Origin: an uncultured Bacillota bacterium
GTDB taxonomy: Bacteria > Bacillota_I > Bacilli_A > RF39 > UBA660
Length of the DNA stretch: 61,292 nucleotides
Reading direction: 5' to 3'
Assembly: GCA_947168485.1 (NCBI GenBank)
Contig: CAMVLZ010000005.1
Coordinates: forward strand, 1 to 61,292
Shown piece after piece: positions 1 to 61,292 of this stretch. Positions within the stretch are counted from its first letter, which is position 1. Each line of letters starts with the position of its first letter. The translations under genes were made by a program, and so were the position numbers. A model generated the notes under the pieces. The model ran no database searches and was not told the origin of the DNA. It saw nothing but the letters and a program-made list of their open reading frames with translations.

Positions 1-270
1 ATCTAATAAATTTAAACTAAAATCAGGAACAACCAAACTAGTAATAATAAATGCTTGATCAATATTACTAACTTTAGGTCTTTTAAAACTATTATGTCTT
101 TCCTCAATTTTTTCTATAATTAATTTTTTTTCATCAAAAAGAACATAATCACCCACTAATGGGAGAATATGTTCATGTCTCATAATACCTCTACACTTAC
201 AAGGATAAACTGAATCTTCAAATTTTACATAGTGTAAATCACTAACTATTTTAATAATTTGTCCTCTCAT
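1..270 (-). CDS. rsgA: Ribosome small-subunit biogenesis GTPase RsgA, N-terminal part (gene runs off the left edge)
   Basis: My translation from ATG at 270: MRGQIIKIVSDLHYVKFEDSVYPCKCRGIMRHEHILPLVGDYVLFDEKKL, an RsgA-type OB-fold N-terminus. It sits directly downstream of prkC, as in the B. subtilis prpC-prkC-cpgA arrangement. Confidence 0.8.
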   Translation of the reverse strand, partial: MRGQIIKIVSDLHYVKFEDSVYPCKCRGIMRHEHILPLVGDYVLFDEKKLIIEKIEERHNSFKRPKVSNIDQAFIITSLVVPDFSLNLLD

Positions 271-284
271 TTATCCTCCTATAA

Positions 285-2045
285 TTATTCCTCTTCGTCT
301 TCTGTTGGCGTTGGTGTAGGTGTTGGTGTAGGTGTAGCCTTAGGCTTAATTGCAATAGTTACAGTTAATGTAGAACCCTTAGTAATAGTACTACCAGCTC
401 TTAAACTTTGAGCAATAACTGTACCTTCATTAAATATAGTAGTTTCTTGATTCTTAACTTTAAAGTTTATTCCATACTTAACACAGAAAGCATCTGCTTC
501 ATCTTGAGTCCATTTTTCTTTAACCATATCAGGAACTATTTCTAATTGATTAGGTACATATAAAGTAATAGAATCTCCAGATTTTACTTTAGTACCTTTA
601 GGTAAACTTTGAGCAATTATCAAGTCAGAATCCTCTACTGCTTCACTAACATCTTTTTTCTCAATAGTAACTTTTAATCCATAAGAAATTTCTAATTTAG
701 TTTTAACTTCAGCATAATTCTTACCAGTATAATCTTCTAACTCAAATGTCTCTTCACCTTTAGATTTATAAATAGTAATCTTAGTACCATATTTAACACT
801 ACGTCCAGCTTCAGGATTAGTTTTAACTACTCTATCCTTTTTAATTTCACTAGAGTATTCTTTCTTAATAGTAGGATTAACTTCAAAACCTAATTTTTGT
901 AATTTCTTCTCACAAGTTTCTACTTTTAATCCTTCACAACTAGGTACTTCTACATTATCTTTCTTAGTTAATAAAGGAATTAATCCAAATACTATTACGA
1001 GTGCCAATATCGCAACTCCTAATATAGATGATAAAATTATAATTAATTTTTTATTTCTTTTTTCTTCTTTATCATCTTCTATTTTTTCAGCAATTTCAGA
1101 AGTATCTTCAATATCTTCATCTTCTTTTTTAGGTTCTTCTTTTGCTTTAGCTTCAGCTTTTTTCTTTTCGCTAGATTCATGTTCAGGATATTTGAACTTA
1201 ATCTTTTCTTCATTCATTCTACTCTCATCTAAAGCAGTTAATAAATCTTCATGCATCTCACGAGAATCTTCATATCTATTTTTAGGATTCTTAGCTGTCG
1301 CTCTAAGAATAATATTCTCTATACTTTGAGGTATCTCTGGATTATCTTCTCTAATACTAGGAAGAGGATCCCTCATTTGTTTAAGAGCTATCTCTACAGC
1401 ATTCTCTCCTTTAAAAGGTAATTTACCAGTTAATAATTCATAAAAGATAATACCCATAGAATAAATATCACTCTTAACAGTTGCTCCATTACCAGAAGCT
1501 TGTTCTGGTGGTAAATAATGAACTGAACCCATAACTGAATTAGTTTGAGTTAATTGAGTTGAATTAAGAGCCATCGCAATACCAAAATCAGTAATCTTAA
1601 TTTGTCCATCATCTTTAATCATGATATTTTGAGGTTTCAAATCTCTATGAATAATATATGAATCATGAGCATGACTCATACCATCAGTCAATTGAGACAT
1701 AATATCTAAAGTTTCAGATAAAGTAAGGCTTCCTCTCTTCTTTAATAATTGTTTTAAAGTTATACCATCAATAAACTCCATAACAATATAATAAAGTCCA
1801 TCATCTTCGCCTACATCATACATCTCAACAATATTAGGATGTGCTAGTGATGATGCTGATAAAGCTTCTCTTTGGAATCTTCTAACAAATTTTTCATCAT
1901 TAGATAAATCTCCTCTTAAAACCTTAATCGCTACATTTCTATCTAGAATAGTATCATATCCTAAATAGACATTAGCCATACCACCTTCACCAATAGATCT
2001 TATGACTTCATAACGATCATTAATTTTTTGCCCCTTTGCTATCAT
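285..2045 (-). CDS. prkC: Ser/Thr protein kinase with a transmembrane segment and three extracellular PASTA-like repeats (PrkC/PknB type); C-terminal (TP)n tail
   Basis: Kinase motifs GEGGMANVY, AIK, HRDLKPQN, DFGIA and a TM helix (LIIILSSILGVAILALVIVFGLI), followed by repeated PASTA-like units. Its ATG overlaps the stp stop (ATGA). Confidence 0.95.
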   Translation of the reverse strand: MIAKGQKINDRYEVIRSIGEGGMANVYLGYDTILDRNVAIKVLRGDLSNDEKFVRRFQREALSASSLAHPNIVEMYDVGEDDGLYYIVMEFIDGITLKQLLKKRGSLTLSETLDIMSQLTDGMSHAHDSYIIHRDLKPQNIMIKDDGQIKITDFGIAMALNSTQLTQTNSVMGSVHYLPPEQASGNGATVKSDIYSMGIIFYELLTGKLPFKGENAVEIALKQMRDPLPSIREDNPEIPQSIENIILRATAKNPKNRYEDSREMHEDLLTALDESRMNEEKIKFKYPEHESSEKKKAEAKAKEEPKKEDEDIEDTSEIAEKIEDDKEEKRNKKLIIILSSILGVAILALVIVFGLIPLLTKKDNVEVPSCEGLKVETCEKKLQKLGFEVNPTIKKEYSSEIKKDRVVKTNPEAGRSVKYGTKITIYKSKGEETFELEDYTGKNYAEVKTKLEISYGLKVTIEKKDVSEAVEDSDLIIAQSLPKGTKVKSGDSITLYVPNQLEIVPDMVKEKWTQDEADAFCVKYGINFKVKNQETTIFNEGTVIAQSLRAGSTITKGSTLTVTIAIKPKATPTPTPTPTPTEDEEE

Positions 2046-2785
2046 TTAGAAACCACTTCCTCACGAACTAAATACGCAACCGAAATGTTATCTGTTCCAC
2101 CCCTATTATTAGCTTTACTAATAAGTTTATTAACCTTTTCTTCAACACTATCATCTTTATCAAGCAATACTTTACATATTTGTTCTTTATCCAACATATT
2201 AGTTAAGCCATCACTAGACAATAATATCTCAGAAATATCCATATTACAATCAAATATATCTACATCAACTTTACTACTTGCACCCAAAGCTTTCATAAGT
2301 ACATTTTTCTTAGGATGATGAGTAGCCTCTTCTTTAGTCAATTCTCCAGCACTAACAAGTAAATTTACTAAAGTATGATCATAAGTAACTTTATGTAGTA
2401 CATCATCTTTCATAACAAAACCACTTGAATCTCCAACATTACCAAATAATAGATAATCTTTTGTTAATATAGCCATAACTAAAGTAGTACCCATTCCTTT
2501 ACTTTCAGGATTATTCTTTTCATGTTGAAAAATCAAATTATTAATCTCTTCAAAAGCAGCTCTTATCCATTTAACAGCTTCAACTTTACTCATATTAATA
2601 AAAGTTTCTTTAAAATGAGTTGCTAAATAATTAATCGCAATACTAGATGCAACTTCACCAGCACGATGACCTCCCATTCCATCAGCAATTGCCATTAATT
2701 GTACACCTTTGTTTTCAACAATAACTACACTATCTTCATTATGATCTCTAACTCTTCCTGCATCTGTTAAATAAAAGGATTTCAT
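2042..2785 (-). CDS. stp: PP2C-family Ser/Thr protein phosphatase
   Basis: Motifs RDHNEDS, ADGMGGH and GGTDNIS. Overlaps both rlmN and prkC through ATGA junctions. Confidence 0.95.
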   Translation of the reverse strand: MKSFYLTDAGRVRDHNEDSVVIVENKGVQLMAIADGMGGHRAGEVASSIAINYLATHFKETFINMSKVEAVKWIRAAFEEINNLIFQHEKNNPESKGMGTTLVMAILTKDYLLFGNVGDSSGFVMKDDVLHKVTYDHTLVNLLVSAGELTKEEATHHPKKNVLMKALGASSKVDVDIFDCNMDISEILLSSDGLTNMLDKEQICKVLLDKDDSVEEKVNKLISKANNRGGTDNISVAYLVREEVVSK

Positions 2786-3801
2786 ATCTCTTCCTCCTTA
2801 CTTCTAAGTTGTCCACAAGCAGCACTTATATTGCCACCAAATTCCCTCCTGATTGTCACATTAATTCCATTCTTCTTAAGTATATCATAAAATGTACTAA
2901 TTTGTCTCATTTTACTACGTTTAAATTGAATATTTTTAGTTTCATTATAAGGAATCAAATTAACATAGCAATTTCTTCCTCTTAGTAACTTACTAAGTTC
3001 AACTGCGCAAATCTCACTATCATTAATTCCATCTAACATAATATATTCAATAGTTAATCTTCTATTAGTTTTAGAATAATACTCATCTAAAGATTCCATT
3101 AATTCATCTAAAGGATAAACTATATTAATAGGCATTATCTTATTCCTAATAGAATCATTAGGTCCATGTAGACTAATAGCTAAATTAACTTGTAATTCTA
3201 AATTAGAAAATTCTTTTATTTTAGGAATAATACCACAAGTACTAACAGTAATATGTCTAGCTCCAATACTAAGTCCATAATTAGAATTAATTATTTTAAT
3301 AAACTCAATCAAATTATCATAATTATCAAAAGGTTCACCAATACCCATAACTACAACATGACTAATTCTTTGACCTAATTCTTCTTCTATTAATAATAAT
3401 TGTTCTACCATTTCATATGACTCTAAATTACGTACTTTTTTACGTCTTCCCGACTCACAAAAAGCACACCCCATATTACAACCAACTTGTGAAGAAACAC
3501 ATACACTCCTACCATAATCATGCATCATTAAAACAGCCTCTACATGTTCCCCATCATAAAGTTCAAATAAATATTTAGAAGTATCTTCACTCTTTTCAAC
3601 TTTAACTATCTTAATCATATCCATACTAAAATCAGATTTAATTTTTTCTATAACATTCTTCTTTAAATCAGTTATCTCATCAAAAGAATTAATTCTCTTA
3701 TCATATAACCATCTAAATATCTGTTTAGCATGAAATTTCTTCTCTCCAATTCCTTCTAAATATAATTCTAAATTTTCTAAACTAATTCCATATATATTCA
3801 T
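2782..3801 (-). CDS. rlmN: 23S rRNA/tRNA (adenine-C2)-methyltransferase, radical SAM
   Basis: Radical-SAM cluster motif GCNMGCAFCESG, plus GIGEP and a C-terminal CGQL motif. Sits in the canonical position upstream of stp. Confidence 0.95.
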   Translation of the reverse strand: MNIYGISLENLELYLEGIGEKKFHAKQIFRWLYDKRINSFDEITDLKKNVIEKIKSDFSMDMIKIVKVEKSEDTSKYLFELYDGEHVEAVLMMHDYGRSVCVSSQVGCNMGCAFCESGRRKKVRNLESYEMVEQLLLIEEELGQRISHVVVMGIGEPFDNYDNLIEFIKIINSNYGLSIGARHITVSTCGIIPKIKEFSNLELQVNLAISLHGPNDSIRNKIMPINIVYPLDELMESLDEYYSKTNRRLTIEYIMLDGINDSEICAVELSKLLRGRNCYVNLIPYNETKNIQFKRSKMRQISTFYDILKKNGINVTIRREFGGNISAACGQLRSKEEEI

Positions 3802-3823
3802 AATATAATTATATCACTACAAA

Positions 3824-3846
3824 GTAAAAACTAGCAATTGCTAGTT
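3824..3846 (-). terminator. Putative rho-independent terminator or attenuator between the hypothetical gene and rlmN
   Basis: Palindrome AACTAGCAATTGCTAGTT followed by a T-run on the minus strand. It overlaps the stop codon at 3845. Confidence 0.45.
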
Positions 3847-4573
3847 AATTATTTAAAGGATTATCTATTCTAGTAGAATCTCCTATATTACTATAAGTTA
3901 ATTCAATATTTAAATTCTTTTTACATAACTTCATAATCTTACAATAATTAGTTAAATCATAACTAATACTACTTAATACTTCTTTATCAGATATAACACT
4001 AATAGTACAAGGATTATCACTAAAATCAGTAACCTTATCATCAATTATTTTATTAATATTATTAACACTAAGTAATAAAGATAATTCACTTCTACCATCT
4101 CTATAATCAGTTTTATGATCTAAAGTAGCTTCATCTAATAATTTATTTATATATCCAAGATTATAAAACTTATAAAATTTACTACACTCATCACTTTCAA
4201 TCCACTTCAAGTTATCATATCTATATAAATCATCTTGGTTTCGATAATATTTACTAGTTATATTATTGTATCTACAATTAAATTCTTCACTAGATTCATT
4301 AATCCTACCATTAATAGTAGTAATTATACCATCATGATTAATAGTATATTTATATTTATATTTCATTTGATATAAATCACTAATATCAACACCATTATTC
4401 TTACTGTTTGCATTCCTAATATCATCTAATTGTTTAGTTAAAGGATAATGAGTAGAAGTATGAGCTACAATCATTAAAATAAGTAATAGAAAAGCAAAAG
4501 CTACAAAAAACCAAATAGCTTTTCCTTTATCTTCTTTAGTAGTTTTCTTAAAAAAATCTATTAATTCTTTCAC
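3845..4573 (-). CDS. Hypothetical N-terminally membrane-anchored protein
   Basis: Long ORF with one N-terminal TM (AIWFFVAFAFLLLILMIVA). GTG start overlaps the fmt stop (GTGA). No recognisable motif. Confidence 0.55.
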   Translation of the reverse strand: MKELIDFFKKTTKEDKGKAIWFFVAFAFLLLILMIVAHTSTHYPLTKQLDDIRNANSKNNGVDISDLYQMKYKYKYTINHDGIITTINGRINESSEEFNCRYNNITSKYYRNQDDLYRYDNLKWIESDECSKFYKFYNLGYINKLLDEATLDHKTDYRDGRSELSLLLSVNNINKIIDDKVTDFSDNPCTISVISDKEVLSSISYDLTNYCKIMKLCKKNLNIELTYSNIGDSTRIDNPLNN

Positions 4574-5493
4574 TCTAATTCCTTCCCAATTAACTCTTCT
4601 TTATTAATACCATTTAAGTAAGAAGAAACATCCATTTTCTTTTTACCAAAAGGTTGAATTTCTTCTATAATAATTTCTCCATCTTTACAAGATATACCAA
4701 TACCATTTTTATATATCTTATTAATTACTCCAATATTATCATATTTATTATCACCTATTCTAGATTTAAATACTTTAGTCCTATTACCATCCATAATAAA
4801 ATAAGCACCAATCATAGGAGATAATCCTCTAATTAAATTAAATATATCACGAGCACTATTATTAAAATCAATTTTCTCTTCTTCACTCTTAATATTATAT
4901 GCATAAGTAACTAAAGATTCATCTTGTTTAATACTATCATTAGTACCATCAATAATACTAGGTAATGTCTTAAGTAATAAATCTCTTCCTAAAACACTAA
5001 GTTTATTAGATACTGTTTCTAAATTATCATCCTCTTCTATTTTAATACTCTCTTGAGAAATAATATTTCCAGTATCCATACCCTTATCCATATACATAAT
5101 AGTAATACCAGTTTCACTATCACCATTAATAATAGATCTATGAATAGGTGCTCCTCCTCTATATTTAGGAAGTAAAGATGCATGTACATTAATACATCCA
5201 TACTTAGGATAATCTAATATCTCTTCAGGTATTATTTGTCCATATGCACAAGTAACAATCAAATCAGGTTTTAATTCTAAAACAGATTCATATTCTTTTC
5301 TTATACTTATAGGTTGAATAACTTGAATATTATTATTAATACCAATCTCCTTAACAGGTGTATGAGTTAAAATTCTTTTTCTACCTACTTCCTTATCAGG
5401 TTGACTAACTATACCAACAACATCATAATTCTCAATTAAACCACTAAGTACATTACAAGCAAACTCAGGAGTTCCCATAAATACAACTCTCAT
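4570..5493 (-). CDS. fmt: Methionyl-tRNA formyltransferase
   Basis: MRVVFMGTPEFA N-terminus, HASLLPKYRGGAPI motif, typical length of 307 aa. Confidence 0.95.
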   Translation of the reverse strand: MRVVFMGTPEFACNVLSGLIENYDVVGIVSQPDKEVGRKRILTHTPVKEIGINNNIQVIQPISIRKEYESVLELKPDLIVTCAYGQIIPEEILDYPKYGCINVHASLLPKYRGGAPIHRSIINGDSETGITIMYMDKGMDTGNIISQESIKIEEDDNLETVSNKLSVLGRDLLLKTLPSIIDGTNDSIKQDESLVTYAYNIKSEEEKIDFNNSARDIFNLIRGLSPMIGAYFIMDGNRTKVFKSRIGDNKYDNIGVINKIYKNGIGISCKDGEIIIEEIQPFGKKKMDVSSYLNGINKEELIGKELE

Positions 5494-5502
5494 AACAACA
5501 CC

Positions 5503-6570
5503 TCACAAAAACAAAATCAACGTTACAACAACCCCTAAAGTCATAAGAATAGATCCAATAATAATAATTGTTGAAACTACCCCATCACTATTAATAGATA
5601 ACTCATCCTTAGATTTATCTTTAGACTCAATTTTATTCTCTATAGTTAAAAACTCTATATCAGAAGAATCTATATCATTTTTACAAATAACATTATTATA
5701 ATTATTATTAATTAACCTATCCATAATAATATAATAATCTTCACTCTTGAATTCATCTATTAACTTATTTAAATCTAACTTATCATCTAATATTTTATCT
5801 CTCTTAACTAATATAAAACTACTATTAACAGAATTATCATTATTTAATAATTTCCATTCTCTATTAAAAATATCTATCAACTTAGTACTATCTTCAGAAG
5901 AGATATTTAATGTCTTAATAACTTTATTAATATTATTCAAACAACTATTATAATCCTTCATAAGATAACTATCTTTATCTTTAATATGTTCATCACCACA
6001 AATTAATTCATAAAAGTACATAGGACTTCTCAATGAATAAAAATAAGCTAATTCCATACTATCAGTAAAAACAACTTCATCTAAACTAAAATCTTTACTA
6101 ATATAATTATCTTTATACTTATTAAGTATCTCTTTTAATACAATAAAATCATTATATAAATTAGTATACTTATTAATTTTAAATCCATTATTCTTAATAC
6201 TCTCTGTATATACAGAACTATATGCATGTATAAAATAACCATTCTCTATATATTTATAATAAATGTATCTAATAAATTCTTCTTTATCTCTAATATTTAC
6301 TTTATTAACTAAAATCTTACTAAGTAATTTAGTAATACCATCTTTAATACTATATTCTTTTTCTACTCTTCTAAATAATAAATCTAATTCTACTAAATAA
6401 TTATCATAATACTCAATATTATCAATAATTAAACTATATTTATAAACCGCATCATAAAACATTCCAATTAACTCATAATTAGAATATTCTCTATCTTTAT
6501 ATATCTCATAAGTATATAAATTATTAATAAACTCTATAGTATTATCTTTTTGAAGTAACTCTTTAAACAT
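5503..6570 (-). CDS. Hypothetical protein with a C-terminal TM anchor
   Basis: 355-aa ORF with a C-terminal hydrophobic tail (VVSTIIIIGSILMTLGVVVTLILFL). Its start overlaps the upstream stop (TAATG). Occupies the slot where def usually sits. Confidence 0.55.
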   Translation of the reverse strand: MFKELLQKDNTIEFINNLYTYEIYKDREYSNYELIGMFYDAVYKYSLIIDNIEYYDNYLVELDLLFRRVEKEYSIKDGITKLLSKILVNKVNIRDKEEFIRYIYYKYIENGYFIHAYSSVYTESIKNNGFKINKYTNLYNDFIVLKEILNKYKDNYISKDFSLDEVVFTDSMELAYFYSLRSPMYFYELICGDEHIKDKDSYLMKDYNSCLNNINKVIKTLNISSEDSTKLIDIFNREWKLLNNDNSVNSSFILVKRDKILDDKLDLNKLIDEFKSEDYYIIMDRLINNNYNNVICKNDIDSSDIEFLTIENKIESKDKSKDELSINSDGVVSTIIIIGSILMTLGVVVTLILFL

Positions 6571-6821
6571 TATCCAGTACCTCTCATAATAATAAATATA
6601 GTTCCTACAATAATAAATATTCCAAGTACTAATAAAATAATTTTTATAACAGGATTATTCTTATCATAATAATCACTTTTTCTAGAACCAGATTCACTCA
6701 TAAGTTTTTTATAATATTCAGAATTCTTTCTATTAACTTCAAGTTCTTCCCCAGTACTATCAAAAACTACATCTTCTTTTTCACTATTATAATTAGATCC
6801 TTTATTATCAAAAAATTGCAT
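6570..6821 (-). CDS. Small hypothetical membrane protein
   Basis: Start moved to MQFFDNK (ATG at 6821), which is preceded by AGAGGTG. C-terminal TM helix. Confidence 0.45.
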   Translation of the reverse strand: MQFFDNKGSNYNSEKEDVVFDSTGEELEVNRKNSEYYKKLMSESGSRKSDYYDKNNPVIKIILLVLGIFIIVGTIFIIMRGTG

Positions 6822-6872
6822 AATAACACCTCTATTCTTCAATATAAAGATAACATATTTTATTATTTTTTT

Positions 6873-9038
6873 CTATAAGATATGTAAAGGATTAAAATCA
6901 ATGTCAATCTTAATATCATTATTATTTTTATAATGATCAGATATTTTTATTAATATAGCTTTAATCTCATCTATAGATTTATATTTAATAATAATAGAAT
7001 ATCTATATATATTATTAATCTTATATAAAATAGATGGACTAGGTCCCAATATAATAGAATTAATATTTCTATCTAAACTTCTCTTAATTTTATTAGCTTC
7101 ATTATTAACAGTATTATTATTTTTACCACTAATTCTAATATAACAAAGATAATAATATGGAGGATACTTAAGTACTTTTCTAATATTCATTTCTTCATTA
7201 TAAAATGATAAATAATCATTATTTGATGCATACTTAATCGCATAATGATCTTTATTAAATGTTTGAATATAAACAACACCAGGTTTTTCTGAACGACCTG
7301 CTCTACCACTAACTTGGTTTAATAATGAAAATGTATTAAATGAAGAATTATAATCAGGAATATTTAATGAAGTATCAGCATTTATAACACCAACTAATGT
7401 AACAAGAGGAAAATCAAGTCCTTTAGAAACCATCTGAGTACCAAGTAATATATCATATTCATGATTCTTAAAAGTAGTAATCATCTTCTCATGAGATCCT
7501 TTTCTACTAGTAGTATCATAATCCATTCTTAAAACTCTCGCATCTACTAAAGATTTTAATTCTTCTTCAATTCTTTGAGTACCAACACCTAAATCATTAA
7601 TAGATTTTTCATGACATTCAGGACACACAATAGGTTTAGAATCTCCATATCCACAATAATGACATCTCATAGTATTACTACTCTTATGATAAGTTAAACT
7701 AATATCACAATTAGGACATTTAAAAGTATATCCACAATTCTTACAAGTAACAAAAGAAGCATATCCTCTTCTATTTAGAAGAAGGATTACTTGTTCATCT
7801 AAATTAATTTTTTCTTTTATAGCTTCAACCAATTCATTAGAAAAATGACCCTTAGTTCTTCTAATCTCTTTATTCATATCAATTATCTTAACTAGAGGTA
7901 ATTCTCTTCCATTAACTCTTTCCATTAAACTAAGTAAATGAAATACTCCTTTTTTTGCTCTAGCCATTGCTTCAAGTGAAGGTGTAGCTGAACCAAATAC
8001 TACTTTACAATTATGCATCTTACCCCTAATAACAGCTATCTCTTTCGCATTATATCTAGGATTAGATTCACTCTGTTTATAAGAATCAGAATGTTCTTCA
8101 TCAACAATAATAATACCTATATTATTAAGAGGAGCAAATACAGCACTTCTAGCACCAATCACAATAGAAGCTTCACCATTAGCTATTCTTCTATATTCAT
8201 CATATTTTTCTCCATCAGATAACGCAGAATGAAGAGCAGCTATTCTATTACCAAAACGAGCTACAAATCTACTGATAAGTTGAGTAGTTAAACTAATTTC
8301 AGGAACTAATAATAAAGCAGTTTTCCCCATCTCTAAATAATGATTAATTAATTCCATATATATTTCAGTTTTACCACTACCAGTAACACCATATATTAAT
8401 GAAGGTTTTATATCATCATAATTAATAATCTCTTCATATATTTCATTTTGTTTAGTAGTTAATTTATGAACAATATTCTCACTAATATCATATTTTAATC
8501 TATAGTGTTCTCTTTTCTCTTCTATTAAAATATTCTTATTTAATAAAGTATTCAAACTACTAATACTAATCTTTTTTAACTCATCTTTAATAATAAACTT
8601 ATCTTTACACATTTCTATTATTAATTTTTGTTTATCATTAAATTTATAAGTACTAAGATCAATATCATTAACTTTATAATAATAATCATATTTCTTATTT
8701 ATTTGAGTACCACTATGAGCCTTCAAAGCTTTAGGTAACATCACTTGATAGCAACTAATCAAAGTAGCTAAAGTTTTATCTTTAACAATCTTTCCTAATT
8801 CTAATAATTCATCAGTTAATATAATATCTTTATCAATAATATTACTTATATCTTTTAAATCACTTAATTCACTATCATTCTTAAGAGACAATACAAATCC
8901 ATTAACAACTCTTCTTCCAAAAGGAACTTCTACTCTAATACCAACTTTTATATCATTAATAAAAGCACTTGGTACATTATAATCAAAAGTCTTATCAACA
9001 TTACTATTACTAACTTCAACTAAAACTTCTGCTACCAT
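6873..9038 (-). CDS. priA: Primosomal protein N' (replication restart helicase)
   Basis: Walker A GVTGSGKT, DEEH box, and a Cys-rich zinc insertion (CKNCGY..CPNCD..CHYCGY..CPEC). Start set at MVAEVLVEV, preceded by GGAGGG. Confidence 0.95.
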   Translation of the reverse strand: MVAEVLVEVSNSNVDKTFDYNVPSAFINDIKVGIRVEVPFGRRVVNGFVLSLKNDSELSDLKDISNIIDKDIILTDELLELGKIVKDKTLATLISCYQVMLPKALKAHSGTQINKKYDYYYKVNDIDLSTYKFNDKQKLIIEMCKDKFIIKDELKKISISSLNTLLNKNILIEEKREHYRLKYDISENIVHKLTTKQNEIYEEIINYDDIKPSLIYGVTGSGKTEIYMELINHYLEMGKTALLLVPEISLTTQLISRFVARFGNRIAALHSALSDGEKYDEYRRIANGEASIVIGARSAVFAPLNNIGIIIVDEEHSDSYKQSESNPRYNAKEIAVIRGKMHNCKVVFGSATPSLEAMARAKKGVFHLLSLMERVNGRELPLVKIIDMNKEIRRTKGHFSNELVEAIKEKINLDEQVILLLNRRGYASFVTCKNCGYTFKCPNCDISLTYHKSSNTMRCHYCGYGDSKPIVCPECHEKSINDLGVGTQRIEEELKSLVDARVLRMDYDTTSRKGSHEKMITTFKNHEYDILLGTQMVSKGLDFPLVTLVGVINADTSLNIPDYNSSFNTFSLLNQVSGRAGRSEKPGVVYIQTFNKDHYAIKYASNNDYLSFYNEEMNIRKVLKYPPYYYLCYIRISGKNNNTVNNEANKIKRSLDRNINSIILGPSPSILYKINNIYRYSIIIKYKSIDEIKAILIKISDHYKNNNDIKIDIDFNPLHIL

Positions 9039-9088
9039 AAGAACCCTCCATATAAAAAAGATGTATATATACATCTTATTATAACAAA

Positions 9089-10063
9089 TTATCTATTAGT
9101 AACACCAATTAATTTTGCATGAACTACTTTTCTACCTTTATTATCATCAGTACAAGTAGATAAAGTAATAATTTTATCACTACCACTAACAGAAACATTA
9201 TATTTATGTTTACTCTTCTTTTTTAATTTCTTAACAAAAGTATCAAATTCACTATCATCACTAAAAGATACTTGTAAATAATCTACTACAGGAGCACTAT
9301 AATAATTAGAAAATACTTCATAAATATATTTTTCATTATCTTTCAAAATAATAATCTTATGATTACTATTCTTATACCAATTATTAGAAAATATTCTTGC
9401 TATAGTACCAAAAGAAGTACCATTAAGTAAATTATGTCCATAGAATATAGTATTCTTATCTTGTAAAACATTATTTCTATAATCCATAAATACCCATCCA
9501 TTCTTATTATAAGATTTATTAAATGAATGAGATAAATAATAATCATTATCACTACTCTTAACTACAGGATAATTAATATTAGTACCGTCAACAGCAATCC
9601 AAGCAACTGTATTAGAATTAATATTTCTTAATTCATTAAAATTAACATCACTTAGTTTAGTTGATCCAAACTTATAAAAAGAATAATTACCAAGTACTTT
9701 ATCATACTTATCTTCTTTTTTAATCCTATCAGTTTTTTGTTTTTTATCAGTTTTATCATCTACTTTTTCTTCTTTCTCAATAGAAGTAGTATCCTCATCT
9801 AACTTAACAGTCTCTTGAGGAGAATAAACTATTCCAAATATAGTAGTAAAAGCAAATAAATAAATAATAATTAAAAATAATGTTTCAGGTTTACCCTTCT
9901 TATATAAATTATCTATAACATGATCAAACTTATTTCTAAATATTTTATTAAAAATTTTCATAATAAAAATACTAATACTATAAAACCCTTTACTTATAGT
10001 ATTAATTAAAAATAAAAAACCATTCATAGTTGTCTCAAATAAATAAGAAAAAAAGTTTTTCAT
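9089..10063 (-). CDS. srtB: Class B sortase with an extended N-terminal membrane/linker region
   Basis: NTVAWIAVDGTNINYPVV, FMDYRN, IFYGHN (His), ITLSTCT (Cys), and Arg 8 residues after the Cys (NKGRKV). Resembles clostridial and staphylococcal SrtB. Confidence 0.85.
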   Translation of the reverse strand: MKNFFSYLFETTMNGFLFLINTISKGFYSISIFIMKIFNKIFRNKFDHVIDNLYKKGKPETLFLIIIYLFAFTTIFGIVYSPQETVKLDEDTTSIEKEEKVDDKTDKKQKTDRIKKEDKYDKVLGNYSFYKFGSTKLSDVNFNELRNINSNTVAWIAVDGTNINYPVVKSSDNDYYLSHSFNKSYNKNGWVFMDYRNNVLQDKNTIFYGHNLLNGTSFGTIARIFSNNWYKNSNHKIIILKDNEKYIYEVFSNYYSAPVVDYLQVSFSDDSEFDTFVKKLKKKSKHKYNVSVSGSDKIITLSTCTDDNKGRKVVHAKLIGVTNR

Positions 10064-10380
10064 ACAATATCCTCATCATCAATATTACCATCCATAGGTA
10101 AAGTTTTAATAATCATAGGCATCTCATTATTATCAATTTCTTTAACCTTAGGTATATTGATATTAACCATGGTTTTTCCATCAATTAACTCTTCTACAGG
10201 AACAATAACTTTACTAAGAGCTTTATTAACTTCTTCATCATACTTAGAATCTATATTACTCTTATTATTTTTCTTGATCTCTTTACCATTTTTAATATCA
10301 ATAATATTAATAATAATACCAGTAACAAAAGAAAGAATTATAATGATAACTAATATTATTATTTCAATTTTAATTAACAT
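10060..10380 (-). CDS. Small hypothetical membrane protein
   Basis: N-terminal TM. Its stop overlaps the srtB start. Confidence 0.45.
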   Translation of the reverse strand: MLIKIEIIILVIIIILSFVTGIIINIIDIKNGKEIKKNNKSNIDSKYDEEVNKALSKVIVPVEELIDGKTMVNINIPKVKEIDNNEMPMIIKTLPMDGNIDDEDIV

Positions 10381-10460
10381 AATATCCCTCCTCTTATTCT
10401 ATATAATCATTATACAACAACTATACATTTTTTTAAAGACAACCAAGTGTCTACAGTGTA

Positions 10461-10485
10461 AAGAAAAAAGGATTAAAAATCCTTT
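10461..10485 (-). terminator. Rho-independent terminator after the acyltransferase gene
   Basis: Stem AAAGGAT/ATCCTTT followed by a T-run on the minus strand. Confidence 0.55.
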
Positions 10486-11602
10486 ATTTCTTATAAACAA
10501 TCTTATGAAATATCTTAGTATTACCAAATTTAGTAATTAATGTATAAACAAAATATGAAATAATACCAAAAGCAAACGCTATCGCAAACCATTCTAAATA
10601 TAGTAAAAAGAATTTCAACATATTAGAAGAATATAATTCAACCCAAGGTACTCTTCTATACAAACCACGGAAGAAATCATTTTCATGTACAAGATAAATC
10701 ATAAAAGTAGTAGAAGCAATATAATTAATAATCTTAGAATTAGGTATCTTAATACGTTTAAATAATTCAAATATTAATACAGCTAAAGCAATAATTATAA
10801 AACTATAATTAGGTATATCATTTAATACATGTAAATAATGAGTTTTACCATTTATAATAGCTTTATTTATCGCACCAATAGTAACATTATAATAACTAAA
10901 CCAAATAAATAGATAACTAATAAATATTAATAAAATAATAATAGGTGTTCTAATATTTTTAAATGGTTCATACTTTTTAATATATCCTCCAAAAGAATAT
11001 AAGAATATTCCAGTTACAAATATATGAAGATGATCACTTAGTCCAGATAAAATATTAGCTAACCAAGAAATACTAATAATAGTAAATAAAATTAGTAGAA
11101 ATGCTTTATATTTATTCTTAGTTAATTTCTTTAAATATTTATTTAAAAATAACGATGCAAATATGATAATTCCTAAATAGTAACCAATGAACCACCATCC
11201 ACCATTAAACAAATAAACAGGTTGTAATCCAAGAAAAGATCTAGAATGAAAATAATAAAATGAAAAAGAACAAATAGTAATCAATATAGCCGCAAATAAA
11301 GCTTGAGTTAATAATTTTTTTATTGATTTAGATACATCTATCTTCTTACCTGCTAAGAAATATCCAGCTATAAGAATAAAAATACCATTCCCAATATTAC
11401 CAAATGACATGAATGTTTGAGGTATTAATAATTTTTTAAAAAAGTTTAAACTATCAAAATTATTCCATCCATGCATATATGTCATGTCACCTTTTAATTG
11501 AGGTAAAATTGAATGAAGAGTAACATGAAAAATTACTATCATTGCCATCGCAACAATTCTTAATAATTCAATATTAGACTGTCTTTCTTTTTTTACTTTC
11601 AT
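10484..11602 (-). CDS. Acyltransferase family 3 integral membrane protein
   Basis: Polytopic membrane protein with the QSNIELLRIVAMAMIVIFHV N-terminus typical of acyltransferase_3 / O-acetyltransferase proteins. Confidence 0.7.
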   Translation of the reverse strand: MKVKKERQSNIELLRIVAMAMIVIFHVTLHSILPQLKGDMTYMHGWNNFDSLNFFKKLLIPQTFMSFGNIGNGIFILIAGYFLAGKKIDVSKSIKKLLTQALFAAILITICSFSFYYFHSRSFLGLQPVYLFNGGWWFIGYYLGIIIFASLFLNKYLKKLTKNKYKAFLLILFTIISISWLANILSGLSDHLHIFVTGIFLYSFGGYIKKYEPFKNIRTPIIILLIFISYLFIWFSYYNVTIGAINKAIINGKTHYLHVLNDIPNYSFIIIALAVLIFELFKRIKIPNSKIINYIASTTFMIYLVHENDFFRGLYRRVPWVELYSSNMLKFFLLYLEWFAIAFAFGIISYFVYTLITKFGNTKIFHKIVYKK

Positions 11603-11653
11603 AACCTAGTCCCCCATAATTACTTAGAATTCTATTATAACATAGATAACAAA

Positions 11654-11679
11654 TTAAAAAAGATGATTTCTCATCTTTT
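11654..11679 (-). terminator. Rho-independent terminator after rseP
   Basis: Stem AAAGATGA/TCATCTTT followed by a T-run on the minus strand. Confidence 0.55.
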
Positions 11680-12742
11680 AAAACAATTTAATAATATCAC
11701 TAATAGTTATAACTACCATTAATAATAGAAGTAATATCATACCAACAGTATGTATCTTAGCTTCTATTTCTGGAGGTACTGGTTTTCCTCCTCTTAACAT
11801 TTCAATAATTATAAATACAATATGTCCTCCATCAAAAGCAGGTAATGGTAATAAGTTAATAAAACCAACATTTATACTTAAGAATGCTACTAAGAATAAT
11901 AATGAAGCAATACCAGATTCTTTTTGTTGACCAACTATTGAGTATATTCCAACTGGTCCAGATAACTGTTTAAGACTAATATGACCAGTAAATAAATATT
12001 TTACAGTTATACCCATTTGTCTACATAAACTTACACTCTTATTAAACATATAAGAAACACTATTAATAAAACCATAAGTCTTCTTTTGTTGCATCATAAT
12101 ACCATAAGTATATACTTCGTTACCATTAATCTTTTCTTTTTTAGGTTTAACATTAACAACAGTAGTACTATCATTATCTCTTTGAACAATAAACTCTGTC
12201 TTTTTCTTATGATCACCAACAGCCAAGTAAATAGAAATATCATCACTACTTTTAATTTTATGACCATCAATATATAAAACCTTATCTCCTGCTTCCAATC
12301 CAGCAGTAGCAGCAGCACTATCTTTTTGTACTTTAGTTATTACAGGATTTAAAGTATTACCACCCCATATTAAAGCAATTAAGAATAATATTAAAAACGC
12401 TGATATAAAGTTATTTCCTGCTCCAAAGAACATAATTAAAAATCTTTGGAAAGGAGTTTTAGATTGTAATCTCTTCTTTTTAGGAATCTTCTTTAACTCA
12501 TCATCTTCAACATCTTCTCCAGCCATAGCACAGAATCCACCTATTGGTATAGCTCTAAGAGAATATTCAGTCTCTTTACCCTTTTTAGACCATAATTTAG
12601 GTCCCATTCCTATCGCAAACTCATATACATAAACACCACATATCTTAGCCCATGTAAAATGACCTAATTCGTGTACAAAGACAATAAAACCTAGTATCAA
12701 TATAAATAACAAGATGTTAATAATAATATCCATGTAATTCAC
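11678..12742 (-). CDS. rseP: RIP (site-2) zinc metalloprotease, M50 family with a PDZ domain
   Basis: HELGHF motif, a PDZ-like segment (AAATAGLEAGDKVLYIDG), and NLLPLPAFDGGH. Confidence 0.9.
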   Translation of the reverse strand: MNYMDIIINILLFILILGFIVFVHELGHFTWAKICGVYVYEFAIGMGPKLWSKKGKETEYSLRAIPIGGFCAMAGEDVEDDELKKIPKKKRLQSKTPFQRFLIMFFGAGNNFISAFLILFLIALIWGGNTLNPVITKVQKDSAAATAGLEAGDKVLYIDGHKIKSSDDISIYLAVGDHKKKTEFIVQRDNDSTTVVNVKPKKEKINGNEVYTYGIMMQQKKTYGFINSVSYMFNKSVSLCRQMGITVKYLFTGHISLKQLSGPVGIYSIVGQQKESGIASLLFLVAFLSINVGFINLLPLPAFDGGHIVFIIIEMLRGGKPVPPEIEAKIHTVGMILLLLLMVVITISDIIKLF

Positions 12743-12745
12743 CCC

Positions 12746-13546
12746 TTAAATTAATTCAAATAATAAAATATATGCAATAACAATAAATATAATACTATCA
12801 AGTCTATCTAATATACCACCATGTCCTGGTATCAAATTACCAAAATCTTTTTGATCAAAATATCTCTTAATATTAGAAAATACTAAGTCACCACATTGAC
12901 CAATAATAGATAATAATAAAGTAACTAAAATAATATAAATAATATTAACACTACTATTAATAACAGTAATATAAAAAGCTACTCCAACAAAAGTTCCCAT
13001 CAAAGAACCACCAACACTACCTTCAACAGTCTTTTTAGGACTAATAGATGGACATAATTTATGTTTACCAATCAAAGCACCAGTAAACAATGCAAAAGTA
13101 TCAGTAATAATACTAATAGCTAATAAATATAATAAATAATTAATATCATGATTTCTAGTTAATATAATCATATTAAAACTTAAACCAATAAACATAACAG
13201 CCCCAACTAAATATAAAGCATCCATTACACTATATTTATCATTATTATTAATAAAAATAACAGGTAATAAGAACACAAATATAACAACTGCTATCATCTG
13301 ATAACTAATTATATAATTAGAACTAAATAACATAGTATTATTCAAACATAATACAGTAACCGCAGCATATGAAATCAATTTCATAAGAAGAGGTATCTTA
13401 TTCTTTTTATCTTTAATATGTATCATTTCATATAAAGCAAGTAAACCTAGTATAGTAAAGAATACTCTAAAAGGAACTCCACCTAAATATAAAAATGGTA
13501 TAAATACAATAGCAATTAGTATTGCACTAATAATTCTAGTCTTCAT
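12746..13546 (-). CDS. cdsA: Phosphatidate cytidylyltransferase
   Basis: C-terminal signature SNIKRYFDQKDFGNLIPGHGGILDRLDS. Polytopic membrane protein. Confidence 0.9.
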   Translation of the reverse strand: MKTRIISAILIAIVFIPFLYLGGVPFRVFFTILGLLALYEMIHIKDKKNKIPLLMKLISYAAVTVLCLNNTMLFSSNYIISYQMIAVVIFVFLLPVIFINNNDKYSVMDALYLVGAVMFIGLSFNMIILTRNHDINYLLYLLAISIITDTFALFTGALIGKHKLCPSISPKKTVEGSVGGSLMGTFVGVAFYITVINSSVNIIYIILVTLLLSIIGQCGDLVFSNIKRYFDQKDFGNLIPGHGGILDRLDSIIFIVIAYILLFELI

Positions 13547-14250
13547 TATACTCCTCCAAATCTTCTATTTCTATCATTAAAAGCCTCTATAGCTTTATCA
13601 AATTCATCATTATGAAAATCAGGAAAATAAGTTCTAGTAAAATAAAACTCTGCATAACTTAACTGATATAACATAAAATTACTTAATCTCAATTCACCAC
13701 TAGTTCTAATTAATAAATCAACATCAGGTAAATCATTATATAAATTCTGTCTTACCAATTCTTCATCTATATCATCCAAACTAATCTCATCAGATTTATA
13801 CATAGAAGCAATCTTCTTAGTCATATCAACTATCTCACTACGAGAACCATAATTTAGACATACATTTAATACTAATCCTGTATTATCTTTACTCTTTTCT
13901 TCTATATCTCTCATAGCTTTTAAAACTTTTTTAGAAAGAGGTTCTTCTCTACCAGAGAATACTATTCTAACATTATTACTCAATATAAATTCAAACTCAT
14001 TAGTAAACATTTCAATAAATAGATTCATCAAAAAATCTACTTCAGTTTTACTTCTCTTAAAATTTTCTGTAGAAAAAGCATAAACAGATGCATACTTAAT
14101 ACCTATATCATTCATATGAATTGCTAACTCTTTTAAAGTATTAGCTCCTTCTCTATGACCATCTGTTCTAGGTCTACCTTTCTCAGTAGCCCAACGCCCA
14201 TTTCCATCCATTATAATTCCAACATGAGTTGGTATTTTCATTTCATTCAT
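13546..14250 (-). CDS. uppS: Undecaprenyl diphosphate synthase (cis-prenyltransferase)
   Basis: HVGIIMDGNGRWA, YAFSTENFKR and LLIRTSGELRLSNFMLYQ motifs. Confidence 0.95.
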   Translation of the reverse strand: MNEMKIPTHVGIIMDGNGRWATEKGRPRTDGHREGANTLKELAIHMNDIGIKYASVYAFSTENFKRSKTEVDFLMNLFIEMFTNEFEFILSNNVRIVFSGREEPLSKKVLKAMRDIEEKSKDNTGLVLNVCLNYGSRSEIVDMTKKIASMYKSDEISLDDIDEELVRQNLYNDLPDVDLLIRTSGELRLSNFMLYQLSYAEFYFTRTYFPDFHNDEFDKAIEAFNDRNRRFGGV

Positions 14251-14323
14251 AAATTAAACCATCCTCAATGAGTATTATACACTATCAAAGAATAAAAAGT
14301 AAACACGAGTTGACATAGTACAT

Positions 14324-14346
14324 AAAAAAAATACACTAACGTGTAT
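14324..14346 (-). terminator. Rho-independent terminator after the KH-domain gene
   Basis: Stem ATACAC/GTGTAT followed by T7 on the minus strand. Confidence 0.6.
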
Positions 14347-14347
14347 C

Positions 14348-14596
14348 TTAAAATTTATCAATATTTATTTTTACATATTTGTTATCTTGTAATGCTGAAC
14401 TAGCTTGTACTAAAGTTCTAATTGCATTAGCACTTCTACCATTCTTACCAATAACTCTACCCATATCTTCATCAGCAACAATTACTTGAATTAATATAGT
14501 ATTTTCATCTTCAGAATCAAACTCTTTAACACTAACAGCATCCTCATCAACAACAATACTTTTTACTAAATATTCTGTTAAAGCTATTAAATCCAT
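14348..14596 (-). CDS. khpA: KH-domain RNA-binding protein (YlqC/KhpA family)
   Basis: 82 aa with VIGKNGRSANAIRTL (GXXG KH motif), immediately downstream of rpsP as in other Firmicutes. Confidence 0.85.
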   Translation of the reverse strand: MDLIALTEYLVKSIVVDEDAVSVKEFDSEDENTILIQVIVADEDMGRVIGKNGRSANAIRTLVQASSALQDNKYVKINIDKF

Positions 14597-14597
14597 A

Positions 14598-14873
14598 TTA
14601 CTTATCCTTCTTTACTTTAGAATCAGCAAATTTCTTCATGATTCCAGATTTACTTAATAAATTTTTAACAGTATCAGTAGGAATAGCTCCTCTATTTAAC
14701 CATTTTAAAGCAACTTCTTCATTAATATTAACTTTACTATCATTAACAGGTTCATAAGTTCCTACTAATTCAATATATTCTCCATCTCTCTTTCTACGAG
14801 AGTCAGTTGCAACAATTCTATAAAAAGGTCTACCTTTAGCACCCATTCTTGTTAATCTTAATTTAACTGCCAT
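14598..14873 (-). CDS. rpsP: 30S ribosomal protein S16
   Basis: [22 protein letters not shown]. Start moved to the ATG at 14873, preceded by GGAGGAG. The upstream extension in the ORF track is spurious. Confidence 0.95.
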
Positions 14874-14954
14874 TTTCTCTCCTCCTTCCAAAATCAAATA
14901 TATTATATTATATAAATTATAGGTTGTCAACCATTTATAGTTAACAAAAAAGAA

Positions 14955-15785
14955 CTACTTAGTCATAGTAGTCCCTTGTTTTACTGGTTCTGGAGGAAAC
15001 ATTCCAGCCATATCTTTATCTTTAGCTAATCCATTTATACGATTTCTTAACTTTTCAGCATTAACTTTCGCAATCGCAATAGCTCTAGCTCCTTTGATAA
15101 ATGACTTTCCATCCATTTGATTTAATATTTCTCTAGCCTTTTCAGCTTTTCTCTTATAATAACTAACTTTAACTTCTCTAGCTTTTTCAATTAAAGTAGA
15201 AACAACTCCATCTGATTCTTTAGAAGAATTAATTTTCTCTTGAATTGCTTCAGCTTTAGCTTCAGCAGTTGCTACTTTAGCACTTTGTTTTACAATTCCT
15301 CTAGTCTTTATTTTCTCTATATTATTCTTAGCTATTATCATAGTTCTTTGTCTATTACCAAGTCTAATACTCTTCTTATGTAATCTATTTAATTCATTTT
15401 CTTTTATCTTAATCTTAGTATCTAGAACCATTTTTTCAGCAAAGTCAGCAGTATTATTCTTTTGAGCAGTCAACTTATCAATTTCTTTCTCAACAGCATC
15501 ATACTGTTCACTTAACTCATCCATTTTTTCACTATTATGTTGAGATAAAGCATTATCCATACCTAACTCTTCTAAATTTTGAGCTTTACTAACTTCTTTT
15601 AATTTAATTGTTAATCTTTCAAGTTCAGCAGTAATTTCAGCTTTTCTATTCTCAATATTATTAATAAAAGATTTATGTCTAGTAAGATCATTATTAATAT
15701 GTTCTAATTCATTTTGTAAATCAGTAATATATCTTTTTAAAGAATCTGTATATATAAACTTAGTACTCTCAAATCCATCATTCAT
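14955..15785 (-). CDS. Hypothetical coiled-coil protein
   Basis: 276-aa ORF with heptad-like charged sequence. No TM or signal peptide. Its stop overlaps the upstream gene. Confidence 0.5.
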   Translation of the reverse strand: MNDGFESTKFIYTDSLKRYITDLQNELEHINNDLTRHKSFINNIENRKAEITAELERLTIKLKEVSKAQNLEELGMDNALSQHNSEKMDELSEQYDAVEKEIDKLTAQKNNTADFAEKMVLDTKIKIKENELNRLHKKSIRLGNRQRTMIIAKNNIEKIKTRGIVKQSAKVATAEAKAEAIQEKINSSKESDGVVSTLIEKAREVKVSYYKRKAEKAREILNQMDGKSFIKGARAIAIAKVNAEKLRNRINGLAKDKDMAGMFPPEPVKQGTTMTK

Positions 15786-16075
15786 TAAGCCTCACCTAAA
15801 CTTTCAAGATTCTCTGATATAGCTTTATTTACAGCATCCCATTCAGTTTGATCACTAATCTCAACTAAATTAAAATCTTCACCAGCATCAACTATCTTAG
15901 AAATATATACTCTTTCATTATCCGCATCTACAGCCTCACCAAAAGAATACATAATATAATTATTTTCACCATATCCTTCTACTTGAAATATATCATAAAC
16001 TTCAGCTCTATATTTTTTACCCTCATCATCAGTAACTACAATATGATTATCAAAAGTACCTTGATTATTATCCAT
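15785..16075 (-). CDS. DUF1292/UPF0473-like small acidic protein
   Basis: The pattern VVTDDEGKKYRAEVYDIFQVEG..YIMYSFGE...EWDAVNKAI is typical of this family. Start set at MDNNQG, preceded by AGGTGGTGA. Confidence 0.65.
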   Translation of the reverse strand: MDNNQGTFDNHIVVTDDEGKKYRAEVYDIFQVEGYGENNYIMYSFGEAVDADNERVYISKIVDAGEDFNLVEISDQTEWDAVNKAISENLESLGEA

Positions 16076-16132
16076 ATTAATCACCACCTACTATTCTATA
16101 TAAATTATACACTTGAGAATAACTTAAGTCAA

Positions 16133-16540
16133 TTAATTATCATTCAATTTCCTAGTCTTAACAAATAATAAAATACTACTAATTATTCCCAATATTATTA
16201 ATACTATTCCAGGAATCATTCCCCTATAATTTATTACTTTCTTCCTACTCAAATTATCTAAATTTATATCTAAATCAGCTTTCTCACTATTATATTTATC
16301 TATACTATTACTAATAGAATAATACTTTTTACTTTTACCATTTTTCTTTAATTCAATCTTCTGTTCTTTCTTTAATTTATTTAATTTATTATTTATATCA
16401 TTACTACGTACTTTTATACTATTAACTTCTTTTAAATCTTTCTTTGTATAAACTAATTTATTATTACTATGAATAATAATACCTCCAATAATAATACTAA
16501 TAACAAGAACACTTATACAAATAATATAACCCTTCTTCAT
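16133..16540 (-). CDS. Hypothetical membrane protein (N- and C-terminal TM helices with a coiled coil between)
   Basis: Start set at MKKGYIICISVLV. Two hydrophobic helices. Confidence 0.45.
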   Translation of the reverse strand: MKKGYIICISVLVISIIIGGIIIHSNNKLVYTKKDLKEVNSIKVRSNDINNKLNKLKKEQKIELKKNGKSKKYYSISNSIDKYNSEKADLDINLDNLSRKKVINYRGMIPGIVLIILGIISSILLFVKTRKLNDN

Positions 16541-16580
16541 ATTATCACCATAATTATTATAACATAATAAAATGAAAGTA

Positions 16581-16898
16581 TTAATTACTTTCATTTATTA
16601 CTTTATTAAAATAATCATTTAATTCATCATTAACATAACTAATCATTTGATTAACTTCTTCTAAATATTTATTATAACTATTATATATAGGATAACTATT
16701 AAGTGTATTAATCTTATCATCTAATTCTTTCTTTATAGATTCATTATTATTCTTAATATACTTTTTCTGTAAAGATTTAACTTCTTCTATTAAATTATTT
16801 AACTCAGTATTATGAGACATCTGTTCTCTTAATTTGATAGTGTTTTTATAACTATCAGTATTAGTAATATAATCTATTATTTTATTTAACTCTTCCAT
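16581..16898 (-). CDS. YlbF/YmcA-family regulatory protein
   Basis: 105-aa helical protein. Its position immediately downstream of miaB mirrors the B. subtilis ymcB(miaB)-ymcA pair. The family call rests on general sequence pattern only. Confidence 0.6.
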   Translation of the reverse strand: MEELNKIIDYITNTDSYKNTIKLREQMSHNTELNNLIEEVKSLQKKYIKNNNESIKKELDDKINTLNSYPIYNSYNKYLEEVNQMISYVNDELNDYFNKVINESN

Positions 16899-18294
16899 CT
16901 ATACTCCAAGTATGAACTTCATCTATTAATACATCAACTATATCACCAAAATTAAGTTCTTTATCACTATGAAAATTAACAAGTTTATTAGTATCACTAT
17001 ATCCATAATAAATATTTTTCTTATCACTAATACCCTCTACTAATACAGGTAATACTTCTCCTAATAATTTATTATTATTCTCTAAGAAATATTTATTCAC
17101 AACTTCATTAAGTCTTTGTAATCTATCTTCTCTAACCTCCATAGGAATAGAATCTTTAAGTCTACAAGCAGGAGTACCTTCTCTTTCACTATAGATAAAA
17201 GTAAAAGCATTATCATATTTACAATAATTAACTAAATCAAGTGTCTCTTCAAAATCTTCCTCAGTCTCACCAGGAAAACCTACGATAATATCAGTTGATA
17301 CAGTAACTCTAGATATCTTATTTTTAATCTTATCAAACAATTCCAAATAAGACTCTTTAGTATATCTTCTACCCATTAATTTTAATATCTTATTAGATCC
17401 ACTTTGTACAGGTAAATGAATACTAGGCATAATATTATCATACTTCGCAATAACATCAATCATCTTATCAGTAAAATCCCAAGGATGAGAAGTCATAAAT
17501 CTAATTCTAGGAATACCTGTTTTAGCTATATCTTCAAGTAATTCACCCATATGATAATCATCATATAAATCTTTTCCATAAGCATTAACATTTTGTCCTA
17601 AAATAGTAATCTCTTTATAACCATCTTTTACTAAAGATTTAACTTCTTTTAAGATATCTTCTTTCTTTCTACTTCTCTCTTTTCCTCTAGTATAAGGAAC
17701 TATACAATAAGTACAAAACTTATCACAACCATAGATAATATTAACATATGCTTTATATTTATTACTTCTAATAACAGGTAAATCTTCAACTAAATCTTGT
17801 TCACGAGAATATACTTCTATTTGTCTATCATCACTAGAAAAAGCTCTATCAACCAATTCAGGTAACTTATCTAAATTATGAGTACCAAATACTAAATTAA
17901 CAAATTTGTAATTTTTTAATAACTCTTCACAAACACCAGTCTCTTGAGCCATACATCCACAAAGACCTATTACTATATTAGGTTTACTTTGTTTTAAATG
18001 TTTAAATCTACCTAACATACCAAATGCTTTATTATGAGCATTCTCTCTAATACTACAAGTATTAAGAAGTAAAAAATCAGCATCCTTATAATCATCTACT
18101 CTTTCAAAGCCTAATTGTTCTAACATTGCAACAAGTGTCTCAGAATCTCTTTCATTCATTTGACAACCATAAGTCTTCAAGAAAAACTTTTTACCTTTAT
18201 ATTTACCAATACAATTAGAATCTATATCATATTTAACAGTTTTATATTTTCTTTTATCACGAGTTGCCTCTTCTCTTCTATCAGGTAATAACAT
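16882..18294 (-). CDS. miaB: tRNA-i6A37 methylthiotransferase (radical SAM)
   Basis: N-terminal UPF0004 Cys triad (YGCQMNERD, NTCSIRENA, GCMAQE), radical-SAM motif YGCDKFCTYCIVP, and a TRAM-like C-terminus. Confidence 0.95.
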   Translation of the reverse strand: MLLPDRREEATRDKRKYKTVKYDIDSNCIGKYKGKKFFLKTYGCQMNERDSETLVAMLEQLGFERVDDYKDADFLLLNTCSIRENAHNKAFGMLGRFKHLKQSKPNIVIGLCGCMAQETGVCEELLKNYKFVNLVFGTHNLDKLPELVDRAFSSDDRQIEVYSREQDLVEDLPVIRSNKYKAYVNIIYGCDKFCTYCIVPYTRGKERSRKKEDILKEVKSLVKDGYKEITILGQNVNAYGKDLYDDYHMGELLEDIAKTGIPRIRFMTSHPWDFTDKMIDVIAKYDNIMPSIHLPVQSGSNKILKLMGRRYTKESYLELFDKIKNKISRVTVSTDIIVGFPGETEEDFEETLDLVNYCKYDNAFTFIYSEREGTPACRLKDSIPMEVREDRLQRLNEVVNKYFLENNNKLLGEVLPVLVEGISDKKNIYYGYSDTNKLVNFHSDKELNFGDIVDVLIDEVHTWSIDGRVK

Positions 18295-18297
18295 AAT

Positions 18298-19728
18298 TCA
18301 CCCCCTAAATGTTTCTAAATAATACTTACTTCTATAAGCAAGTTCTCTATCAAATTTCTTATATCCATATTTTTCCATTAATGTTTTTTCATTAGAATAT
18401 AAATTAGTACCTAAACCTAATCTATTACCCTCAATTTCTACTCCTAAAGCACCTAAAGTAGTAGGAAACATATCAAGTGTAGAAAACTCTCTATTATGAT
18501 TTCTAGAAGTACTAGGACCATTAATAATTAGATTATATACTCTTCTTTTATCTTTACTCTTAAAATAATGATTTTGCATAGTATAATGATCTCCACTAAT
18601 AACAATGACAGTATCTTTATAAAAATCTTGTTTTTGTACCCATCTTAAGAAATCATTAATCTCTTTAGAATTACAATATACTGAGTTAGAATAAGCATCC
18701 TTATACTTTTTCTTACAACTCTTATCAGTATATCCATCTTGTACATGAGTATTTGAAGTTAATAAAGTAAAATTAAATGGTTTATCTTTAGAACTTAACT
18801 CAGTTAATTCATTCTTAGCTAAATCTAAAAGTGTCTTATCTTCAACACCCCACCATTCTTTATAATCTTTATCAATCTTTCCTTCATCTATTAAATTATA
18901 ATAATCTTGTACTTTAAAATTACCATGTCCTTTAATAAAGTTTAATCTATTACCAAACTTCGCATCACTACCAAGCATCCATTCTTGATTATAACCCTCA
19001 TTCTCTAAAATATCTCCAATACCAACTGCTTTATCTTCCATAGTCCTATAACTAGCACGAAGCTTTAAAGGTATTCCACAAGACATTGATATTATCGCAG
19101 CACTAGTCCAATAAGTACCATAAACACCTCTAGCTCCACCAAACTTATCAGTATCAGAAAAATTAACATTCTCTTTACTTATTTCAGTTAAAGGTTCTAA
19201 TAAATTACTATCTCTAGAACCACCCAAATCTTTAGAGAAAAAACTACTCTCATAAGATTCTAAGTATAAATAAATTAAATTCTTTTTCTTATCAGGAAAC
19301 TTAATCTCAACACTATTCGGATCAACATAATTCTTCTCTATAAATTTAGAATTAGTTAATTGAACCTCTACATATTGATAAAAATCAAATTTACCCAAAC
19401 AATATATAGGTATAAATAAACCAATAATAATCAAAATAAAAGTATAAATCTTTCTATAAGTAAATTTATTCTTATTAGTTAAATATCTATAAATATATTT
19501 AATAATTATAAAAGAAATAACACTAATTACTAAAGCAGGAATTAATGCATTAACATAAAATACCCTTAATATATTTTCTTCTGTACTTAATATAGGAGTT
19601 CTAAGTTGAAATAATATCTCATCAAAATTAACATTACCAAATTGAGCTAATCCCCATCTAGTTAATGCTATACTAAATGATAATAAGAGTACAACTATAT
19701 ATAATAAAATATTCTTAATAATTTTCAT
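18298..19728 (-). CDS. LTA synthase-family sulfatase-fold membrane protein (phosphoglycerol transferase-like)
   Basis: N-terminal TM helices followed by an extracellular alkaline-phosphatase/sulfatase-like domain (LYLESYES, TNTHVQDGY, SGDHY). Confidence 0.7.
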   Translation of the reverse strand: MKIIKNILLYIVVLLLSFSIALTRWGLAQFGNVNFDEILFQLRTPILSTEENILRVFYVNALIPALVISVISFIIIKYIYRYLTNKNKFTYRKIYTFILIIIGLFIPIYCLGKFDFYQYVEVQLTNSKFIEKNYVDPNSVEIKFPDKKKNLIYLYLESYESSFFSKDLGGSRDSNLLEPLTEISKENVNFSDTDKFGGARGVYGTYWTSAAIISMSCGIPLKLRASYRTMEDKAVGIGDILENEGYNQEWMLGSDAKFGNRLNFIKGHGNFKVQDYYNLIDEGKIDKDYKEWWGVEDKTLLDLAKNELTELSSKDKPFNFTLLTSNTHVQDGYTDKSCKKKYKDAYSNSVYCNSKEINDFLRWVQKQDFYKDTVIVISGDHYTMQNHYFKSKDKRRVYNLIINGPSTSRNHNREFSTLDMFPTTLGALGVEIEGNRLGLGTNLYSNEKTLMEKYGYKKFDRELAYRSKYYLETFRG

Positions 19729-19743
19729 ATTTTCGCCTCACAA

Positions 19744-19773
19744 AATAAGAATGTACAAAAGTACATTCTTATT
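19744..19773. terminator. Perfect 13-bp hairpin in the ankyrin/LTA-synthase intergenic region
   Basis: AATAAGAATGTAC-aaaa-GTACATTCTTATT. Only a short T-run on either side. Confidence 0.4.
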
Positions 19774-19804
19774 ATATCATATGTTTTTATTAATAAAAAT
19801 CCCA

Positions 19805-19830
19805 TAATAAAAAGAGGAATATTTCCTCTT
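19805..19830 (-). terminator. Rho-independent terminator after the ankyrin gene
   Basis: Stem AAGAGGAA/TTCCTCTT followed by a T-rich tail on the minus strand. Confidence 0.55.
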
Positions 19831-20521
19831 ATGCACTAACCTCTTCTATAGTACTATTAATAATAGTCTCTATAATCTCAAAACTATTATTCTCTATATC
19901 ATTTCTAATAGCCTCTTTATTATCCATAATTCTATTTACTAATAATTGCATATTAGGTTGAAGACTCTTCTTAGATAAAGATTTTAACATAATATTAAAA
20001 TTATTAACTTTAGAATAACTACCATAACTATTATTAGCTATACTTAATTTAAATAAATTCTTAAAATCATATAAATCAATACTAGTAAATCTCTTATCCT
20101 CTAGAATCTTTAATGATGTTATTAAATATTTATTATTAGTAGCTTTATCTAATATAGTTTCACCCTTATTATTTCTTATATTAGGTAAGAAATTCTTTTT
20201 CTTCATCAATGCATCTACTATCTTAATTGAACCTACCCCGCTATAACACGCCAGTAAATGTCCGAAAGTATCACCCTCGTTATTTTGATGATTAACATTC
20301 CAATTTCTTTTCTTAATATAAGTAAGTACTAAATTATATTGATTTGCTTTTAATAATCTAGAAACAACATCATTACCATTACAATCAATAGTATTAATAT
20401 TTACTATCTTTTTATCTAATAAATAATTTACAACCTCAAATTCCCCTCTACTTATTAAAGGGAAAATCCCGGAAGGATCATTTTCCATATCTTTTATAAT
20501 ATTACTATTAATTTTTGTCAT
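19829..20521 (-). CDS. Ankyrin-repeat protein, no signal peptide
   Basis: Repeated ANK-like units (DCNGNDVVSRLLKANQYNLVLTYI, NNEGDTFGHLLA, NNKGETILDKA). Start set at MTKINSN, preceded by GGAGG. Confidence 0.7.
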   Translation of the reverse strand: MTKINSNIIKDMENDPSGIFPLISRGEFEVVNYLLDKKIVNINTIDCNGNDVVSRLLKANQYNLVLTYIKKRNWNVNHQNNEGDTFGHLLACYSGVGSIKIVDALMKKKNFLPNIRNNKGETILDKATNNKYLITSLKILEDKRFTSIDLYDFKNLFKLSIANNSYGSYSKVNNFNIMLKSLSKKSLQPNMQLLVNRIMDNKEAIRNDIENNSFEIIETIINSTIEEVSA

Positions 20522-20573
20522 ATAACCTCCTAAGGCGTGTACTTCTATGTTACATAAAATATAATACTTTGTC

Positions 20574-20601
20574 AAATAAAAAAGAGATCTAACGATCTCT
20601 T
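20574..20601 (-). terminator. Rho-independent terminator
   Basis: Stem AAGAGATC/GATCTCTT followed by a T-run on the minus strand. Confidence 0.6.
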
Positions 20602-20606
20602 AAATA

Positions 20607-21860
20607 TTAATTTTTAACTTTTTTCTTTTGAACTAAAACATATGAATAAGTTAATACTCCTGTTAAGAATAATAGTGCTACTACTAAGAATATACTAGCT
20701 CCAGTTTTAGGATTACTAATAACTTCTTTTACATTAGGTAAAGCAGTAACTCTAAACTCTATAGAATAATTATTATTTTTATAAGTTGCTGTAACTGTAG
20801 TAGTACCTATTCTTAATGGAATAACTTTTCCATTTTCAATCTTTAATATCTTAGGATCAGCAACTCTCCATTGAATATCTCCAGGATTTACATCTTTTAA
20901 TTCATCAAAATAATTTTGAAGAGAAACTTTAGAACTCAATTTAATAGTATCTTTCTTCTCCATATCAATAACTACTTTAGAATTATATCCTTCAACTATA
21001 TTAGCAAATGAATTAAAATCAGTTCCTCTATTTATAGCAGCTTTCCAATCATTATTAGCAGTAAAGTAAATAGTTGGATTAGTTGCAAAAGAACTAGAAT
21101 CAGCACCATACTTAGCACAATTGACTTCACTTGAATCAATCTTAACATTATAATTAGTAAAAGCAATTCTTCTAGCTTTAGCACTTCTAACATCAAAAGA
21201 TTTAGCAACATCCATTCCATAATCATATATACCAATAGAACAATTACAATTAGCTAATTTAGAATTAGTAATAGTTATTGAATTAAGTGGAAATGTTTGA
21301 GAATAACCAGAAACAACAACTGCAAAATTATCACCATTAAAAGTATATTTATTAATAGTATTAATAGTACCTTTAACTAATTCTAATCCAGCATATTGAC
21401 TGTTAATAGTAACATTATCAATCATAGAATTAGCACCCATATATACACCAGCACACATACCTTTTTGTTCTGAATTACATTGATAAGTATAATCAGGATA
21501 AAGATTTAAATTTTTAAGAGTAACTACATAATTATCAGGATTATACATTCCACCAAAAGTAATCATACCACTCTTTAATCTAGTACTTTCACTAGCACCA
21601 CTAATATTAATATTATTATTCATAGAAGAATAAATATTTAAATTAGTACCACTTAAATCATGATCACCAATTATATATTCATGAGCATCTCTAACATCAA
21701 TATTAACAAAATCTCCAGGTACTTCTTCTATATCAGCTAAAACAGCATCTAAACTATCAAAATCACACCCATCTTGACATACAGTTTCAGCCTTAACTAA
21801 ACTTGGTACCATAAATAAAACAAATATAAATATAAAAACAATTTTACTAACTCTTTTCAT
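20607..21860 (-). CDS. Cell-wall-anchored surface protein: signal peptide, beta-helix-like region, Ig-like (Big_2-type) domain, NPKTG sorting signal
   Basis: Signal peptide (IVFIFIFVLFMVPSLVKA). NPKTG at 20700..20714 is followed by a hydrophobic helix and a KKKVKN tail. The Ig-like segment is IQWRVADPKILKIENGKV..TVTATY. Confidence 0.8.
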   Translation of the reverse strand: MKRVSKIVFIFIFVLFMVPSLVKAETVCQDGCDFDSLDAVLADIEEVPGDFVNIDVRDAHEYIIGDHDLSGTNLNIYSSMNNNINISGASESTRLKSGMITFGGMYNPDNYVVTLKNLNLYPDYTYQCNSEQKGMCAGVYMGANSMIDNVTINSQYAGLELVKGTINTINKYTFNGDNFAVVVSGYSQTFPLNSITITNSKLANCNCSIGIYDYGMDVAKSFDVRSAKARRIAFTNYNVKIDSSEVNCAKYGADSSSFATNPTIYFTANNDWKAAINRGTDFNSFANIVEGYNSKVVIDMEKKDTIKLSSKVSLQNYFDELKDVNPGDIQWRVADPKILKIENGKVIPLRIGTTTVTATYKNNNYSIEFRVTALPNVKEVISNPKTGASIFLVVALLFLTGVLTYSYVLVQKKKVKN

Positions 21861-21916
21861 ACACTACCTACCTTTTATCATACTAATATAAGTATAGCAT
21901 ATTTATAAACAATCAA

Positions 21917-21940
21917 AAAGAGATTTTTAAAAATCTCTTT
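21917..21940 (-). terminator. Rho-independent terminator
   Basis: Palindrome AAAGAGATTTTTAAAAATCTCTTT. Confidence 0.55.
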
Positions 21941-23252
21941 AATTATTTAATTTCTTAATTTGTTTAGAAACAATACTATAAGTAATTACACCAATTGTAA
22001 ATATAATAGAAAATATTAAGAATAAACTAGCCCCAGTTTTAGGATTATTAATATTTATACTAGGTAAACCAGTTACTCTAAATTCTATTGAATAATTATT
22101 ATTTTTATAAGTTGCTGTAACTGTAGTAGTACCTATTTTTAATGGAATAACTTTTCCATTTTCAATTTTTAATATTTTAGGATTAGCTACTCTCCATTGA
22201 ATATCTCCAGGATCTACATCTTTTAATTCATCAAAATAATTTTGAAGAGAAACTTTAGAACTCAATTTAATAGTATCTTTCTTTTCCATATCAATAATTA
22301 TTCTAGAATTATACCCTTCAACTATATTAGCAAACGAATTAAAATCAGTTCCTCTACTAATAGCAGCTTTCCAATCATTATTAGAAGTAAAGTAAATAGT
22401 TGGATTAGTTGCTATAGAACTATAATCTGCTCCATACTTAGCACAATTAACCTCACTAGAATCAACTTTAACATTATAATTAGTAAACGCAATCTTCTTC
22501 AAAGTAATATTATTTATATCATCAATATTTGCTTTTCTAACATGACTATTAAAATCCAAATCATAAACTGCTAATGAACAGTTACAATTAGCTAATTTAG
22601 AATTAGTTATAGTAACAGAATTAAGTGGTATTGGTGAATTATATATATTACCAACAATAACACCATAATTATTACCATTAAAAGTATATTTATTGATAGT
22701 ATGACTCTTACCAGCAATTACTGCTAATCCAGAATATCTTCCATTAACTGTAATATTGTCAATCATAGAATTAGCACCAATCGAAATACTAGGACACATA
22801 CCCATCATATCAGAATCACAATAATTAGTATTAGTATAAATATTTAAATTCTTTAATTTAACTGTAAAATTACCAACAGGATTATCATAACCATAAAATT
22901 GTAAACCATATACAGATAATCTAGTATTATCACTAGCTCCACTAATATTTATATTAGAATTATTAGATGAAGTAAAATACACATAAGTATTTGATAAATT
23001 ATGATCACCCATAGTATATTCATAAGAATCCTTTACATTGATATGCAAATTCAAATAATTATCATCCTCAAATTCTCTAAGTAAAGTATCTAAATTACTA
23101 AAATCACACCCATTTTGACAAAGAGTAACATGAGAAGTATCACTTAAATTAATATCAGGTAAAATATCATCATCTTGATCTACAGCAAAAACCAAACCCG
23201 GTACTATTAATCCAAATATAAATACAAACAAAAATTTATATATTCTTTTCAT
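21939..23252 (-). CDS. Paralogous cell-wall-anchored surface protein (beta-helix-like plus Ig-like domains, NPKTG sorting signal)
   Basis: Same architecture as 20607..21860. NPKTG at 22032..22046 is followed by a hydrophobic helix and a KQIKKLNN tail. Confidence 0.8.
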   Translation of the reverse strand: MKRIYKFLFVFIFGLIVPGLVFAVDQDDDILPDINLSDTSHVTLCQNGCDFSNLDTLLREFEDDNYLNLHINVKDSYEYTMGDHNLSNTYVYFTSSNNSNINISGASDNTRLSVYGLQFYGYDNPVGNFTVKLKNLNIYTNTNYCDSDMMGMCPSISIGANSMIDNITVNGRYSGLAVIAGKSHTINKYTFNGNNYGVIVGNIYNSPIPLNSVTITNSKLANCNCSLAVYDLDFNSHVRKANIDDINNITLKKIAFTNYNVKVDSSEVNCAKYGADYSSIATNPTIYFTSNNDWKAAISRGTDFNSFANIVEGYNSRIIIDMEKKDTIKLSSKVSLQNYFDELKDVDPGDIQWRVANPKILKIENGKVIPLKIGTTTVTATYKNNNYSIEFRVTGLPSININNPKTGASLFLIFSIIFTIGVITYSIVSKQIKKLNN

Positions 23253-23311
23253 ATTAAACCTACCTTATATCATTCTAATAATATTATAACATGTATTTAA
23301 TTTTAAACAAA

Positions 23312-23337
23312 TAAAAAAAGCATCAATAGATGCTTTT
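23312..23337 (-). terminator. Rho-independent terminator
   Basis: Stem AAAGCATC/GATGCTTT followed by T7 on the minus strand. Confidence 0.6.
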
Positions 23338-23340
23338 ATA

Positions 23341-24516
23341 TTAATTTAATTTTTCTCCACATGCAGTACAGAAGTTACCAGTATTTTCAGCTCCACACTT
23401 AGGACAGAACTTCTTTCCTTCAGCAGGTGCTGCTTCTTGTGCAGCTTCTTCAGTAGCAGGTGCTTCTGGAGTTGCAACAGCTCCTGCAGCAGCAACTGGT
23501 GCTTGTTGTGCAAATGGATCAACAGGAATTGTAGTTCCTGGAGTTTGTGGATTAGCAGTTCCTGCCATCATTCCACCACTTGCCATATTAACTACTCCAA
23601 CTCCCATCATACCATTAACTGCTCCTGCTTCATTATTAGCAGCATCTTGAACAGCTTGTGCATAAGCTCCAGTAAGAGTACCTTTTTGCATGAATGAGTT
23701 TGCAGATAATTCATAATTATCAATTTTAGTTTGACTATCATCATCTAATGTTACTGATTCAACAGCAAATCCAACAATAGTTAAACCTCTATCTCTAATA
23801 GGTTGATCAAATACACCTTCATCCATTACTTTTTTAATTTCATCAGTCTTACTAGGTAATTCTAATACAGGTACTTTATGAACACTATTTCCAAGTTCAT
23901 TCATTACTTTTTGGAATGAAGCAATAACTTCACTTCTCATTTGTTCAACTAAAGTATCTTTCTTAAACTCATCAGCAGTACCAGCAATTTGACTCATAAA
24001 TACACTTGGATCACTAACTTTAAAAGTATACTTACCAAAACATTTAACATCTACACGCATAGGTGTAAGTGAATTAGTCATTTGATTTGGAATTGGATGT
24101 GACCAATCTTGGAATGGAACTGGTGCAGGTGTTCCAAACTTATTATCAATAATTTCTTTAGTATTAATATAGAATACTGCTTGTTCTTTACTTACTCCAC
24201 CATTATAAGTAAAACGATTCCACATTTCTTTAAATACTTCTCCAAATTGTCCAGCAAAGAAAGTTGGAGATGAACTTTCATCAAAAGTATAAATTCCTTC
24301 TTCAGCAGTAGCATCTAAAATTTTACCACTTTCAAAGATAACAGCAACTTGTCCAGGAGCAACTTGAATAGCACTATCCTTAGAAATAATTCCATTAGGA
24401 GTAGATACTTTCTTCATTAAAATATCATTACCTAAATCTTCACATCTAATATAGTCTTTCCATTGATCATGTAAAGTGCTTCCAGCAGCTTCAACAGCAG
24501 CTTTAATTAATCCCAT
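23341..24516 (-). CDS. SPFH-like (YdjI / virion-core-protein-like) protein with an Ala/Pro-rich linker and a C-terminal zinc ribbon
   Basis: Start set at MGLIKAAVEAA, preceded by GAGGTGG. C-terminal motif CPKCGAENTGNFCTACG. The family call comes from overall resemblance to COG4260-type proteins and is unverified. Confidence 0.6.
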   Translation of the reverse strand: MGLIKAAVEAAGSTLHDQWKDYIRCEDLGNDILMKKVSTPNGIISKDSAIQVAPGQVAVIFESGKILDATAEEGIYTFDESSSPTFFAGQFGEVFKEMWNRFTYNGGVSKEQAVFYINTKEIIDNKFGTPAPVPFQDWSHPIPNQMTNSLTPMRVDVKCFGKYTFKVSDPSVFMSQIAGTADEFKKDTLVEQMRSEVIASFQKVMNELGNSVHKVPVLELPSKTDEIKKVMDEGVFDQPIRDRGLTIVGFAVESVTLDDDSQTKIDNYELSANSFMQKGTLTGAYAQAVQDAANNEAGAVNGMMGVGVVNMASGGMMAGTANPQTPGTTIPVDPFAQQAPVAAAGAVATPEAPATEEAAQEAAPAEGKKFCPKCGAENTGNFCTACGEKLN

Positions 24517-24580
24517 AATTTCCACCTCTTTCATAAGATATAAAGTCAATATATCCTTCATTTACATTATACATTAAAAA

Positions 24581-27500
24581 TTAATAACTATCTAGTACTT
24601 TTCTATTCTTAACAATCATTTTACTAACAATTATAGGTATAAGTAATACAAAAGCAATTATAAATATAATATTTATTCCAGTCTTAGGATTATTAACAGG
24701 AGAAACTATCTTATTAATAATTTTAGCTCCAAACACTATATTATCTCCAGTTGGTTTAATTGAAATATACCCTTCATTACCAATCTTTTTAAAACTTACT
24801 CCATTAACATCTTTAATACTTAACATATCAACAAATTCAAATAACTTATCTTTACCAACAATAGCTTTATATTCTCCATAAGGAATATCTTTAAATTCAA
24901 GTACACCTTTAGTACTCAATTTACCATCATATATTTTATGAGTATCAGTATTTTCTAATTTAAATTCAAATATATATTCATCTTCTAATGTCTTATTATA
25001 CTTCTTTAATATTTCATTTAAACCAAACTCATCATATTTCATCTTACCAGTCTTAGGATCAACATATCCATTAACTACAGTAAAATATAAAGTAACTTTA
25101 GGTATCTCAGTAAGTTCATTAGTAACTTCTAAATTACTTTGATCATAAGTAACTTTAGAATACTTATCTATATTATCTTCTTCTATAGTATAAATATACT
25201 TCTTACCACTTTCATCATACATAGGTACATCTTTAACTATAGATTCCCAAGTATTATCATTACCACTAAGTTTTAATGATTTATACTCTTCATTATTTCT
25301 AAATAATTTAATATTAACTTCATTAGGTCTACTAGAATATTCATTATTATGATCAATCCACTTTTTCTTAATAGTTAAATCAGTATTTTTATTTAACTTA
25401 TTAATAACAGTTAAATCATCCTCATAAGTAATATCAGAATAATAATCACTAATATCATCATTAATTTCTTTAATAGAATATTTATACTCTTTTTGATTAT
25501 CATCATACTTAGGCACTTCAACTATACTAGTCCATATATCACTATCTCCAGTTAAAGTTACTTCTTTATAGTTTTCATCATTTCTTAATAAAGTTACAAC
25601 TAACTCACTAGGTCTAGTATTATCATTATTATTATCATCTATCCATTTCTTAGTAATAACAATATTCATATTAGTTTTCAAAGTATTAGTAATTTCATAA
25701 GTATTTTGATTATAAGTAACTAGATCATACCCATCTACTTTATTCTCTTCTATACTATAACTATATCTATTACCATTATCATCATACTTAGATACTTCTT
25801 CACTATATTCCCAATTATTATCTTTAGTTAACTGTATAGTTTTATATCTAGTACCATTTCTTAATATCTCTACATTTACATCATCAGGTCTAGTATCATA
25901 ACTATTATTATTATCTATCCATCTCTTAGTTATATGAATAGAATCAGTACCAACCAAAGTATTAGTACAACTAAATTCTTCACAATTGCTACTATAATTA
26001 TTAACATTAACTTCTTCTATAGAATAACTATATTCATTATTAGAAGAATCATATACAGGAACACTAATAATCTTATTCCATTCATTAGTAGAATAATCTC
26101 CTGTAATAACTACATCTTTATAATTATTACCATTTTGTTTAACTTTATAAGTAATATTACTAGGTCTAGTTAATTCACTATTACTATTATCTTTCCATAT
26201 CTTTTTCAATTTAATTTCTTTCATTAACCTATTAGTAATAGTAGTATCTTCTATCTCAGGAGTATACTTATATCCATTATCTAATAATATTTCATCTTCT
26301 CTAACAGTATACACAATAGTATTACCATTATTGTCATATTTAGGAACCCTAATAGTAGTATACCAATGATTAGAATCACTATCATCAGCATTAGTACTAC
26401 CTAAAGGAACATCAATAGCTTGAGTAACATCTCCATCAGGTACTACTTGTAAATTAACAGAATCTGGCCTTAACTTCTTTTCATTATTATTATCTTTCCA
26501 GAACTTATCAACTCTAAAATCAATATCAACAGGTTCAACTGAATTAGGTAAAGCAACTTTAACTATATTTGAGTTGATTCCAGTAATAAAATCTACTTTA
26601 TCTCCAGTTATAGGATCAATTGCATTCCATTCAGTCCAACATCCATTATACGCAAGTGTTTTAATATTTTCATCAGTTGGAGATTTCATCTTAATTAATA
26701 CATAAGTCAAACTATTCGCAGGTAAAATAGCTGGATTACCATTATCATCTAAGTATTCAAAAGCTAAAGACTTAACCTTAGTTTTATCCACAGAATCTGT
26801 GTATACTTTCCAACTATCATCATCTTTTAAACTACCTGGAGTTTCATTTTCAGAATAATAAGTTTTAACAGTATACCCCTTACTTTCAGCATAACTAGTA
26901 TCAATACCTAAAAACTCTCCTTGCCAACTACCTCTTCCACCAGAAGCTAAAACATTAGCCATATTAGGATCTTTAGCATACTTCTCTAAAGAATCATAAA
27001 TAACTAAATTAGTAACATCATTAGAACCAGTTCTAGCTCTAAGTTTATAGTAATATTCACTATCATTAGAAGTATCTACTTTACCAGTATCATAATTACT
27101 CTTATCAGTTTGTACACTAACTTGAACATCTTGATGACTAGATATAATTGAATCAAGAATAGTTGTATTTCTGTAAAAACCAAAGTACTCTTCTTCATTT
27201 CCATTATCATTTATATCTACTGCATCTAAATCTACATCCTCATCATTGTTAATATATCCTTTATCTTTTTTATAATAAACACCTGAGTTTATAGAGCAAT
27301 TAAACACATCATTGTAAGAAATAGTATCAGCATCTAAATAACTTGCTCTTACTATATTGTCTATTGTATTACCATACTCTTCAACATTTTCATATGTTTC
27401 CCTCCAGTTATAATAAAAGCTTATACTTGCAGACCCTTTATAAGCCGAGTTTGGTAATAATATTATAGGTTCTTTATAATGAATAATTATTTTTAATAAT

Positions 27501-29815
27501 GTTCTTCCAGTGTTTTTATAATTATTAATAACATTTACTTCTAAACTATCCTCAATATATTTTTGAACTAAATTATAATCTAAATAAGTACCATCTTTTT
27601 TCAAAAAATCAAAACCAACAAAATAAGAAAAAGAAATGCTATCTTTTATACTTTTAGCATCAGAACTAACATTTATTCCTTTAGGTAATAATTCATAAAT
27701 TGAATATCCTTTTAACCTAATAGAATCATCCAATGTATTAAGATAATTATTTATTTCGTTTTCATTATATCTTTGACTATAACTATATAACGGATTAAAT
27801 TCAATCATATTTTTTCCAATAAAAGCCTTAATATTATTATCATTTACAAGCTGTGTAGTTTTCTCTTTAATATGAAATCTATATCCGGGATTACGAACAA
27901 AGTATTTTTTATATATCGACTTTGTACCAAATCTTAATTGTTTATGATCAAATTTATTAATGTCATAGTTTTCAATTTCATTTATTTGAGAAAAAGAAGG
28001 ATAACCAATACTATTTGATGAAGAAAAAAATTCATTGTTTTTATATCCTTCAATATAAGCAAAGTTATAAATATAACCATTTTCAGAAATATCAGTAGCT
28101 TTATTAATAACAACATTATATAAAATCTCATTACGATTAAATAAACTTTTAAAGGAAATATCTAAATTCTCAATATAAAAATAAAATGAACTAATTTTAT
28201 CATTTTCATCAAAAAACCACTCTTTAATTTGATTTTCATCAGAATAATTATAAAAAGAATCAAGCAATTGATATTCTTCATTACCTTTTTTTACATATAA
28301 TTTGATTTTATATTTATTAGAACTAACTTTCTTATTATAAACATCATAAAGAACAGGAAAAGATATATAATTATAATAATATTCATCTACATCTAATTTT
28401 TTATAACCATTAGAATCACTTACGTACACAAAATCATCACATAATTTTAAATCATATTTTTCTCCTAAATATGTTGAAATTGGTTTCATAGAATATGAAA
28501 TAATACCTTTATCTCCTAAATCTACATCCTGCCCTATTAAAGCATCATAATATGTTGAATCATAACTTGCATCAAATATTCTAGAACTCAAACTCCATGA
28601 ACCACTGGTATTGTTATGATTTTCAATATCATATAATAAATTATTATATTTATACTCATAGTTATTTAAATTTAATTCTATCTCATCTTCATCTACATAT
28701 TCAAAATCTTCTTCAGTAGGATATTTTACATATAATTTTGCACTATTAGTAATACTAGTATTATTTTGTTCTATAAATTGACTTTTTGGGTATCCAACAA
28801 TAATAATTGATTCAAATCTATATGTATCAGCATTTCTTCTATTAGAATTATAAAGCAAATATTTTCCATTGTTGCCTTCTATTTTATTATAATTTGAATC
28901 TAATACTATGACATTATCATCAAAATAATCCTCGATATATATTTCATCACCATGAACATTAGGATACTTATCATTTATATAATAATCACCATCTTTAATT
29001 ATAAATTTATATACTACCCAAGTATATGAACTATAATTAGGTAAATAATCAATATAATCAATTTTATTAGCTTGTTTAGTAAGCGTATAATCAACTTTTT
29101 TCCAATTAAACGTTTTAACTACATTCAAATTAAAAAATATATCATTAGAGCTAATAACATTATTTTGAGAAGATAATTTACAATTAACAACATCAGAAAA
29201 CTGATATTTCTTTTCTGTTACATATTTTTCAGGATTACCTGCTTTTGTAGAAAAATGATATTTCAATTGTATAGTTCCTTCAAAATTCGTATTTTTAAAT
29301 ATCTCATTTTCATTAGTCAAAATAATTTTACTTGGTGAGTTACCATAGTCTCCATTTTCAACTGTTTTCACAGTCCACTCATAACCTGAATGATAATTAT
29401 CATTAGCAGAAATAATATAAAAACTATTTAAATAGTTATTCAAGTTCTTTTGATTAGGAAATAAAGAATTAATAGTAATCTCTAGAGAACCAGCATCATA
29501 ATTTGTTGTAGTATTAGTATTTTTGTAGTTAATTTGAACAATTATATCTCTCGATTCAACATATTCAGGATCAACTGTCTTTAATTCCCAATTTATCTCA
29601 GTTAAAGGTGTCTTTCCATCATTAACTGTTGAATCATAGAATACTGTGGATATTTCCCAATTATCTAGTTCTACTACATTATCTGCTTTAAATAGTTTAG
29701 TAATTGATGAGACTATAGTATTTGTATTTACTAAAGGAAATAAACAAAAAAGCACTATAAAAGATAGTACTATTAGTTTAGATAAAGCAATAAATTTCTT
29801 TCTATTTTTTTTCAT
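24581..29815 (-). CDS. Giant cell-wall-anchored adhesin: signal peptide, about 1080 aa of unassigned sequence, five CnaB-type repeats, NPKTG sorting signal
   Basis: Start set at MKKNRKK, preceded by AGGTGAG. NPKTG at 24677..24691 is followed by a TM helix and a KNRK tail. The repeats carry KKWxDNNN..TRP...YxYxIxE. Confidence 0.85.
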   Translation of the reverse strand: MKKNRKKFIALSKLIVLSFIVLFCLFPLVNTNTIVSSITKLFKADNVVELDNWEISTVFYDSTVNDGKTPLTEINWELKTVDPEYVESRDIIVQINYKNTNTTTNYDAGSLEITINSLFPNQKNLNNYLNSFYIISANDNYHSGYEWTVKTVENGDYGNSPSKIILTNENEIFKNTNFEGTIQLKYHFSTKAGNPEKYVTEKKYQFSDVVNCKLSSQNNVISSNDIFFNLNVVKTFNWKKVDYTLTKQANKIDYIDYLPNYSSYTWVVYKFIIKDGDYYINDKYPNVHGDEIYIEDYFDDNVIVLDSNYNKIEGNNGKYLLYNSNRRNADTYRFESIIIVGYPKSQFIEQNNTSITNSAKLYVKYPTEEDFEYVDEDEIELNLNNYEYKYNNLLYDIENHNNTSGSWSLSSRIFDASYDSTYYDALIGQDVDLGDKGIISYSMKPISTYLGEKYDLKLCDDFVYVSDSNGYKKLDVDEYYYNYISFPVLYDVYNKKVSSNKYKIKLYVKKGNEEYQLLDSFYNYSDENQIKEWFFDENDKISSFYFYIENLDISFKSLFNRNEILYNVVINKATDISENGYIYNFAYIEGYKNNEFFSSSNSIGYPSFSQINEIENYDINKFDHKQLRFGTKSIYKKYFVRNPGYRFHIKEKTTQLVNDNNIKAFIGKNMIEFNPLYSYSQRYNENEINNYLNTLDDSIRLKGYSIYELLPKGINVSSDAKSIKDSISFSYFVGFDFLKKDGTYLDYNLVQKYIEDSLEVNVINNYKNTGRTLLKIIIHYKEPIILLPNSAYKGSASISFYYNWRETYENVEEYGNTIDNIVRASYLDADTISYNDVFNCSINSGVYYKKDKGYINNDEDVDLDAVDINDNGNEEEYFGFYRNTTILDSIISSHQDVQVSVQTDKSNYDTGKVDTSNDSEYYYKLRARTGSNDVTNLVIYDSLEKYAKDPNMANVLASGGRGSWQGEFLGIDTSYAESKGYTVKTYYSENETPGSLKDDDSWKVYTDSVDKTKVKSLAFEYLDDNGNPAILPANSLTYVLIKMKSPTDENIKTLAYNGCWTEWNAIDPITGDKVDFITGINSNIVKVALPNSVEPVDIDFRVDKFWKDNNNEKKLRPDSVNLQVVPDGDVTQAIDVPLGSTNADDSDSNHWYTTIRVPKYDNNGNTIVYTVREDEILLDNGYKYTPEIEDTTITNRLMKEIKLKKIWKDNSNSELTRPSNITYKVKQNGNNYKDVVITGDYSTNEWNKIISVPVYDSSNNEYSYSIEEVNVNNYSSNCEEFSCTNTLVGTDSIHITKRWIDNNNSYDTRPDDVNVEILRNGTRYKTIQLTKDNNWEYSEEVSKYDDNGNRYSYSIEENKVDGYDLVTYNQNTYEITNTLKTNMNIVITKKWIDDNNNDNTRPSELVVTLLRNDENYKEVTLTGDSDIWTSIVEVPKYDDNQKEYKYSIKEINDDISDYYSDITYEDDLTVINKLNKNTDLTIKKKWIDHNNEYSSRPNEVNIKLFRNNEEYKSLKLSGNDNTWESIVKDVPMYDESGKKYIYTIEEDNIDKYSKVTYDQSNLEVTNELTEIPKVTLYFTVVNGYVDPKTGKMKYDEFGLNEILKKYNKTLEDEYIFEFKLENTDTHKIYDGKLSTKGVLEFKDIPYGEYKAIVGKDKLFEFVDMLSIKDVNGVSFKKIGNEGYISIKPTGDNIVFGAKIINKIVSPVNNPKTGINIIFIIAFVLLIPIIVSKMIVKNRKVLDSY
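25110..26530 (-). repeat. Five tandem CnaB-like repeats of about 87 aa inside the giant adhesin gene
   Basis: Repeat openings are VDKFWKDNNNEKKLRPDS, KKIWKDNSNSELTRPSN, TKRWIDNNNSYDTRPDD, TKKWIDDNNNDNTRPSE and KKKWIDHNNEYSSRPNE. Boundaries are approximate. Confidence 0.75.
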
Positions 29816-29870
29816 ATATCTCACCTATTATAATAATTATATCATATAATAAAATTAAAAAAAGATTATC

Positions 29871-31157
29871 CTATTTAATAGGCATAATCTTTTCTTTTCC
29901 ACCCATATATGGTTGTAATACTTTTGGTATATTGATTGATCCATCTTCATTATAATTGTTCTCTAATACAGCAATCAATCCTCTAGGAGTAGCAACTACT
30001 GTATTATTTAATGTATGTAAGTAATATGTACCATTTTCTCCTTTTTTACGAATACCTAATCTTCTTGCTTGAGCATCTCCTAATGTAGAACAACTTCCTA
30101 CTTCAAAATATTTTTGTTGACGAGGAGACCAAGCTTCTACATCACATGATTTAACTTTTAAATCAGCTAAATCACCAGAGCAACATTCTAATTGTCTAAC
30201 TGGAACATCCATATTTCTAAATAAATCTACAGTTAATTTCCACATCTTTTCATACCATTCCATACTATCTTCAGGTTCACATATAACAATCATTTCTTGC
30301 TTTTCAAATTGATGAACTCTATAAAGTCCTCTCTCTTCTAAACCATGAGAACCTCCTTCTTTTCTAAAGCATGGAGAATAACTTGTCATATGAATTGGAA
30401 GTTCTTCATCTTTAATTATTTGTCCTTTAAACTTACCAATCATTGAATGTTCAGAAGTACCAATTAAATATAAATCTTCATTTTCAATCTTATACATCAT
30501 AGCTTCCATCTCAGGGAAAGACATAACTCCAGTAACTACATCAGAATGAATCATAAATGGAGGAATTGCATAAGTAAATCCTGCATCTATCATAAAATCT
30601 CTAGCATAAGCAATCATAGCTTCATGTAGTCTCGCAATATCTCCCAATAAGAAATAGAATCCTTCTCCTGAAGTTCTACCAGCAGCTTCTTTATCCATTC
30701 CACCAACATTTAAAATAATATCCGCATGATGTGGAATCTCATATTTAGGTACTACTGGATCTCCAAATCTTTCAACTTCTACATTTTCACTATCATCTTT
30801 ACCTATAGGAACAGACTCATCCATTATTTGAGGAATCTTCATCATTATATCTTTAATCTTATTTTGCATTTCAGGTAATTCTTCATCTATTTTAGCTATC
30901 TTTTCATTCATTTTAGCTATTTCTTCTTTAACTTTATCAGCTTCATCTTTTTTACCATCTCTCATTAAAGTACCAATCTCTTTACTTAATTTATTCTTAT
31001 CAGCTTTTAAAGTATCTCCCTCTACCTGCATCTTTCTAGCTTCTTCATCTAATTTCTTTACTTCATCTACTAAAGGTAATTTCTCATCTTGAAATTTCTT
31101 CTTAATATTTTCCTTTACTAAATCTTCATTATCTCTTATTAACTTAATATCAATCAT
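29871..31157 (-). CDS. serS: Seryl-tRNA synthetase
   Basis: N-terminal coiled-coil arm (MIDIKLIRDN...) and class II core motifs (YSPCFRKEGGSHG, TLNNTVVATPR). Confidence 0.97.
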   Translation of the reverse strand: MIDIKLIRDNEDLVKENIKKKFQDEKLPLVDEVKKLDEEARKMQVEGDTLKADKNKLSKEIGTLMRDGKKDEADKVKEEIAKMNEKIAKIDEELPEMQNKIKDIMMKIPQIMDESVPIGKDDSENVEVERFGDPVVPKYEIPHHADIILNVGGMDKEAAGRTSGEGFYFLLGDIARLHEAMIAYARDFMIDAGFTYAIPPFMIHSDVVTGVMSFPEMEAMMYKIENEDLYLIGTSEHSMIGKFKGQIIKDEELPIHMTSYSPCFRKEGGSHGLEERGLYRVHQFEKQEMIVICEPEDSMEWYEKMWKLTVDLFRNMDVPVRQLECCSGDLADLKVKSCDVEAWSPRQQKYFEVGSCSTLGDAQARRLGIRKKGENGTYYLHTLNNTVVATPRGLIAVLENNYNEDGSINIPKVLQPYMGGKEKIMPIK

Positions 31158-31164
31158 AATTTCC

Positions 31165-31355
31165 CTCCTAACAAAAAAAAGAACAGTACAAGGAGCTATA
31201 AAGCGGTACCATCCTTTTATTAACTTAATTCAGATAACGGTCATCCCGGATATTATTATATCTCTATAGGGTAGATAAATAAGTATTTATTATCGTTTAC
31301 ACCAACCACGACTCTCTATAAATAAATAATCTTATTATTAGTCCTAATCATCGAT
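31165..31355 (-). promoter_or_regulatory. T-box riboswitch leader of serS (tRNA-sensing transcription attenuator)
   Basis: Minus-strand RNA contains AGAGAG..GGTTGGTG (stem I), the T-box core GGATGGTACCGC (31201..31214), and a terminator helix AAGGAUGGUAC/GUACUGUUCUU plus U8 just upstream of the SD GGAGGG. A UCU in ..UUAUCUACC.. is a candidate Ser specifier but is unconfirmed. Confidence 0.8.
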
Positions 31356-31362
31356 CAATTAA

Positions 31363-31370
31363 ATTATACA
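31363..31370 (-). promoter_or_regulatory. Extended -10 element (TGTATAAT) of the serS promoter
   Basis: TGTATAAT on the minus strand, upstream of the T-box leader. No clear -35 element. Confidence 0.4.
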
Positions 31371-31374
31371 ACAA

Positions 31375-32076
31375 TTAATTAGAAAAAACAAATTGTTTAT
31401 TACATAGCATCTCTTCATGTCTATCTAAAGATAAATAACTAAATAATTTAACATCACTAGCTTTTAAATCATTATATTTAACTCTATCAAATCCAAATAA
31501 TCCATCAGTAAATGAAACATAAACTTCTGAAATATTATCACCTTTCATATCAAATTCTATATATCCTTGCATAGAATTCTTTAAAAATGGAGATTTTACT
31601 TTACTACCAAATATCTCATCAGATTTATTAACATTAAAATAATAAATTCCCTTAGACGCAGTACTACACTTAACATCAGTTCTATTATAAAAATTAATAA
31701 CTTGAGTAGTCATCTCTTTTACAGTTTTAACATATTCTTCTTTATTAGTTTCATCATAATGTAATAATCTAGGTACAACAAATATAATAAATAATATAAA
31801 TATTACAAATATTACAATAGTTCTAATTATCTTAAAGATTTCACCAGTATTATTATCTTTATTATTACTTTTATTATTTACTCTATTGTTATCTAAATAT
31901 TTTTGATTATAATCTACTCCTCCAACATCATTACTATTATCAGGATTATTATAATTATTTATAATATTTTCTTCTTCAGATGGTTTCTTTTTAAATAAAG
32001 GAAACTTACGTTTAGGCTTATTTTCTAATTCATCATCTCTTATACCATTATTATCATAATCTTTATTAATGAACAT
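31375..32076 (-). CDS. Hypothetical bitopic membrane protein (Asn-rich cytoplasmic N-terminus, one TM, extracellular domain)
   Basis: TM helix IIRTIVIFVIFILFIIFVV. Its C-terminal domain is paralogous to that of the adjacent gene. Confidence 0.5.
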   Translation of the reverse strand: MFINKDYDNNGIRDDELENKPKRKFPLFKKKPSEEENIINNYNNPDNSNDVGGVDYNQKYLDNNRVNNKSNNKDNNTGEIFKIIRTIVIFVIFILFIIFVVPRLLHYDETNKEEYVKTVKEMTTQVINFYNRTDVKCSTASKGIYYFNVNKSDEIFGSKVKSPFLKNSMQGYIEFDMKGDNISEVYVSFTDGLFGFDRVKYNDLKASDVKLFSYLSLDRHEEMLCNKQFVFSN

Positions 32077-32084
32077 CTAATCAC

Positions 32085-32828
32085 CTACCTACAAGAAGTA
32101 CTAATACTAGGAATATTAACTTTATAATAAGGTAACACATCTAATTTCTTTAACTCATCAACATTCTTCTCTCTAATACCAAATGTTCCATCACTTAAAG
32201 AAATCTTATATATATATTTACCATTTTCTTTTGTAACTAAAACATATCCAGTAAAACTATTTCCTAAATATGGAGATACTATATCTAAATTATAATCATT
32301 CTTTAAAGAATTAGAATTAAATTCAAATAAATACTCATCTCCTTTAGTACATTTACTAAAATTATTATTACCATATTTATTCTTTATCGCATTAACTATT
32401 TCTTTAGATTGATCTATATACTTTTGTTGACTAGTAGTAATTAATTTATATCCATATACCACAACTACTATAAATAATATTAAAACTACAGCTCTAGTAA
32501 TTCTATTTCTCATAGTAGCTTTTCTTTCACTATCAGTCATTTCAGCATTTTGAACTTCTTCTCTATACTCATCCATAGATCTATAAAATTTCTTTTTTTC
32601 TTTCTTAGTTTCTTCTTTTAAATTAGTAGTAAAAAATTTACTTTCATGTTCTTTTTTCTTTTTATTTTCTCTTTTAATAATCTTTTGAGCTTTTTTATCA
32701 TATTTAACTAAGAAATCATTATTATTATTATCATAATTAATATATCCACAATGAAAACAAAATCTATCTTTATAATGCATTTCATTACCACACTTAGGAC
32801 ATATTATAACCCCATTATTTTCATCCAT
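32085..32828 (-). CDS. Hypothetical bitopic membrane protein with an N-terminal zinc ribbon
   Basis: CPKCGNEMHYKDRFCFHCG zinc ribbon, a Lys-rich linker, one TM, then an extracellular domain paralogous to 31375..32076. Confidence 0.5.
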   Translation of the reverse strand: MDENNGVIICPKCGNEMHYKDRFCFHCGYINYDNNNNDFLVKYDKKAQKIIKRENKKKKEHESKFFTTNLKEETKKEKKKFYRSMDEYREEVQNAEMTDSERKATMRNRITRAVVLILFIVVVVYGYKLITTSQQKYIDQSKEIVNAIKNKYGNNNFSKCTKGDEYLFEFNSNSLKNDYNLDIVSPYLGNSFTGYVLVTKENGKYIYKISLSDGTFGIREKNVDELKKLDVLPYYKVNIPSISTSCR

Positions 32829-32829
32829 A

Positions 32830-33642
32830 TTATTCCTCCATATACTTCATAAGAACACTTGTTACTACTTCATAACCTTCATCATTTAAATGTAATCCAT
32901 CTTCTGTATATTTCTTATCTAAATAACCTTTATCATCTACTAATTTAGAATACATATCTATATATACTAAACTATTATTCTTACAATAGATCTTTAAAGA
33001 TTCATTTAATCTATTAATAGAATCTAGTTTATTAACTTTCTTATCAATTTTTCTTAAATCATAATTAACTGGATATATAGAAATAACTCTTATAGTCGCA
33101 GCAGGTCTATTCTTCTTAATTTGAGTAATAATAGAAATATAATTATCAAAAATCTTTTGTAAACTATAACCTTTACTAATATCATTAGTACCTATTAATA
33201 TAAATACATCAGAAGGATTATACTTATATACTCTATTATACATATTATCTAAAATATTATTAGTCTTATTACCATTAATACCTGAATTAACTATAATATT
33301 TTTCTTATCAGGATAAAACTTATCTAAATTATATCTATAAGTAAGAGAATCTCCTAAAAACAAATAATTCTTATCAACACTTACATGTTTAATCTTAATA
33401 TCTTCATTAAAATTATTATAATTTATAAAGTAAAATAATAAACCTCCTACTAGTAATGAAGCTATTATTAAAAATATCATATTAATATATTTAGAATTAA
33501 GAATCTTTACAAATATTTTTCCCCTCTTACTATTAATATTATCTTTAATAATTATAGGAGTATTATAAAAATCTTTATTAGTACTTATATTTCTATCAAC
33601 TCTAGTTTGTTTTTTGTTATTTTTAAATTTTGCCATATACAT
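32830..33642 (-). CDS. Membrane-anchored SGNH/GDSL-family hydrolase
   Basis: Blocks FLGDSLT, GINGNKT, LIGTNDI and DGLHLN follow an N-terminal TM. The start could instead be the ATG at 33636. Confidence 0.75.
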   Translation of the reverse strand: MYMAKFKNNKKQTRVDRNISTNKDFYNTPIIIKDNINSKRGKIFVKILNSKYINMIFLIIASLLVGGLLFYFINYNNFNEDIKIKHVSVDKNYLFLGDSLTYRYNLDKFYPDKKNIIVNSGINGNKTNNILDNMYNRVYKYNPSDVFILIGTNDISKGYSLQKIFDNYISIITQIKKNRPAATIRVISIYPVNYDLRKIDKKVNKLDSINRLNESLKIYCKNNSLVYIDMYSKLVDDKGYLDKKYTEDGLHLNDEGYEVVTSVLMKYMEE

Positions 33643-33690
33643 CAGTTCCTCTAAAACATTATACCAAGATATTAAAAAAAAAAGAAGTTT

Positions 33691-34263
33691 TTAATCATAC
33701 TTCTTTTTAAAATAACAATATAATTTATAAAATAAAGTAAAGACAAACCAAATAAGTAATATTAAATTACTAATCTGAACTAAAGATAAAATAGTACTAT
33801 TAGTATATAATTGTTTCATACTATTAAGTTCTATCTCATTAGAAGCACTCAATGTAACAAATAATAAAAATAATAAGTATATTGAACTAAAACATATATA
33901 ATTAAATATCTTTTTAAATCCACTAATCTTTTTATTAAATATAGTATAAATAATCATAATAGATACAAACAACATAATAAAGAAATAAACAATAGTAGAT
34001 GGAAAATATATATATTGCATTATACCCTTTACAGTAGATTTAAAACATAATTTAACATAGTCATTATAACTAACTAATACACCTAATAATAATCCTATAT
34101 ATACACCAATAAACCCTAAATTAATAAATATATTTTTCTTTTTTAAATTAATAATTAATAAAGTGAATAATAAAAGACAAAATATTAATAATTCAATAGT
34201 TACAGCAGATGAAAATATATATTTAAAAATATAACCAAATTTATCAAATATTGTCTCTCTCAT
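33691..34263 (-). CDS. Hypothetical polytopic membrane protein
   Basis: About five hydrophobic helices. No recognisable motif. Confidence 0.45.
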   Translation of the reverse strand: MRETIFDKFGYIFKYIFSSAVTIELLIFCLLLFTLLIINLKKKNIFINLGFIGVYIGLLLGVLVSYNDYVKLCFKSTVKGIMQYIYFPSTIVYFFIMLFVSIMIIYTIFNKKISGFKKIFNYICFSSIYLLFLLFVTLSASNEIELNSMKQLYTNSTILSLVQISNLILLIWFVFTLFYKLYCYFKKKYD

Positions 34264-34277
34264 AAATTCACCCCAAT

Positions 34278-34955
34278 TTAATCTGCTTCACATATATAAA
34301 CAGTTTGTTTTGTATCACTACCCTTAGTACAAGTAATAAGAGTAAGAGTAGTCTTTTTATAATTTCTATATATACTTACATAACCATTCTTAGGAACAGT
34401 ATATATTTTTTTAATAGTATATTTATAAGTATTACCTTTATAATCTATATAAGCAACATCACCTACTTTTAACTTATATAACTTTTCAAAATAAGATATC
34501 CAAGCATCTCCAGAATGAGCAATTAATACTAAATTACCACCCTGAGTAGTAGGCATATTAGATCCTTTTAATAAAGTAACATTATATTGAATATCATTAT
34601 ATCTAGAATCTGTATTATAAAATCCTCTCTTCAAATATATCTTAGGTATACGTAATACTCCCAAATACTTACTATAATCTATAGGAGCATAAGTAACCTT
34701 CTTAGTTTTTTTCTTTTTCTTATCCATAGATACTACTTCATTACTAATAGGAGCACTAACCTCTTCTACTTTAGTAGTATCAGAAAAACTAATTAACATA
34801 TCAGAATATATTTCATCTTTTAAAGATAATAAACTATTCCATGATATAGCAATAAATCCTATAAAGATAAGTAAAGAGCCAAATAACAATATCTGGCTCT
34901 TTTTAATATTCTTTATTTTATTATTGATATTGTTTTTGATTTTTGATATTAACAT
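34278..34955 (-). CDS. Sortase-family transpeptidase (atypical: no Arg after the catalytic Cys)
   Basis: N-terminal TM, LVLIAHSG (His) and TLTLITC (Cys). The C-terminus after the Cys reads TKGSDTKQTVYICEAD. Its start overlaps the upstream adhesin gene by 35 nt. Confidence 0.75.
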   Translation of the reverse strand: MLISKIKNNINNKIKNIKKSQILLFGSLLIFIGFIAISWNSLLSLKDEIYSDMLISFSDTTKVEEVSAPISNEVVSMDKKKKKTKKVTYAPIDYSKYLGVLRIPKIYLKRGFYNTDSRYNDIQYNVTLLKGSNMPTTQGGNLVLIAHSGDAWISYFEKLYKLKVGDVAYIDYKGNTYKYTIKKIYTVPKNGYVSIYRNYKKTTLTLITCTKGSDTKQTVYICEAD

Positions 34956-36183
34956 ATAATATACCTAATCCAGATAATAATACAATCATACCAACAATAT
35001 ACATAATTGAAGAAGCATTGCTAGCTGTATCTGGTGTACGAGTTATTGTAAATGGTACTCCAGGATTTTTCATCTTAGCAACCTTATCAACAGTAGTTAC
35101 TCTTTGAGCTCCAGCAGCTTTATAGAAGTAACCTGTATATACTTCGAATGCTGCTTTTATAGATGCTGTAAAGTTAACAGTTCCAGTTACCTTATCAGCA
35201 GGAACATATAAATAGAATTGTTGATATTTAGAATAACTAACTTTAGTTAAATCTTTAATTTCTTCTTCTTTTCCATTAGCATTAATACCATATACTTTAG
35301 TACCAGTAGGAACATTATTTAAAACAATAGAATAATTATCATCAATATCAGAAATTAATCCAGATGTTCCAATCTTAACAGTAACCTTATCAGATTTTAG
35401 ATAATTATTACTAGTTAATACAAATTTATCACTTGATTTAGTAATAGTAGCATTTAAAACATCAGATTTATTATGATTTTGAATAGCTTTTGTTAATATA
35501 GCATCTAAACCAGTTTGTTTATAAAATGATGTAGATGAAGTAATATTTCCAAGAGTATTTAAATCAGCATCATTAACTTGTAAAGCATTAATATTAGTTA
35601 AAGCATTAATATTAGAATCAATATAGATATTTGGTACAGGAGGTTCATCATCACCATCAAAAACTGATTTTGAATTTGCTGCTCCAGTAGAACCTAAATA
35701 CATCCAAATAGCAGTTTGTCCTAACCAAGACTTAACAAAAGATTTTGCTTGATCTGCAGTTACTGAACCACTAGGTGTAACAGTACCTACATCTAAGTTT
35801 TCAATCTTAGTTAATAAGTAAATAAATCCTTCATCAGTAATTTCTCCATCACGAGATAATTCAGCTGGTGTATATCCCATTGCACTTTCTACACAATAAA
35901 CAGGATGTGATATACCTTGTGCAGAATATGGTTCAACTGAAAAGTTTTCTATACCCATACTAGCAGCTGGTGCTGTTGGTTTAATTACATGAGTTGGAGC
36001 CAAAGTAGTGATCTTAGTAGGTAAAGTATCAACAGTTGGTAATGAGTAAGTAGTTCCACTCATACTAACAAATAAAATTGATACAATAGCTATAAAAGCA
36101 ACTCCAAAAGATAATCCAACAGAAACACTTAAATGATTATTTTTTTTCTTTTTTTGATTTTCTTCAATATATATTTTCTCCAT
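34921..36183 (-). CDS. Surface adhesin with a putative internal-thioester (TED/TQXA-type) domain and an atypical TPDTA sorting signal
   Basis: N-terminal signal/anchor, YCVE (Cys97, codon 35893..35895) and GQTAIW (Gln156, codon 35716..35718). TPDTA at 35023..35037 is followed by a hydrophobic helix and a basic tail (NIKNQK). Confidence 0.65.
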   Translation of the reverse strand: MEKIYIEENQKKKKNNHLSVSVGLSFGVAFIAIVSILFVSMSGTTYSLPTVDTLPTKITTLAPTHVIKPTAPAASMGIENFSVEPYSAQGISHPVYCVESAMGYTPAELSRDGEITDEGFIYLLTKIENLDVGTVTPSGSVTADQAKSFVKSWLGQTAIWMYLGSTGAANSKSVFDGDDEPPVPNIYIDSNINALTNINALQVNDADLNTLGNITSSTSFYKQTGLDAILTKAIQNHNKSDVLNATITKSSDKFVLTSNNYLKSDKVTVKIGTSGLISDIDDNYSIVLNNVPTGTKVYGINANGKEEEIKDLTKVSYSKYQQFYLYVPADKVTGTVNFTASIKAAFEVYTGYFYKAAGAQRVTTVDKVAKMKNPGVPFTITRTPDTASNASSIMYIVGMIVLLSGLGILYVNIKNQKQYQ

Positions 36184-36244
36184 ATTTTCACCTTACCTTT
36201 ATAAACACATTATAACATATTTATTTAAATAACAACAATTATTT

Positions 36245-37471
36245 TTAATTAATTTTAAACATTTCCTTAATATTATTAATCTTTACATCACCATTTACAT
36301 ATAAAGTAGCAAGTAATTCACCTTTTCTAACTTTATCACCTAATTGTTTATTTAATTTAATACCTACCCCATAATCAATTTTATCATCCAATTTTTCTTT
36401 ACCTGCACCTAACTTAACAGATAATTTTCCTATTTCTAATGCATCAATAACTTTAATAGTACCACTCTTATAAGCTCTTATATTTTTAGTCTTTTTAGCA
36501 ATCTTAATTTTACTAAGATCTCCACCTTGTCTAGTAACTAATTCTACAAATTTATCATAAGCTCTACCACTATCAATAGAATCAATTACTTCCTTTAAAG
36601 CCTCACGTTTACTAATACCTTTACCCATACTAATCATTTGAGAAGCAAGTTCAAAACATACATCTACTAAATGAGTATCTTTCTCTTTACCTTGAAGTAC
36701 ATCTATAGCCTCTAATACCTCTAAAGCATTACCAATATTATATCCTAAAGGAGTATTCATATCATTAATAATAACACTAACTTCTCTATTATAAATCTTA
36801 CCTATCTTTATCATCATTTCTTCTAATTTCTTAGCATCTTCCATGTTATTAATTAAAGCCCCATCACCAACTTTTAAATCAATAACAATTTTATCAGCAC
36901 CAGAAGCTATCTTTTTACTCATTATAGATGAAGCAATAAGTCCTATAGATGATACAGTACCAGTAACGTCTCTTAAAGAATAAATAGCTTTATCCATAGG
37001 AACTAAATTCTTAGTTTGAGAAGTAATAACTACTCCTATATCTTTTACTTGTTTTATTATTTCTTTCTCAGTTAATTTAACATTATATCCAGGAATAGAC
37101 TCTAATTTATCAATAGTTCCTCCAGTATAACCAAGACCCTTACCACTCATTTTTACAACTTTTACTCCACAAGAAGCAACAATAGGAGCAATAATTAAAG
37201 TAGTTTTATCACCAATTCCTCCAGTAGAATGCTTATCTACTAAAACACCTACATCTTTAGAAAAATCTAGAACATCTCCACTATCAACAAAAATCTTAGT
37301 TAAACAGAATATCTCTTCATCAGTTAAACCATTAATACACATAGCCATCAATAAACTACTCATTTGATAATCTTTAATATCTCCAGATAAATAACCATTA
37401 AAGAAATAATCTAATTCTTTATATTCTAACTCTTCCCCATTTCTCTTCTTATTTAATATATCTAGTACCAC
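36245..37471 (-). CDS. pdp: Pyrimidine-nucleoside (thymidine) phosphorylase
   Basis: DKHSTGGIGDKTTL and GLGYTGGTIDKLESIPG motifs. GTG start overlaps the GNAT gene stop by 1 nt. Confidence 0.93.
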   Translation of the reverse strand: MVLDILNKKRNGEELEYKELDYFFNGYLSGDIKDYQMSSLLMAMCINGLTDEEIFCLTKIFVDSGDVLDFSKDVGVLVDKHSTGGIGDKTTLIIAPIVASCGVKVVKMSGKGLGYTGGTIDKLESIPGYNVKLTEKEIIKQVKDIGVVITSQTKNLVPMDKAIYSLRDVTGTVSSIGLIASSIMSKKIASGADKIVIDLKVGDGALINNMEDAKKLEEMMIKIGKIYNREVSVIINDMNTPLGYNIGNALEVLEAIDVLQGKEKDTHLVDVCFELASQMISMGKGISKREALKEVIDSIDSGRAYDKFVELVTRQGGDLSKIKIAKKTKNIRAYKSGTIKVIDALEIGKLSVKLGAGKEKLDDKIDYGVGIKLNKQLGDKVRKGELLATLYVNGDVKINNIKEMFKIN

Positions 37472-37881
37472 TATATCACCTTCTCAAATAAATTAGTCTC
37501 TTTAATACCAAACCCCATACTTAAATACATCTTATTAGCAACAACCTTCTTACTATTAGAAGTTAATTTAATCAAAGTACAATCATTATCCTTACTAATA
37601 GAAATAGCCTTTTCCATAATAGATTTACCTATATTATTACCCCTATAATTATCATCAACACAAACATAATTAATAAGAGAATACTTACTATTTCTAACAA
37701 CATCTACACAAATAGTAATATTTAAATAACTAACCACTTTATTATCAATCAAACCAACTAATCCAATAACATTATCATCTATTAATATATTATTTATATG
37801 ATGATTATTAAAAGATTTATTAATTAAATCAATAACTTCATTCTTATACTTATCTTCATATAAAACAAATTCAACATTCAT
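37471..37881 (-). CDS. GNAT-family N-acetyltransferase
   Basis: 136 aa with the VDDNYRGNNIGKSIMEKA acetyl-CoA-binding motif (R/Q-x-x-G-x-G/A type). Confidence 0.75.
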   Translation of the reverse strand: MNVEFVLYEDKYKNEVIDLINKSFNNHHINNILIDDNVIGLVGLIDNKVVSYLNITICVDVVRNSKYSLINYVCVDDNYRGNNIGKSIMEKAISISKDNDCTLIKLTSNSKKVVANKMYLSMGFGIKETNLFEKVI

Positions 37882-37908
37882 ACTATCACCTATTATTATT
37901 TTAACATA

Positions 37909-38502
37909 TTACTTAGTTAATTTTTTTACTTTTTTAAAATAACATTTAGGACACATAGATTTATAAGTAACATTATCAAAACCATCTATCGCTACTTGAT
38001 CACCTTCAATAGTTAATTCATTATCAACAAATCTAGCATTAATAGTAGCTTTCTTTCCACATTCACAAATAGTTTTCATCTCTTCAATAGAAGAAGCAAT
38101 CTCAAGTAGACGACTTGCTCCTGGAAAACCTTGTAATTTGAAATCAGTTCTTAATCCATAACAAATAACAGGAATATCCATATCAGTAGCAAAAAATAAT
38201 AATTCATCAACTTGACTAGGTTCTAAGAATTGAGCTTCATCAACAAGTAAACAATCAATCTTTTTATTATTATTCAAATACTCAGTAGCAATATCAATAA
38301 TAGAATCATTCTCTCCTACTAAATAATCAACTTCTCTATTAACACCTAATCTAGAAACAATATTTCTATCTCCTTTTTTATCTTTACTAGGTTTTAATAA
38401 TAAAATATTCATTCCACGCTCTTCATAATTATGAGCAACTTGTAACAAAGAAGTAGTTTTCCCACAATTCATTGCTCCATATCTAAAATATAGTTTTGCC
38501 AT
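37909..38502 (-). CDS. tdk: Thymidine kinase
   Basis: P-loop GAMNCGKT, DEAQF, and zinc-site Cys pairs (CECG...CPKC). Start set at MAKLYFRYG. Confidence 0.95.
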   Translation of the reverse strand: MAKLYFRYGAMNCGKTTSLLQVAHNYEERGMNILLLKPSKDKKGDRNIVSRLGVNREVDYLVGENDSIIDIATEYLNNNKKIDCLLVDEAQFLEPSQVDELLFFATDMDIPVICYGLRTDFKLQGFPGASRLLEIASSIEEMKTICECGKKATINARFVDNELTIEGDQVAIDGFDNVTYKSMCPKCYFKKVKKLTK

Positions 38503-38553
38503 AATATCACCCATAAAAATTATATCAAAAAAGAAGAGATTATACACCCTTCT

Positions 38554-39912
38554 TTACGCTAATTCTTTTCCTTTATCATCATCTAATATTTCAGTAGTAT
38601 CCTCAAGCATCTCTTCTATTTCAGAATTGGCTAAATTATCTTTACTCACTACAGGTTTAAATTTACTTATATCTATTATTTTATCATCTAACTTTTTACT
38701 TTCATTATTTAATGCTTGTTGTTTTTTATCTACTTCTCTAATTTTATCTATCTTCATTTGCATTTTTGCTATATCTCTACAAATATCTATTCTCAAATTA
38801 ACCATATTATCAGCACCTAATTCTTTAGTAGAATTATTACCACTAATAATATTAGATTTCCTTTCAACATAATTATTTAATATACCTTTAATATCTAGTA
38901 ATAAATCATCTCTAATTTCAGGATTAACAAAAGTTGATCTATCAACTAAATTATTAATTTCAGCTAAAATATTATCTTCTAATTCTAGAGGTTGAATAGG
39001 CTCTTCTTCAACAGTAACAGAATTAGGCATAACAACTTTATCAACATCAGTTAAATACTGTAAACTTCTTTGTTTAGCTTTATTAACTCTAATATCTCCA
39101 ACTTTTTCTTTTATATCATTAACCCATCTTTTAAGTCTAGGTAAAAGAAATGATAAGTCATTATCTTCTGGAGAAGCAAACATCAATACTCCTCCTTCTA
39201 TAAGAGCAGTCGCTAAAGCAACTAAACCTCCAGCTGCAGCTATTATTCCAATATTAGGAAGAGTTAAAACAGCTCCAGCAGCAAGTTTAATCCCAGTACC
39301 TAAAGCAGCAGCAGTAGGAAGTCCTGCAACAAGTCCAACTTTACTAGTTTGTTTAGCAACTTCTTTAGCATTAGTCTTATTCAAACTATCTAAATAATCA
39401 TAATACATTCTAGCTTCTAAAGGAGTAGGTTCTTCATGTGTTTTTTCTATTTTATGTACTACTTCTTTTATCATATTTTCATTTTTTCTTAATGTATCTC
39501 TACTCTTCTCTTTTTCATTACTTAATTCACATAAGGATTTTAAGTCTGTAACTACAGAAGAACCTCTACCAAAAACATAATTTTCTTTTTCTTCATCATT
39601 AATCACAACTTTATGAGCAACTTTACGACTAGTAGTATCCATACTTCTATTACTATAAAAATCTTGTCTAGAAACTTCTGCAAAAGTATCAGTATCTTTA
39701 TCATATTTAAAAGAAGCTTTATCATCATTAATTTTTTCAGTCAATTCTCTTATCCAGTCATCATATCTAATCTCTCTAGAAGAGAAAAGATCTTTTTCAA
39801 CTACAGTACCATATCTAGTAATATAATAATCCGTACCAAATTGATCTGCTCCATATGTTTTCAATAATTCAGTTTTTTCATTATTGATAGGTTCAATTAC
39901 ATTATCATTCAT
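38554..39912 (-). CDS. Hypothetical protein with a central Gly/Ala-rich hydrophobic hairpin
   Basis: Start set at MNDNV, preceded by GAGGTG. Central segment is GLVAGLPTAAALGTGIKLAAGAVLTLPNIGIIAAAGGLVALATALIEGGVLMFA. Confidence 0.5.
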   Translation of the reverse strand: MNDNVIEPINNEKTELLKTYGADQFGTDYYITRYGTVVEKDLFSSREIRYDDWIRELTEKINDDKASFKYDKDTDTFAEVSRQDFYSNRSMDTTSRKVAHKVVINDEEKENYVFGRGSSVVTDLKSLCELSNEKEKSRDTLRKNENMIKEVVHKIEKTHEEPTPLEARMYYDYLDSLNKTNAKEVAKQTSKVGLVAGLPTAAALGTGIKLAAGAVLTLPNIGIIAAAGGLVALATALIEGGVLMFASPEDNDLSFLLPRLKRWVNDIKEKVGDIRVNKAKQRSLQYLTDVDKVVMPNSVTVEEEPIQPLELEDNILAEINNLVDRSTFVNPEIRDDLLLDIKGILNNYVERKSNIISGNNSTKELGADNMVNLRIDICRDIAKMQMKIDKIREVDKKQQALNNESKKLDDKIIDISKFKPVVSKDNLANSEIEEMLEDTTEILDDDKGKELA

Positions 39913-39977
39913 AAGCACACCTCTATCTAAATTGAATTATACTATATGTACTCAACAAAATCAAAAAGAAGAGATTA

Positions 39978-40313
39978 TTAATCCTCTTCTTTACTAGATT
40001 TACTTGACAAAAATGTAACTTTTTCTGTAATTATTTCCATAATATTTTTCTTAATACTATTCTCTTCTACTACTTTAGATTGTATTCTTCCCTTTATCCC
40101 AACAATATCTCCTTTTTTACAATATTCTTGAGTATTAGAAGCTACTTGATCAAAAGCCAAGCAATCAACAAAATCAGTATCATAATTACCATCTATATTT
40201 TTAAAACTACGTGGAATTGCCAAAGTTATAGTTGAAACTTTAACTCCATTTTCAGACTTATTAACTACAACATCACGAGTTAATCTACCTACTAAGACTA
40301 CTTGATTTAAAAT
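39978..40313 (-). CDS. ssb: Short single-stranded-DNA-binding protein (SsbB-like, no acidic C-terminal tip) with a non-ATG start
   Basis: The OB fold begins at (I/M)LNQVVLVGRLTRDVVVNKSENGVKVSTITLAIPRSFKN..., which is 30 codons upstream of the TTG start used in the ORF track. The frame opens after TGA at 40326..40328. GGAGG at 40321..40325 is followed by in-frame ATC (40316) and ATT (40313). Confidence 0.7.
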   Translation of the reverse strand: MLNQVVLVGRLTRDVVVNKSENGVKVSTITLAIPRSFKNIDGNYDTDFVDCLAFDQVASNTQEYCKKGDIVGIKGRIQSKVVEENSIKKNIMEIITEKVTFLSSKSSKEED

Positions 40314-40438
40314 GATATCACCTCCTCAAAAACATATTAAAATAATGACTAATATTAATCAAATCACTAAAAGTATAAATTCAAATACAAAGAGATAATA
40401 AATTAATAAAATCAATTAAAGAAATTAATAATTACAAC

Positions 40439-40470
40439 AAAAAAAGAAGTAAATTATTTAATTTACTTCT
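40439..40470 (-). terminator. Rho-independent terminator after the 650-aa pilin-like gene (40490..42442)
   Basis: Stem AGAAGTAAATT/AATTTACTTCT followed by T7 on the minus strand. Confidence 0.65.
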
Positions 40471-40489
40471 TATATTATTTATATAAATA

Positions 40490-42442
40490 CTATGTACCAG
40501 GTATAGGAACATATTTCTTTTCTGGTCCACTTGGACATACAAAGTTGAAATCTGATGCTCTATAAATGTCTCCTTTAGAATTTATACATAAATGATAATA
40601 TGCAGTAGTATGATAATGTCCAGCAGTACATGTCCATCCATAAGTACCATGTATTGAAGAACTACGATGCATACAATTAGCTTTTAATTTTTTTATAGTC
40701 TTTTTCCCTAAATAAATTCTAGTATAATTGCCTGCAGCATCTAAAATATGAGCATAGAATTTATGTTTACCAGAAGAATATTTCTTAGTCTTCTTATAAC
40801 TATATGATTTTTTATTTTTAATTTTTATACCCTTTTTTCTAATAGTTTTCATAGATGTCTTTTTTGTTTCATTAACATATACCCTATAAATACCACTATA
40901 AGTATCTTTTACTTTAAATTTAATAGTAAGTTTTTTAATATTTTTACTACTACCAGATATCTTAGCACTCTTTTTTACATATGTAGGATCAGTTAAATCA
41001 ATCTTATATGGACCATATGCATATTTTTTTCCACATAACAATGTCGTATTTTTATCAGTTGCTTTTCTTCTACCTCTTACCCATACAGCAAAGTAATGTA
41101 TTCCAGAAGTAGTAAATGGTTTTTTAATAACTCTACCACTAGTCGAATTCCAAGTTTTATTAATAAATGTCTTATTACCTATTTTTCTAAAATGTCCTTT
41201 GTTTTTCTTTTTTCTTAATTTTCTTGCCAATGTTTTACCTTTTTTGTACTTACCAGGTGTTTTTTCATAATAACCATCAGTTCCTACAGTAAGAGTATAT
41301 TTTATAGTTAATTTTTTATTTAACCAACCAGTTTGCTTCTTAGTAATTGTTGGACAACCAAATACAGCTGTTGGAATAGGAGGATCAGGATCAGTTACAT
41401 CACCTTGAGAAGTAATAGTTTCTTCATCCTTCTCTACAGCAGGAACATATATAGGACACGTTGCATTACGATTAGAATCATATTTATCTCTAATAGTTAC
41501 ATTTTTAGTTTCAGCCTTATCTTTAGCAGCAAATTCTCCAACATAAACATCACTATCACAACCATTAACACTAACACATGTAAATGAATAATGAAGTATA
41601 TCATTATCATCTAATTTAGTTTTTACATCTTTACAGCTTGCTTTTTCACCAACAGCCGTAATAGACATAGATTTTTCTCCAGTCCATACTCTACCTTCGC
41701 TGTCTACAGCTCTTAAGAACACCTTTAAATTAGAACTATTATTATCAGTAAATCTAGTTATATCACTTCTAACATTATATCTAGCAACATTAATAGATCC
41801 ATGTTTTTCAACTAAATTAATTTCACCTTTATAAATAGTATATGAATAATCTACTATTCTTAATTTAGAATTTGCTGTTAAAGCATCAGTTTCTATATTC
41901 ATTCTAATAATTGCAATTCTTTTTCCACCCTCAATAATTCCTTCTGGTTCAAATTCAATAGGAGCTCGTTCAGTTTCAGTTAATTTAGGTTCTTTCCTAT
42001 TAACACACCAAAGATGAGCAGTATAATGAACTTTATCAGTACCTCTTCGTACACGTACAAATGTATATTGACTCTTTTTAGCTTCTAATTCTTCAGGTCT
42101 CAAATGTTTTTCATCATATTCAGAAATAGTAGGTTTTGTTCCAATACAAGTTTCTTTATTAGCATCTTTAATCTCAGTAATATATTTATTCTTAACCAAA
42201 TTATCCATAGGAATATCTACAGCTTCTCCTACTTTTTTAGGTGTTGATTTAGTATTAGATAAATATGATTTAGCTGCAATAACAAGTTGTTTCTTTTGAG
42301 TATCATAATATCTTTCTTTAGAATTTTTAATATATGTAGAAACAGCAGGTATTGCTACCAACATAAGTATTCCAAGTATTACAACAGAACCAAGTAATTC
42401 AACCATTGTAAATCCTTTTTCTAGATTTTTTTGATTATTCAT
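40490..42442 (-). CDS. Giant modular type IV pilin-like protein (prepilin N-terminus, pilin head, Ig-like modules, Lys-rich module, Cys/His C-terminal cassette)
   Basis: Class III signal NLEKG|FTMVELLGSVVILGILMLVAIP with Glu at +5. Start set at the ATG at 42442 (MNNQKN). Confidence 0.8.
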   Translation of the reverse strand: MNNQKNLEKGFTMVELLGSVVILGILMLVAIPAVSTYIKNSKERYYDTQKKQLVIAAKSYLSNTKSTPKKVGEAVDIPMDNLVKNKYITEIKDANKETCIGTKPTISEYDEKHLRPEELEAKKSQYTFVRVRRGTDKVHYTAHLWCVNRKEPKLTETERAPIEFEPEGIIEGGKRIAIIRMNIETDALTANSKLRIVDYSYTIYKGEINLVEKHGSINVARYNVRSDITRFTDNNSSNLKVFLRAVDSEGRVWTGEKSMSITAVGEKASCKDVKTKLDDNDILHYSFTCVSVNGCDSDVYVGEFAAKDKAETKNVTIRDKYDSNRNATCPIYVPAVEKDEETITSQGDVTDPDPPIPTAVFGCPTITKKQTGWLNKKLTIKYTLTVGTDGYYEKTPGKYKKGKTLARKLRKKKNKGHFRKIGNKTFINKTWNSTSGRVIKKPFTTSGIHYFAVWVRGRRKATDKNTTLLCGKKYAYGPYKIDLTDPTYVKKSAKISGSSKNIKKLTIKFKVKDTYSGIYRVYVNETKKTSMKTIRKKGIKIKNKKSYSYKKTKKYSSGKHKFYAHILDAAGNYTRIYLGKKTIKKLKANCMHRSSSIHGTYGWTCTAGHYHTTAYYHLCINSKGDIYRASDFNFVCPSGPEKKYVPIPGT

Positions 42443-42496
42443 AATTCTCACACCCTTATATTTTTTACCTTATAAATATATGATATCACATATATC

Positions 42497-42522
42497 AAAA
42501 AAACTACATAAAAATGTAGTTT
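42497..42522 (-). terminator. Rho-independent terminator
   Basis: Stem AAACTACAT/ATGTAGTTT followed by a T-run on the minus strand. Confidence 0.6.
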
Positions 42523-42533
42523 AAAACATCAAT

Positions 42534-42944
42534 TTAAGAAACACGTAAGACAAAGTCTTTAGTATTCATTAATTTTTTCTCAGTAGTTTGATATTCAAAA
42601 AAATCTTTTCCAAAACCACTAAATTTATCAAATTGCATTTCATATGTTTTTTTATCACTACCAAAATCAAATATAAATTCTACCTTTGGTGAAACTTCAT
42701 CACTACTTTTATTTTCAACAGTTCCAGAAAATATAAACATACCTGTATCTAAAGATTCAACTATTTTTAAGTCTTTAACACAAAAATCATTATCACAATG
42801 TTCTTTAGAAAGAGTCTTATTTTGTAATACCTTCATTTCTCCTGAACCTTCATTAGAATCATTTAGATAAAAAAATATCGCTAAACCACCCAAAATAAAA
42901 GCAATTACAACTAAACCAATAATTATTACATATCTTTTATTCAT
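42534..42944 (-). CDS. Small N-terminally anchored membrane protein (paralogue of 43041..43448)
   Basis: 136 aa, one TM, conserved HCDNDFCVKDLKIV and FFEYQTT..LMNT.D..LR.S shared with its neighbour. Confidence 0.6.
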   Translation of the reverse strand: MNKRYVIIIGLVVIAFILGGLAIFFYLNDSNEGSGEMKVLQNKTLSKEHCDNDFCVKDLKIVESLDTGMFIFSGTVENKSSDEVSPKVEFIFDFGSDKKTYEMQFDKFSGFGKDFFEYQTTEKKLMNTKDFVLRVS

Positions 42945-42998
42945 ATAGCCTCCTAATCATTCAACCTACCATCTATATTAATAATACCACAAAAAGTT

Positions 42999-43028
42999 AA
43001 AAAACTACACATATAAAAATGTGTAGTT
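42999..43028 (-). terminator. Rho-independent terminator (paralogous to the one at 42497)
   Basis: Stem AACTACAC/GTGTAGTT followed by a T-run on the minus strand. Confidence 0.55.
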
Positions 43029-43040
43029 ATAATTAATTTA

Positions 43041-43448
43041 TTAAGATAATCTTAGTGCATAATCCTCAGTATTCATTAAATTATCATCTGTAGTTTGATA
43101 TTCAAAGAATTGTTTATCAAATCCTTCAATAGATTGAAATTCCATTTTATAAACTCTCTTCTTATCACCTACATCAAATATAAACTCTACATCAGGTTCA
43201 ATAGCCTCATCTGTTTTATTCTCTATATAACCAGAAAATACAACCATATCAGCATTTAATGCTTTAACTATTTTTAAATTATTAAAACAAATATTCTTTT
43301 CACAATGTTCTTTTGAAACCATCTTATTCCTTAATAATTTTACTTGATCCATAGGAACATCTGATTTATTAAAATAGAAATATAATCCAGTACAACCACC
43401 TATGATAACTGCGATAACTAAGATAATTACAATAATCTTCTTTTTCAT
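43041..43448 (-). CDS. Small N-terminally anchored membrane protein (paralogue of 42534..42944)
   Basis: 135 aa, one TM. SD GGGAGGA lies upstream, 15 nt after the stop of the 650-aa pilin-like gene, so the two genes are probably co-transcribed. Confidence 0.6.
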   Translation of the reverse strand: MKKKIIVIILVIAVIIGGCTGLYFYFNKSDVPMDQVKLLRNKMVSKEHCEKNICFNNLKIVKALNADMVVFSGYIENKTDEAIEPDVEFIFDVGDKKRVYKMEFQSIEGFDKQFFEYQTTDDNLMNTEDYALRLS

Positions 43449-43463
43449 ATTTTCCTCCCAATA

Positions 43464-45416
43464 CTACCAACCAGAAATTGGTTTATATTTTTTCTCTGGA
43501 GCTGTAGGACATACATAGTTAAAGTCACTAGCTCTATATACTTTTCCACTTGATGAAACACATAAATGGTAATATGCCTGTAAATGTGAATGCCCACCAG
43601 TACATACCCAAGAAGAAGTACCATGCTTAGAAGCACTACGATAGTTACAACTTGCACTATATTTAGGTATTTTTTTACTACCAATTTTATGTTTCGTATA
43701 ATTACCAACTCTATCTACAACATGTACATAGAAAGTATGTTTTTTAGAAGAATATTTACTAGTCTTCTTATATGTATAAGATGACTTATTCTTAACAGTT
43801 TTTCCTTTCTTCTTAACAGTTGCTGGTTTTAAAGTTTTACTAGATTCATTAACATATACAGCAGCAATTCCACTATGAGCATCTTTAACTTTAACCTTAA
43901 CAGTTAATTGCTTATAATTACTCTTAGTAGAAGATACACTACCACTTACAAACTTAGGTGCAGTTACATCAACTTTATATGGACCATAAGCATAAGTAGG
44001 ATCACATAATTTAGTTGTAACTGTTCCATTCTTTGTAGTCTTCCATTTAACTCTAACACCAAAATAGTATGTACCAGATTTTGTATATTTTTTAGTATAT
44101 GAATGTTTAGTTTTACTATTCCAAGGAATAGAAGTAAAAGTAGTATCTTTTTTTAATTTAACTTTTTTAGAATGATCATCTCTACGAGTTCTACTCCATC
44201 CACTAGATGCCTTAGGAACTAATCTAAAAGCATATGTAGCTTCTGATAAAGAATAACCAACATTAATAGAACCTTTAGTCCAACCTTGAGAAAGAGGTTT
44301 TACTGATGGACAACCGGTTTTAGGTGGTGTAGGTGTAGGTGTATTAGTACTTGGAGTTGGTGTTTCATCCAAAACAGCTGGAGGTACTTTAAGGTAACAT
44401 GTATAATTATACTTAGAATCAACTTTATCTTCCATTTGTACTGGAAGATCATATTCTCTATTTAAAGTAGCTTTATATGATCCAGTATATACATCACTTA
44501 CACATCCATTAGGACTTTCACATATAAATGAATAATAAAACATATTATCATCTTCATTAAATGATGTAACTTTTAAATTATCAGGACAAACAGCATGACC
44601 ACTAATTGAATCTGGAACAAAATTCATTTCTCCAGTAAATATTCTACCATCACTAGCAACAGCTCTTAAATGAGCAGTCAATGTAACACCATCTTTATCA
44701 ACATATCTAGTAATATCATGTTTAGCACTATAATTTTTCTCATTTATAGCACCACTCTTCTCAACTAAATTTACATTTCCTTTATAAATATTATAAGTAT
44801 AATCAACTATCCTTAAACTAGGATTATTAACTAAATCACCAGGTTTTAAAGCCATAGTAATAGTAGCAACTCTTCTACCATCTATAACATTACCACTAGC
44901 ATTAAAAGTAAGATCTAAACTATTAACTATTGGTAATTCAGAATCATTATTATAATTAACACAATATAAATGAGCAATATACTCTACTTTTTTAGAAGTT
45001 TTAGTTACTCTTACAAAAGTATATTGATTTTTTAATTTTTTTAATTCCTCTTTTTCTTCTTTAGATAAATTAGGTTTATCATAAGCAGAAATATCTGGTT
45101 GAGTTCCAACACAAGTCTGTTTATTAGCATCTTTAATTTCAGTAATATATTTATTTCTAACTAATTCATCCATAGATATATCAAGAGAATCGCCAACTCT
45201 TTTTGGAGTCTTTTTAGAATTAGATAAATAAGACTTAGCAGCTATAACAAGTTGTTTCTTTTGAGTTTCATAATACCTATCTTTAGAAGTTTTAATATAC
45301 TTATTAACAAAAGGTATAGCTACCATCATAAGTATTCCAAGTATAACAACAGAACCAAGTAATTCAACCATCGTAAAAGCTTTATTTTGTTTTTCTTTTT
45401 TACTATTTTTTTTCAT
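43464..45416 (-). CDS. Giant modular type IV pilin-like protein (paralogue of 40490..42442)
   Basis: Class III signal KQNKA|FTMVELLGSVVILGILMMVAIP (Ala at -1, Glu at +5). Collinear with its paralogue along the whole length. SD AGGAG upstream. Confidence 0.8.
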   Translation of the reverse strand: MKKNSKKEKQNKAFTMVELLGSVVILGILMMVAIPFVNKYIKTSKDRYYETQKKQLVIAAKSYLSNSKKTPKRVGDSLDISMDELVRNKYITEIKDANKQTCVGTQPDISAYDKPNLSKEEKEELKKLKNQYTFVRVTKTSKKVEYIAHLYCVNYNNDSELPIVNSLDLTFNASGNVIDGRRVATITMALKPGDLVNNPSLRIVDYTYNIYKGNVNLVEKSGAINEKNYSAKHDITRYVDKDGVTLTAHLRAVASDGRIFTGEMNFVPDSISGHAVCPDNLKVTSFNEDDNMFYYSFICESPNGCVSDVYTGSYKATLNREYDLPVQMEDKVDSKYNYTCYLKVPPAVLDETPTPSTNTPTPTPPKTGCPSVKPLSQGWTKGSINVGYSLSEATYAFRLVPKASSGWSRTRRDDHSKKVKLKKDTTFTSIPWNSKTKHSYTKKYTKSGTYYFGVRVKWKTTKNGTVTTKLCDPTYAYGPYKVDVTAPKFVSGSVSSTKSNYKQLTVKVKVKDAHSGIAAVYVNESSKTLKPATVKKKGKTVKNKSSYTYKKTSKYSSKKHTFYVHVVDRVGNYTKHKIGSKKIPKYSASCNYRSASKHGTSSWVCTGGHSHLQAYYHLCVSSSGKVYRASDFNYVCPTAPEKKYKPISGW

Positions 45417-45508
45417 ACATTACTCCTACCATTATTCTCTCTATCATAATAATAACATAAAATAAAAAAAAAGAAAGTAAAAAACCTACTTTTTTTTAGT
45501 TATGTCTA

Positions 45509-46822
45509 TTATAAATTCCTCTTTATTAGTTGATTTAATTCTACTGCATACTCCATAGGTAATTCTTCTCTAAATTTCTCAATAAAACCTAGTACTATTA
45601 ATTCTTCAGCTCTATTTTGATCAATTCCCCTACTCATTAAATAGAATAAATTATCTTCACTAATTTTAGATACAGTAGCTTCATGTTCTAAATAACTATT
45701 ATCATTATAACAACTATTATCAGGAAAAGTATCACTCTTACTTTTATCATCTAATATTAAAGTATCACATTTAACTAAGGATTCAGAGTTATCAGCATTC
45801 TTATCTATATAAACCTTTCCTCTATAACTAGCATTACCACCATTACGAGAAATACTCTTAGAAAGAATAGTACTCTTAGTATTTTTACCCAAATGAATCA
45901 TTCTAGCTCCACTATCTTGCTCCTGACCAGATGAAGCCATACTAATAGTAATACAAGTACCTTGAGAATTATTACCCTTTAATACACAACAAGGATATTT
46001 CATAGTAATTTTACTACCAATATTACCATCAATCCATTCCATAGTACCATTCTCATCTACTAAAGCTCTCTTAGTAACTAAATTATATACATTAGGAGCC
46101 CAATTTTGTATTGTTGAATAACGACATTTACTTCCCTTACCAACATATATTTCAACTACTGCTGCATGCAAACTACTATCACTATATGTAGGTGCAGTAC
46201 ATCCTTCAATATAATGAAGTTCACTATAATCATCAACAACAATCAAAGTTCTTTCAAATTGACCCATATTTTTAGCATTAATTCTAAAATAACTTTGTAA
46301 TGGTCTATCTAACTTAGTATGAGGTGGTATATAGATAAAACTACCTCCAGAGAAAACAGCTCCATTCAATGCAGCAAACTTATTCTCATCATTTTTAACA
46401 ATCTTTCCAAAATACTTATCAACTATCTCAGGATAATCCTTCATAGCATTCTCTATAGAAGTAAATATTACTTTTTTATCTTCTATTTCTTTTAACATAG
46501 AATGATATATAACTTCACTTTCATATTGAACACCCATACCACCCATATGAATTTCACTCTCTCTAACACCAACAGAATCTAATTCATCAACTATAGGTTT
46601 TAATATATTATTCCAATTATCTTGAATAGCTTTATCCTTATCATTACTTTTATAATAAATAATTTTATTAAAATCTAATGATAATTTAGGTCCAAAAGAA
46701 GGTAACCCTATCTTCTTAAAATTATTATAACTATCTATTCTAAAGTCTCTAATCTTATCACTTTCACCCTTAAATTTAGAAATTTTTAATATATTATTTT
46801 TATTTATACCAACAATTTCCAT
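45509..46822 (-). CDS. sufB: Fe-S cluster assembly scaffold protein SufB
   Basis: SufB/D beta-helix core (HYIEGCTAP, CVLKGNNSQG) and the FYLMSRGI C-terminal motif. Last gene of the suf cluster. Confidence 0.92.
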   Translation of the reverse strand: MEIVGINKNNILKISKFKGESDKIRDFRIDSYNNFKKIGLPSFGPKLSLDFNKIIYYKSNDKDKAIQDNWNNILKPIVDELDSVGVRESEIHMGGMGVQYESEVIYHSMLKEIEDKKVIFTSIENAMKDYPEIVDKYFGKIVKNDENKFAALNGAVFSGGSFIYIPPHTKLDRPLQSYFRINAKNMGQFERTLIVVDDYSELHYIEGCTAPTYSDSSLHAAVVEIYVGKGSKCRYSTIQNWAPNVYNLVTKRALVDENGTMEWIDGNIGSKITMKYPCCVLKGNNSQGTCITISMASSGQEQDSGARMIHLGKNTKSTILSKSISRNGGNASYRGKVYIDKNADNSESLVKCDTLILDDKSKSDTFPDNSCYNDNSYLEHEATVSKISEDNLFYLMSRGIDQNRAEELIVLGFIEKFREELPMEYAVELNQLIKRNL

Positions 46823-46832
46823 ATTTCACCAA

Positions 46833-47327
46833 CTATCTAATATATTTATTTTTCTTAGTATCTATATCTATTCCTCTATCATCTAAATAATTACAAATTT
46901 CATCATATCTCATTAAATCATTAAATATAGTTCTTCTCATATTTCTATCTATTTCATATTCATATTTTTCTTCTATTAAATCTTTTCTATCCATAAAATA
47001 ATGATCAGAATAAATAACTATATTCTTTAAATCACTAATAGGTAAATTATCAATAGAAATATCAGTTAAAGTCCAACATAACCCAACATCACTATAATCA
47101 TCTAAATTATTATAATTATATGATTCAAAAAAATAATTATTATTTCCACCTAATCTGACATTTTTTACTATAGGTAAAGATTCATCTTTAAAAACATTTT
47201 GATATTTCTCTTCATCTAAATATCCAATTTTCTCAACAAAAACATAACTCAAGCATTCACTAACTTCTATACCCATATTATTCTTTTCATAACATCTTAA
47301 TTCTGCTAAATTATATCTTTTTTTCAT
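46833..47327 (-). CDS. Hypothetical protein inserted between sufU and sufB
   Basis: 164-aa ORF overlapping sufU by 17 nt and ending 10 nt before sufB. No recognisable motif, TM or signal peptide. Confidence 0.5.
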   Translation of the reverse strand: MKKRYNLAELRCYEKNNMGIEVSECLSYVFVEKIGYLDEEKYQNVFKDESLPIVKNVRLGGNNNYFFESYNYNNLDDYSDVGLCWTLTDISIDNLPISDLKNIVIYSDHYFMDRKDLIEEKYEYEIDRNMRRTIFNDLMRYDEICNYLDDRGIDIDTKKNKYIR

Positions 47328-47745
47328 CTAATTCCTCCAACATCTTATTAATAGCCTCTAAAGGTACTAAAGCACATTTAATTCTATTAGGTTGTTTAGA
47401 AATAGTATCATAAACTAACAATTCCCCAAGTAATTCTTTATCATAATCTTTTTCTTCTATCATATTCTTATAATTAGTTAATAATTTCTTAACATAATCA
47501 ATATCTTTTCCAATTAAAGATCTAATCATAATACTAGAAGCAGAAGTAGATATAGCACATGCCTCTCCATCAAATCTAATATCTTTAACAATATTATCTT
47601 CTATTTTCATCATAAAATCTAAATTATCTATACAACTCTCACTAGCTTGATTAACTTTTAAATAACTAGAATCATCTATTAACTCTTTATTCATTGGATT
47701 TTGATAATTATCTATAATAATATCTCTTTTTAAATTCTCATCCAT
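47311..47745 (-). CDS. sufU: SufU-type (IscU-like) sulfur-transfer/scaffold protein
   Basis: Three conserved Cys contexts: ESCIDN, GEACAIS and RIKCALVP. Confidence 0.85.
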   Translation of the reverse strand: MDENLKRDIIIDNYQNPMNKELIDDSSYLKVNQASESCIDNLDFMMKIEDNIVKDIRFDGEACAISTSASSIMIRSLIGKDIDYVKKLLTNYKNMIEEKDYDKELLGELLVYDTISKQPNRIKCALVPLEAINKMLEELDEKKI

Positions 47746-48936
47746 TTAAATTACCTCTCTTAATATATTATCATTATCCAATACTTCTACTAATTTATCT
47801 ATCTCTTCTTTTGTATTATAAAAGTATAATGATACTCTAACAGTATTAGAAACACCTATTTCTTCATCAAGTAACTTAGCACAATGATTACCTGCTCTAA
47901 CACAAATATTATGTTTATTTAAGTAAATAGAAACATCTTGAGCAAACACACCATCTACATTAAATGATAATATTCCACTATGACTAGTTTTATTATACAT
48001 AATAATTTTATTATTTTTCTCTAACTTAGAAACTAAGTATTTTTTTAATTCAACTTCATATTTATGAATCTTATCCATACCTATTTTTTCTAAATATAAA
48101 ATAGCTTCTCTAAGTCCAATAACTTCTCCTATAGGAGGAGTACCTGCTTCAAAACGAGTCTCATCACTATGAAGTTCATAACTACCATCATTATAAAAAT
48201 CTAAGTTCATTCCTCCACCTAAAAATATAGGTTTCATATCTTTAGATAATTCACGTCTAACAACTAAACATCCTACTCCAGTAGGTCCAATCATCTTATG
48301 AGCAGAAAAAGATAAAAAGTCTATTCCTAATCCATCAAAATCAACACTCATATGAGGAATACTTTGAGCTCCATCTACACATAAATAGATATTATTACTC
48401 TTACATAATTTACTAATAGATTTAATATCTCTAACATCACCAATAACATTACTAACATGAGCTATACTTATAACTTTAACTTTATTATTAATCATCTTTT
48501 CTAAAGAATCTAAATCTATTTCAAACTCTTCAGTTAATGGAATATATTCAATCTCTATACCAATTTCTTCTTTTAATCTAAACCAAGGTAAAACATTAGA
48601 AGCATGTTCTGCCTTATTTAATAAAACTACATCTCCTTTTTTAAGATGGTTTTTCATAAAACTAGTAACTAAATAATTAATACTCATAGTAGTACCACTA
48701 GTAAAAATAACTTCACTATCTTTAGCATTAACAAACTCTCTAACAGTATCTCTAGCACTATCATAAAGTTCATTTGTCATTAATGCAGCATCATAATCCC
48801 CTCTATGAATATTAGAAGTAAATTTAGAATAATAATCAATCATACTATTAATAACAGAATTACTTTTCAAAGTAGTCGCACCATTATCAAAATAAATTAA
48901 TTTATCACTAATCATAGGAAAATCTTCTCTATTCAT
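47746..48936 (-). CDS. sufS: Cysteine desulfurase, SufS subfamily (PLP-dependent)
   Basis: SFSAHKMIGPTGVG (PLP Lys) and RAGNHCA (catalytic Cys). Confidence 0.95.
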   Translation of the reverse strand: MNREDFPMISDKLIYFDNGATTLKSNSVINSMIDYYSKFTSNIHRGDYDAALMTNELYDSARDTVREFVNAKDSEVIFTSGTTMSINYLVTSFMKNHLKKGDVVLLNKAEHASNVLPWFRLKEEIGIEIEYIPLTEEFEIDLDSLEKMINNKVKVISIAHVSNVIGDVRDIKSISKLCKSNNIYLCVDGAQSIPHMSVDFDGLGIDFLSFSAHKMIGPTGVGCLVVRRELSKDMKPIFLGGGMNLDFYNDGSYELHSDETRFEAGTPPIGEVIGLREAILYLEKIGMDKIHKYEVELKKYLVSKLEKNNKIIMYNKTSHSGILSFNVDGVFAQDVSIYLNKHNICVRAGNHCAKLLDEEIGVSNTVRVSLYFYNTKEEIDKLVEVLDNDNILREVI

Positions 48937-48947
48937 AATTTACCTCC

Positions 48948-49529
48948 TTATATCTTTTCTATTTCATCTACAAAATCTTTAATCTTCTCTCTATCAACAC
49001 TATCAGTATTTAATAAAAATCCCTCTAATAACAACTTATAACTATCATGTCTATTAATACCTCTACTCATTAAATAGAACAATAAACTCTCTTTAAATTT
49101 ACCAATATAAGCACTATGATTCGCACTAACATCATAATTATCAACTAATAAATTAGGCCAAATCTTACTTTTACCATCATGAATATTAATAATTTGATTA
49201 TCTTGATTACAATTACAATTATTACTACTCTTAGGAATAAAACCATCTACCCAATAATGTAATTTATTATTATTAATATTTACACCATGATTATAAACAT
49301 AACTAATAGTATTACTCTTATTATGATTAATTCTAATCTTAAACTCATTATCATCATAATTAATATTATTATAATAATAATCTAATCTAATATTCTCTTC
49401 ATTTAAATTAATTTCTACTTTATAACTCTTATTAATATTAAAATGATAAATAACAGTATCCTCATCTAAATCAAAAACATAATTATCTTTCAATCCATCT
49501 ATATAAATAACATTACTCATCTTTACCAT
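48948..49529 (-). CDS. sufD: Short SufD-like protein (about half the usual length)
   Basis: Located between sufC and sufS. Has the C-terminal FYLMSRGINRHDSYKLLLEGFL motif shared with SufB/SufD. Only 193 aa. Confidence 0.65.
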   Translation of the reverse strand: MVKMSNVIYIDGLKDNYVFDLDEDTVIYHFNINKSYKVEINLNEENIRLDYYYNNINYDDNEFKIRINHNKSNTISYVYNHGVNINNNKLHYWVDGFIPKSSNNCNCNQDNQIINIHDGKSKIWPNLLVDNYDVSANHSAYIGKFKESLLFYLMSRGINRHDSYKLLLEGFLLNTDSVDREKIKDFVDEIEKI

Positions 49530-50262
49530 CCACTATCTCATAACCATTTTTCTCTATATCATGAGCTAATTTAATATCACCAGTCATTTTAATATTTCCA
49601 TCTTTTAAAATATGAACAAACTTTGGTTTAATATACTCAAGTATTCTAGGATAATGAGTAATAATAAGAACAGAAGTATTAGGATTATCTTTTATATAAG
49701 AATTAATATTCTTACAAACAATCTTCAAACTATCAACATCTAATCCAGAATCTAACTCATCTAAAATAATAAACTTAGGTTTTAACATCTTTAATTGAAG
49801 AATCTCATTCTTTTTCTTTTCTCCACCACTAAAATCTTTATTAAGAGATCTATGAGTCATATTAGTATCTAATTTTAAATCTTTCATATTAGATTCCATA
49901 TCCTTAATAAATTGATATAAATTAGTCTTTTCACCACTAACAGAATTCATTGCAGTTCTAATGAATTCACTATTACTAACACCATCAATAACAGTAGGAT
50001 CTTGCATAGAAAGAAATATTCCTAGTTTAGCTCTTTCATCTACACTAAGTTTTAATAATGATTTTCCATCAAAAGTAATATCACCATCAATAACTTCATA
50101 TTGATAATTACCCATAATAGTTTTAGCTAATGTACTTTTACCAGTACCATTAGGTCCCATTATCGCATGAATTTCACCATCATTAATCTCTAAATCTAAT
50201 TTATCTAAAATATTAATATCACTATCTACTACTCTAGTAGATAAATTAGTAATTTTTAACAT
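49513..50262 (-). CDS. sufC: Fe-S cluster assembly ATPase SufC
   Basis: Walker A GPNGTGKST, ABC signature FSGGEKKK, Walker B FIILDELDSGLD. Confidence 0.95.
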   Translation of the reverse strand: MLKITNLSTRVVDSDINILDKLDLEINDGEIHAIMGPNGTGKSTLAKTIMGNYQYEVIDGDITFDGKSLLKLSVDERAKLGIFLSMQDPTVIDGVSNSEFIRTAMNSVSGEKTNLYQFIKDMESNMKDLKLDTNMTHRSLNKDFSGGEKKKNEILQLKMLKPKFIILDELDSGLDVDSLKIVCKNINSYIKDNPNTSVLIITHYPRILEYIKPKFVHILKDGNIKMTGDIKLAHDIEKNGYEIVDGKDE

Positions 50263-50315
50263 TTAAACCACTCCTATAAACTATATTATATAATAACATA
50301 ATTTTTCTAAATAAT

Positions 50316-50340
50316 AAAAAAAATCAACATAAGTTGATTT
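50316..50340 (-). terminator. Rho-independent terminator upstream of the suf cluster
   Basis: Stem AAATCAAC/GTTGATTT followed by a T-run on the minus strand. Confidence 0.6.
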
Positions 50341-50341
50341 T

Positions 50342-52282
50342 TTAATATCTATCATTTCCAAGTATACTTTGAGCATCCTCAAGTATTTTCGCAAGATTAT
50401 TGCTACCTTCAACTTGACTTCTTAAATTAGATAATTCTTCAGTTTGAGAATTAATAATTCTTTCTTTATCTCTAACTCTATCTTCTAAACTATCCATTTG
50501 AGCTTTTAATCTATCAATTTGATCTTCATAATTTTGAATAGATGATCTAATTCTATCTCTATCTTCTTTAGCTCTATCTACTACTTTTCTATTTAAATCA
50601 GTTAATTCTTTAACTTGATTTCTATATTCATCTAATTCATTCATTTGATTCTTATTAGCTTCAATTAATCTAGTTATAGTATTTGCTGCAGTATCCATAA
50701 TACTTCCTCCAGTATTACTTCTAGGAGCAGAATAACTATAAGAATCATTATAATTAGATTTAATATCTAAATTCTTAACAGTATCTCTTCTAGTTAAATC
50801 ACTTAAGAAATCATCAAAATTATCTTTTCTCTCTTTTCTTTCTATTCTTTCTTCTCTTCTATTCATAACACTATCTAAATCTCCAAATAAATCTTCATTT
50901 TCATCATTAGATGCAAATTTATGATCAAAATTAACTTCATCTAATAAATTATCATCTTCTATTTTTTCTACTTTAGATTCTTCTTCCTCATCTTCAACAA
51001 CATTAAATTTATTATAATCTAATGAAGGTATAGAAATAGGTTCTTCTTCGATAGTATCTGTTTTTACTTCACTAAATGGTAAATCGAAATCATTTTCTTC
51101 AACTTCTTCTTCTTTAGGAGTAAATGGTACTGAAATCATTTCTTCTAAACCTGCATATGCTGGAGAAGGAACTGAAATCATCTCTTCAGGATTATAACTT
51201 TCTTCAGCAACTGGTACTTCTGGAACAACAACTTCATTTTGTTCTTGTACAGGTACTGAAATAACATCAGCTAAGTCTTCTGTAGACTCTTGTGCCACAG
51301 GTACTTCTGGTACTTGAGGAACAACTTCTTCTTGAGCAACCGGTACTTCTGGAACAACAACTTCACTTTGTTCTTGTACAGGTACTGAAATAACATCAGC
51401 TAACTCTTCTGTAGATTCTTGTGCTACAGGAGGTACTACAGGTACATCTGGAGCAATTGCTTCTTGAGCAACTGGTACTTGAGGCACTGGAATATCAGCA
51501 GGAGCAACAGTATCAGTTTGAGCAACAGGTGCTGCTTCAGATAATGTCTCAGTAGTAGCATCTGCACTAACAGCAGGAACTTGTTCACCATTCATAGCAT
51601 TATCTATTACAGTCTTATCAACATCAACATCATTAACATCAATATCAGTGAATCCAGCATTAATTGGAACTTCACCATTAGGTACATTAGTAGTATCATT
51701 TAATGTCATAGTAGCTAATGAGAACTTATCTAATGCACTTTCTTTAGTATTATCACTTAAGAATATAGTATCAGAATTCTTATTTATAGCAATAAAACTA
51801 TAATACTTATCATTAACTAAATTCTTACCATCTAAATCAAATAAACTTGCTTCACTAAATTGATCATTAAATAGAAATCTACCATCAGTTCCCATTTCAG
51901 AAAAAACTTTATCTTTAACCAATGCAGTAGTACTAACTAACTTAGTAGCAGCAAGTGGATCTTTTCTAGTTTCACATGCTTCAATAACACAAGGAGATAC
52001 TGGTGTTGATTTTTCTACTAATAAAATATCTTTAGTAACTAACTTAATATTTTTATTCTCACAAGGTATTACAATATTCCCTTCAGCATCAATAACACCA
52101 ACATTAGAATGAACAACTGAAGAATCTATTGCCTCAACTAATGTAGAAGTAACTATAATATTATTATTAGACAACTTACTGTCATTCAAAAAGTAGAATT
52201 GACGGCCATCATCCGTAATCCCATAAGTACAAATAATATCGCTACGATCTTTATATTTTACTAACCCCTTTTGAATTTTCAT
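50342..52282 (-). CDS. Hypothetical protein: globular N-terminal domain, Pro/Val/Glu-rich tandem repeats, C-terminal coiled coil
   Basis: 646-aa ORF with no signal peptide or TM. Internal repeat is STEELADVISVPVQEQSEVVVPEVPVAQE. Confidence 0.55.
   Translation of the reverse strand: MKIQKGLVKYKDRSDIICTYGITDDGRQFYFLNDSKLSNNNIIVTSTLVEAIDSSVVHSNVGVIDAEGNIVIPCENKNIKLVTKDILLVEKSTPVSPCVIEACETRKDPLAATKLVSTTALVKDKVFSEMGTDGRFLFNDQFSEASLFDLDGKNLVNDKYYSFIAINKNSDTIFLSDNTKESALDKFSLATMTLNDTTNVPNGEVPINAGFTDIDVNDVDVDKTVIDNAMNGEQVPAVSADATTETLSEAAPVAQTDTVAPADIPVPQVPVAQEAIAPDVPVVPPVAQESTEELADVISVPVQEQSEVVVPEVPVAQEEVVPQVPEVPVAQESTEDLADVISVPVQEQNEVVVPEVPVAEESYNPEEMISVPSPAYAGLEEMISVPFTPKEEEVEENDFDLPFSEVKTDTIEEEPISIPSLDYNKFNVVEDEEEESKVEKIEDDNLLDEVNFDHKFASNDENEDLFGDLDSVMNRREERIERKERKDNFDDFLSDLTRRDTVKNLDIKSNYNDSYSYSAPRSNTGGSIMDTAANTITRLIEANKNQMNELDEYRNQVKELTDLNRKVVDRAKEDRDRIRSSIQNYEDQIDRLKAQMDSLEDRVRDKERIINSQTEELSNLRSQVEGSNNLAKILEDAQSILGNDRY
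51213..51430 (-). repeat. Tandem direct repeat with a 129-nt period (1.7 copies, near-identical) inside 50342..52282
   Basis: ggtacttctggaacaacaacttca...tgtgc[c/t]acagg occurs at 51213 and again at 51342. Confidence 0.8.
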
Positions 52283-52386
52283 ATCAACACCACCTAATTA
52301 TTCTACACTTATCATATTTATTTTATCATAAGAAAAAGCAATAAGCAATGATAAAAATAAATATTTTTTTTACATTTTTTTACATT

Positions 52387-52426
52387 AAAAAAAATGAAAA
52401 ATCTATAGTATAAAACTATAGATTTT
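52387..52426 (-). terminator. Rho-independent terminator after the repeat-module ORF
   Basis: 12-bp stem AAAATCTATAGT/ACTATAGATTTT followed by a T-rich tail on the minus strand. Confidence 0.6.
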
Positions 52427-52437
52427 ATTGATTTTTT

Positions 52438-54408
52438 TTAATTCCATTCTGCATATAATTTAACAGTAATATCACTATGTTTAAATTCATTCTTTCTATT
52501 TATTTCATTAGCAAAGGCTTCAACTGTAGAAAAAGTAGTATTTTCTGAAATCTTTTTAGAAGCCGTCGAACTACCAACATGCCATTTTCCAGTAGCAGAA
52601 TGATTAGTATATCTCATAAACAAATTCCAGTGAACCCCATCGGCACTATGACCAGAACTATAATCTCTCAATCCCTTACTAGAGAATCCATCAGAAGTAC
52701 GAACAGCCCCTGCACTCCTAAATACAAGGCCAGATCTATCACCAGTACAACCATCATAATTACTTGATCTGCTACATCCATCTCTATACTCTCGTGGAAT
52801 CGATAATGGACAAGCCTGATCAGCTGAAGCACTCAAATGACCACCGTTAGTATAATACTCTAAATATAATCTATTTTCATCCCAGTTTACATATAAAGTT
52901 TTACTTTTATTACCTTTATCCAAGTCATCGCATATTTTTTCAGTCTTAAGATTGCCATTTATTTGTGTATAAAATTTTCCGTTATTTCTCCAAGCTTTAG
53001 CAGCAGAATCAACATGATACCAATCCTTAGAAGCACTAAAATGTCCAGATGTTGCATCTTTCAAATCACAATAACTTCCATAGTGACAAGTTTGAGTTGT
53101 TGCATTCCTATAAGCTCCAAATTCTCCACCATTAGGATCATATGTGATAGTACATACATTACCAATCCAATTAACTTTCATAGTCTTTGATACATTCCCA
53201 GTTTTCAAATCATCTCCACATAAACTAAGAGCTGTATAAGAACTTCCAATTTGAGTATAAGTACTAGTTCCATCTGTCCAAGCATTAGAAGCATCAATAT
53301 AATATCCTGCTTTTCTTGCTTTATAATGTCCAGAAGCATCTCTCAAATTACAAGAACTATTATAATTACAAGTTTGTTTTTTATCACTACTATTATTGTG
53401 CTCTCCAAAGCTTCCACCGTTAGCATCAAAATTCAAAGTACACACATTAGTATGCCAATTTACATATAAAGTTTTAGCGCTATTGTCATCACCTAAATTA
53501 CTACAAATATCCTCAGCTTTATATGTATTATTAACTTGAGTATATGTAGTAGATCCATTTTTCCATGCATTACCACTTTCTACATGATATCCTATTTTTG
53601 AAGAATTAAATCCAGAACTTGTAGCATTCCTTAAATTACAAGTTTCTCCATAATTACATTTTTGTACAGTTTTATCCGTATCACTATTAAAACTTCCACC
53701 ATTAGCATTATATGTGATAGTACAAACATTAGCACTCCATTGTGCAACTAAAGTAACATCATTTGTCGCCACTGTATCTTTATCAACAGGTTCTGAGCCA
53801 ACTTTCCAACCACTAAAAGTATACCCATCTCTTTCAGGTTTACACAATGTTCCCCATTTAGAACCATGCGTTTGTTTCTTAGTTTTATCACTACATCCTC
53901 TTCCACCATTATCATTATATCTAAGAGTATAAGTATTAATTTCCCAATTAATATACAAATCAACAGTATGATCAGTTTTACGAACATTATTATAAAAATC
54001 CAAATCTGTATAATCAAAATTTTGATTATATGAAGCTCCTGTACCATCAGGTTTTGTATTCCATTCTTTTTTATCAACAGGATGATATCCAGTTTTACCA
54101 ACATTTAACCAATCAGGATTATTACAATTTAATAAACCAGTTGATCCCAAACTACCCCTATATGGAATTCTATGTATGTACAAATTATTATCACCACTAT
54201 GTACAACATTTCCACTATTATCTAAATAATAATGATTACCATTAATTAATTTACCACCATTCGCATGCATCTTTATTAATACATGACCAACATAGTATTC
54301 TACTTTATATTTCCAATTATCATTTCGACTTGTTTTATTATTATCTACATCCTCTATAGTACCATCTAACTCTAATGTATATATAGTATTATCAGTTAAA
54401 TTATCCAT
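52438..54408 (-). CDS. Listeria-Bacteroides-repeat (Flg_new-like) module ORF. The open frame actually extends to 54666 and is in frame with the upstream pilin gene.
   Basis: Contains YTLRYNDNGG...RDGYTFSGWKVG and three Cys-rich repeats of about 95 aa (NVCTITYNANGGSF...LYVNW). No signal peptide, and no SD before the ATG at 54408. See the first finding. Confidence 0.6.
   Translation of the reverse strand: MDNLTDNTIYTLELDGTIEDVDNNKTSRNDNWKYKVEYYVGHVLIKMHANGGKLINGNHYYLDNSGNVVHSGDNNLYIHRIPYRGSLGSTGLLNCNNPDWLNVGKTGYHPVDKKEWNTKPDGTGASYNQNFDYTDLDFYNNVRKTDHTVDLYINWEINTYTLRYNDNGGRGCSDKTKKQTHGSKWGTLCKPERDGYTFSGWKVGSEPVDKDTVATNDVTLVAQWSANVCTITYNANGGSFNSDTDKTVQKCNYGETCNLRNATSSGFNSSKIGYHVESGNAWKNGSTTYTQVNNTYKAEDICSNLGDDNSAKTLYVNWHTNVCTLNFDANGGSFGEHNNSSDKKQTCNYNSSCNLRDASGHYKARKAGYYIDASNAWTDGTSTYTQIGSSYTALSLCGDDLKTGNVSKTMKVNWIGNVCTITYDPNGGEFGAYRNATTQTCHYGSYCDLKDATSGHFSASKDWYHVDSAAKAWRNNGKFYTQINGNLKTEKICDDLDKGNKSKTLYVNWDENRLYLEYYTNGGHLSASADQACPLSIPREYRDGCSRSSNYDGCTGDRSGLVFRSAGAVRTSDGFSSKGLRDYSSGHSADGVHWNLFMRYTNHSATGKWHVGSSTASKKISENTTFSTVEAFANEINRKNEFKHSDITVKLYAEWN
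52866..53736 (-). repeat. Three tandem Cys-rich repeat units of about 95 aa in the module ORF
   Basis: Units begin ANVCTITYNANGGSF, TNVCTLNFDANGGSF and GNVCTITYDPNGGEF, and each ends ..(L/M)(Y/K)VNW. Boundaries are approximate. Confidence 0.7.
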
Positions 54409-54666
54409 ATTAGGAGGATTAGTAACACCTTTAGTCTTAGTAGGTTCATAATTCTTATTATTAAAATTAATAAAACCAGAATATCCATTAATAGGTTTAC
54501 CATTCTTTTTCCATTGATAACTTACTGTTTGATTTGCTTTTAATCCTACTCCTACATCAGTAATAGTAACTTTTAAATTAGGTTGTTCACCAACATAATA
54601 GTAAGGAAAACCAAAACCACTAATATCTTTAATAGTTAGAACAGGTCCCTTACCATCTTCTAATTC

Positions 54667-54669
54667 TCA
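54667..54669 (-). other. In-frame TGA separating the pilin head from the downstream 742-codon open frame
   Basis: Minus strand reads ...AAT GAA TTA AAA CAA TGA GAA TTA GAA GAT GGT AAG..., all in the same frame. Confidence 0.9.
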
Positions 54670-55086
54670 TTGTTTTAATTCATTTGGCTTTTTTCCAGAT
54701 CCATAAACAATCTTATTATTTTCTCTACAAGTAACATAAGGATCATAATTATAATTTCCTTTTTTATTTCTTCTAACATAAATAAAAGTATCTTGTCTTC
54801 CACAATCTGTATTTCTTAATTGAATATCATCAATTAAATCTTTTTCTTTTAAATCCGCATAAGTAACTATAGCACAACCAGTATTGGTAGATCCAAACAT
54901 ATCTTCACTATAAGCATCAGTATATGCTTTACTAGCCATACTAATTGCTTTTTCATAAGCAACAAATTTTTTATCACGATTAGCAGCCTGAATATATTTA
55001 ACAGATGGTATAGCTAAAATCATTATAATACCCATTATCGCAATTGCAACAACTAATTCAATCATTGTAAAACCTTTATTCTTCAT
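54667..55086 (-). CDS. Type IV pilin-like protein (139 aa as terminated by TGA)
   Basis: Class III signal MKNKG|FTMIELVVAIAIMGIIMILAIP with Glu at +5. The pilin head carries a Cys pair (CAIV...C, DC...VTC) and is homologous to the heads of the 650-aa paralogues. Confidence 0.85.
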   Translation of the reverse strand: MKNKGFTMIELVVAIAIMGIIMILAIPSVKYIQAANRDKKFVAYEKAISMASKAYTDAYSEDMFGSTNTGCAIVTYADLKEKDLIDDIQLRNTDCGRQDTFIYVRRNKKGNYNYDPYVTCRENNKIVYGSGKKPNELKQ

Positions 55087-55109
55087 ACAGTAACCTCTAT
55101 TATAAATTA

Positions 55110-55137
55110 ATTATACCATCTACATATGAATAATCAA
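55110..55137 (-). promoter_or_regulatory. Candidate sigma-A promoter of the pilin gene
   Basis: TTGATT (55137..55132), 16-nt spacer, TATAAT (55115..55110), about 24 nt upstream of the ATG. Confidence 0.4.
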
Positions 55138-55190
55138 TCTTATTATTGTATTATAATCATCTTTTAGATAAAATAAATTTAGGTGATTAT

Positions 55191-55916
55191 ATGCAAAAAC
55201 TAAAAATTCAATATGCAATATTCTTAATAATAGTAATATTATTATTCGGAACAATTGTAATTAATCAAAAATTAACCCCTTTCTTTGAAAAGAAAGCTGA
55301 TCAAAAAATAAATACATATATAGAAGAACACTATAAAGATTTAAAAGATATGAATAAAGAACCAACTAAAGAAAATAATAATAGTTATACTAAGATAATA
55401 AGAAATAAATATAATAAAAACTATTATTTTAAAGTAACATATAAAGATAAAACAATAACAAGTACTTATCAAAAAGACTATGTAGAAGGATATTCTTTTT
55501 TAAAGTATATATCTAATAAAATAGAAAAAGATATAAATAAAAAAATTAATAAAAAATACAAAGTACTTATAAACAATAAATTAAATAAGTACTCTGAAAA
55601 TACTAAAAATAATATAATTAAAGAAAAAGACCTATTATCATCAGAGATATACTCTTTAGAAATAAAAATAAATACTAAAACTACTATAAATGATATTACT
55701 AATAGTATTATTTCTATTAATAATAAATTATTAAGTCAAAATATTAAACCAAAGTCATATAACTTTATTATTATAGATTCAACTAGTAAAAAAGAAATTA
55801 AAATAAATAATTTAGTAATAAATAATAATTTAAAATATATAATAAATGATATAATATTAAATAGAAATAGTGATTTATTAAAAAATAATAATATTACTTA
55901 TGAAAAATTAGATTAG
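55191..55916 (+). CDS. Hypothetical N-terminally anchored membrane protein, Lys/Asn-rich
   Basis: Start set at MQKLKIQYAIFLIIVILLFG, preceded by AGGTGA. The TTG start in the ORF track lies inside a TATAAT box (55152..55157). Confidence 0.5.
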   Translation: MQKLKIQYAIFLIIVILLFGTIVINQKLTPFFEKKADQKINTYIEEHYKDLKDMNKEPTKENNNSYTKIIRNKYNKNYYFKVTYKDKTITSTYQKDYVEGYSFLKYISNKIEKDINKKINKKYKVLINNKLNKYSENTKNNIIKEKDLLSSEIYSLEIKINTKTTINDITNSIISINNKLLSQNIKPKSYNFIIIDSTSKKEIKINNLVINNNLKYIINDIILNRNSDLLKNNNITYEKLD

Positions 55917-55925
55917 GAGGTAGTT

Positions 55926-56315
55926 ATGAACGATTGTATTTTTTGTAAGATAATTAAAGGAGATATTCCATCAAAGACTATTCATGAAGATGAAAACATT
56001 AAGGTAATGTTAGATATTAATCCTAAAACAAATGGACATTTACTAGTATTACCAAAAAAACATTATGAGAATTTATTTGATTTAGATAATGATGTATTAT
56101 TAAAAATAGTTTCATATGTAAAAGAAGTTTATCCTATATTAAAAGAAAAACTAAATTGTACTGGATTAACTCTTGCTCAAAATAATGAATATGGTCAAGA
56201 AGTAAAACATTTTCACTTACATTTAGTACCTAGATATGAAGGAGATAATATTGATCTTAATACATATGAAAAACTTGAAGATATAGAAGAAATATATAAT
56301 AAATTAATGGACTAA
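55926..56315 (+). CDS. HIT-family (histidine triad) nucleotide hydrolase
   Basis: CIFCKII N-terminus and the HFHLHLVPR histidine triad. Confidence 0.9.
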   Translation: MNDCIFCKIIKGDIPSKTIHEDENIKVMLDINPKTNGHLLVLPKKHYENLFDLDNDVLLKIVSYVKEVYPILKEKLNCTGLTLAQNNEYGQEVKHFHLHLVPRYEGDNIDLNTYEKLEDIEEIYNKLMD

Positions 56316-56369
56316 ATTAAATAAATTTGTTAGTATATTATGTAGCGAAACAGGAGAGTGAGGAAAATA

Positions 56370-57350
56370 ATGAAAAAGAAAATATTTATGACATTAGCTT
56401 TAGTTGCTGCTATAACATCTTTAACAGCATGTAAATCATCTAAAGTAGATGGATCATTAGTTAATATGAAAGGAGCTAAAGTAACTGCTCAAAAATACTA
56501 TGATGAAATAAAAGAAGATCATATTGCAGAATTAGTAGATATGATTGATCACCAATTATTTGATGAAAAATATAAAACTACTGATGCTGAAAATAAATAT
56601 GTAGATGAAAAAATAAATGAATTAAAAGAACAATATGCTAATGGAGATGACAAACAATTTGAACAAATATTACCTACTTACTTTGGAGTAGATAATGTTA
56701 AAGAATTAAGAACTCAATATGCATTAGAATATAAAAGAGAACAAGCAGTACAAGATTATTTAGAAGATAAATTAACTGATGGAGAAATAAATAGTTATTA
56801 TAAAAATTATATTTCAGGAGATGTAAAAGCATCACATATCTTAATATCTTCTAAAGTAAATGATAAAGCTTCTGATACTGAAAAGAAAAAAGCAGAAAAA
56901 GATGCTAAAAAGAAAGCAGAAGATATTATTAAACAATTAGATAAAGGAGCAGATTTTGCTACTCTAGCTAAAAAGTATTCAGATGATACTGCTACTAAAT
57001 CTAAAGGTGGAGATTTAGGATACTTTGATGTTAATGATATGGAAGAAACATTTGCTAATGCATGTAGAGATTTAAAGAAAAATGAATATACAAAAGAACC
57101 AATTAAAACATCTTATGGATATCACATTATAATTAAGAAAGATGAAAAAGAAAAACCAAAATTAGATGATGTTAAAGATAAAATTAAATCTACTCTAGCA
57201 AAACAAAAATTAGAAAAAGATGACAAAATGGTTTATAAAACATTAATTGATTTAAGAAAAGATAAGAAAATTAAATGGAATGATACTAAGATGAAAAAAG
57301 CATATGAAAAATATGTTAATCGTCTAGCAGGAATTTCTGAAGAAGATTAA
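56370..57350 (+). CDS. prsA: Foldase lipoprotein PrsA (parvulin-type PPIase)
   Basis: Lipobox LTAC after the signal peptide. Parvulin domain KASHILIS...GGDLGYF...SYGYHIIIK. Confidence 0.85.
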   Translation: MKKKIFMTLALVAAITSLTACKSSKVDGSLVNMKGAKVTAQKYYDEIKEDHIAELVDMIDHQLFDEKYKTTDAENKYVDEKINELKEQYANGDDKQFEQILPTYFGVDNVKELRTQYALEYKREQAVQDYLEDKLTDGEINSYYKNYISGDVKASHILISSKVNDKASDTEKKKAEKDAKKKAEDIIKQLDKGADFATLAKKYSDDTATKSKGGDLGYFDVNDMEETFANACRDLKKNEYTKEPIKTSYGYHIIIKKDEKEKPKLDDVKDKIKSTLAKQKLEKDDKMVYKTLIDLRKDKKIKWNDTKMKKAYEKYVNRLAGISEED

Positions 57351-57381
57351 AAAAGAGAAGTTATTTAACTTCTCTTTTTAT
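57349..57381. terminator. Bidirectional rho-independent terminator between convergent genes
   Basis: 12-bp stem AAAAGAGAAGTT/AACTTCTCTTTT flanked by A- and T-runs. Confidence 0.65.
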
Positions 57382-58771
57382 ATAAACAATAATCATTCTC
57401 TTTATAAATTAATTTATATGATTTATCCTTCTCTAAATAATAATAAATATCTTCATGTTTATTAATTAAAAAATAATCAAAATTATATTTCTTTAACTTC
57501 TTATAAAAATCACCATCTATATATGAAATAGAAAAACTATCACTATAATTATATTTTGAATATAAATCAGCTCTACCATCTATAAACACTTCTATATCAT
57601 TATAAATTAATTCTCCACCTACTCCATAAGAATTAAATAATCTTTGAGGATTTTCTTTCTTTATAATATTAATAAATTTATCACTTAATTCACCTTTAGT
57701 AGTACTAATCATAATATTCTTATTAAAAGAATAGCCAAATATAAATAGTAATATTAAAGATACACATATTATAACTAAATCAGTACCTTTATCTTCCTTC
57801 CTATGAGGAATATAATCAAATATAACTAAACTCATAAGAATATAAGTATAACTCCAAAATCTAACACTTTTTAATCCTAAAAATAAACAAAATAAGAATA
57901 ATACTCCATCTATAAATCTAATCTTCTTTTTACTAAGAATTAATATACTTAGTATTATAAATACAAGCATAAAATAAATAAGATGAGAATTATCACTAAG
58001 AACAGTAGGTCTCCATTCAGATATAGTTGAGATCATAGTGGTATTTAACATATTCTCATATGGATAATAAAGCATCTTAAATCCATGTGGATTAATATTA
58101 ATACATAAAATACTAATAATAATTACTATTAAATATCTAATAATTTGATTTTTACTTAATCTATCAGCTTCTATCTTAGTAAATTTAAATTTAAATAAAC
58201 CAATAACCAAAAACATTATAGGTATTAGATATACTAAGTTACTAGAACCACCATGTATATTAGCCCATAATAAACTAATAATAGGTAAATAATATATCTT
58301 TTTAGACACTTTATTATTAAATAAATCAATACATAAATAACCAGTTATTAATAAAAATATATTACTAATCATATGAGGTCTAGCAGTCATAGTATAAGAT
58401 AAAATAATACCTATAAATAACCATATAATTCCAAATAATTTATTATTTTCAATCTTATCCTTATTAATATAATAAATTATTAACATAGTAATAAGTAAAC
58501 ATAATAATCCATATACAAATATATGATATTTAGAAAAAATAAGAGACATAATATAAATTATTAATTCAAATCCCCATTCATGACTCATCCAATAACTACC
58601 TGGAACAGTCCAAGAAAACACATCATGAGTAAGAATAGAATGATTAAAAAACATATATTCTCCAGCTTTAAAATGCCATAAATAGTCACTATCAAGTCTC
58701 ATAAATACCATCATAAATAATACAAAAGAAATAGTTAATAATAAAAATAGTAAATGTTTCTTACTCTTCAT
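57365..58771 (-). CDS. Polytopic membrane protein, possibly a GT-C-type glycosyltransferase
   Basis: At least 10 hydrophobic helices, an early loop DSDYLWHFKAG, and a soluble C-terminal domain. The function call is weak. Confidence 0.4.
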   Translation of the reverse strand: MKSKKHLLFLLLTISFVLFMMVFMRLDSDYLWHFKAGEYMFFNHSILTHDVFSWTVPGSYWMSHEWGFELIIYIMSLIFSKYHIFVYGLLCLLITMLIIYYINKDKIENNKLFGIIWLFIGIILSYTMTARPHMISNIFLLITGYLCIDLFNNKVSKKIYYLPIISLLWANIHGGSSNLVYLIPIMFLVIGLFKFKFTKIEADRLSKNQIIRYLIVIIISILCININPHGFKMLYYPYENMLNTTMISTISEWRPTVLSDNSHLIYFMLVFIILSILILSKKKIRFIDGVLFLFCLFLGLKSVRFWSYTYILMSLVIFDYIPHRKEDKGTDLVIICVSLILLFIFGYSFNKNIMISTTKGELSDKFINIIKKENPQRLFNSYGVGGELIYNDIEVFIDGRADLYSKYNYSDSFSISYIDGDFYKKLKKYNFDYFLINKHEDIYYYLEKDKSYKLIYKENDYCLYKKRS

Positions 58772-59507
58772 AATATAATCCTTTTTGATATAACTTTTGT
58801 TTAATAAAATACTCTAATTCTTTATCTTTATATTTCTTACTATATCTTTTATATAACTTATCATATTCACGTTTAACTATATCTTTATCAATACTAAATT
58901 TAGTCTTATCAACAATATCATTAACTAAAGAAATACTATATCCCATATTAATAATATTATTTTTAATTTTATTTTTTAATACAGAACCACCACTACTCTT
59001 ATTAGATTTAATCATCTTATCAACAATCTTTTCTATTCTATTTATCTCTTCATCTGAAGTAAACATATCTATATTAGAATCAATAATATTTTCATCTACT
59101 TTATGTTTTAATAATTCATTCTTAATTTTATATGGTCCCCAATTAGTAGTAATCATCTTATCATTAATAAAACTATAACTAAATTGATTATCATCTAAAT
59201 AACCCTGTCTTTTTAATAACTCAATAACATCATCTATATATTTATAATCATATTCATGTTTTATTAATAAAGACTTCATATCATATATAGATTTATTTCT
59301 ACTATTAATAGATTTTAATGCATAGTAATAGCAATCATAATAACTATTAAGATTCTTAATATCTTTAAGCATTTTATCATCTATACTTTTCTTAATTAAT
59401 AATTCATTCTTTAGAATAACATCTTCATATAAAGTTAATTCAATATTATTATCTAAAATAACTTTATACTTATTATTCTTTAATTTTTTATATTTAATTA
59501 TATTCAT
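58761..59507 (-). CDS. recX: RecX-family regulatory protein
   Basis: Start set at MNIIKYKKLKNNKYKV, preceded by GGAGTGG. Has repeated three-helix units typical of RecX (..YLDDNQFSYSFINDK..). Confidence 0.7.
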   Translation of the reverse strand: MNIIKYKKLKNNKYKVILDNNIELTLYEDVILKNELLIKKSIDDKMLKDIKNLNSYYDCYYYALKSINSRNKSIYDMKSLLIKHEYDYKYIDDVIELLKRQGYLDDNQFSYSFINDKMITTNWGPYKIKNELLKHKVDENIIDSNIDMFTSDEEINRIEKIVDKMIKSNKSSGGSVLKNKIKNNIINMGYSISLVNDIVDKTKFSIDKDIVKREYDKLYKRYSKKYKDKELEYFIKQKLYQKGLYYEE

Positions 59508-59553
59508 AGAACCACTCCAATTAAAGTATAACATAAAAAAAGAAATTAACATC

Positions 59554-59754
59554 TTAATTTCTTTTAACTTCAACCATACCAGCACTAACTTCTTCTAAAG
59601 CTCTACCAATATTCTTTTTACTTTTATACTTCTCTTCTGGCATTTGTAAAAAACCAGTTTTAGAGATTTCTTTACTTCTATGAGCTGCGATTAAAACTAA
59701 CTCATATTTTGAATTAATAATGTTTAGTAGTTTATCAATAGATGGAAATATCAT
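59554..59754 (-). CDS. rpoZ: DNA-directed RNA polymerase subunit omega
   Basis: 66 aa. PSIDKLLNIINSKYELVLIAAHRSKEI and IGRALEEVSAG match the Firmicutes RpoZ pattern. Confidence 0.8.
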   Translation of the reverse strand: MIFPSIDKLLNIINSKYELVLIAAHRSKEISKTGFLQMPEEKYKSKKNIGRALEEVSAGMVEVKRN

Positions 59755-59835
59755 AATATCACACTCCCTACCTTAAGAATAAACTACTATACTGTAAAAT
59801 ACAAGTAAGTTGACAAAACTATACAATCTAACTAT

Positions 59836-59864
59836 ACAAAAAGAAACTAATTAATATTAGTTCC
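59836..59864 (-). terminator. Putative rho-independent terminator
   Basis: Stem AACTAAT/ATTAGTT plus a closing G-C, followed by a T-run on the minus strand. It overlaps the stop at 59847. Confidence 0.4.
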
Positions 59865-60521
59865 TCCCCATTCAACAACAGTATATCCTTTACGACTTAT
59901 ACTTTTAAGTGTTTGCTCTTTTACTTTTATTTTTTTATTTAAACCTTTATATTCCATTCTAACTCTAATTAATGTATCTGGTTTAGGATTAATAATCATT
60001 CCCATATTATTATTAATTTCATTCATAGTTTGAAATCTAATATAGTTATATTTATTCTCTTCTAATTTAGGTAACCAATACATAATAAATTCATTAGACT
60101 CTTTATAATTTAATCCTAATACTTTTAATTTCTCTTCTAAGAATGTAGCACTATCTTCTCCTTTAACTATAAAACCATCATTTTTAATAGAATTCTTTTT
60201 ATTATTACTACTTTCCCAATATAATGCATAATACTTTTTATTATTCTTATCTATTAAAGTTCCATCAGTTAAAGCCTTAACTTTCCACTCTTTATCATAT
60301 TTTGGATATGTTGTAGTTAAATCATTAGGATTAGTTAACTTAATTGAAACATCCATATCTTTATCAGGATAAATATAAATAATTGGTTTCCATTGTCGTG
60401 ATATATTACATCTAACATTTGGATAATTATATAAATAAATAACAGCTATCGCCAATATAGCATTAATTATAATTGCAGTAATTATTACACCAGAATTATT
60501 ATGTCCTTGCTTATTATCCAT
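59847..60521 (-). CDS. Hypothetical N-terminally anchored protein
   Basis: Start set at MDNKQGH, preceded by GGTGAG. One TM, then a domain of about 190 aa with no recognised motif. Confidence 0.5.
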   Translation of the reverse strand: MDNKQGHNNSGVIITAIIINAILAIAVIYLYNYPNVRCNISRQWKPIIYIYPDKDMDVSIKLTNPNDLTTTYPKYDKEWKVKALTDGTLIDKNNKKYYALYWESSNNKKNSIKNDGFIVKGEDSATFLEEKLKVLGLNYKESNEFIMYWLPKLEENKYNYIRFQTMNEINNNMGMIINPKPDTLIRVRMEYKGLNKKIKVKEQTLKSISRKGYTVVEWGGTNIN

Positions 60522-60720
60522 TATTCTCACCACTTCTTTCTACAACAAGTCCACCAGGTTCATGAGTTTGATAGCCATGTTCACTACAGTAAGTATCTTC
60601 ATCTATTGAATTATTTCTCATAATCAAACAAATAATCACAACTAGTTGTACTACAATTAAAATTTCTAAGAATAATAATAATTTTGAGCCATTAGTTATT
60701 TTATTTATAATTTTCTTCAT
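60514..60720 (-). CDS. Small hypothetical membrane protein
   Basis: 68 aa with one TM (LLLFLEILIVVQLVVIICLIM). Confidence 0.4.
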   Translation of the reverse strand: MKKIINKITNGSKLLLFLEILIVVQLVVIICLIMRNNSIDEDTYCSEHGYQTHEPGGLVVERSGENNG

Positions 60721-60729
60721 ACCTATCTC

Positions 60730-61292
60730 CTAAAACGGCATCTTCAAATTACCATTTCTAAATTGTTTCATCATTTTTTTCATTTGTTCAAATTGTTCTA
60801 ATAACTTATTAACTTCTTGTACAGAAGTTCCACTACCTTTAGCAATTCTAGTCTTACGACTAGCTTTAATAATACTTGGATTTCTTCTTTCTTTTGGAGT
60901 CATTGATAAAACTATTGCTTCTACTCTAGACATTTGTTTAGGATCTATTTTAACTTTATCAAGTCCAGCTTTTTTAGCTCCAGGTATTAACTTAATTAAA
61001 TTTTCAAGAGGACCAAGTTTTCTCATTTGTTTCATAGAAGATAAGAAATCTTCTAAATCAAATTTACCATCTTGTAATCTCTTAGCAGTCTTTTCAGCTT
61101 CTTTTTCATCTATAGCTTCTTGAGCTTTTTCTACTAAAGATATTACATCTCCCATACCAAGAATTCTTCCAGCCATTCTTTCAGGATCAAATGAGTCAAG
61201 TCCATCCATCTTTTCACTAACACCAATAAATTTAATTGGTACATTAGTTAAATGTCTAACAGATAAAGCAACTCCACCTCTAGTATCTCCAT
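60730..61292 (-). CDS. ffh: Signal recognition particle protein Ffh, C-terminal part (gene runs off the right edge)
   Basis: The open frame continues to the window edge (GDTRGGVALSVRHLTNVPIKFIGVSEKMDGLDSFDPERMAGRILGMGD), followed by a Met-rich M domain. Confidence 0.95.
   Translation of the reverse strand, partial: GDTRGGVALSVRHLTNVPIKFIGVSEKMDGLDSFDPERMAGRILGMGDVISLVEKAQEAIDEKEAEKTAKRLQDGKFDLEDFLSSMKQMRKLGPLENLIKLIPGAKKAGLDKVKIDPKQMSRVEAIVLSMTPKERRNPSIIKASRKTRIAKGSGTSVQEVNKLLEQFEQMKKMMKQFRNGNLKMPF

Follow-up and report, generated by a model that had tools for sequence, protein, structure and literature searches.

Two minus-strand genes of an uncultured Bacillota bacterium, A1 and A2, encode giant modular prepilins that we read as tip-displayed minor pilins and polyanion adhesins, each paired with its cognate membrane protein, b (probability about 0.55). 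The window, which is the whole stretch of 61,292 nucleotides that was analysed, contains the following features:

43464..45416, minus strand: A1, a giant modular prepilin of 650 aa (ORF, Pfam, AlphaFold2, Foldseek and charge profile)
43041..43448, minus strand: b1, a bitopic membrane protein of 135 aa (ORF, AlphaFold2 and family alignment)
43003..43028, minus strand: a hairpin and T-run 3' of b1, intrinsic-terminator-like (scan and sequence reading)
42534..42944, minus strand: b2, a b1 paralogue of 136 aa (ORF and sequence comparison)
42495..42522, minus strand: a hairpin and T-run 3' of b2, AACTACA...TGTAGTT followed by the T-run (read from the sequence)
40490..42451, minus strand: A2, a giant modular prepilin collinear with A1, whose leader ends in Gly
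52438..55086, minus strand: a third gene for a giant prepilin, about 882 codons long, from a second head family (motif scan, Pfam and tblastn)

The ORF check located all four A and b genes on the minus strand where the original prediction had placed them. A1 and A2 share 48% identity over their full length (E = 6e-177) and are, as had been proposed, collinear yet diverged. Translation of A2 yields 653 aa when begun at the GTG (42451) and 650 aa when begun at the ATG (42442); judging from a 99% identical strain, the ATG is the more likely start. The predicted Ig-like segments, Pro/Thr linker, Lys/Arg-rich module and Cys/His cassette are each found in the A proteins, and A1 is organised as follows:

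A1 residues 1-13: leader, last residue Ala
A1 residues 14-67: alpha1 helix
A1 to about residue 152: pilin head
A1 residues 165-266: first Ig-like domain
A1 residues 277-345: small beta domain with four Cys
A1 residues 346-370: Pro/Thr linker
A1 residues 371-476: basic module
A1 residues 477-585: second Ig-like domain
A1 residues 586-650: cassette with four Cys and His

Both A proteins carry the class III signal of a type IV pilin. The Pfam N_methyl profile scores 25.3 bits on A2 and 22.8 bits on A1, above the gathering cutoff of 21.2 in both cases, and the predicted cleavage-site motifs were confirmed, K-G|FTMVELL in A2 and K-A|FTMVELL in A1, each having Glu at +5. With TIGR02532, A2 (17.9) is above the cutoff of 16.3 and A1 (15.9) is just below. 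The Ala of A1 at -1 is encoded by GCT; either Gly or Ala is accepted at this position (PMC9934059). Glu5, Gly14 and Pro22, which are tied to filament packing (PMC10628169), are invariant in an alignment of 10 family members. A profile of alpha1 finds type IV pilins of solved structure, among them Streptococcus sanguinis PilE1 and Geobacter PilA-N (E 2e-9 to 5e-7), with matches over alpha1 only. In the AlphaFold2 model of A1, a helix of 52 residues (16-67) precedes strands 77-81, 134-139 and 144-149, with pLDDT values of 72-85 in the head, which gives the lollipop fold of an alpha1 of about 50 residues and a globular beta-sheet head. The Cys pair anticipated in the head corresponds to C102 and C152 of A1 and is invariant across the family, together with all the other structural Cys and the signal motif. 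Assignment as a ComG pseudopilin or as GspG of type II secretion was rejected, with scores below the NCBIfam equivalog cutoffs (ComGC 19 bits vs 75, ComGE 23 vs 49, GspG 22 vs 89) and matches confined to the N-terminal helix.

Beyond the head, the A1 model (mean pLDDT 68.7, with low confidence at residues 371-476 and 586-650) shows several beta-sandwich domains, and Foldseek relates this stalk to RTX-adhesin extender domains, SiiE, RbmA and an S-layer protein (E 5e-7 to 1e-4). In Pfam and NCBIfam searches of A1 and A2, the N-terminal motif alone is recognised and the other modules match no curated family. Both proteins combine a pilin module with extra modules that are not pilus-specific, joined through the Pro/Thr linker, as modular pilins do (Raynaud et al., 2021). 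Residues 371-650 have a net charge of +44 and +56 in the two A proteins, and the basicity of the distal half is kept in relatives (+33 to +45). The C-terminal cassette consists of 65 residues with four Cys, in which C13, W26, Y38, C42, G47, C59, P60 and G72 are invariant; at 60% identity between the paralogues, it is conserved and not polymorphic. Among members of the A family, residues 1-345 are conserved and the C-terminal modules are swapped, one member (P0008) carrying PF05345 and another PF09479. Sortase anchoring was also considered and rejected: A1 ends in ...KPISGW and A2 in ...VPIPGT, without a hydrophobic tail. True sortase substrates are encoded elsewhere in the window, with NPKTG and then a transmembrane segment at the C-terminus.

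The two small proteins are paralogues (48% identity, E = 1e-43), each with the single N-terminal transmembrane helix that had been described. In b1, helix 2-26 is followed by an acidic extracytoplasmic beta-sandwich, predicted with a pLDDT of 90.6; the pI is 4.7, and the ectodomains are acidic in 22 of 22 b proteins. The HCxxxxC motif is invariant in the family alignment, in which no pilin-like signal was found. Searches of Pfam and NCBIfam (E up to 1 or 0.01) and PADLOC gave nothing, and Foldseek returned no match below 1e-3. PilN, PilO, PilP and GspC were rejected as identities for b, with no family-profile match in Pfam or NCBIfam; PilP and GspC are also absent from the top 50 Foldseek matches in the PDB, the best of which is DUF1425 (E = 8e-3). 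As b has neither a pilin-like signal nor a structural relative, the evidence for its role consists of linkage and charge.

Both the A and the b family are very rare. They occur only in low-GC uncultured Bacilli, and the habitat of their carriers is the ruminant gut wherever a source is named. Co-occurrence of the small and large genes was checked in other genomes and is borne out: a giant gene adjoins b in all the contexts examined (the window, RGIG2824, RGIG5711, L024, L026, L027 and L030), and among 11 b gene contexts, 9 or 10 have an adjacent giant with the same C-terminal cassette. Seven contexts have the cassette at the end of the gene directly upstream of b; in four distant contexts, the upstream giants are cut by contig ends and their N-termini are missing. 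In RGIG5711, b follows a prepilin of 1,398 aa without the cassette. The genes b2 and b0 lie upstream, not downstream, of their A gene. The b genes can outnumber the A genes, with three b and two A genes in RGIG2824 and two b genes after one giant at L027. Giants with non-cassette C-termini have no consistent matching small gene behind them; P0007, which has another C-terminus, is followed by another prepilin gene. The presence of b follows that of the C-terminal Cys cassette in the giant protein and not that of the pilin head. The paralogous terminators proposed after b1 and b2 are both present and related in sequence, although the second contains fewer than three G-C pairs and is hence unlisted by the automatic scan. 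A1 and b1 are probably co-transcribed, and b2, flanked by the two terminators, is apparently a transcription unit of its own.

We propose that the Sec pathway inserts A1 and A2 in the membrane through the class III signal and that a prepilin peptidase, with its gene elsewhere in the genome, would cut them after Gly or Ala. They may then join a type IV filament through the canonical alpha1 (Phe1, Glu5, Gly14 and Pro22). Because both proteins are too bulky for the filament body, they would be minor subunits at the tip. From there, each would project an Ig-like stalk of about 500 residues with a cationic distal half and a disulfide-rich knob at the end, which fits an adhesin for polyanions such as DNA, teichoic acids, mucin, and plant or host glycans. 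It is most likely that the acidic ectodomain of b binds to the giant pilin, at the cassette or in the basic distal region, while A is still membrane-anchored; b would stabilise or shield A before its loading onto the filament.

The original prediction stressed that no pilus machinery lies nearby. This is true of the window, where reading all ORFs of at least 100 aa, with Pfam on the unknown ORFs, revealed no PilB, PilC or PilD, and where tblastn with the PilB/C/D/M proteins of a Mariniplasma operon and with PilD from a related genome did not find the machinery. The absence nevertheless mirrors how pilus genes are dispersed in this lineage. In the related genome RGIG5711 (PknB 69% identical), a PilC-type platform protein (T2SSF, 1e-49) adjoins PilD (L011 15584-16351; A24_N_bact, 1e-26, and Peptidase_A24) among housekeeping genes, an orphan pilin of 146 aa has the same KGFTMVELLGAIVIL N-terminus, and the giant prepilins are scattered orphans. 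The scattered giants, the small pilin and the PilC-PilD pair indicate that dispersed pilus genes are normal for the lineage.

The same loci bear on a possible, though unlikely, alternative in which no pilus is involved. The signal and alpha1 would serve as a membrane anchor only, with or without cleavage by PilD, A1 and A2 would act as adhesins that stay bound to the cell and extend through the wall, with b as their co-anchor or co-receptor. The giant genes are orphans amid housekeeping genes in every genome examined, and no assembly ATPase was seen at any related locus of the lineage, where PilC and PilD were the only components found. Each genome also has several giant prepilin paralogues, up to 1,398 aa, which is many for tip subunits. 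Class III signals serve non-filament proteins in some archaea, and large families of prepilin-type paralogues exist in Planctomycetes and Verrucomicrobia. However, the packing residues Glu5, Gly14 and Pro22 are invariant (PMC10628169), the related genome encodes the platform protein beside PilD, and small pilins with the same N-terminus occur in the lineage and could provide the filament body, all of which argue for a filament.

The constant head with swapped C-termini also invites a comparison with effectors: an antibacterial or envelope-active effector, carried by a pilin, would reside in the cationic, disulfide-rich cassette or the basic distal region, and b would be the acidic, membrane-anchored immunity protein. 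The position of the small gene immediately downstream of the cassette in seven contexts, the excess of b genes at two loci (RGIG2824 and L027), the separate transcription unit of b2, the complementary charge of b and the distal half of A, and the hypervariable island with its broken paralogues are all consistent with this idea. We consider it distinctly doubtful, since Pfam, NCBIfam, PADLOC and PDB profile searches revealed no toxin domain, the cassette is conserved between the paralogues, and other C-termini lack a consistent small partner. The strain comparison also speaks against it: in a second, 99.4% identical strain, A1 differs by four synonymous and two non-synonymous changes and b1 is identical, a pattern that shows purifying selection on A1. 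Slightly less probable again is its full form, a pilin-borne effector system in which the cassette is shown to neighbours, b protects the producer and the island is a polymorphic arsenal; if so, display would use either a type IV filament or a minimal PilC/PilD route that makes no classical pilus, and the surplus b genes would count as orphan immunity genes.

The A1/A2 pair is real, but a third giant prepilin gene at 52438-55086 had been overlooked. Its pilin module (54667-55086) is followed by Listeria-Bacteroides repeats, with Pfam scores of 33 bits for N_methyl and 43 bits for Flg_new. One in-frame TGA (54667-54669) interrupts it at a site that is a Cys codon in an intact homologue of 842 aa, and a single tblastn alignment spans the stop codon. 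A relative carries a fragmented A paralogue (132 + 619 aa), and the A-b unit appears to duplicate and turn over within a hypervariable island from sufB to ssb/tdk. That A and b are left over from a lost pilus system and have no role today, as this TGA, the fragmented paralogue and the lack of pilus machinery in the window could suggest, is highly improbable, because the A1, A2, b1 and b2 frames are all intact, both A genes are intact and conserved in the second strain (99% identical, with mostly synonymous change in A1), the orthologues in another species are intact, and the structural Cys and signal motif are all invariant.

The tip-displayed adhesin reading places A1 and A2 among known modular pilins, which are thought to be located at the tip, and the small pilin PilA of S. 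sanguinis, which binds and stabilises PilC, is the closest functional precedent for b as a small partner that may stabilise A (PMC8179133, PMC9934059, PMC10628169). S. sanguinis PilB (vWA module) and PilC (lectin module) also come from a monoderm host and share with A1 and A2 the canonical class III signal, alpha1 and a small pilin module, followed by bulky grafted modules with a predicted adhesive role. In contrast, A1 and A2 graft about 500 residues comprising three to four beta-sandwich domains, the basic module and the Cys cassette, none of which is a recognised vWA or lectin domain; b, unlike PilA, is not a pilin, lacks the class III motif and has a beta-sandwich fold; and the A and b genes lie outside any pil operon. 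CofB/TcpB (type IVb) and GspK (type II secretion) likewise join a pilin module to extra beta-rich domains and sit at the tip, initiating or capping the filament. They have no sequence or profile similarity to A1/A2 beyond alpha1, however, and their genes lie within machinery operons of diderm hosts, without a dedicated bitopic partner. RTX adhesin extender domains, SiiE and RbmA share the predicted tandem beta-sandwich stalk fold with A1, but use type I secretion or Sec, have no pilin N-terminus and are 8-13% identical to it.

The proposal of an undescribed large modular pilin family with a small partner stands for the modules, which match no curated family, and for the co-occurring b; the size itself is precedented. 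A survey of modular pilins, with over 1,200 proteins that fall into 264 architectures, includes some of up to 860 residues (PMC8179133), and relatives in the lineage reach 1,398. The 860-residue Candidatus Falkowbacteria protein and the IPR012902 and PF05345 (He_PIG) architectures in that survey combine N_methyl with Ig-like or repeat arrays, as the A family does, whereas the cassette, the basic module and a linked b gene occur in no architecture catalogued there. Large modular pilins are already known; what is new is the coupling between b and the cassette, so that A and b look like a new, rare variant of modular-pilin adhesins and not a new kind of system.

The locus consists of four open reading frames on the minus strand, at the coordinates of the original prediction, which encode two giant prepilin-like proteins (A1 and A2) and two small proteins with one transmembrane (TM) segment (b1 and b2):

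43464-45416 (-), A1, 650 aa
43041-43448 (-), b1, 135 aa
42534-42944 (-), b2, 136 aa
40490-42451 (-), A2, 653 aa counted from GTG

An alternative start of A2, the ATG at 42442, gives 650 aa and is used in a 99%-identical protein from another sample. As predicted, A1 and A2 are collinear yet diverged (48% identity, E = 6e-177) and b1 and b2 are paralogous (48% identity, E = 1e-43). Terminators composed of a hairpin and a T-run, related in sequence, lie 3´ of b1 and of b2, which makes the predicted transcription order A1-b1 / b2 / A2 reasonable. The 92-bp gap between sufB and A1 holds an AT-rich hairpin with a T-run and a ribosome-binding site. Directly downstream of A2 lies ssb (39978-40330, minus strand), the gene of an SsbB-like short single-stranded DNA-binding protein. 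The ORF list gives it only 81 aa because its start codon is not ATG, GTG or TTG; the frame is intact, and truncation is rejected. Short SSBs are competence-associated in some Firmicutes, and the location of this one beside A2 may be coincidental, or may be related to DNA binding by the basic pilins.

Both A1 and A2 match Pfam N_methyl above the gathering score, which corroborates the class III (prepilin) signal read from the sequence. Their N-terminal part also matches many pilin and pseudopilin models of NCBIfam, far under the equivalog cutoffs. The alignment of ten members of the A family, the relatives of both proteins, revealed a conserved unit of ~345 residues followed by variable C-terminal parts, with Phe1, Glu5, Gly14 and Pro22 (mature numbering) invariant or nearly so. 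Glu5 and Pro22 have been implicated in filament packing and α1N melting (PMC10628169). The family profile resembles solved type IV pilins over α1 only (Geobacter PilA-N, 2e-9; Streptococcus sanguinis PilE1, 5e-7). The AlphaFold2 model of A1, built from an input alignment of 10 sequences, has a mean pLDDT of 68.7 and contains the following parts:

Residues 16-67, helix
Head, a small β-sheet closed by the invariant Cys102-Cys152 pair
Residues 165-266, β-sandwich
Residues 277-345, small four-Cys β domain
Between the 277-345 domain and the basic module, Pro/Thr linker
Residues 371-476, basic module, poorly predicted
Residues 477-585, β-sandwich, confident (pLDDT 84-92), with weak Pfam matches to DUF7743 and Big_13
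Residues 586-650, Cys/His cassette, low confidence

Foldseek searches of the PDB matched the A1 model to Ig/FnIII-like domain arrays (extender domains of RTX adhesins, SiiE, RbmA and an S-layer protein). This is the architecture of a stalk, and none of the matches has an enzymatic fold. The distal half is strongly basic: the net charge over residues 371-650 is +44 in A1 and +56 in A2, and this region contains 22-28% Lys + Arg and 4% Asp + Glu, compared with 12.6% and 14.5% in the housekeeping proteins of the window. Charge was also measured in three relatives, namely A and A' of the related genome RGIG2824 and family member P0006, and all of them keep the basic distal half. Across the family, the head is common to proteins of 560 to >1,000 residues, while the distal modules are swapped. 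Searches of A1, A2, b1 and b2 against Pfam, NCBIfam, PADLOC and PHROGs returned only the N-terminal pilin motif and sub-threshold Ig-like matches (DUF7743, Big_13), and the cassette has no match in a PDB profile search or in Pfam scans.

A1 and A2 are best interpreted as modular minor pilins that would be displayed on a type IV filament, at its tip; the other genes of this filament would be scattered elsewhere in the genome. The original prediction that no pilus machinery lies nearby stands for PilB, PilC and PilD: none was found in the window, where every ORF of at least 100 aa was read and the uncharacterised ones were Pfam-scanned, nor by tblastn with PilB/C/D/M of a Mariniplasma type IV pilus operon and PilD of the related genome RGIG5711. 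The prediction did miss a third prepilin gene:

52438-55086 (-), third giant prepilin, ~882 codons, pilin module followed by Listeria-Bacteroides repeats

The pilin module (N_methyl, 33 bits) occupies its first 139 codons. Exactly after this module comes one in-frame TGA (54667-54669), and 742 more codons follow in the same frame, the last 656 of which are the listed ORF 52438-54408. An intact 842-aa homologue on a metagenome contig (L018, 488-3016) has a Cys codon at the TGA position. The TGA could mark a pseudogene, a sequencing error or a route to a short stand-alone pilin. Alternative code 4 is rejected as an explanation, since table 11 leaves long housekeeping ORFs intact and 6 of 49 ORFs end in TGA.

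Scattered pilus genes are found in RGIG5711, the PknB of which is 69% identical to that of the window. Three giant prepilins (1,398, 1,065 and 1,038 aa) and a b homologue follow pknB-rsgA-rpe, a 722-aa prepilin follows ruvAB, and an orphan 146-aa pilin shares the KGFTMVELLGAIVIL N-terminus. The gene directly upstream of that for a prepilin peptidase (A24_N_bact and Peptidase_A24 domains) encodes a PilC-type platform protein (two T2SSF domains, 1e-49), and this pilC-pilD pair sits between tgt and a dnaB-like gene. The pilC-pilD pair, the four giants (722-1,398 aa) and the 146-aa pilin (L011 14091-16351; L010 5277-16442; L012 5189-5629) lie scattered amid housekeeping genes; the retrieved loci showed no assembly ATPase. 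A standing alternative is that the pilin helix of A1 and A2 serves as an anchor only, and that the proteins are displayed independently of a filament.

The window also encodes other surface proteins. Three of them (20607-21860, 21939-23252 and 24581-29824 (-)) end in NPKTG, a variant sortase signal, and a hydrophobic tail; two are closely paralogous, and the remaining one is a repeat protein of 1,747 aa. The two sortase genes nearby (34278-34955 and 9089-10063 (-)) indicate that the organism has a cell wall and a second system of surface display, which relies on sortase. The adjacent genes 31375-32076 and 32085-32828 (-) encode proteins alike in layout, each with a TM segment and a C-terminal Cys-containing domain, the latter protein bearing an N-terminal zinc ribbon.

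The AlphaFold2 model of b (pLDDT 90.6) comprises a TM helix (residues 2-26), a short linker and a seven-stranded β-sandwich. Just 22 relatives, each of 134-170 residues, emerged when 1.84 billion representative proteins were searched exhaustively with a profile; the two Cys of an HCxxxxC motif, Asn77 and Phe91 are invariant among them. The family alignment shows no class III motif and no conserved lipobox, and b belongs to no family in Pfam, NCBIfam, PADLOC or PHROG; Foldseek against the PDB and viral structures gave generic β-sandwiches only, none of them better than E = 2e-3. All 22 ectodomains, measured from the HC motif onward, are acidic (pI 4.1-5.8). We rejected b as a lipoprotein, since the Cys near the end of the TM helix is present in b1 only and is not conserved in the family. 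A chagasin-like inhibitor was likewise rejected: the weak I42 match (sub-threshold, 23.8 vs 27.2 bits) belongs to a 130-aa TM protein downstream of the 842-aa prepilin (L018, 3034-3426), and the b family has no such match.

The b genes track the cassette. In the contexts of four distant b homologues, a large Ig-rich protein is encoded directly upstream of the first b of each locus (L027 and its near-identical copies carry two b genes in tandem, of which the second is the homologue examined; in L026, the upstream protein is represented by its last 131 residues only). The 5´ ends of these giants are lost at contig breaks, all inside the repetitive gene, and the proteins share the C-terminal cassette with A1 and A2; C13, W26, Y38, C42, G47, C59, P60 and G72 are invariant in a nine-sequence cassette alignment. 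Among the b contexts counted (window, two; RGIG2824, three; RGIG5711, one; L027, two; L024, L026 and L030, one each), a cassette-bearing giant lies immediately upstream in seven and immediately downstream in two (b2 of the window and b0 of RGIG2824). The second b of L027 is preceded by its b paralogue, and the b of RGIG5711 is the only copy between giants without the cassette. A-family or prepilin proteins with other C-termini (P0005, P0007, the 842-aa protein of L018 and the third prepilin of the window) are not followed by b. The large and small genes therefore co-occur in related genomes and contigs, as the original prediction would have it. In locus L025, a Peptidase_C1-LRR surface protein adjoins an A-family gene.

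In the tip-pilin reading, the cationic Ig stalk and cassette of A1 and A2 would form an adhesin for polyanionic ligands, and b, as their cognate partner in the membrane, would bind either the cassette or the basic region. Everything beyond the sequence itself is inferred here: cleavage, polymerisation, location at the tip, the ligand, and binding between A and b. The downstream position of b, its surplus gene copies and the charge complementarity also suggest that A and b may be an effector and its immunity protein, but no toxin domain is present and the cassette is conserved rather than polymorphic.

The A family is very rare, with about a dozen 90%-identity clusters among 5.8 billion sequences, and a second, alignment-based homologue search found 2 fragments only. 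All retrieved loci have a G+C content of 26-31%, and where a source is named, it is a MAG from a ruminant gut (goat omasum, sheep duodenum) with the label 'Bacilli bacterium'. IMG/VR viral contigs hold no relative, and a phage origin is rejected. In RGIG2824, the SufB of which is 93% identical to that of the window, the island from sufB to ssb/tdk reads b0-A-b-A'-b'. The island of metagenome contig L015 contains an 843-aa A protein and a fragmented A paralogue, and that of L018 contains the 842-aa prepilin, which belongs to a second head family, and an A protein. The conserved proteins that flank the island in the window, one of 646 aa with Pro/Val/Glu-rich repeats and a C-terminal coiled coil (50342-52282, minus strand) and one of 454 aa with central hydrophobic segments (38554-39918, minus strand), are syntenic in RGIG2824 and belong to no curated family. 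A second strain, 99.4% identical to the window, likewise has the order A1-b1-b2-A2-ssb. Between the two strains, A1 has 4 synonymous and 2 non-synonymous codon differences, b1 has none and b2 has a single synonymous one. A2 (L042 2707-4659 vs window 40490-42442) shows 4 synonymous and 7 non-synonymous differences; six of the latter fall within residues 400-473 in the basic module, where local diversifying selection may act, although the numbers are small. Conservation across strains, together with varying island content, indicates that the A and b genes are maintained while the island turns over fast, and contradicts their decay.

Modular pilins are thought to explain many functions of simple type IV filaments, and only a handful have been studied so far. 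The A family adds to this repertoire a new head family with exchanged distal modules, an unusually basic Ig stalk that ends in an undescribed four-Cys cassette, and a dedicated bitopic, non-pilin membrane partner tied to that cassette. Also new is the orphan, island-like gene organisation in this lineage of uncultured low-GC Bacilli seen in ruminant guts, the pilus genes of which all appear to be scattered orphans. The A-b interaction, if true, would represent a new means by which monoderm bacteria handle or regulate their bulky tip subunits, and could indicate factors for colonisation in a gut microbiota member about which little is known. The originally proposed undescribed family of giant pilins with a small partner holds for the head family, cassette and partner but not for size or modularity, since large modular pilins are documented (>1,200 proteins, 264 architectures, up to 860 residues; PMC8179133); one A-family member is publicly annotated as 'prepilin-type N-terminal cleavage/methylation domain-containing protein'. 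The S. sanguinis pilus is capped by two bulky modular pilins, PilB and PilC, of which PilC is bound and stabilised by a small pilin, PilA (PMC8179133, PMC9934059, PMC10628169). PilB and PilC with PilA are the closest precedent for A1 and A2 with b.

Follow-up and report, generated by a model that had tools for sequence, protein, structure and literature searches.

Does a stop codon inside a long, modular type IV pilin gene set the ratio of two products, or has it simply broken the gene? The locus lies in a 61,292-nucleotide stretch of DNA from an uncultured Bacillota bacterium (the whole stretch analyzed, hereafter the window). On the minus strand, a 139-codon prepilin ORF (55086..54670) ends in ...AAT GAA TTA AAA CAA and is followed by TGA at 54669..54667. 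Past the TGA, the reading frame continues without a stop for 742 further codons up to a TAA at 52440..52438. At the composition of that strand, an open run of this length has a chance probability of ~3e-32. The TGA and the 742 open codons had been reported in an earlier note on this DNA, and both were confirmed by re-reading the sequence and its translation. The TGA is real in the assembly, and it appears to stem from a recent nonsense mutation of the ordinary kind or from an assembly error.

Architecture of the interrupted pilin gene

The features of the locus are listed in the direction of transcription.

55110..55137, minus strand: promoter-like site TTGATT-16-(TG)TATAAT, with 10/12 matches in a consensus scan and an extended -10 TG (a consensus match only).
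54670..55086, minus strand: pilin module of 139 codons, with the class III signal peptide MKNKG/FTMIEL (Glu at +5), the α1 helix, and a small β head containing Cys71, Cys95, and Cys120.
54667..54669, minus strand: in-frame TGA at codon 140, where both strain-level orthologues have TGT (Cys) and the outgroup P0003 also encodes Cys.
52441..54666, minus strand: grafted extracellular modules of 742 codons (β-sandwich domains, Flg_new repeat, three Cys-rich repeats, C-terminal domain).
54597..54657, minus strand: predicted RNA hairpin of ~-20 kcal/mol, starting 12 nt 3' of the TGA.
54406..54408, minus strand: first in-frame ATG past the TGA and start of the publicly annotated 656-aa ORF (P0121).
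53740..53931, minus strand: Flg_new/InlB B-repeat (Listeria-Bacteroides repeat), codons 386-449, Pfam PF09479 E = 8.9e-11.
52879..53730, minus strand: Cys-rich repeat array of three tandem units of ~95 aa that all begin with NVCT[IL]x[YF][ND][AP]NGG, read from the translation.
52386..52421, minus strand: AT-rich palindrome CTATAG-N7-CTATAG followed by a T-run, read from the sequence.

The N-terminus of the 139-codon ORF, MKNKG followed by FTMIELVVAIAIMG, has the basic leader ending in Gly, the hydrophobic α1 segment, and the Glu5 of a class III signal peptide. The ORF matched Pfam N_methyl above the cutoff (E = 3.9e-8) and NCBIfam TIGR02532 (26.8 bits; cutoff, 16.3). In the AF2 model of the orthologue P0001, a long N-terminal helix (residues 8-64) stands on a small β-sheet head (strands in residues 70-128), with pLDDT values of ~80-90 from residue 40. 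Solved pilins gave weak sequence matches that covered the N-terminus only. The four conserved cysteines of the head suggest that Cys120 pairs with Cys140 in a disulfide bond.

The uninterrupted orthologues P0001 and P0122 match the 742-codon downstream product over their residues 141-882 at 97% identity. The pLDDT of the P0001 model is above 80 over residues ~40-455 and above 90 in the β-sandwich domain at residues 149-265. InlB B-repeats were matched by Foldseek with probabilities of 0.98-0.99, and a whole-model fold search against the PDB gave generic Ig-like and InlB B-repeat matches only. The earlier note had described one Listeria-Bacteroides repeat and three repeats of ~95 aa; the former is the Flg_new match, and the latter are visible in the translation by their shared starts.

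An AGAGG Shine-Dalgarno-like sequence lies 7 nt ahead of ATG 55086, downstream of the promoter-like site. At the other end of the gene, the AT-rich palindrome likely marks the transcript end of a single pilin transcription unit. It was not called by a G+C-based terminator scan, and no comparable signal was found after the TGA. No gene for pilus machinery (prepilin peptidase, assembly ATPase or platform) was found among the window ORFs scanned. Two further modular pilins of the window (40490..42442 and 43464..45416), which are 49% identical to each other, had been thought to carry the same pilin head; only the N-terminal α1 segment is common to them and the interrupted gene (37% identity over 52 aa).

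Codon 140 in strains and homologues

Two independent assemblies of the same species (loci L001 and L023), which come from two different sequencing runs, each contain a single uninterrupted 882-codon gene encoding P0001 and P0122, respectively. They are collinear with the window and indel-free, at 98.7% and 98.4% nucleotide identity, and both have TGT (Cys140) at the exact position of the TGA. The alignment of orthologous loci, which had been suggested as a check, accordingly revealed a sense codon in both relatives and no further decay in the window gene. As the outgroup P0003 also encodes Cys at codon 140, the TGA is derived on the window branch. Cys140 is invariant in the aligned homologues (32/32), and the surrounding motif C-x-[LI]-E-D-G-x-G-P is present in every head-type relative inspected. 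The earlier description of the TGA as lying about 20 residues past the last head cysteine, at the head-module junction, is incomplete, in that the TGA itself replaces a family-invariant cysteine codon and does not fall at a linker site.

The truncated form has no counterpart in the databases searched. Among ~15 billion proteins, the 139-aa product is a singleton found on one contig only. In the best 150 of 2106 head homologues from a head-only search, the protein of the window is the only one that ends just before Cys140. The natural short pilins of the same family in this set keep the cysteine and end 1-5 residues after it, and one such end was verified as a genuine TAA. The window allele has 15 other private codon differences, and it therefore represents a distinct strain, not a copy of L001 or L023. 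On its branch, missense and synonymous changes stand at 12:3, close to the 11:2 of the intact L001 allele, indicating that no extra decay has accumulated. Neither allele was found by two exact-pattern scans (N at the variable base) of JGI metagenome contigs. Look-ups of a neighboring gene gave four more contigs of the species, each of which covers no more than the initial ~40 nt of the pilin gene and ends well short of the TGA. A scan of genome contigs gave only distant relatives, namely MAGs of uncultured Bacilli from the guts of goat, rabbit, and deer.

Based on these comparisons, we consider that the TGA allele is probably a loss-of-function allele, either a nascent pseudogene or a strain polymorphism, and not a recoding device. 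The locus would be one modular type IV pilin gene, consisting of a prepilin leader, the α1 helix, a four-cysteine head, and ~740 residues of adhesin-type modules. A single T-to-A transversion would have changed the invariant Cys140 codon from TGT to TGA; this change would be young and lineage-specific, and it would be the sole lesion in the gene. Translation would stop at codon 139 and give a prepilin-processable head without its last cysteine, leaving one disulfide partner missing. The adhesin modules would be essentially unmade, save for background near-cognate read-through of the UGA, which is all that would be expected at this site. The residue inserted would be mostly Trp and rarely Cys, and Cys alone would restore the wild-type protein. 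Any product from ATG 54408 would be without the leader and the pilin module and would be cytoplasmic.

A very recent nonsense mutation, the second of the options listed in the earlier note, fits all the data: the stop is derived in one lineage, and the ORF is intact in sister strains and in the outgroup. Neither a second stop nor a frameshift occurs in the rest of the modular pilin gene, and no other gene of the window has an internal TGA that interrupts conserved coding sequence. A nonsense hit is mutationally unremarkable in this AT-rich gene, where 5.5% of the possible single-base changes produce a stop. In-frame stops are common bacterial polymorphisms (Belinky et al. 2021, PMC7918605). 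As in those cases, a single derived stop lies in an otherwise intact, recently functional gene that has intact alleles in sister strains. Nothing of substance differs, and the window case is a singleton. The kind of event is ordinary and already known. As a counterpoint, 742 codons free of lesions would also be expected of a maintained read-through gene, although at 98.7% identity decay would not have had enough time to appear in either case. Neither tandem DNA repeats nor homopolymers were found at the TGA site, and a slippage or phase-variation mechanism was therefore rejected.

Other explanations of the TGA

A sequencing or assembly artefact is possible, though we regard it as unlikely. The organism would then have TGT, and the A in the contig would be a consensus error or a minor-variant call in a mixed-strain bin. 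The TGA allele is known from one contig of a metagenome-assembled NCBI/ENA record, TGT stands in the other two assemblies of the species, and the damage is confined to one base. However, substitution errors seldom survive short-read consensus at normal depth, the 15 private codon differences mark the allele as that of a distinct strain, and the local sequence has no error-prone element such as a homopolymer or tandem repeat.

The reading favored in the earlier note was leaky or programmed read-through of the UGA. A TGA allele kept by selection would yield mostly the short head pilin and a few per cent of the full-length adhesin pilin. UGA is the leakiest stop codon, and the base after the TGA is G; in E. 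coli reporters, G after the stop (position +4) favored read-through, and Trp and some Cys were inserted at UGA (PMC11126739). The downstream frame is intact, the short pilins that occur naturally in the family stop at nearly this position, and a stable hairpin starts 12 nt downstream. The hairpin is one of the two most stable predicted in the gene (z = -2.2 versus shuffles; rank 11/857 among 80-nt windows). Its sequence is, however, identical in the TGT strains L001 and L023, where it pre-exists without a stop, and it is not kept in P0003, in which the corresponding value (-10.8 kcal/mol) is average for the gene. The hairpin was thus rejected as a conserved element and is probably incidental. 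An Rfam scan of 54300..54800 with E values up to 10 gave no SECIS and no other RNA family. Against selection for read-through, the stop is not conserved, with Cys in the closest strains and in all 32 homologues, and it removes an invariant cysteine that Trp, the commonest read-through residue, would not restore. The configuration occurs in no other family member among the best 150 of 2106 head homologues, and the truncated product is a singleton among the ~15 billion proteins. The earlier note had itself stated that a sense codon at this position in orthologues would make the locus an ordinary fused gene. Since TGT occupies the position in two 882-codon orthologues, programmed read-through fails that test, and we consider functional read-through improbable.

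The formal layout (short structural protein, UGA, long in-frame extension) is that of A1 of phage Q-beta, a coat extension made by programmed UGA read-through, in which the stop is conserved and required. The TGA of the window, by contrast, is missing in the closest relatives and takes the place of a structural residue that is otherwise invariant. We are very doubtful of a maintained TGA allele in which near-cognate or selenocysteine decoding, possibly helped by the hairpin, would give a minor full-length adhesin-tipped pilin over a head-only majority. If true, a bacterial pilus would set its stoichiometry in the manner of Q-beta A1.

Two separate functional genes, with the downstream module initiated independently (for example, at ATG 54408) as a protein of its own, are still harder to accept. 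The depositors annotated the 656-aa ORF P0121 from this ATG. As the earlier note had observed, and as the sequence bears out, the first 86 codons past the TGA contain no in-frame ATG, GTG, or TTG, and ATG 54408 is preceded by ...AATCCTCCTAAT, with no Shine-Dalgarno sequence. The product would start inside the confidently predicted β-sandwich domain (residues 149-265, pLDDT >90), and it would have no leader, yet it is made of Cys-rich extracellular repeats. All relatives have the fused form.

Decoding of UGA140 as selenocysteine, forming a Sec/Cys pair with the orthologues, is highly improbable. Selenoproteins are classically recognized by an in-frame UGA that aligns exactly with an invariant Cys and is flanked on either side by conserved coding sequence; the locus shows this signature, as do bacterial selenoproteins with Cys homologues. 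The apical loop of the hairpin after the UGA (AGAUA) also has G at the second position. However, this loop is ~38 nt from the UGA, a distance that reaches or exceeds the spacing usual for a bacterial SECIS. The hairpin is the same in the Cys alleles and unconserved in P0003, and no SECIS is recognizable in the Rfam scan. The UGA at codon 140 is a singleton that does not recur in other taxa; the Sec form was found in no other species, whether in the best 150 of 2106 head homologues or among ~15 billion proteins. The 61-kb window contains no gene for the Sec machinery and no tRNA-Sec, and indeed no tRNA gene. Residue 140 would be an extracellular disulfide cysteine, unlike the redox-active site of selenoproteins, and to our knowledge such a cysteine of a pilin is unprecedented as a Sec site.

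Genome-wide reassignment of UGA (genetic code 4 or 25), by which the gene would simply be intact, could be entertained for a very AT-rich genome (~25% G+C) of a Bacilli lineage with Mollicutes-like relatives, but it was rejected as effectively refuted: TGA is the genuine terminator of at least six other long window ORFs with complete Pfam domains (including Fmt, RlmN-like, PP2C, and sulfatase), so the standard code applies, reading through these TGAs would fuse unrelated neighboring genes, ~60 long ORFs run without interruption in the standard code, and the orthologues have Cys at codon 140, neither Trp nor Gly.

Relation to modular pilins

The modular type IV pilins PilB and PilC of Streptococcus sanguinis carry a vWA module and a lectin module, respectively (Raynaud et al. 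2021, PMC8179133). Such pilins are expected to act as adhesins, as minor pilins located at the tip (PMC8179133). P0001 and P0122 share their plan, with a class III signal peptide, a small pilin module, and bulky modules of a ligand-binding type after a short linker, and they combine N_methyl and Flg_new in one 882-aa ORF. The host is likewise a monoderm (Bacilli). Unlike those of PilB and PilC, the grafts comprise β-sandwich domains and three Cys-rich repeats together with an InlB-type B-repeat (Flg_new) and a C-terminal domain. The window allele, interrupted at codon 140 (the last head cysteine), is a disrupted member of this class, and no pilus machinery genes were found among the window ORFs scanned.

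As a recoding candidate, the locus is of little importance, the stop being a one-base change, private to this allele, in an otherwise invariant cysteine codon. The practical value of the analysis concerns the public annotation, in which one modular pilin adhesin gene is split into ORFs of 139 aa and 656 aa; both deserve a disrupted-gene flag or a re-check of the reads. The gene family itself is large and has been little described; its modular pilins combine a four-Cys head with InlB-type B-repeats and come from uncultured gut Bacilli. Missense changes abound in its strain-level variation, and this would repay study more than the stop codon does.

The interrupted pilin gene and its head domain

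The data show that the locus is a single transcription unit for a modular type IV pilin, and that the pilin gene of the window contig is broken by a derived single-base nonsense change. Modular type IV pilins are a known, widespread class (PMC8179133), of which this gene is a new, unnamed member; its relatives are found nearly all in uncultured gut Bacilli MAGs.

Features of the interrupted gene
55137..55110, upstream of ATG 55086: promoter-like site, TTGATT-16-TG-TATAAT
55086, minus strand: ATG, start of the pilin ORF
54669..54667, minus strand: in-frame TGA after 139 codons, preceded by ...AAT GAA TTA AAA CAA
54657..54597, minus strand: predicted RNA hairpin, starting 12 nt 3' of the TGA

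A Shine–Dalgarno-like AGAGG lies upstream of ATG 55086, and the prepilin N-terminus is canonical (MKNKG|FTMIELVV...; Pfam N_methyl E = 3.9e-8; TIGR02532 above cutoff). Beyond the TGA, the frame stays open for 742 codons as far as TAA 52440..52438 (chance p ~3e-32 at the composition of the minus strand). Its earliest ATG, GTG, or TTG is ATG 54408 (codon 227), which follows AATCCTCCTAAT and has no Shine–Dalgarno sequence. The module holds one Flg_new/InlB-type B-repeat (E = 8.9e-11) and three Cys-rich repeats of ~95 aa each. The earlier note had described the end of the ORF, the split by the TGA, the improbably long open frame, the ATG without a Shine–Dalgarno sequence, and these module units correctly.

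Across 32 aligned family members, C71 and C140 never vary, and C95 and C120 are conserved at ≥90%; the four cysteines point to two putative disulfides in the head. The motif C-x-[LI]-E-D-G-x-G-P starts with Cys140 and is present in every inspected relative with the four-Cys head type. In the AF2 model of P0001, an uninterrupted 882-aa pilin of another strain (pLDDT >80 over residues ~40–455), residue 140 follows the last head strands (120–128) and a short helix (134–137), and the first β-sandwich domain starts at residue 149. The earlier note had placed the TGA at the head/module junction, about 20 residues past the last Cys; this is wrong in one respect, as the TGA itself removes the last head cysteine, Cys140.

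The 646-aa protein encoded directly downstream (50342..52282, minus strand) combines tandem repeats rich in Pro/Val/Glu (VPEVPVAQE...) with a C-terminal coiled coil. No family could be assigned to it with confidence, the only match being a weak one to the Cbp1 collagen-binding adhesin family.

Codon 140 in other strains and across the family

A search with the conceptual fusion of head and module across the TGA retrieved P0001 at 97% identity and full coverage. Its 90% cluster also contains P0122 (882 aa), from a second strain, and P0121, the 656-aa ORF that the depositors of the 61,292-bp window contig called downstream of the TGA. The contigs of P0001 and P0122 come from separate sequencing runs.

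Loci of the uninterrupted alleles
L001 (P0001): run SRR15660238, 3,706 nt, 98.7% nucleotide identity to the window, 0 indels
L023 (P0122): run SRR28204442, 3,525 nt, 98.4% nucleotide identity to the window, 0 indels

Codon 140 is TGT (Cys) in both loci versus TGA in the window, a single T-to-A transversion. P0003, a more distant homologue, likewise encodes Cys at this position, and the TGA is therefore derived on the window branch. In the comparison with L001 and L023, 16 codon differences are private to the window allele, of which 3 are synonymous, 12 missense, and 1 nonsense. The allele has no frameshift or second stop, and its missense:synonymous ratio of 12:3 resembles the 11:2 of the intact L001 allele. 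No decay after an inactivation can be seen, and the change is therefore either very young or not real.

The differences among the strain alleles are mostly missense (12:3, 11:2, and 17:11 missense:synonymous on the three branches) and cluster at codons 391–425 and 470–498, in the Flg_new repeat and the first of the Cys-rich repeats, a pattern suggestive of diversifying selection or of gene conversion between repeats.

When the 139-aa head was searched exhaustively with phmmer against 1.84 billion representatives, 2106 matches came back. Among the best 150, no protein ends before Cys140 except the window's own 139-aa product, P0123, which is a singleton cluster from one contig among ~15 billion proteins. 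About a dozen relatives are short (130–165 aa), and those inspected retain the Cys and end 1–5 residues beyond it; P0154 has a genuine terminator (...GCT TGT TCT TAA). Neither the TGA nor the TGT allele turned up in two pattern scans of JGI metagenome contigs. There is thus no evidence that the stop at codon 140 is conserved, recurrent, or present in a second sample. Stand-alone short pilins with the same four-Cys head include P0143, P0154, P0205, P0246, and P0250, and a locus of this type is L024 292..717; the head family seems to comprise short and modular forms, with a domain boundary directly after the last Cys.

Origin and consequences of the stop

Nothing more than an ordinary polymorphism for a nonsense codon, a pseudogenisation event, or an artefact is seen in the TGA. 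A recent nonsense mutation, the second option of the earlier note, is the best explanation of a derived, single-base TGA without decay. Stop-creating changes account for 439 of the 7,938 possible single-base changes in the gene (5.5%), so nonsense changes are mutationally easy here, and in-frame stops are common bacterial polymorphisms (PMC7918605). Translation would stop at codon 139, and the released product would be a prepilin head without one disulfide partner; the adhesin modules would be absent from the output save for background near-cognate read-through. The fallback, the third option of the earlier note, is a consensus or assembly error at codon 140. The singleton status of the TGA allele speaks for it, and the many further private differences of the window strain speak against a simple mis-called copy.

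The public (NCBI/ENA) annotation has one protein of 139 aa (54667..55086) and another of 656 aa (P0121, start 54406..54408), not one disrupted gene, and thereby implies independent initiation of the module at ATG 54408. Such a product would begin inside a confidently predicted β-sandwich and would be without an export signal.

Maintained leaky UGA read-through or Sec decoding, the sole interesting readings, are both contradicted by a stop that is not conserved. The programmed read-through favoured in the earlier note is not supported, the orthologues having a sense codon. In Escherichia coli, UGA leaks more than the other stop codons, G at +4 favours read-through, and Trp, less often Cys, is inserted (PMC11126739). 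The +4 base after the window TGA is G; only rare Cys insertion at UGA140 would restore the wild-type protein. Positive support comes down to the UGA/Cys alignment and a non-conserved hairpin. Two local structures stand out as the most stable in the 2.65-kb gene, one around codons 46–48 and one to which this hairpin belongs (−20.1 kcal/mol, z = −2.2 versus shuffles; rank 11 of 857 windows), and its distance of 12 nt from the TGA is a notable coincidence. The hairpin is regarded as incidental because the TGT alleles have the same sequence there (L001 does not differ anywhere across codons 131–350) and the equivalent region of P0003 (−10.8 kcal/mol) folds no better than the average of that gene. 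At E values up to 10, the region 54300..54800 had no match in Rfam, including its SECIS models.

TGA as a sense codon was rejected, as unrelated adjacent genes would become fused; TGA terminates at least six long window ORFs with complete Pfam domains, and hence the standard code applies.

Other surface-protein genes of the window

The window (G+C ~25%, no tRNA genes within it) derives from a Gram-positive chromosome, with a PASTA kinase, sortases, a Cna_B protein, the suf operon, SerRS, and PriA. One cluster (24581..36183 and 9089..10063, both minus strand) encodes sortase-dependent surface proteins. It includes a 1747-aa protein carrying five Cna_B domains and a 420-aa protein whose C-terminal TM segment follows a sorting-signal-like tail, along with sortases at 34278..34955 and 9089..10063.

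Two other modular pilins (40490..42442 and 43464..45416, minus strand; 650 aa each) are 49% identical to each other. The earlier note gave them the same pilin head as the interrupted gene, but they share with it only the α-1 N-terminus. Their C-terminal modules have no Pfam assignment beyond a weak DUF7743 match. Each is adjoined by one of two paralogous TM-anchored proteins of ~135 aa (42534..42944 and 43041..43448), and 40490..45416 appears to be a two-gene cassette duplicated in tandem.

In another species (L025 306..3713), P0003 (649 aa) adjoins rotamase (PrsA-like) and HIT genes. The same pair adjoins the window pilin, with P0003 on the opposite side of it; the pilin neighbourhood is partly conserved between the two loci.
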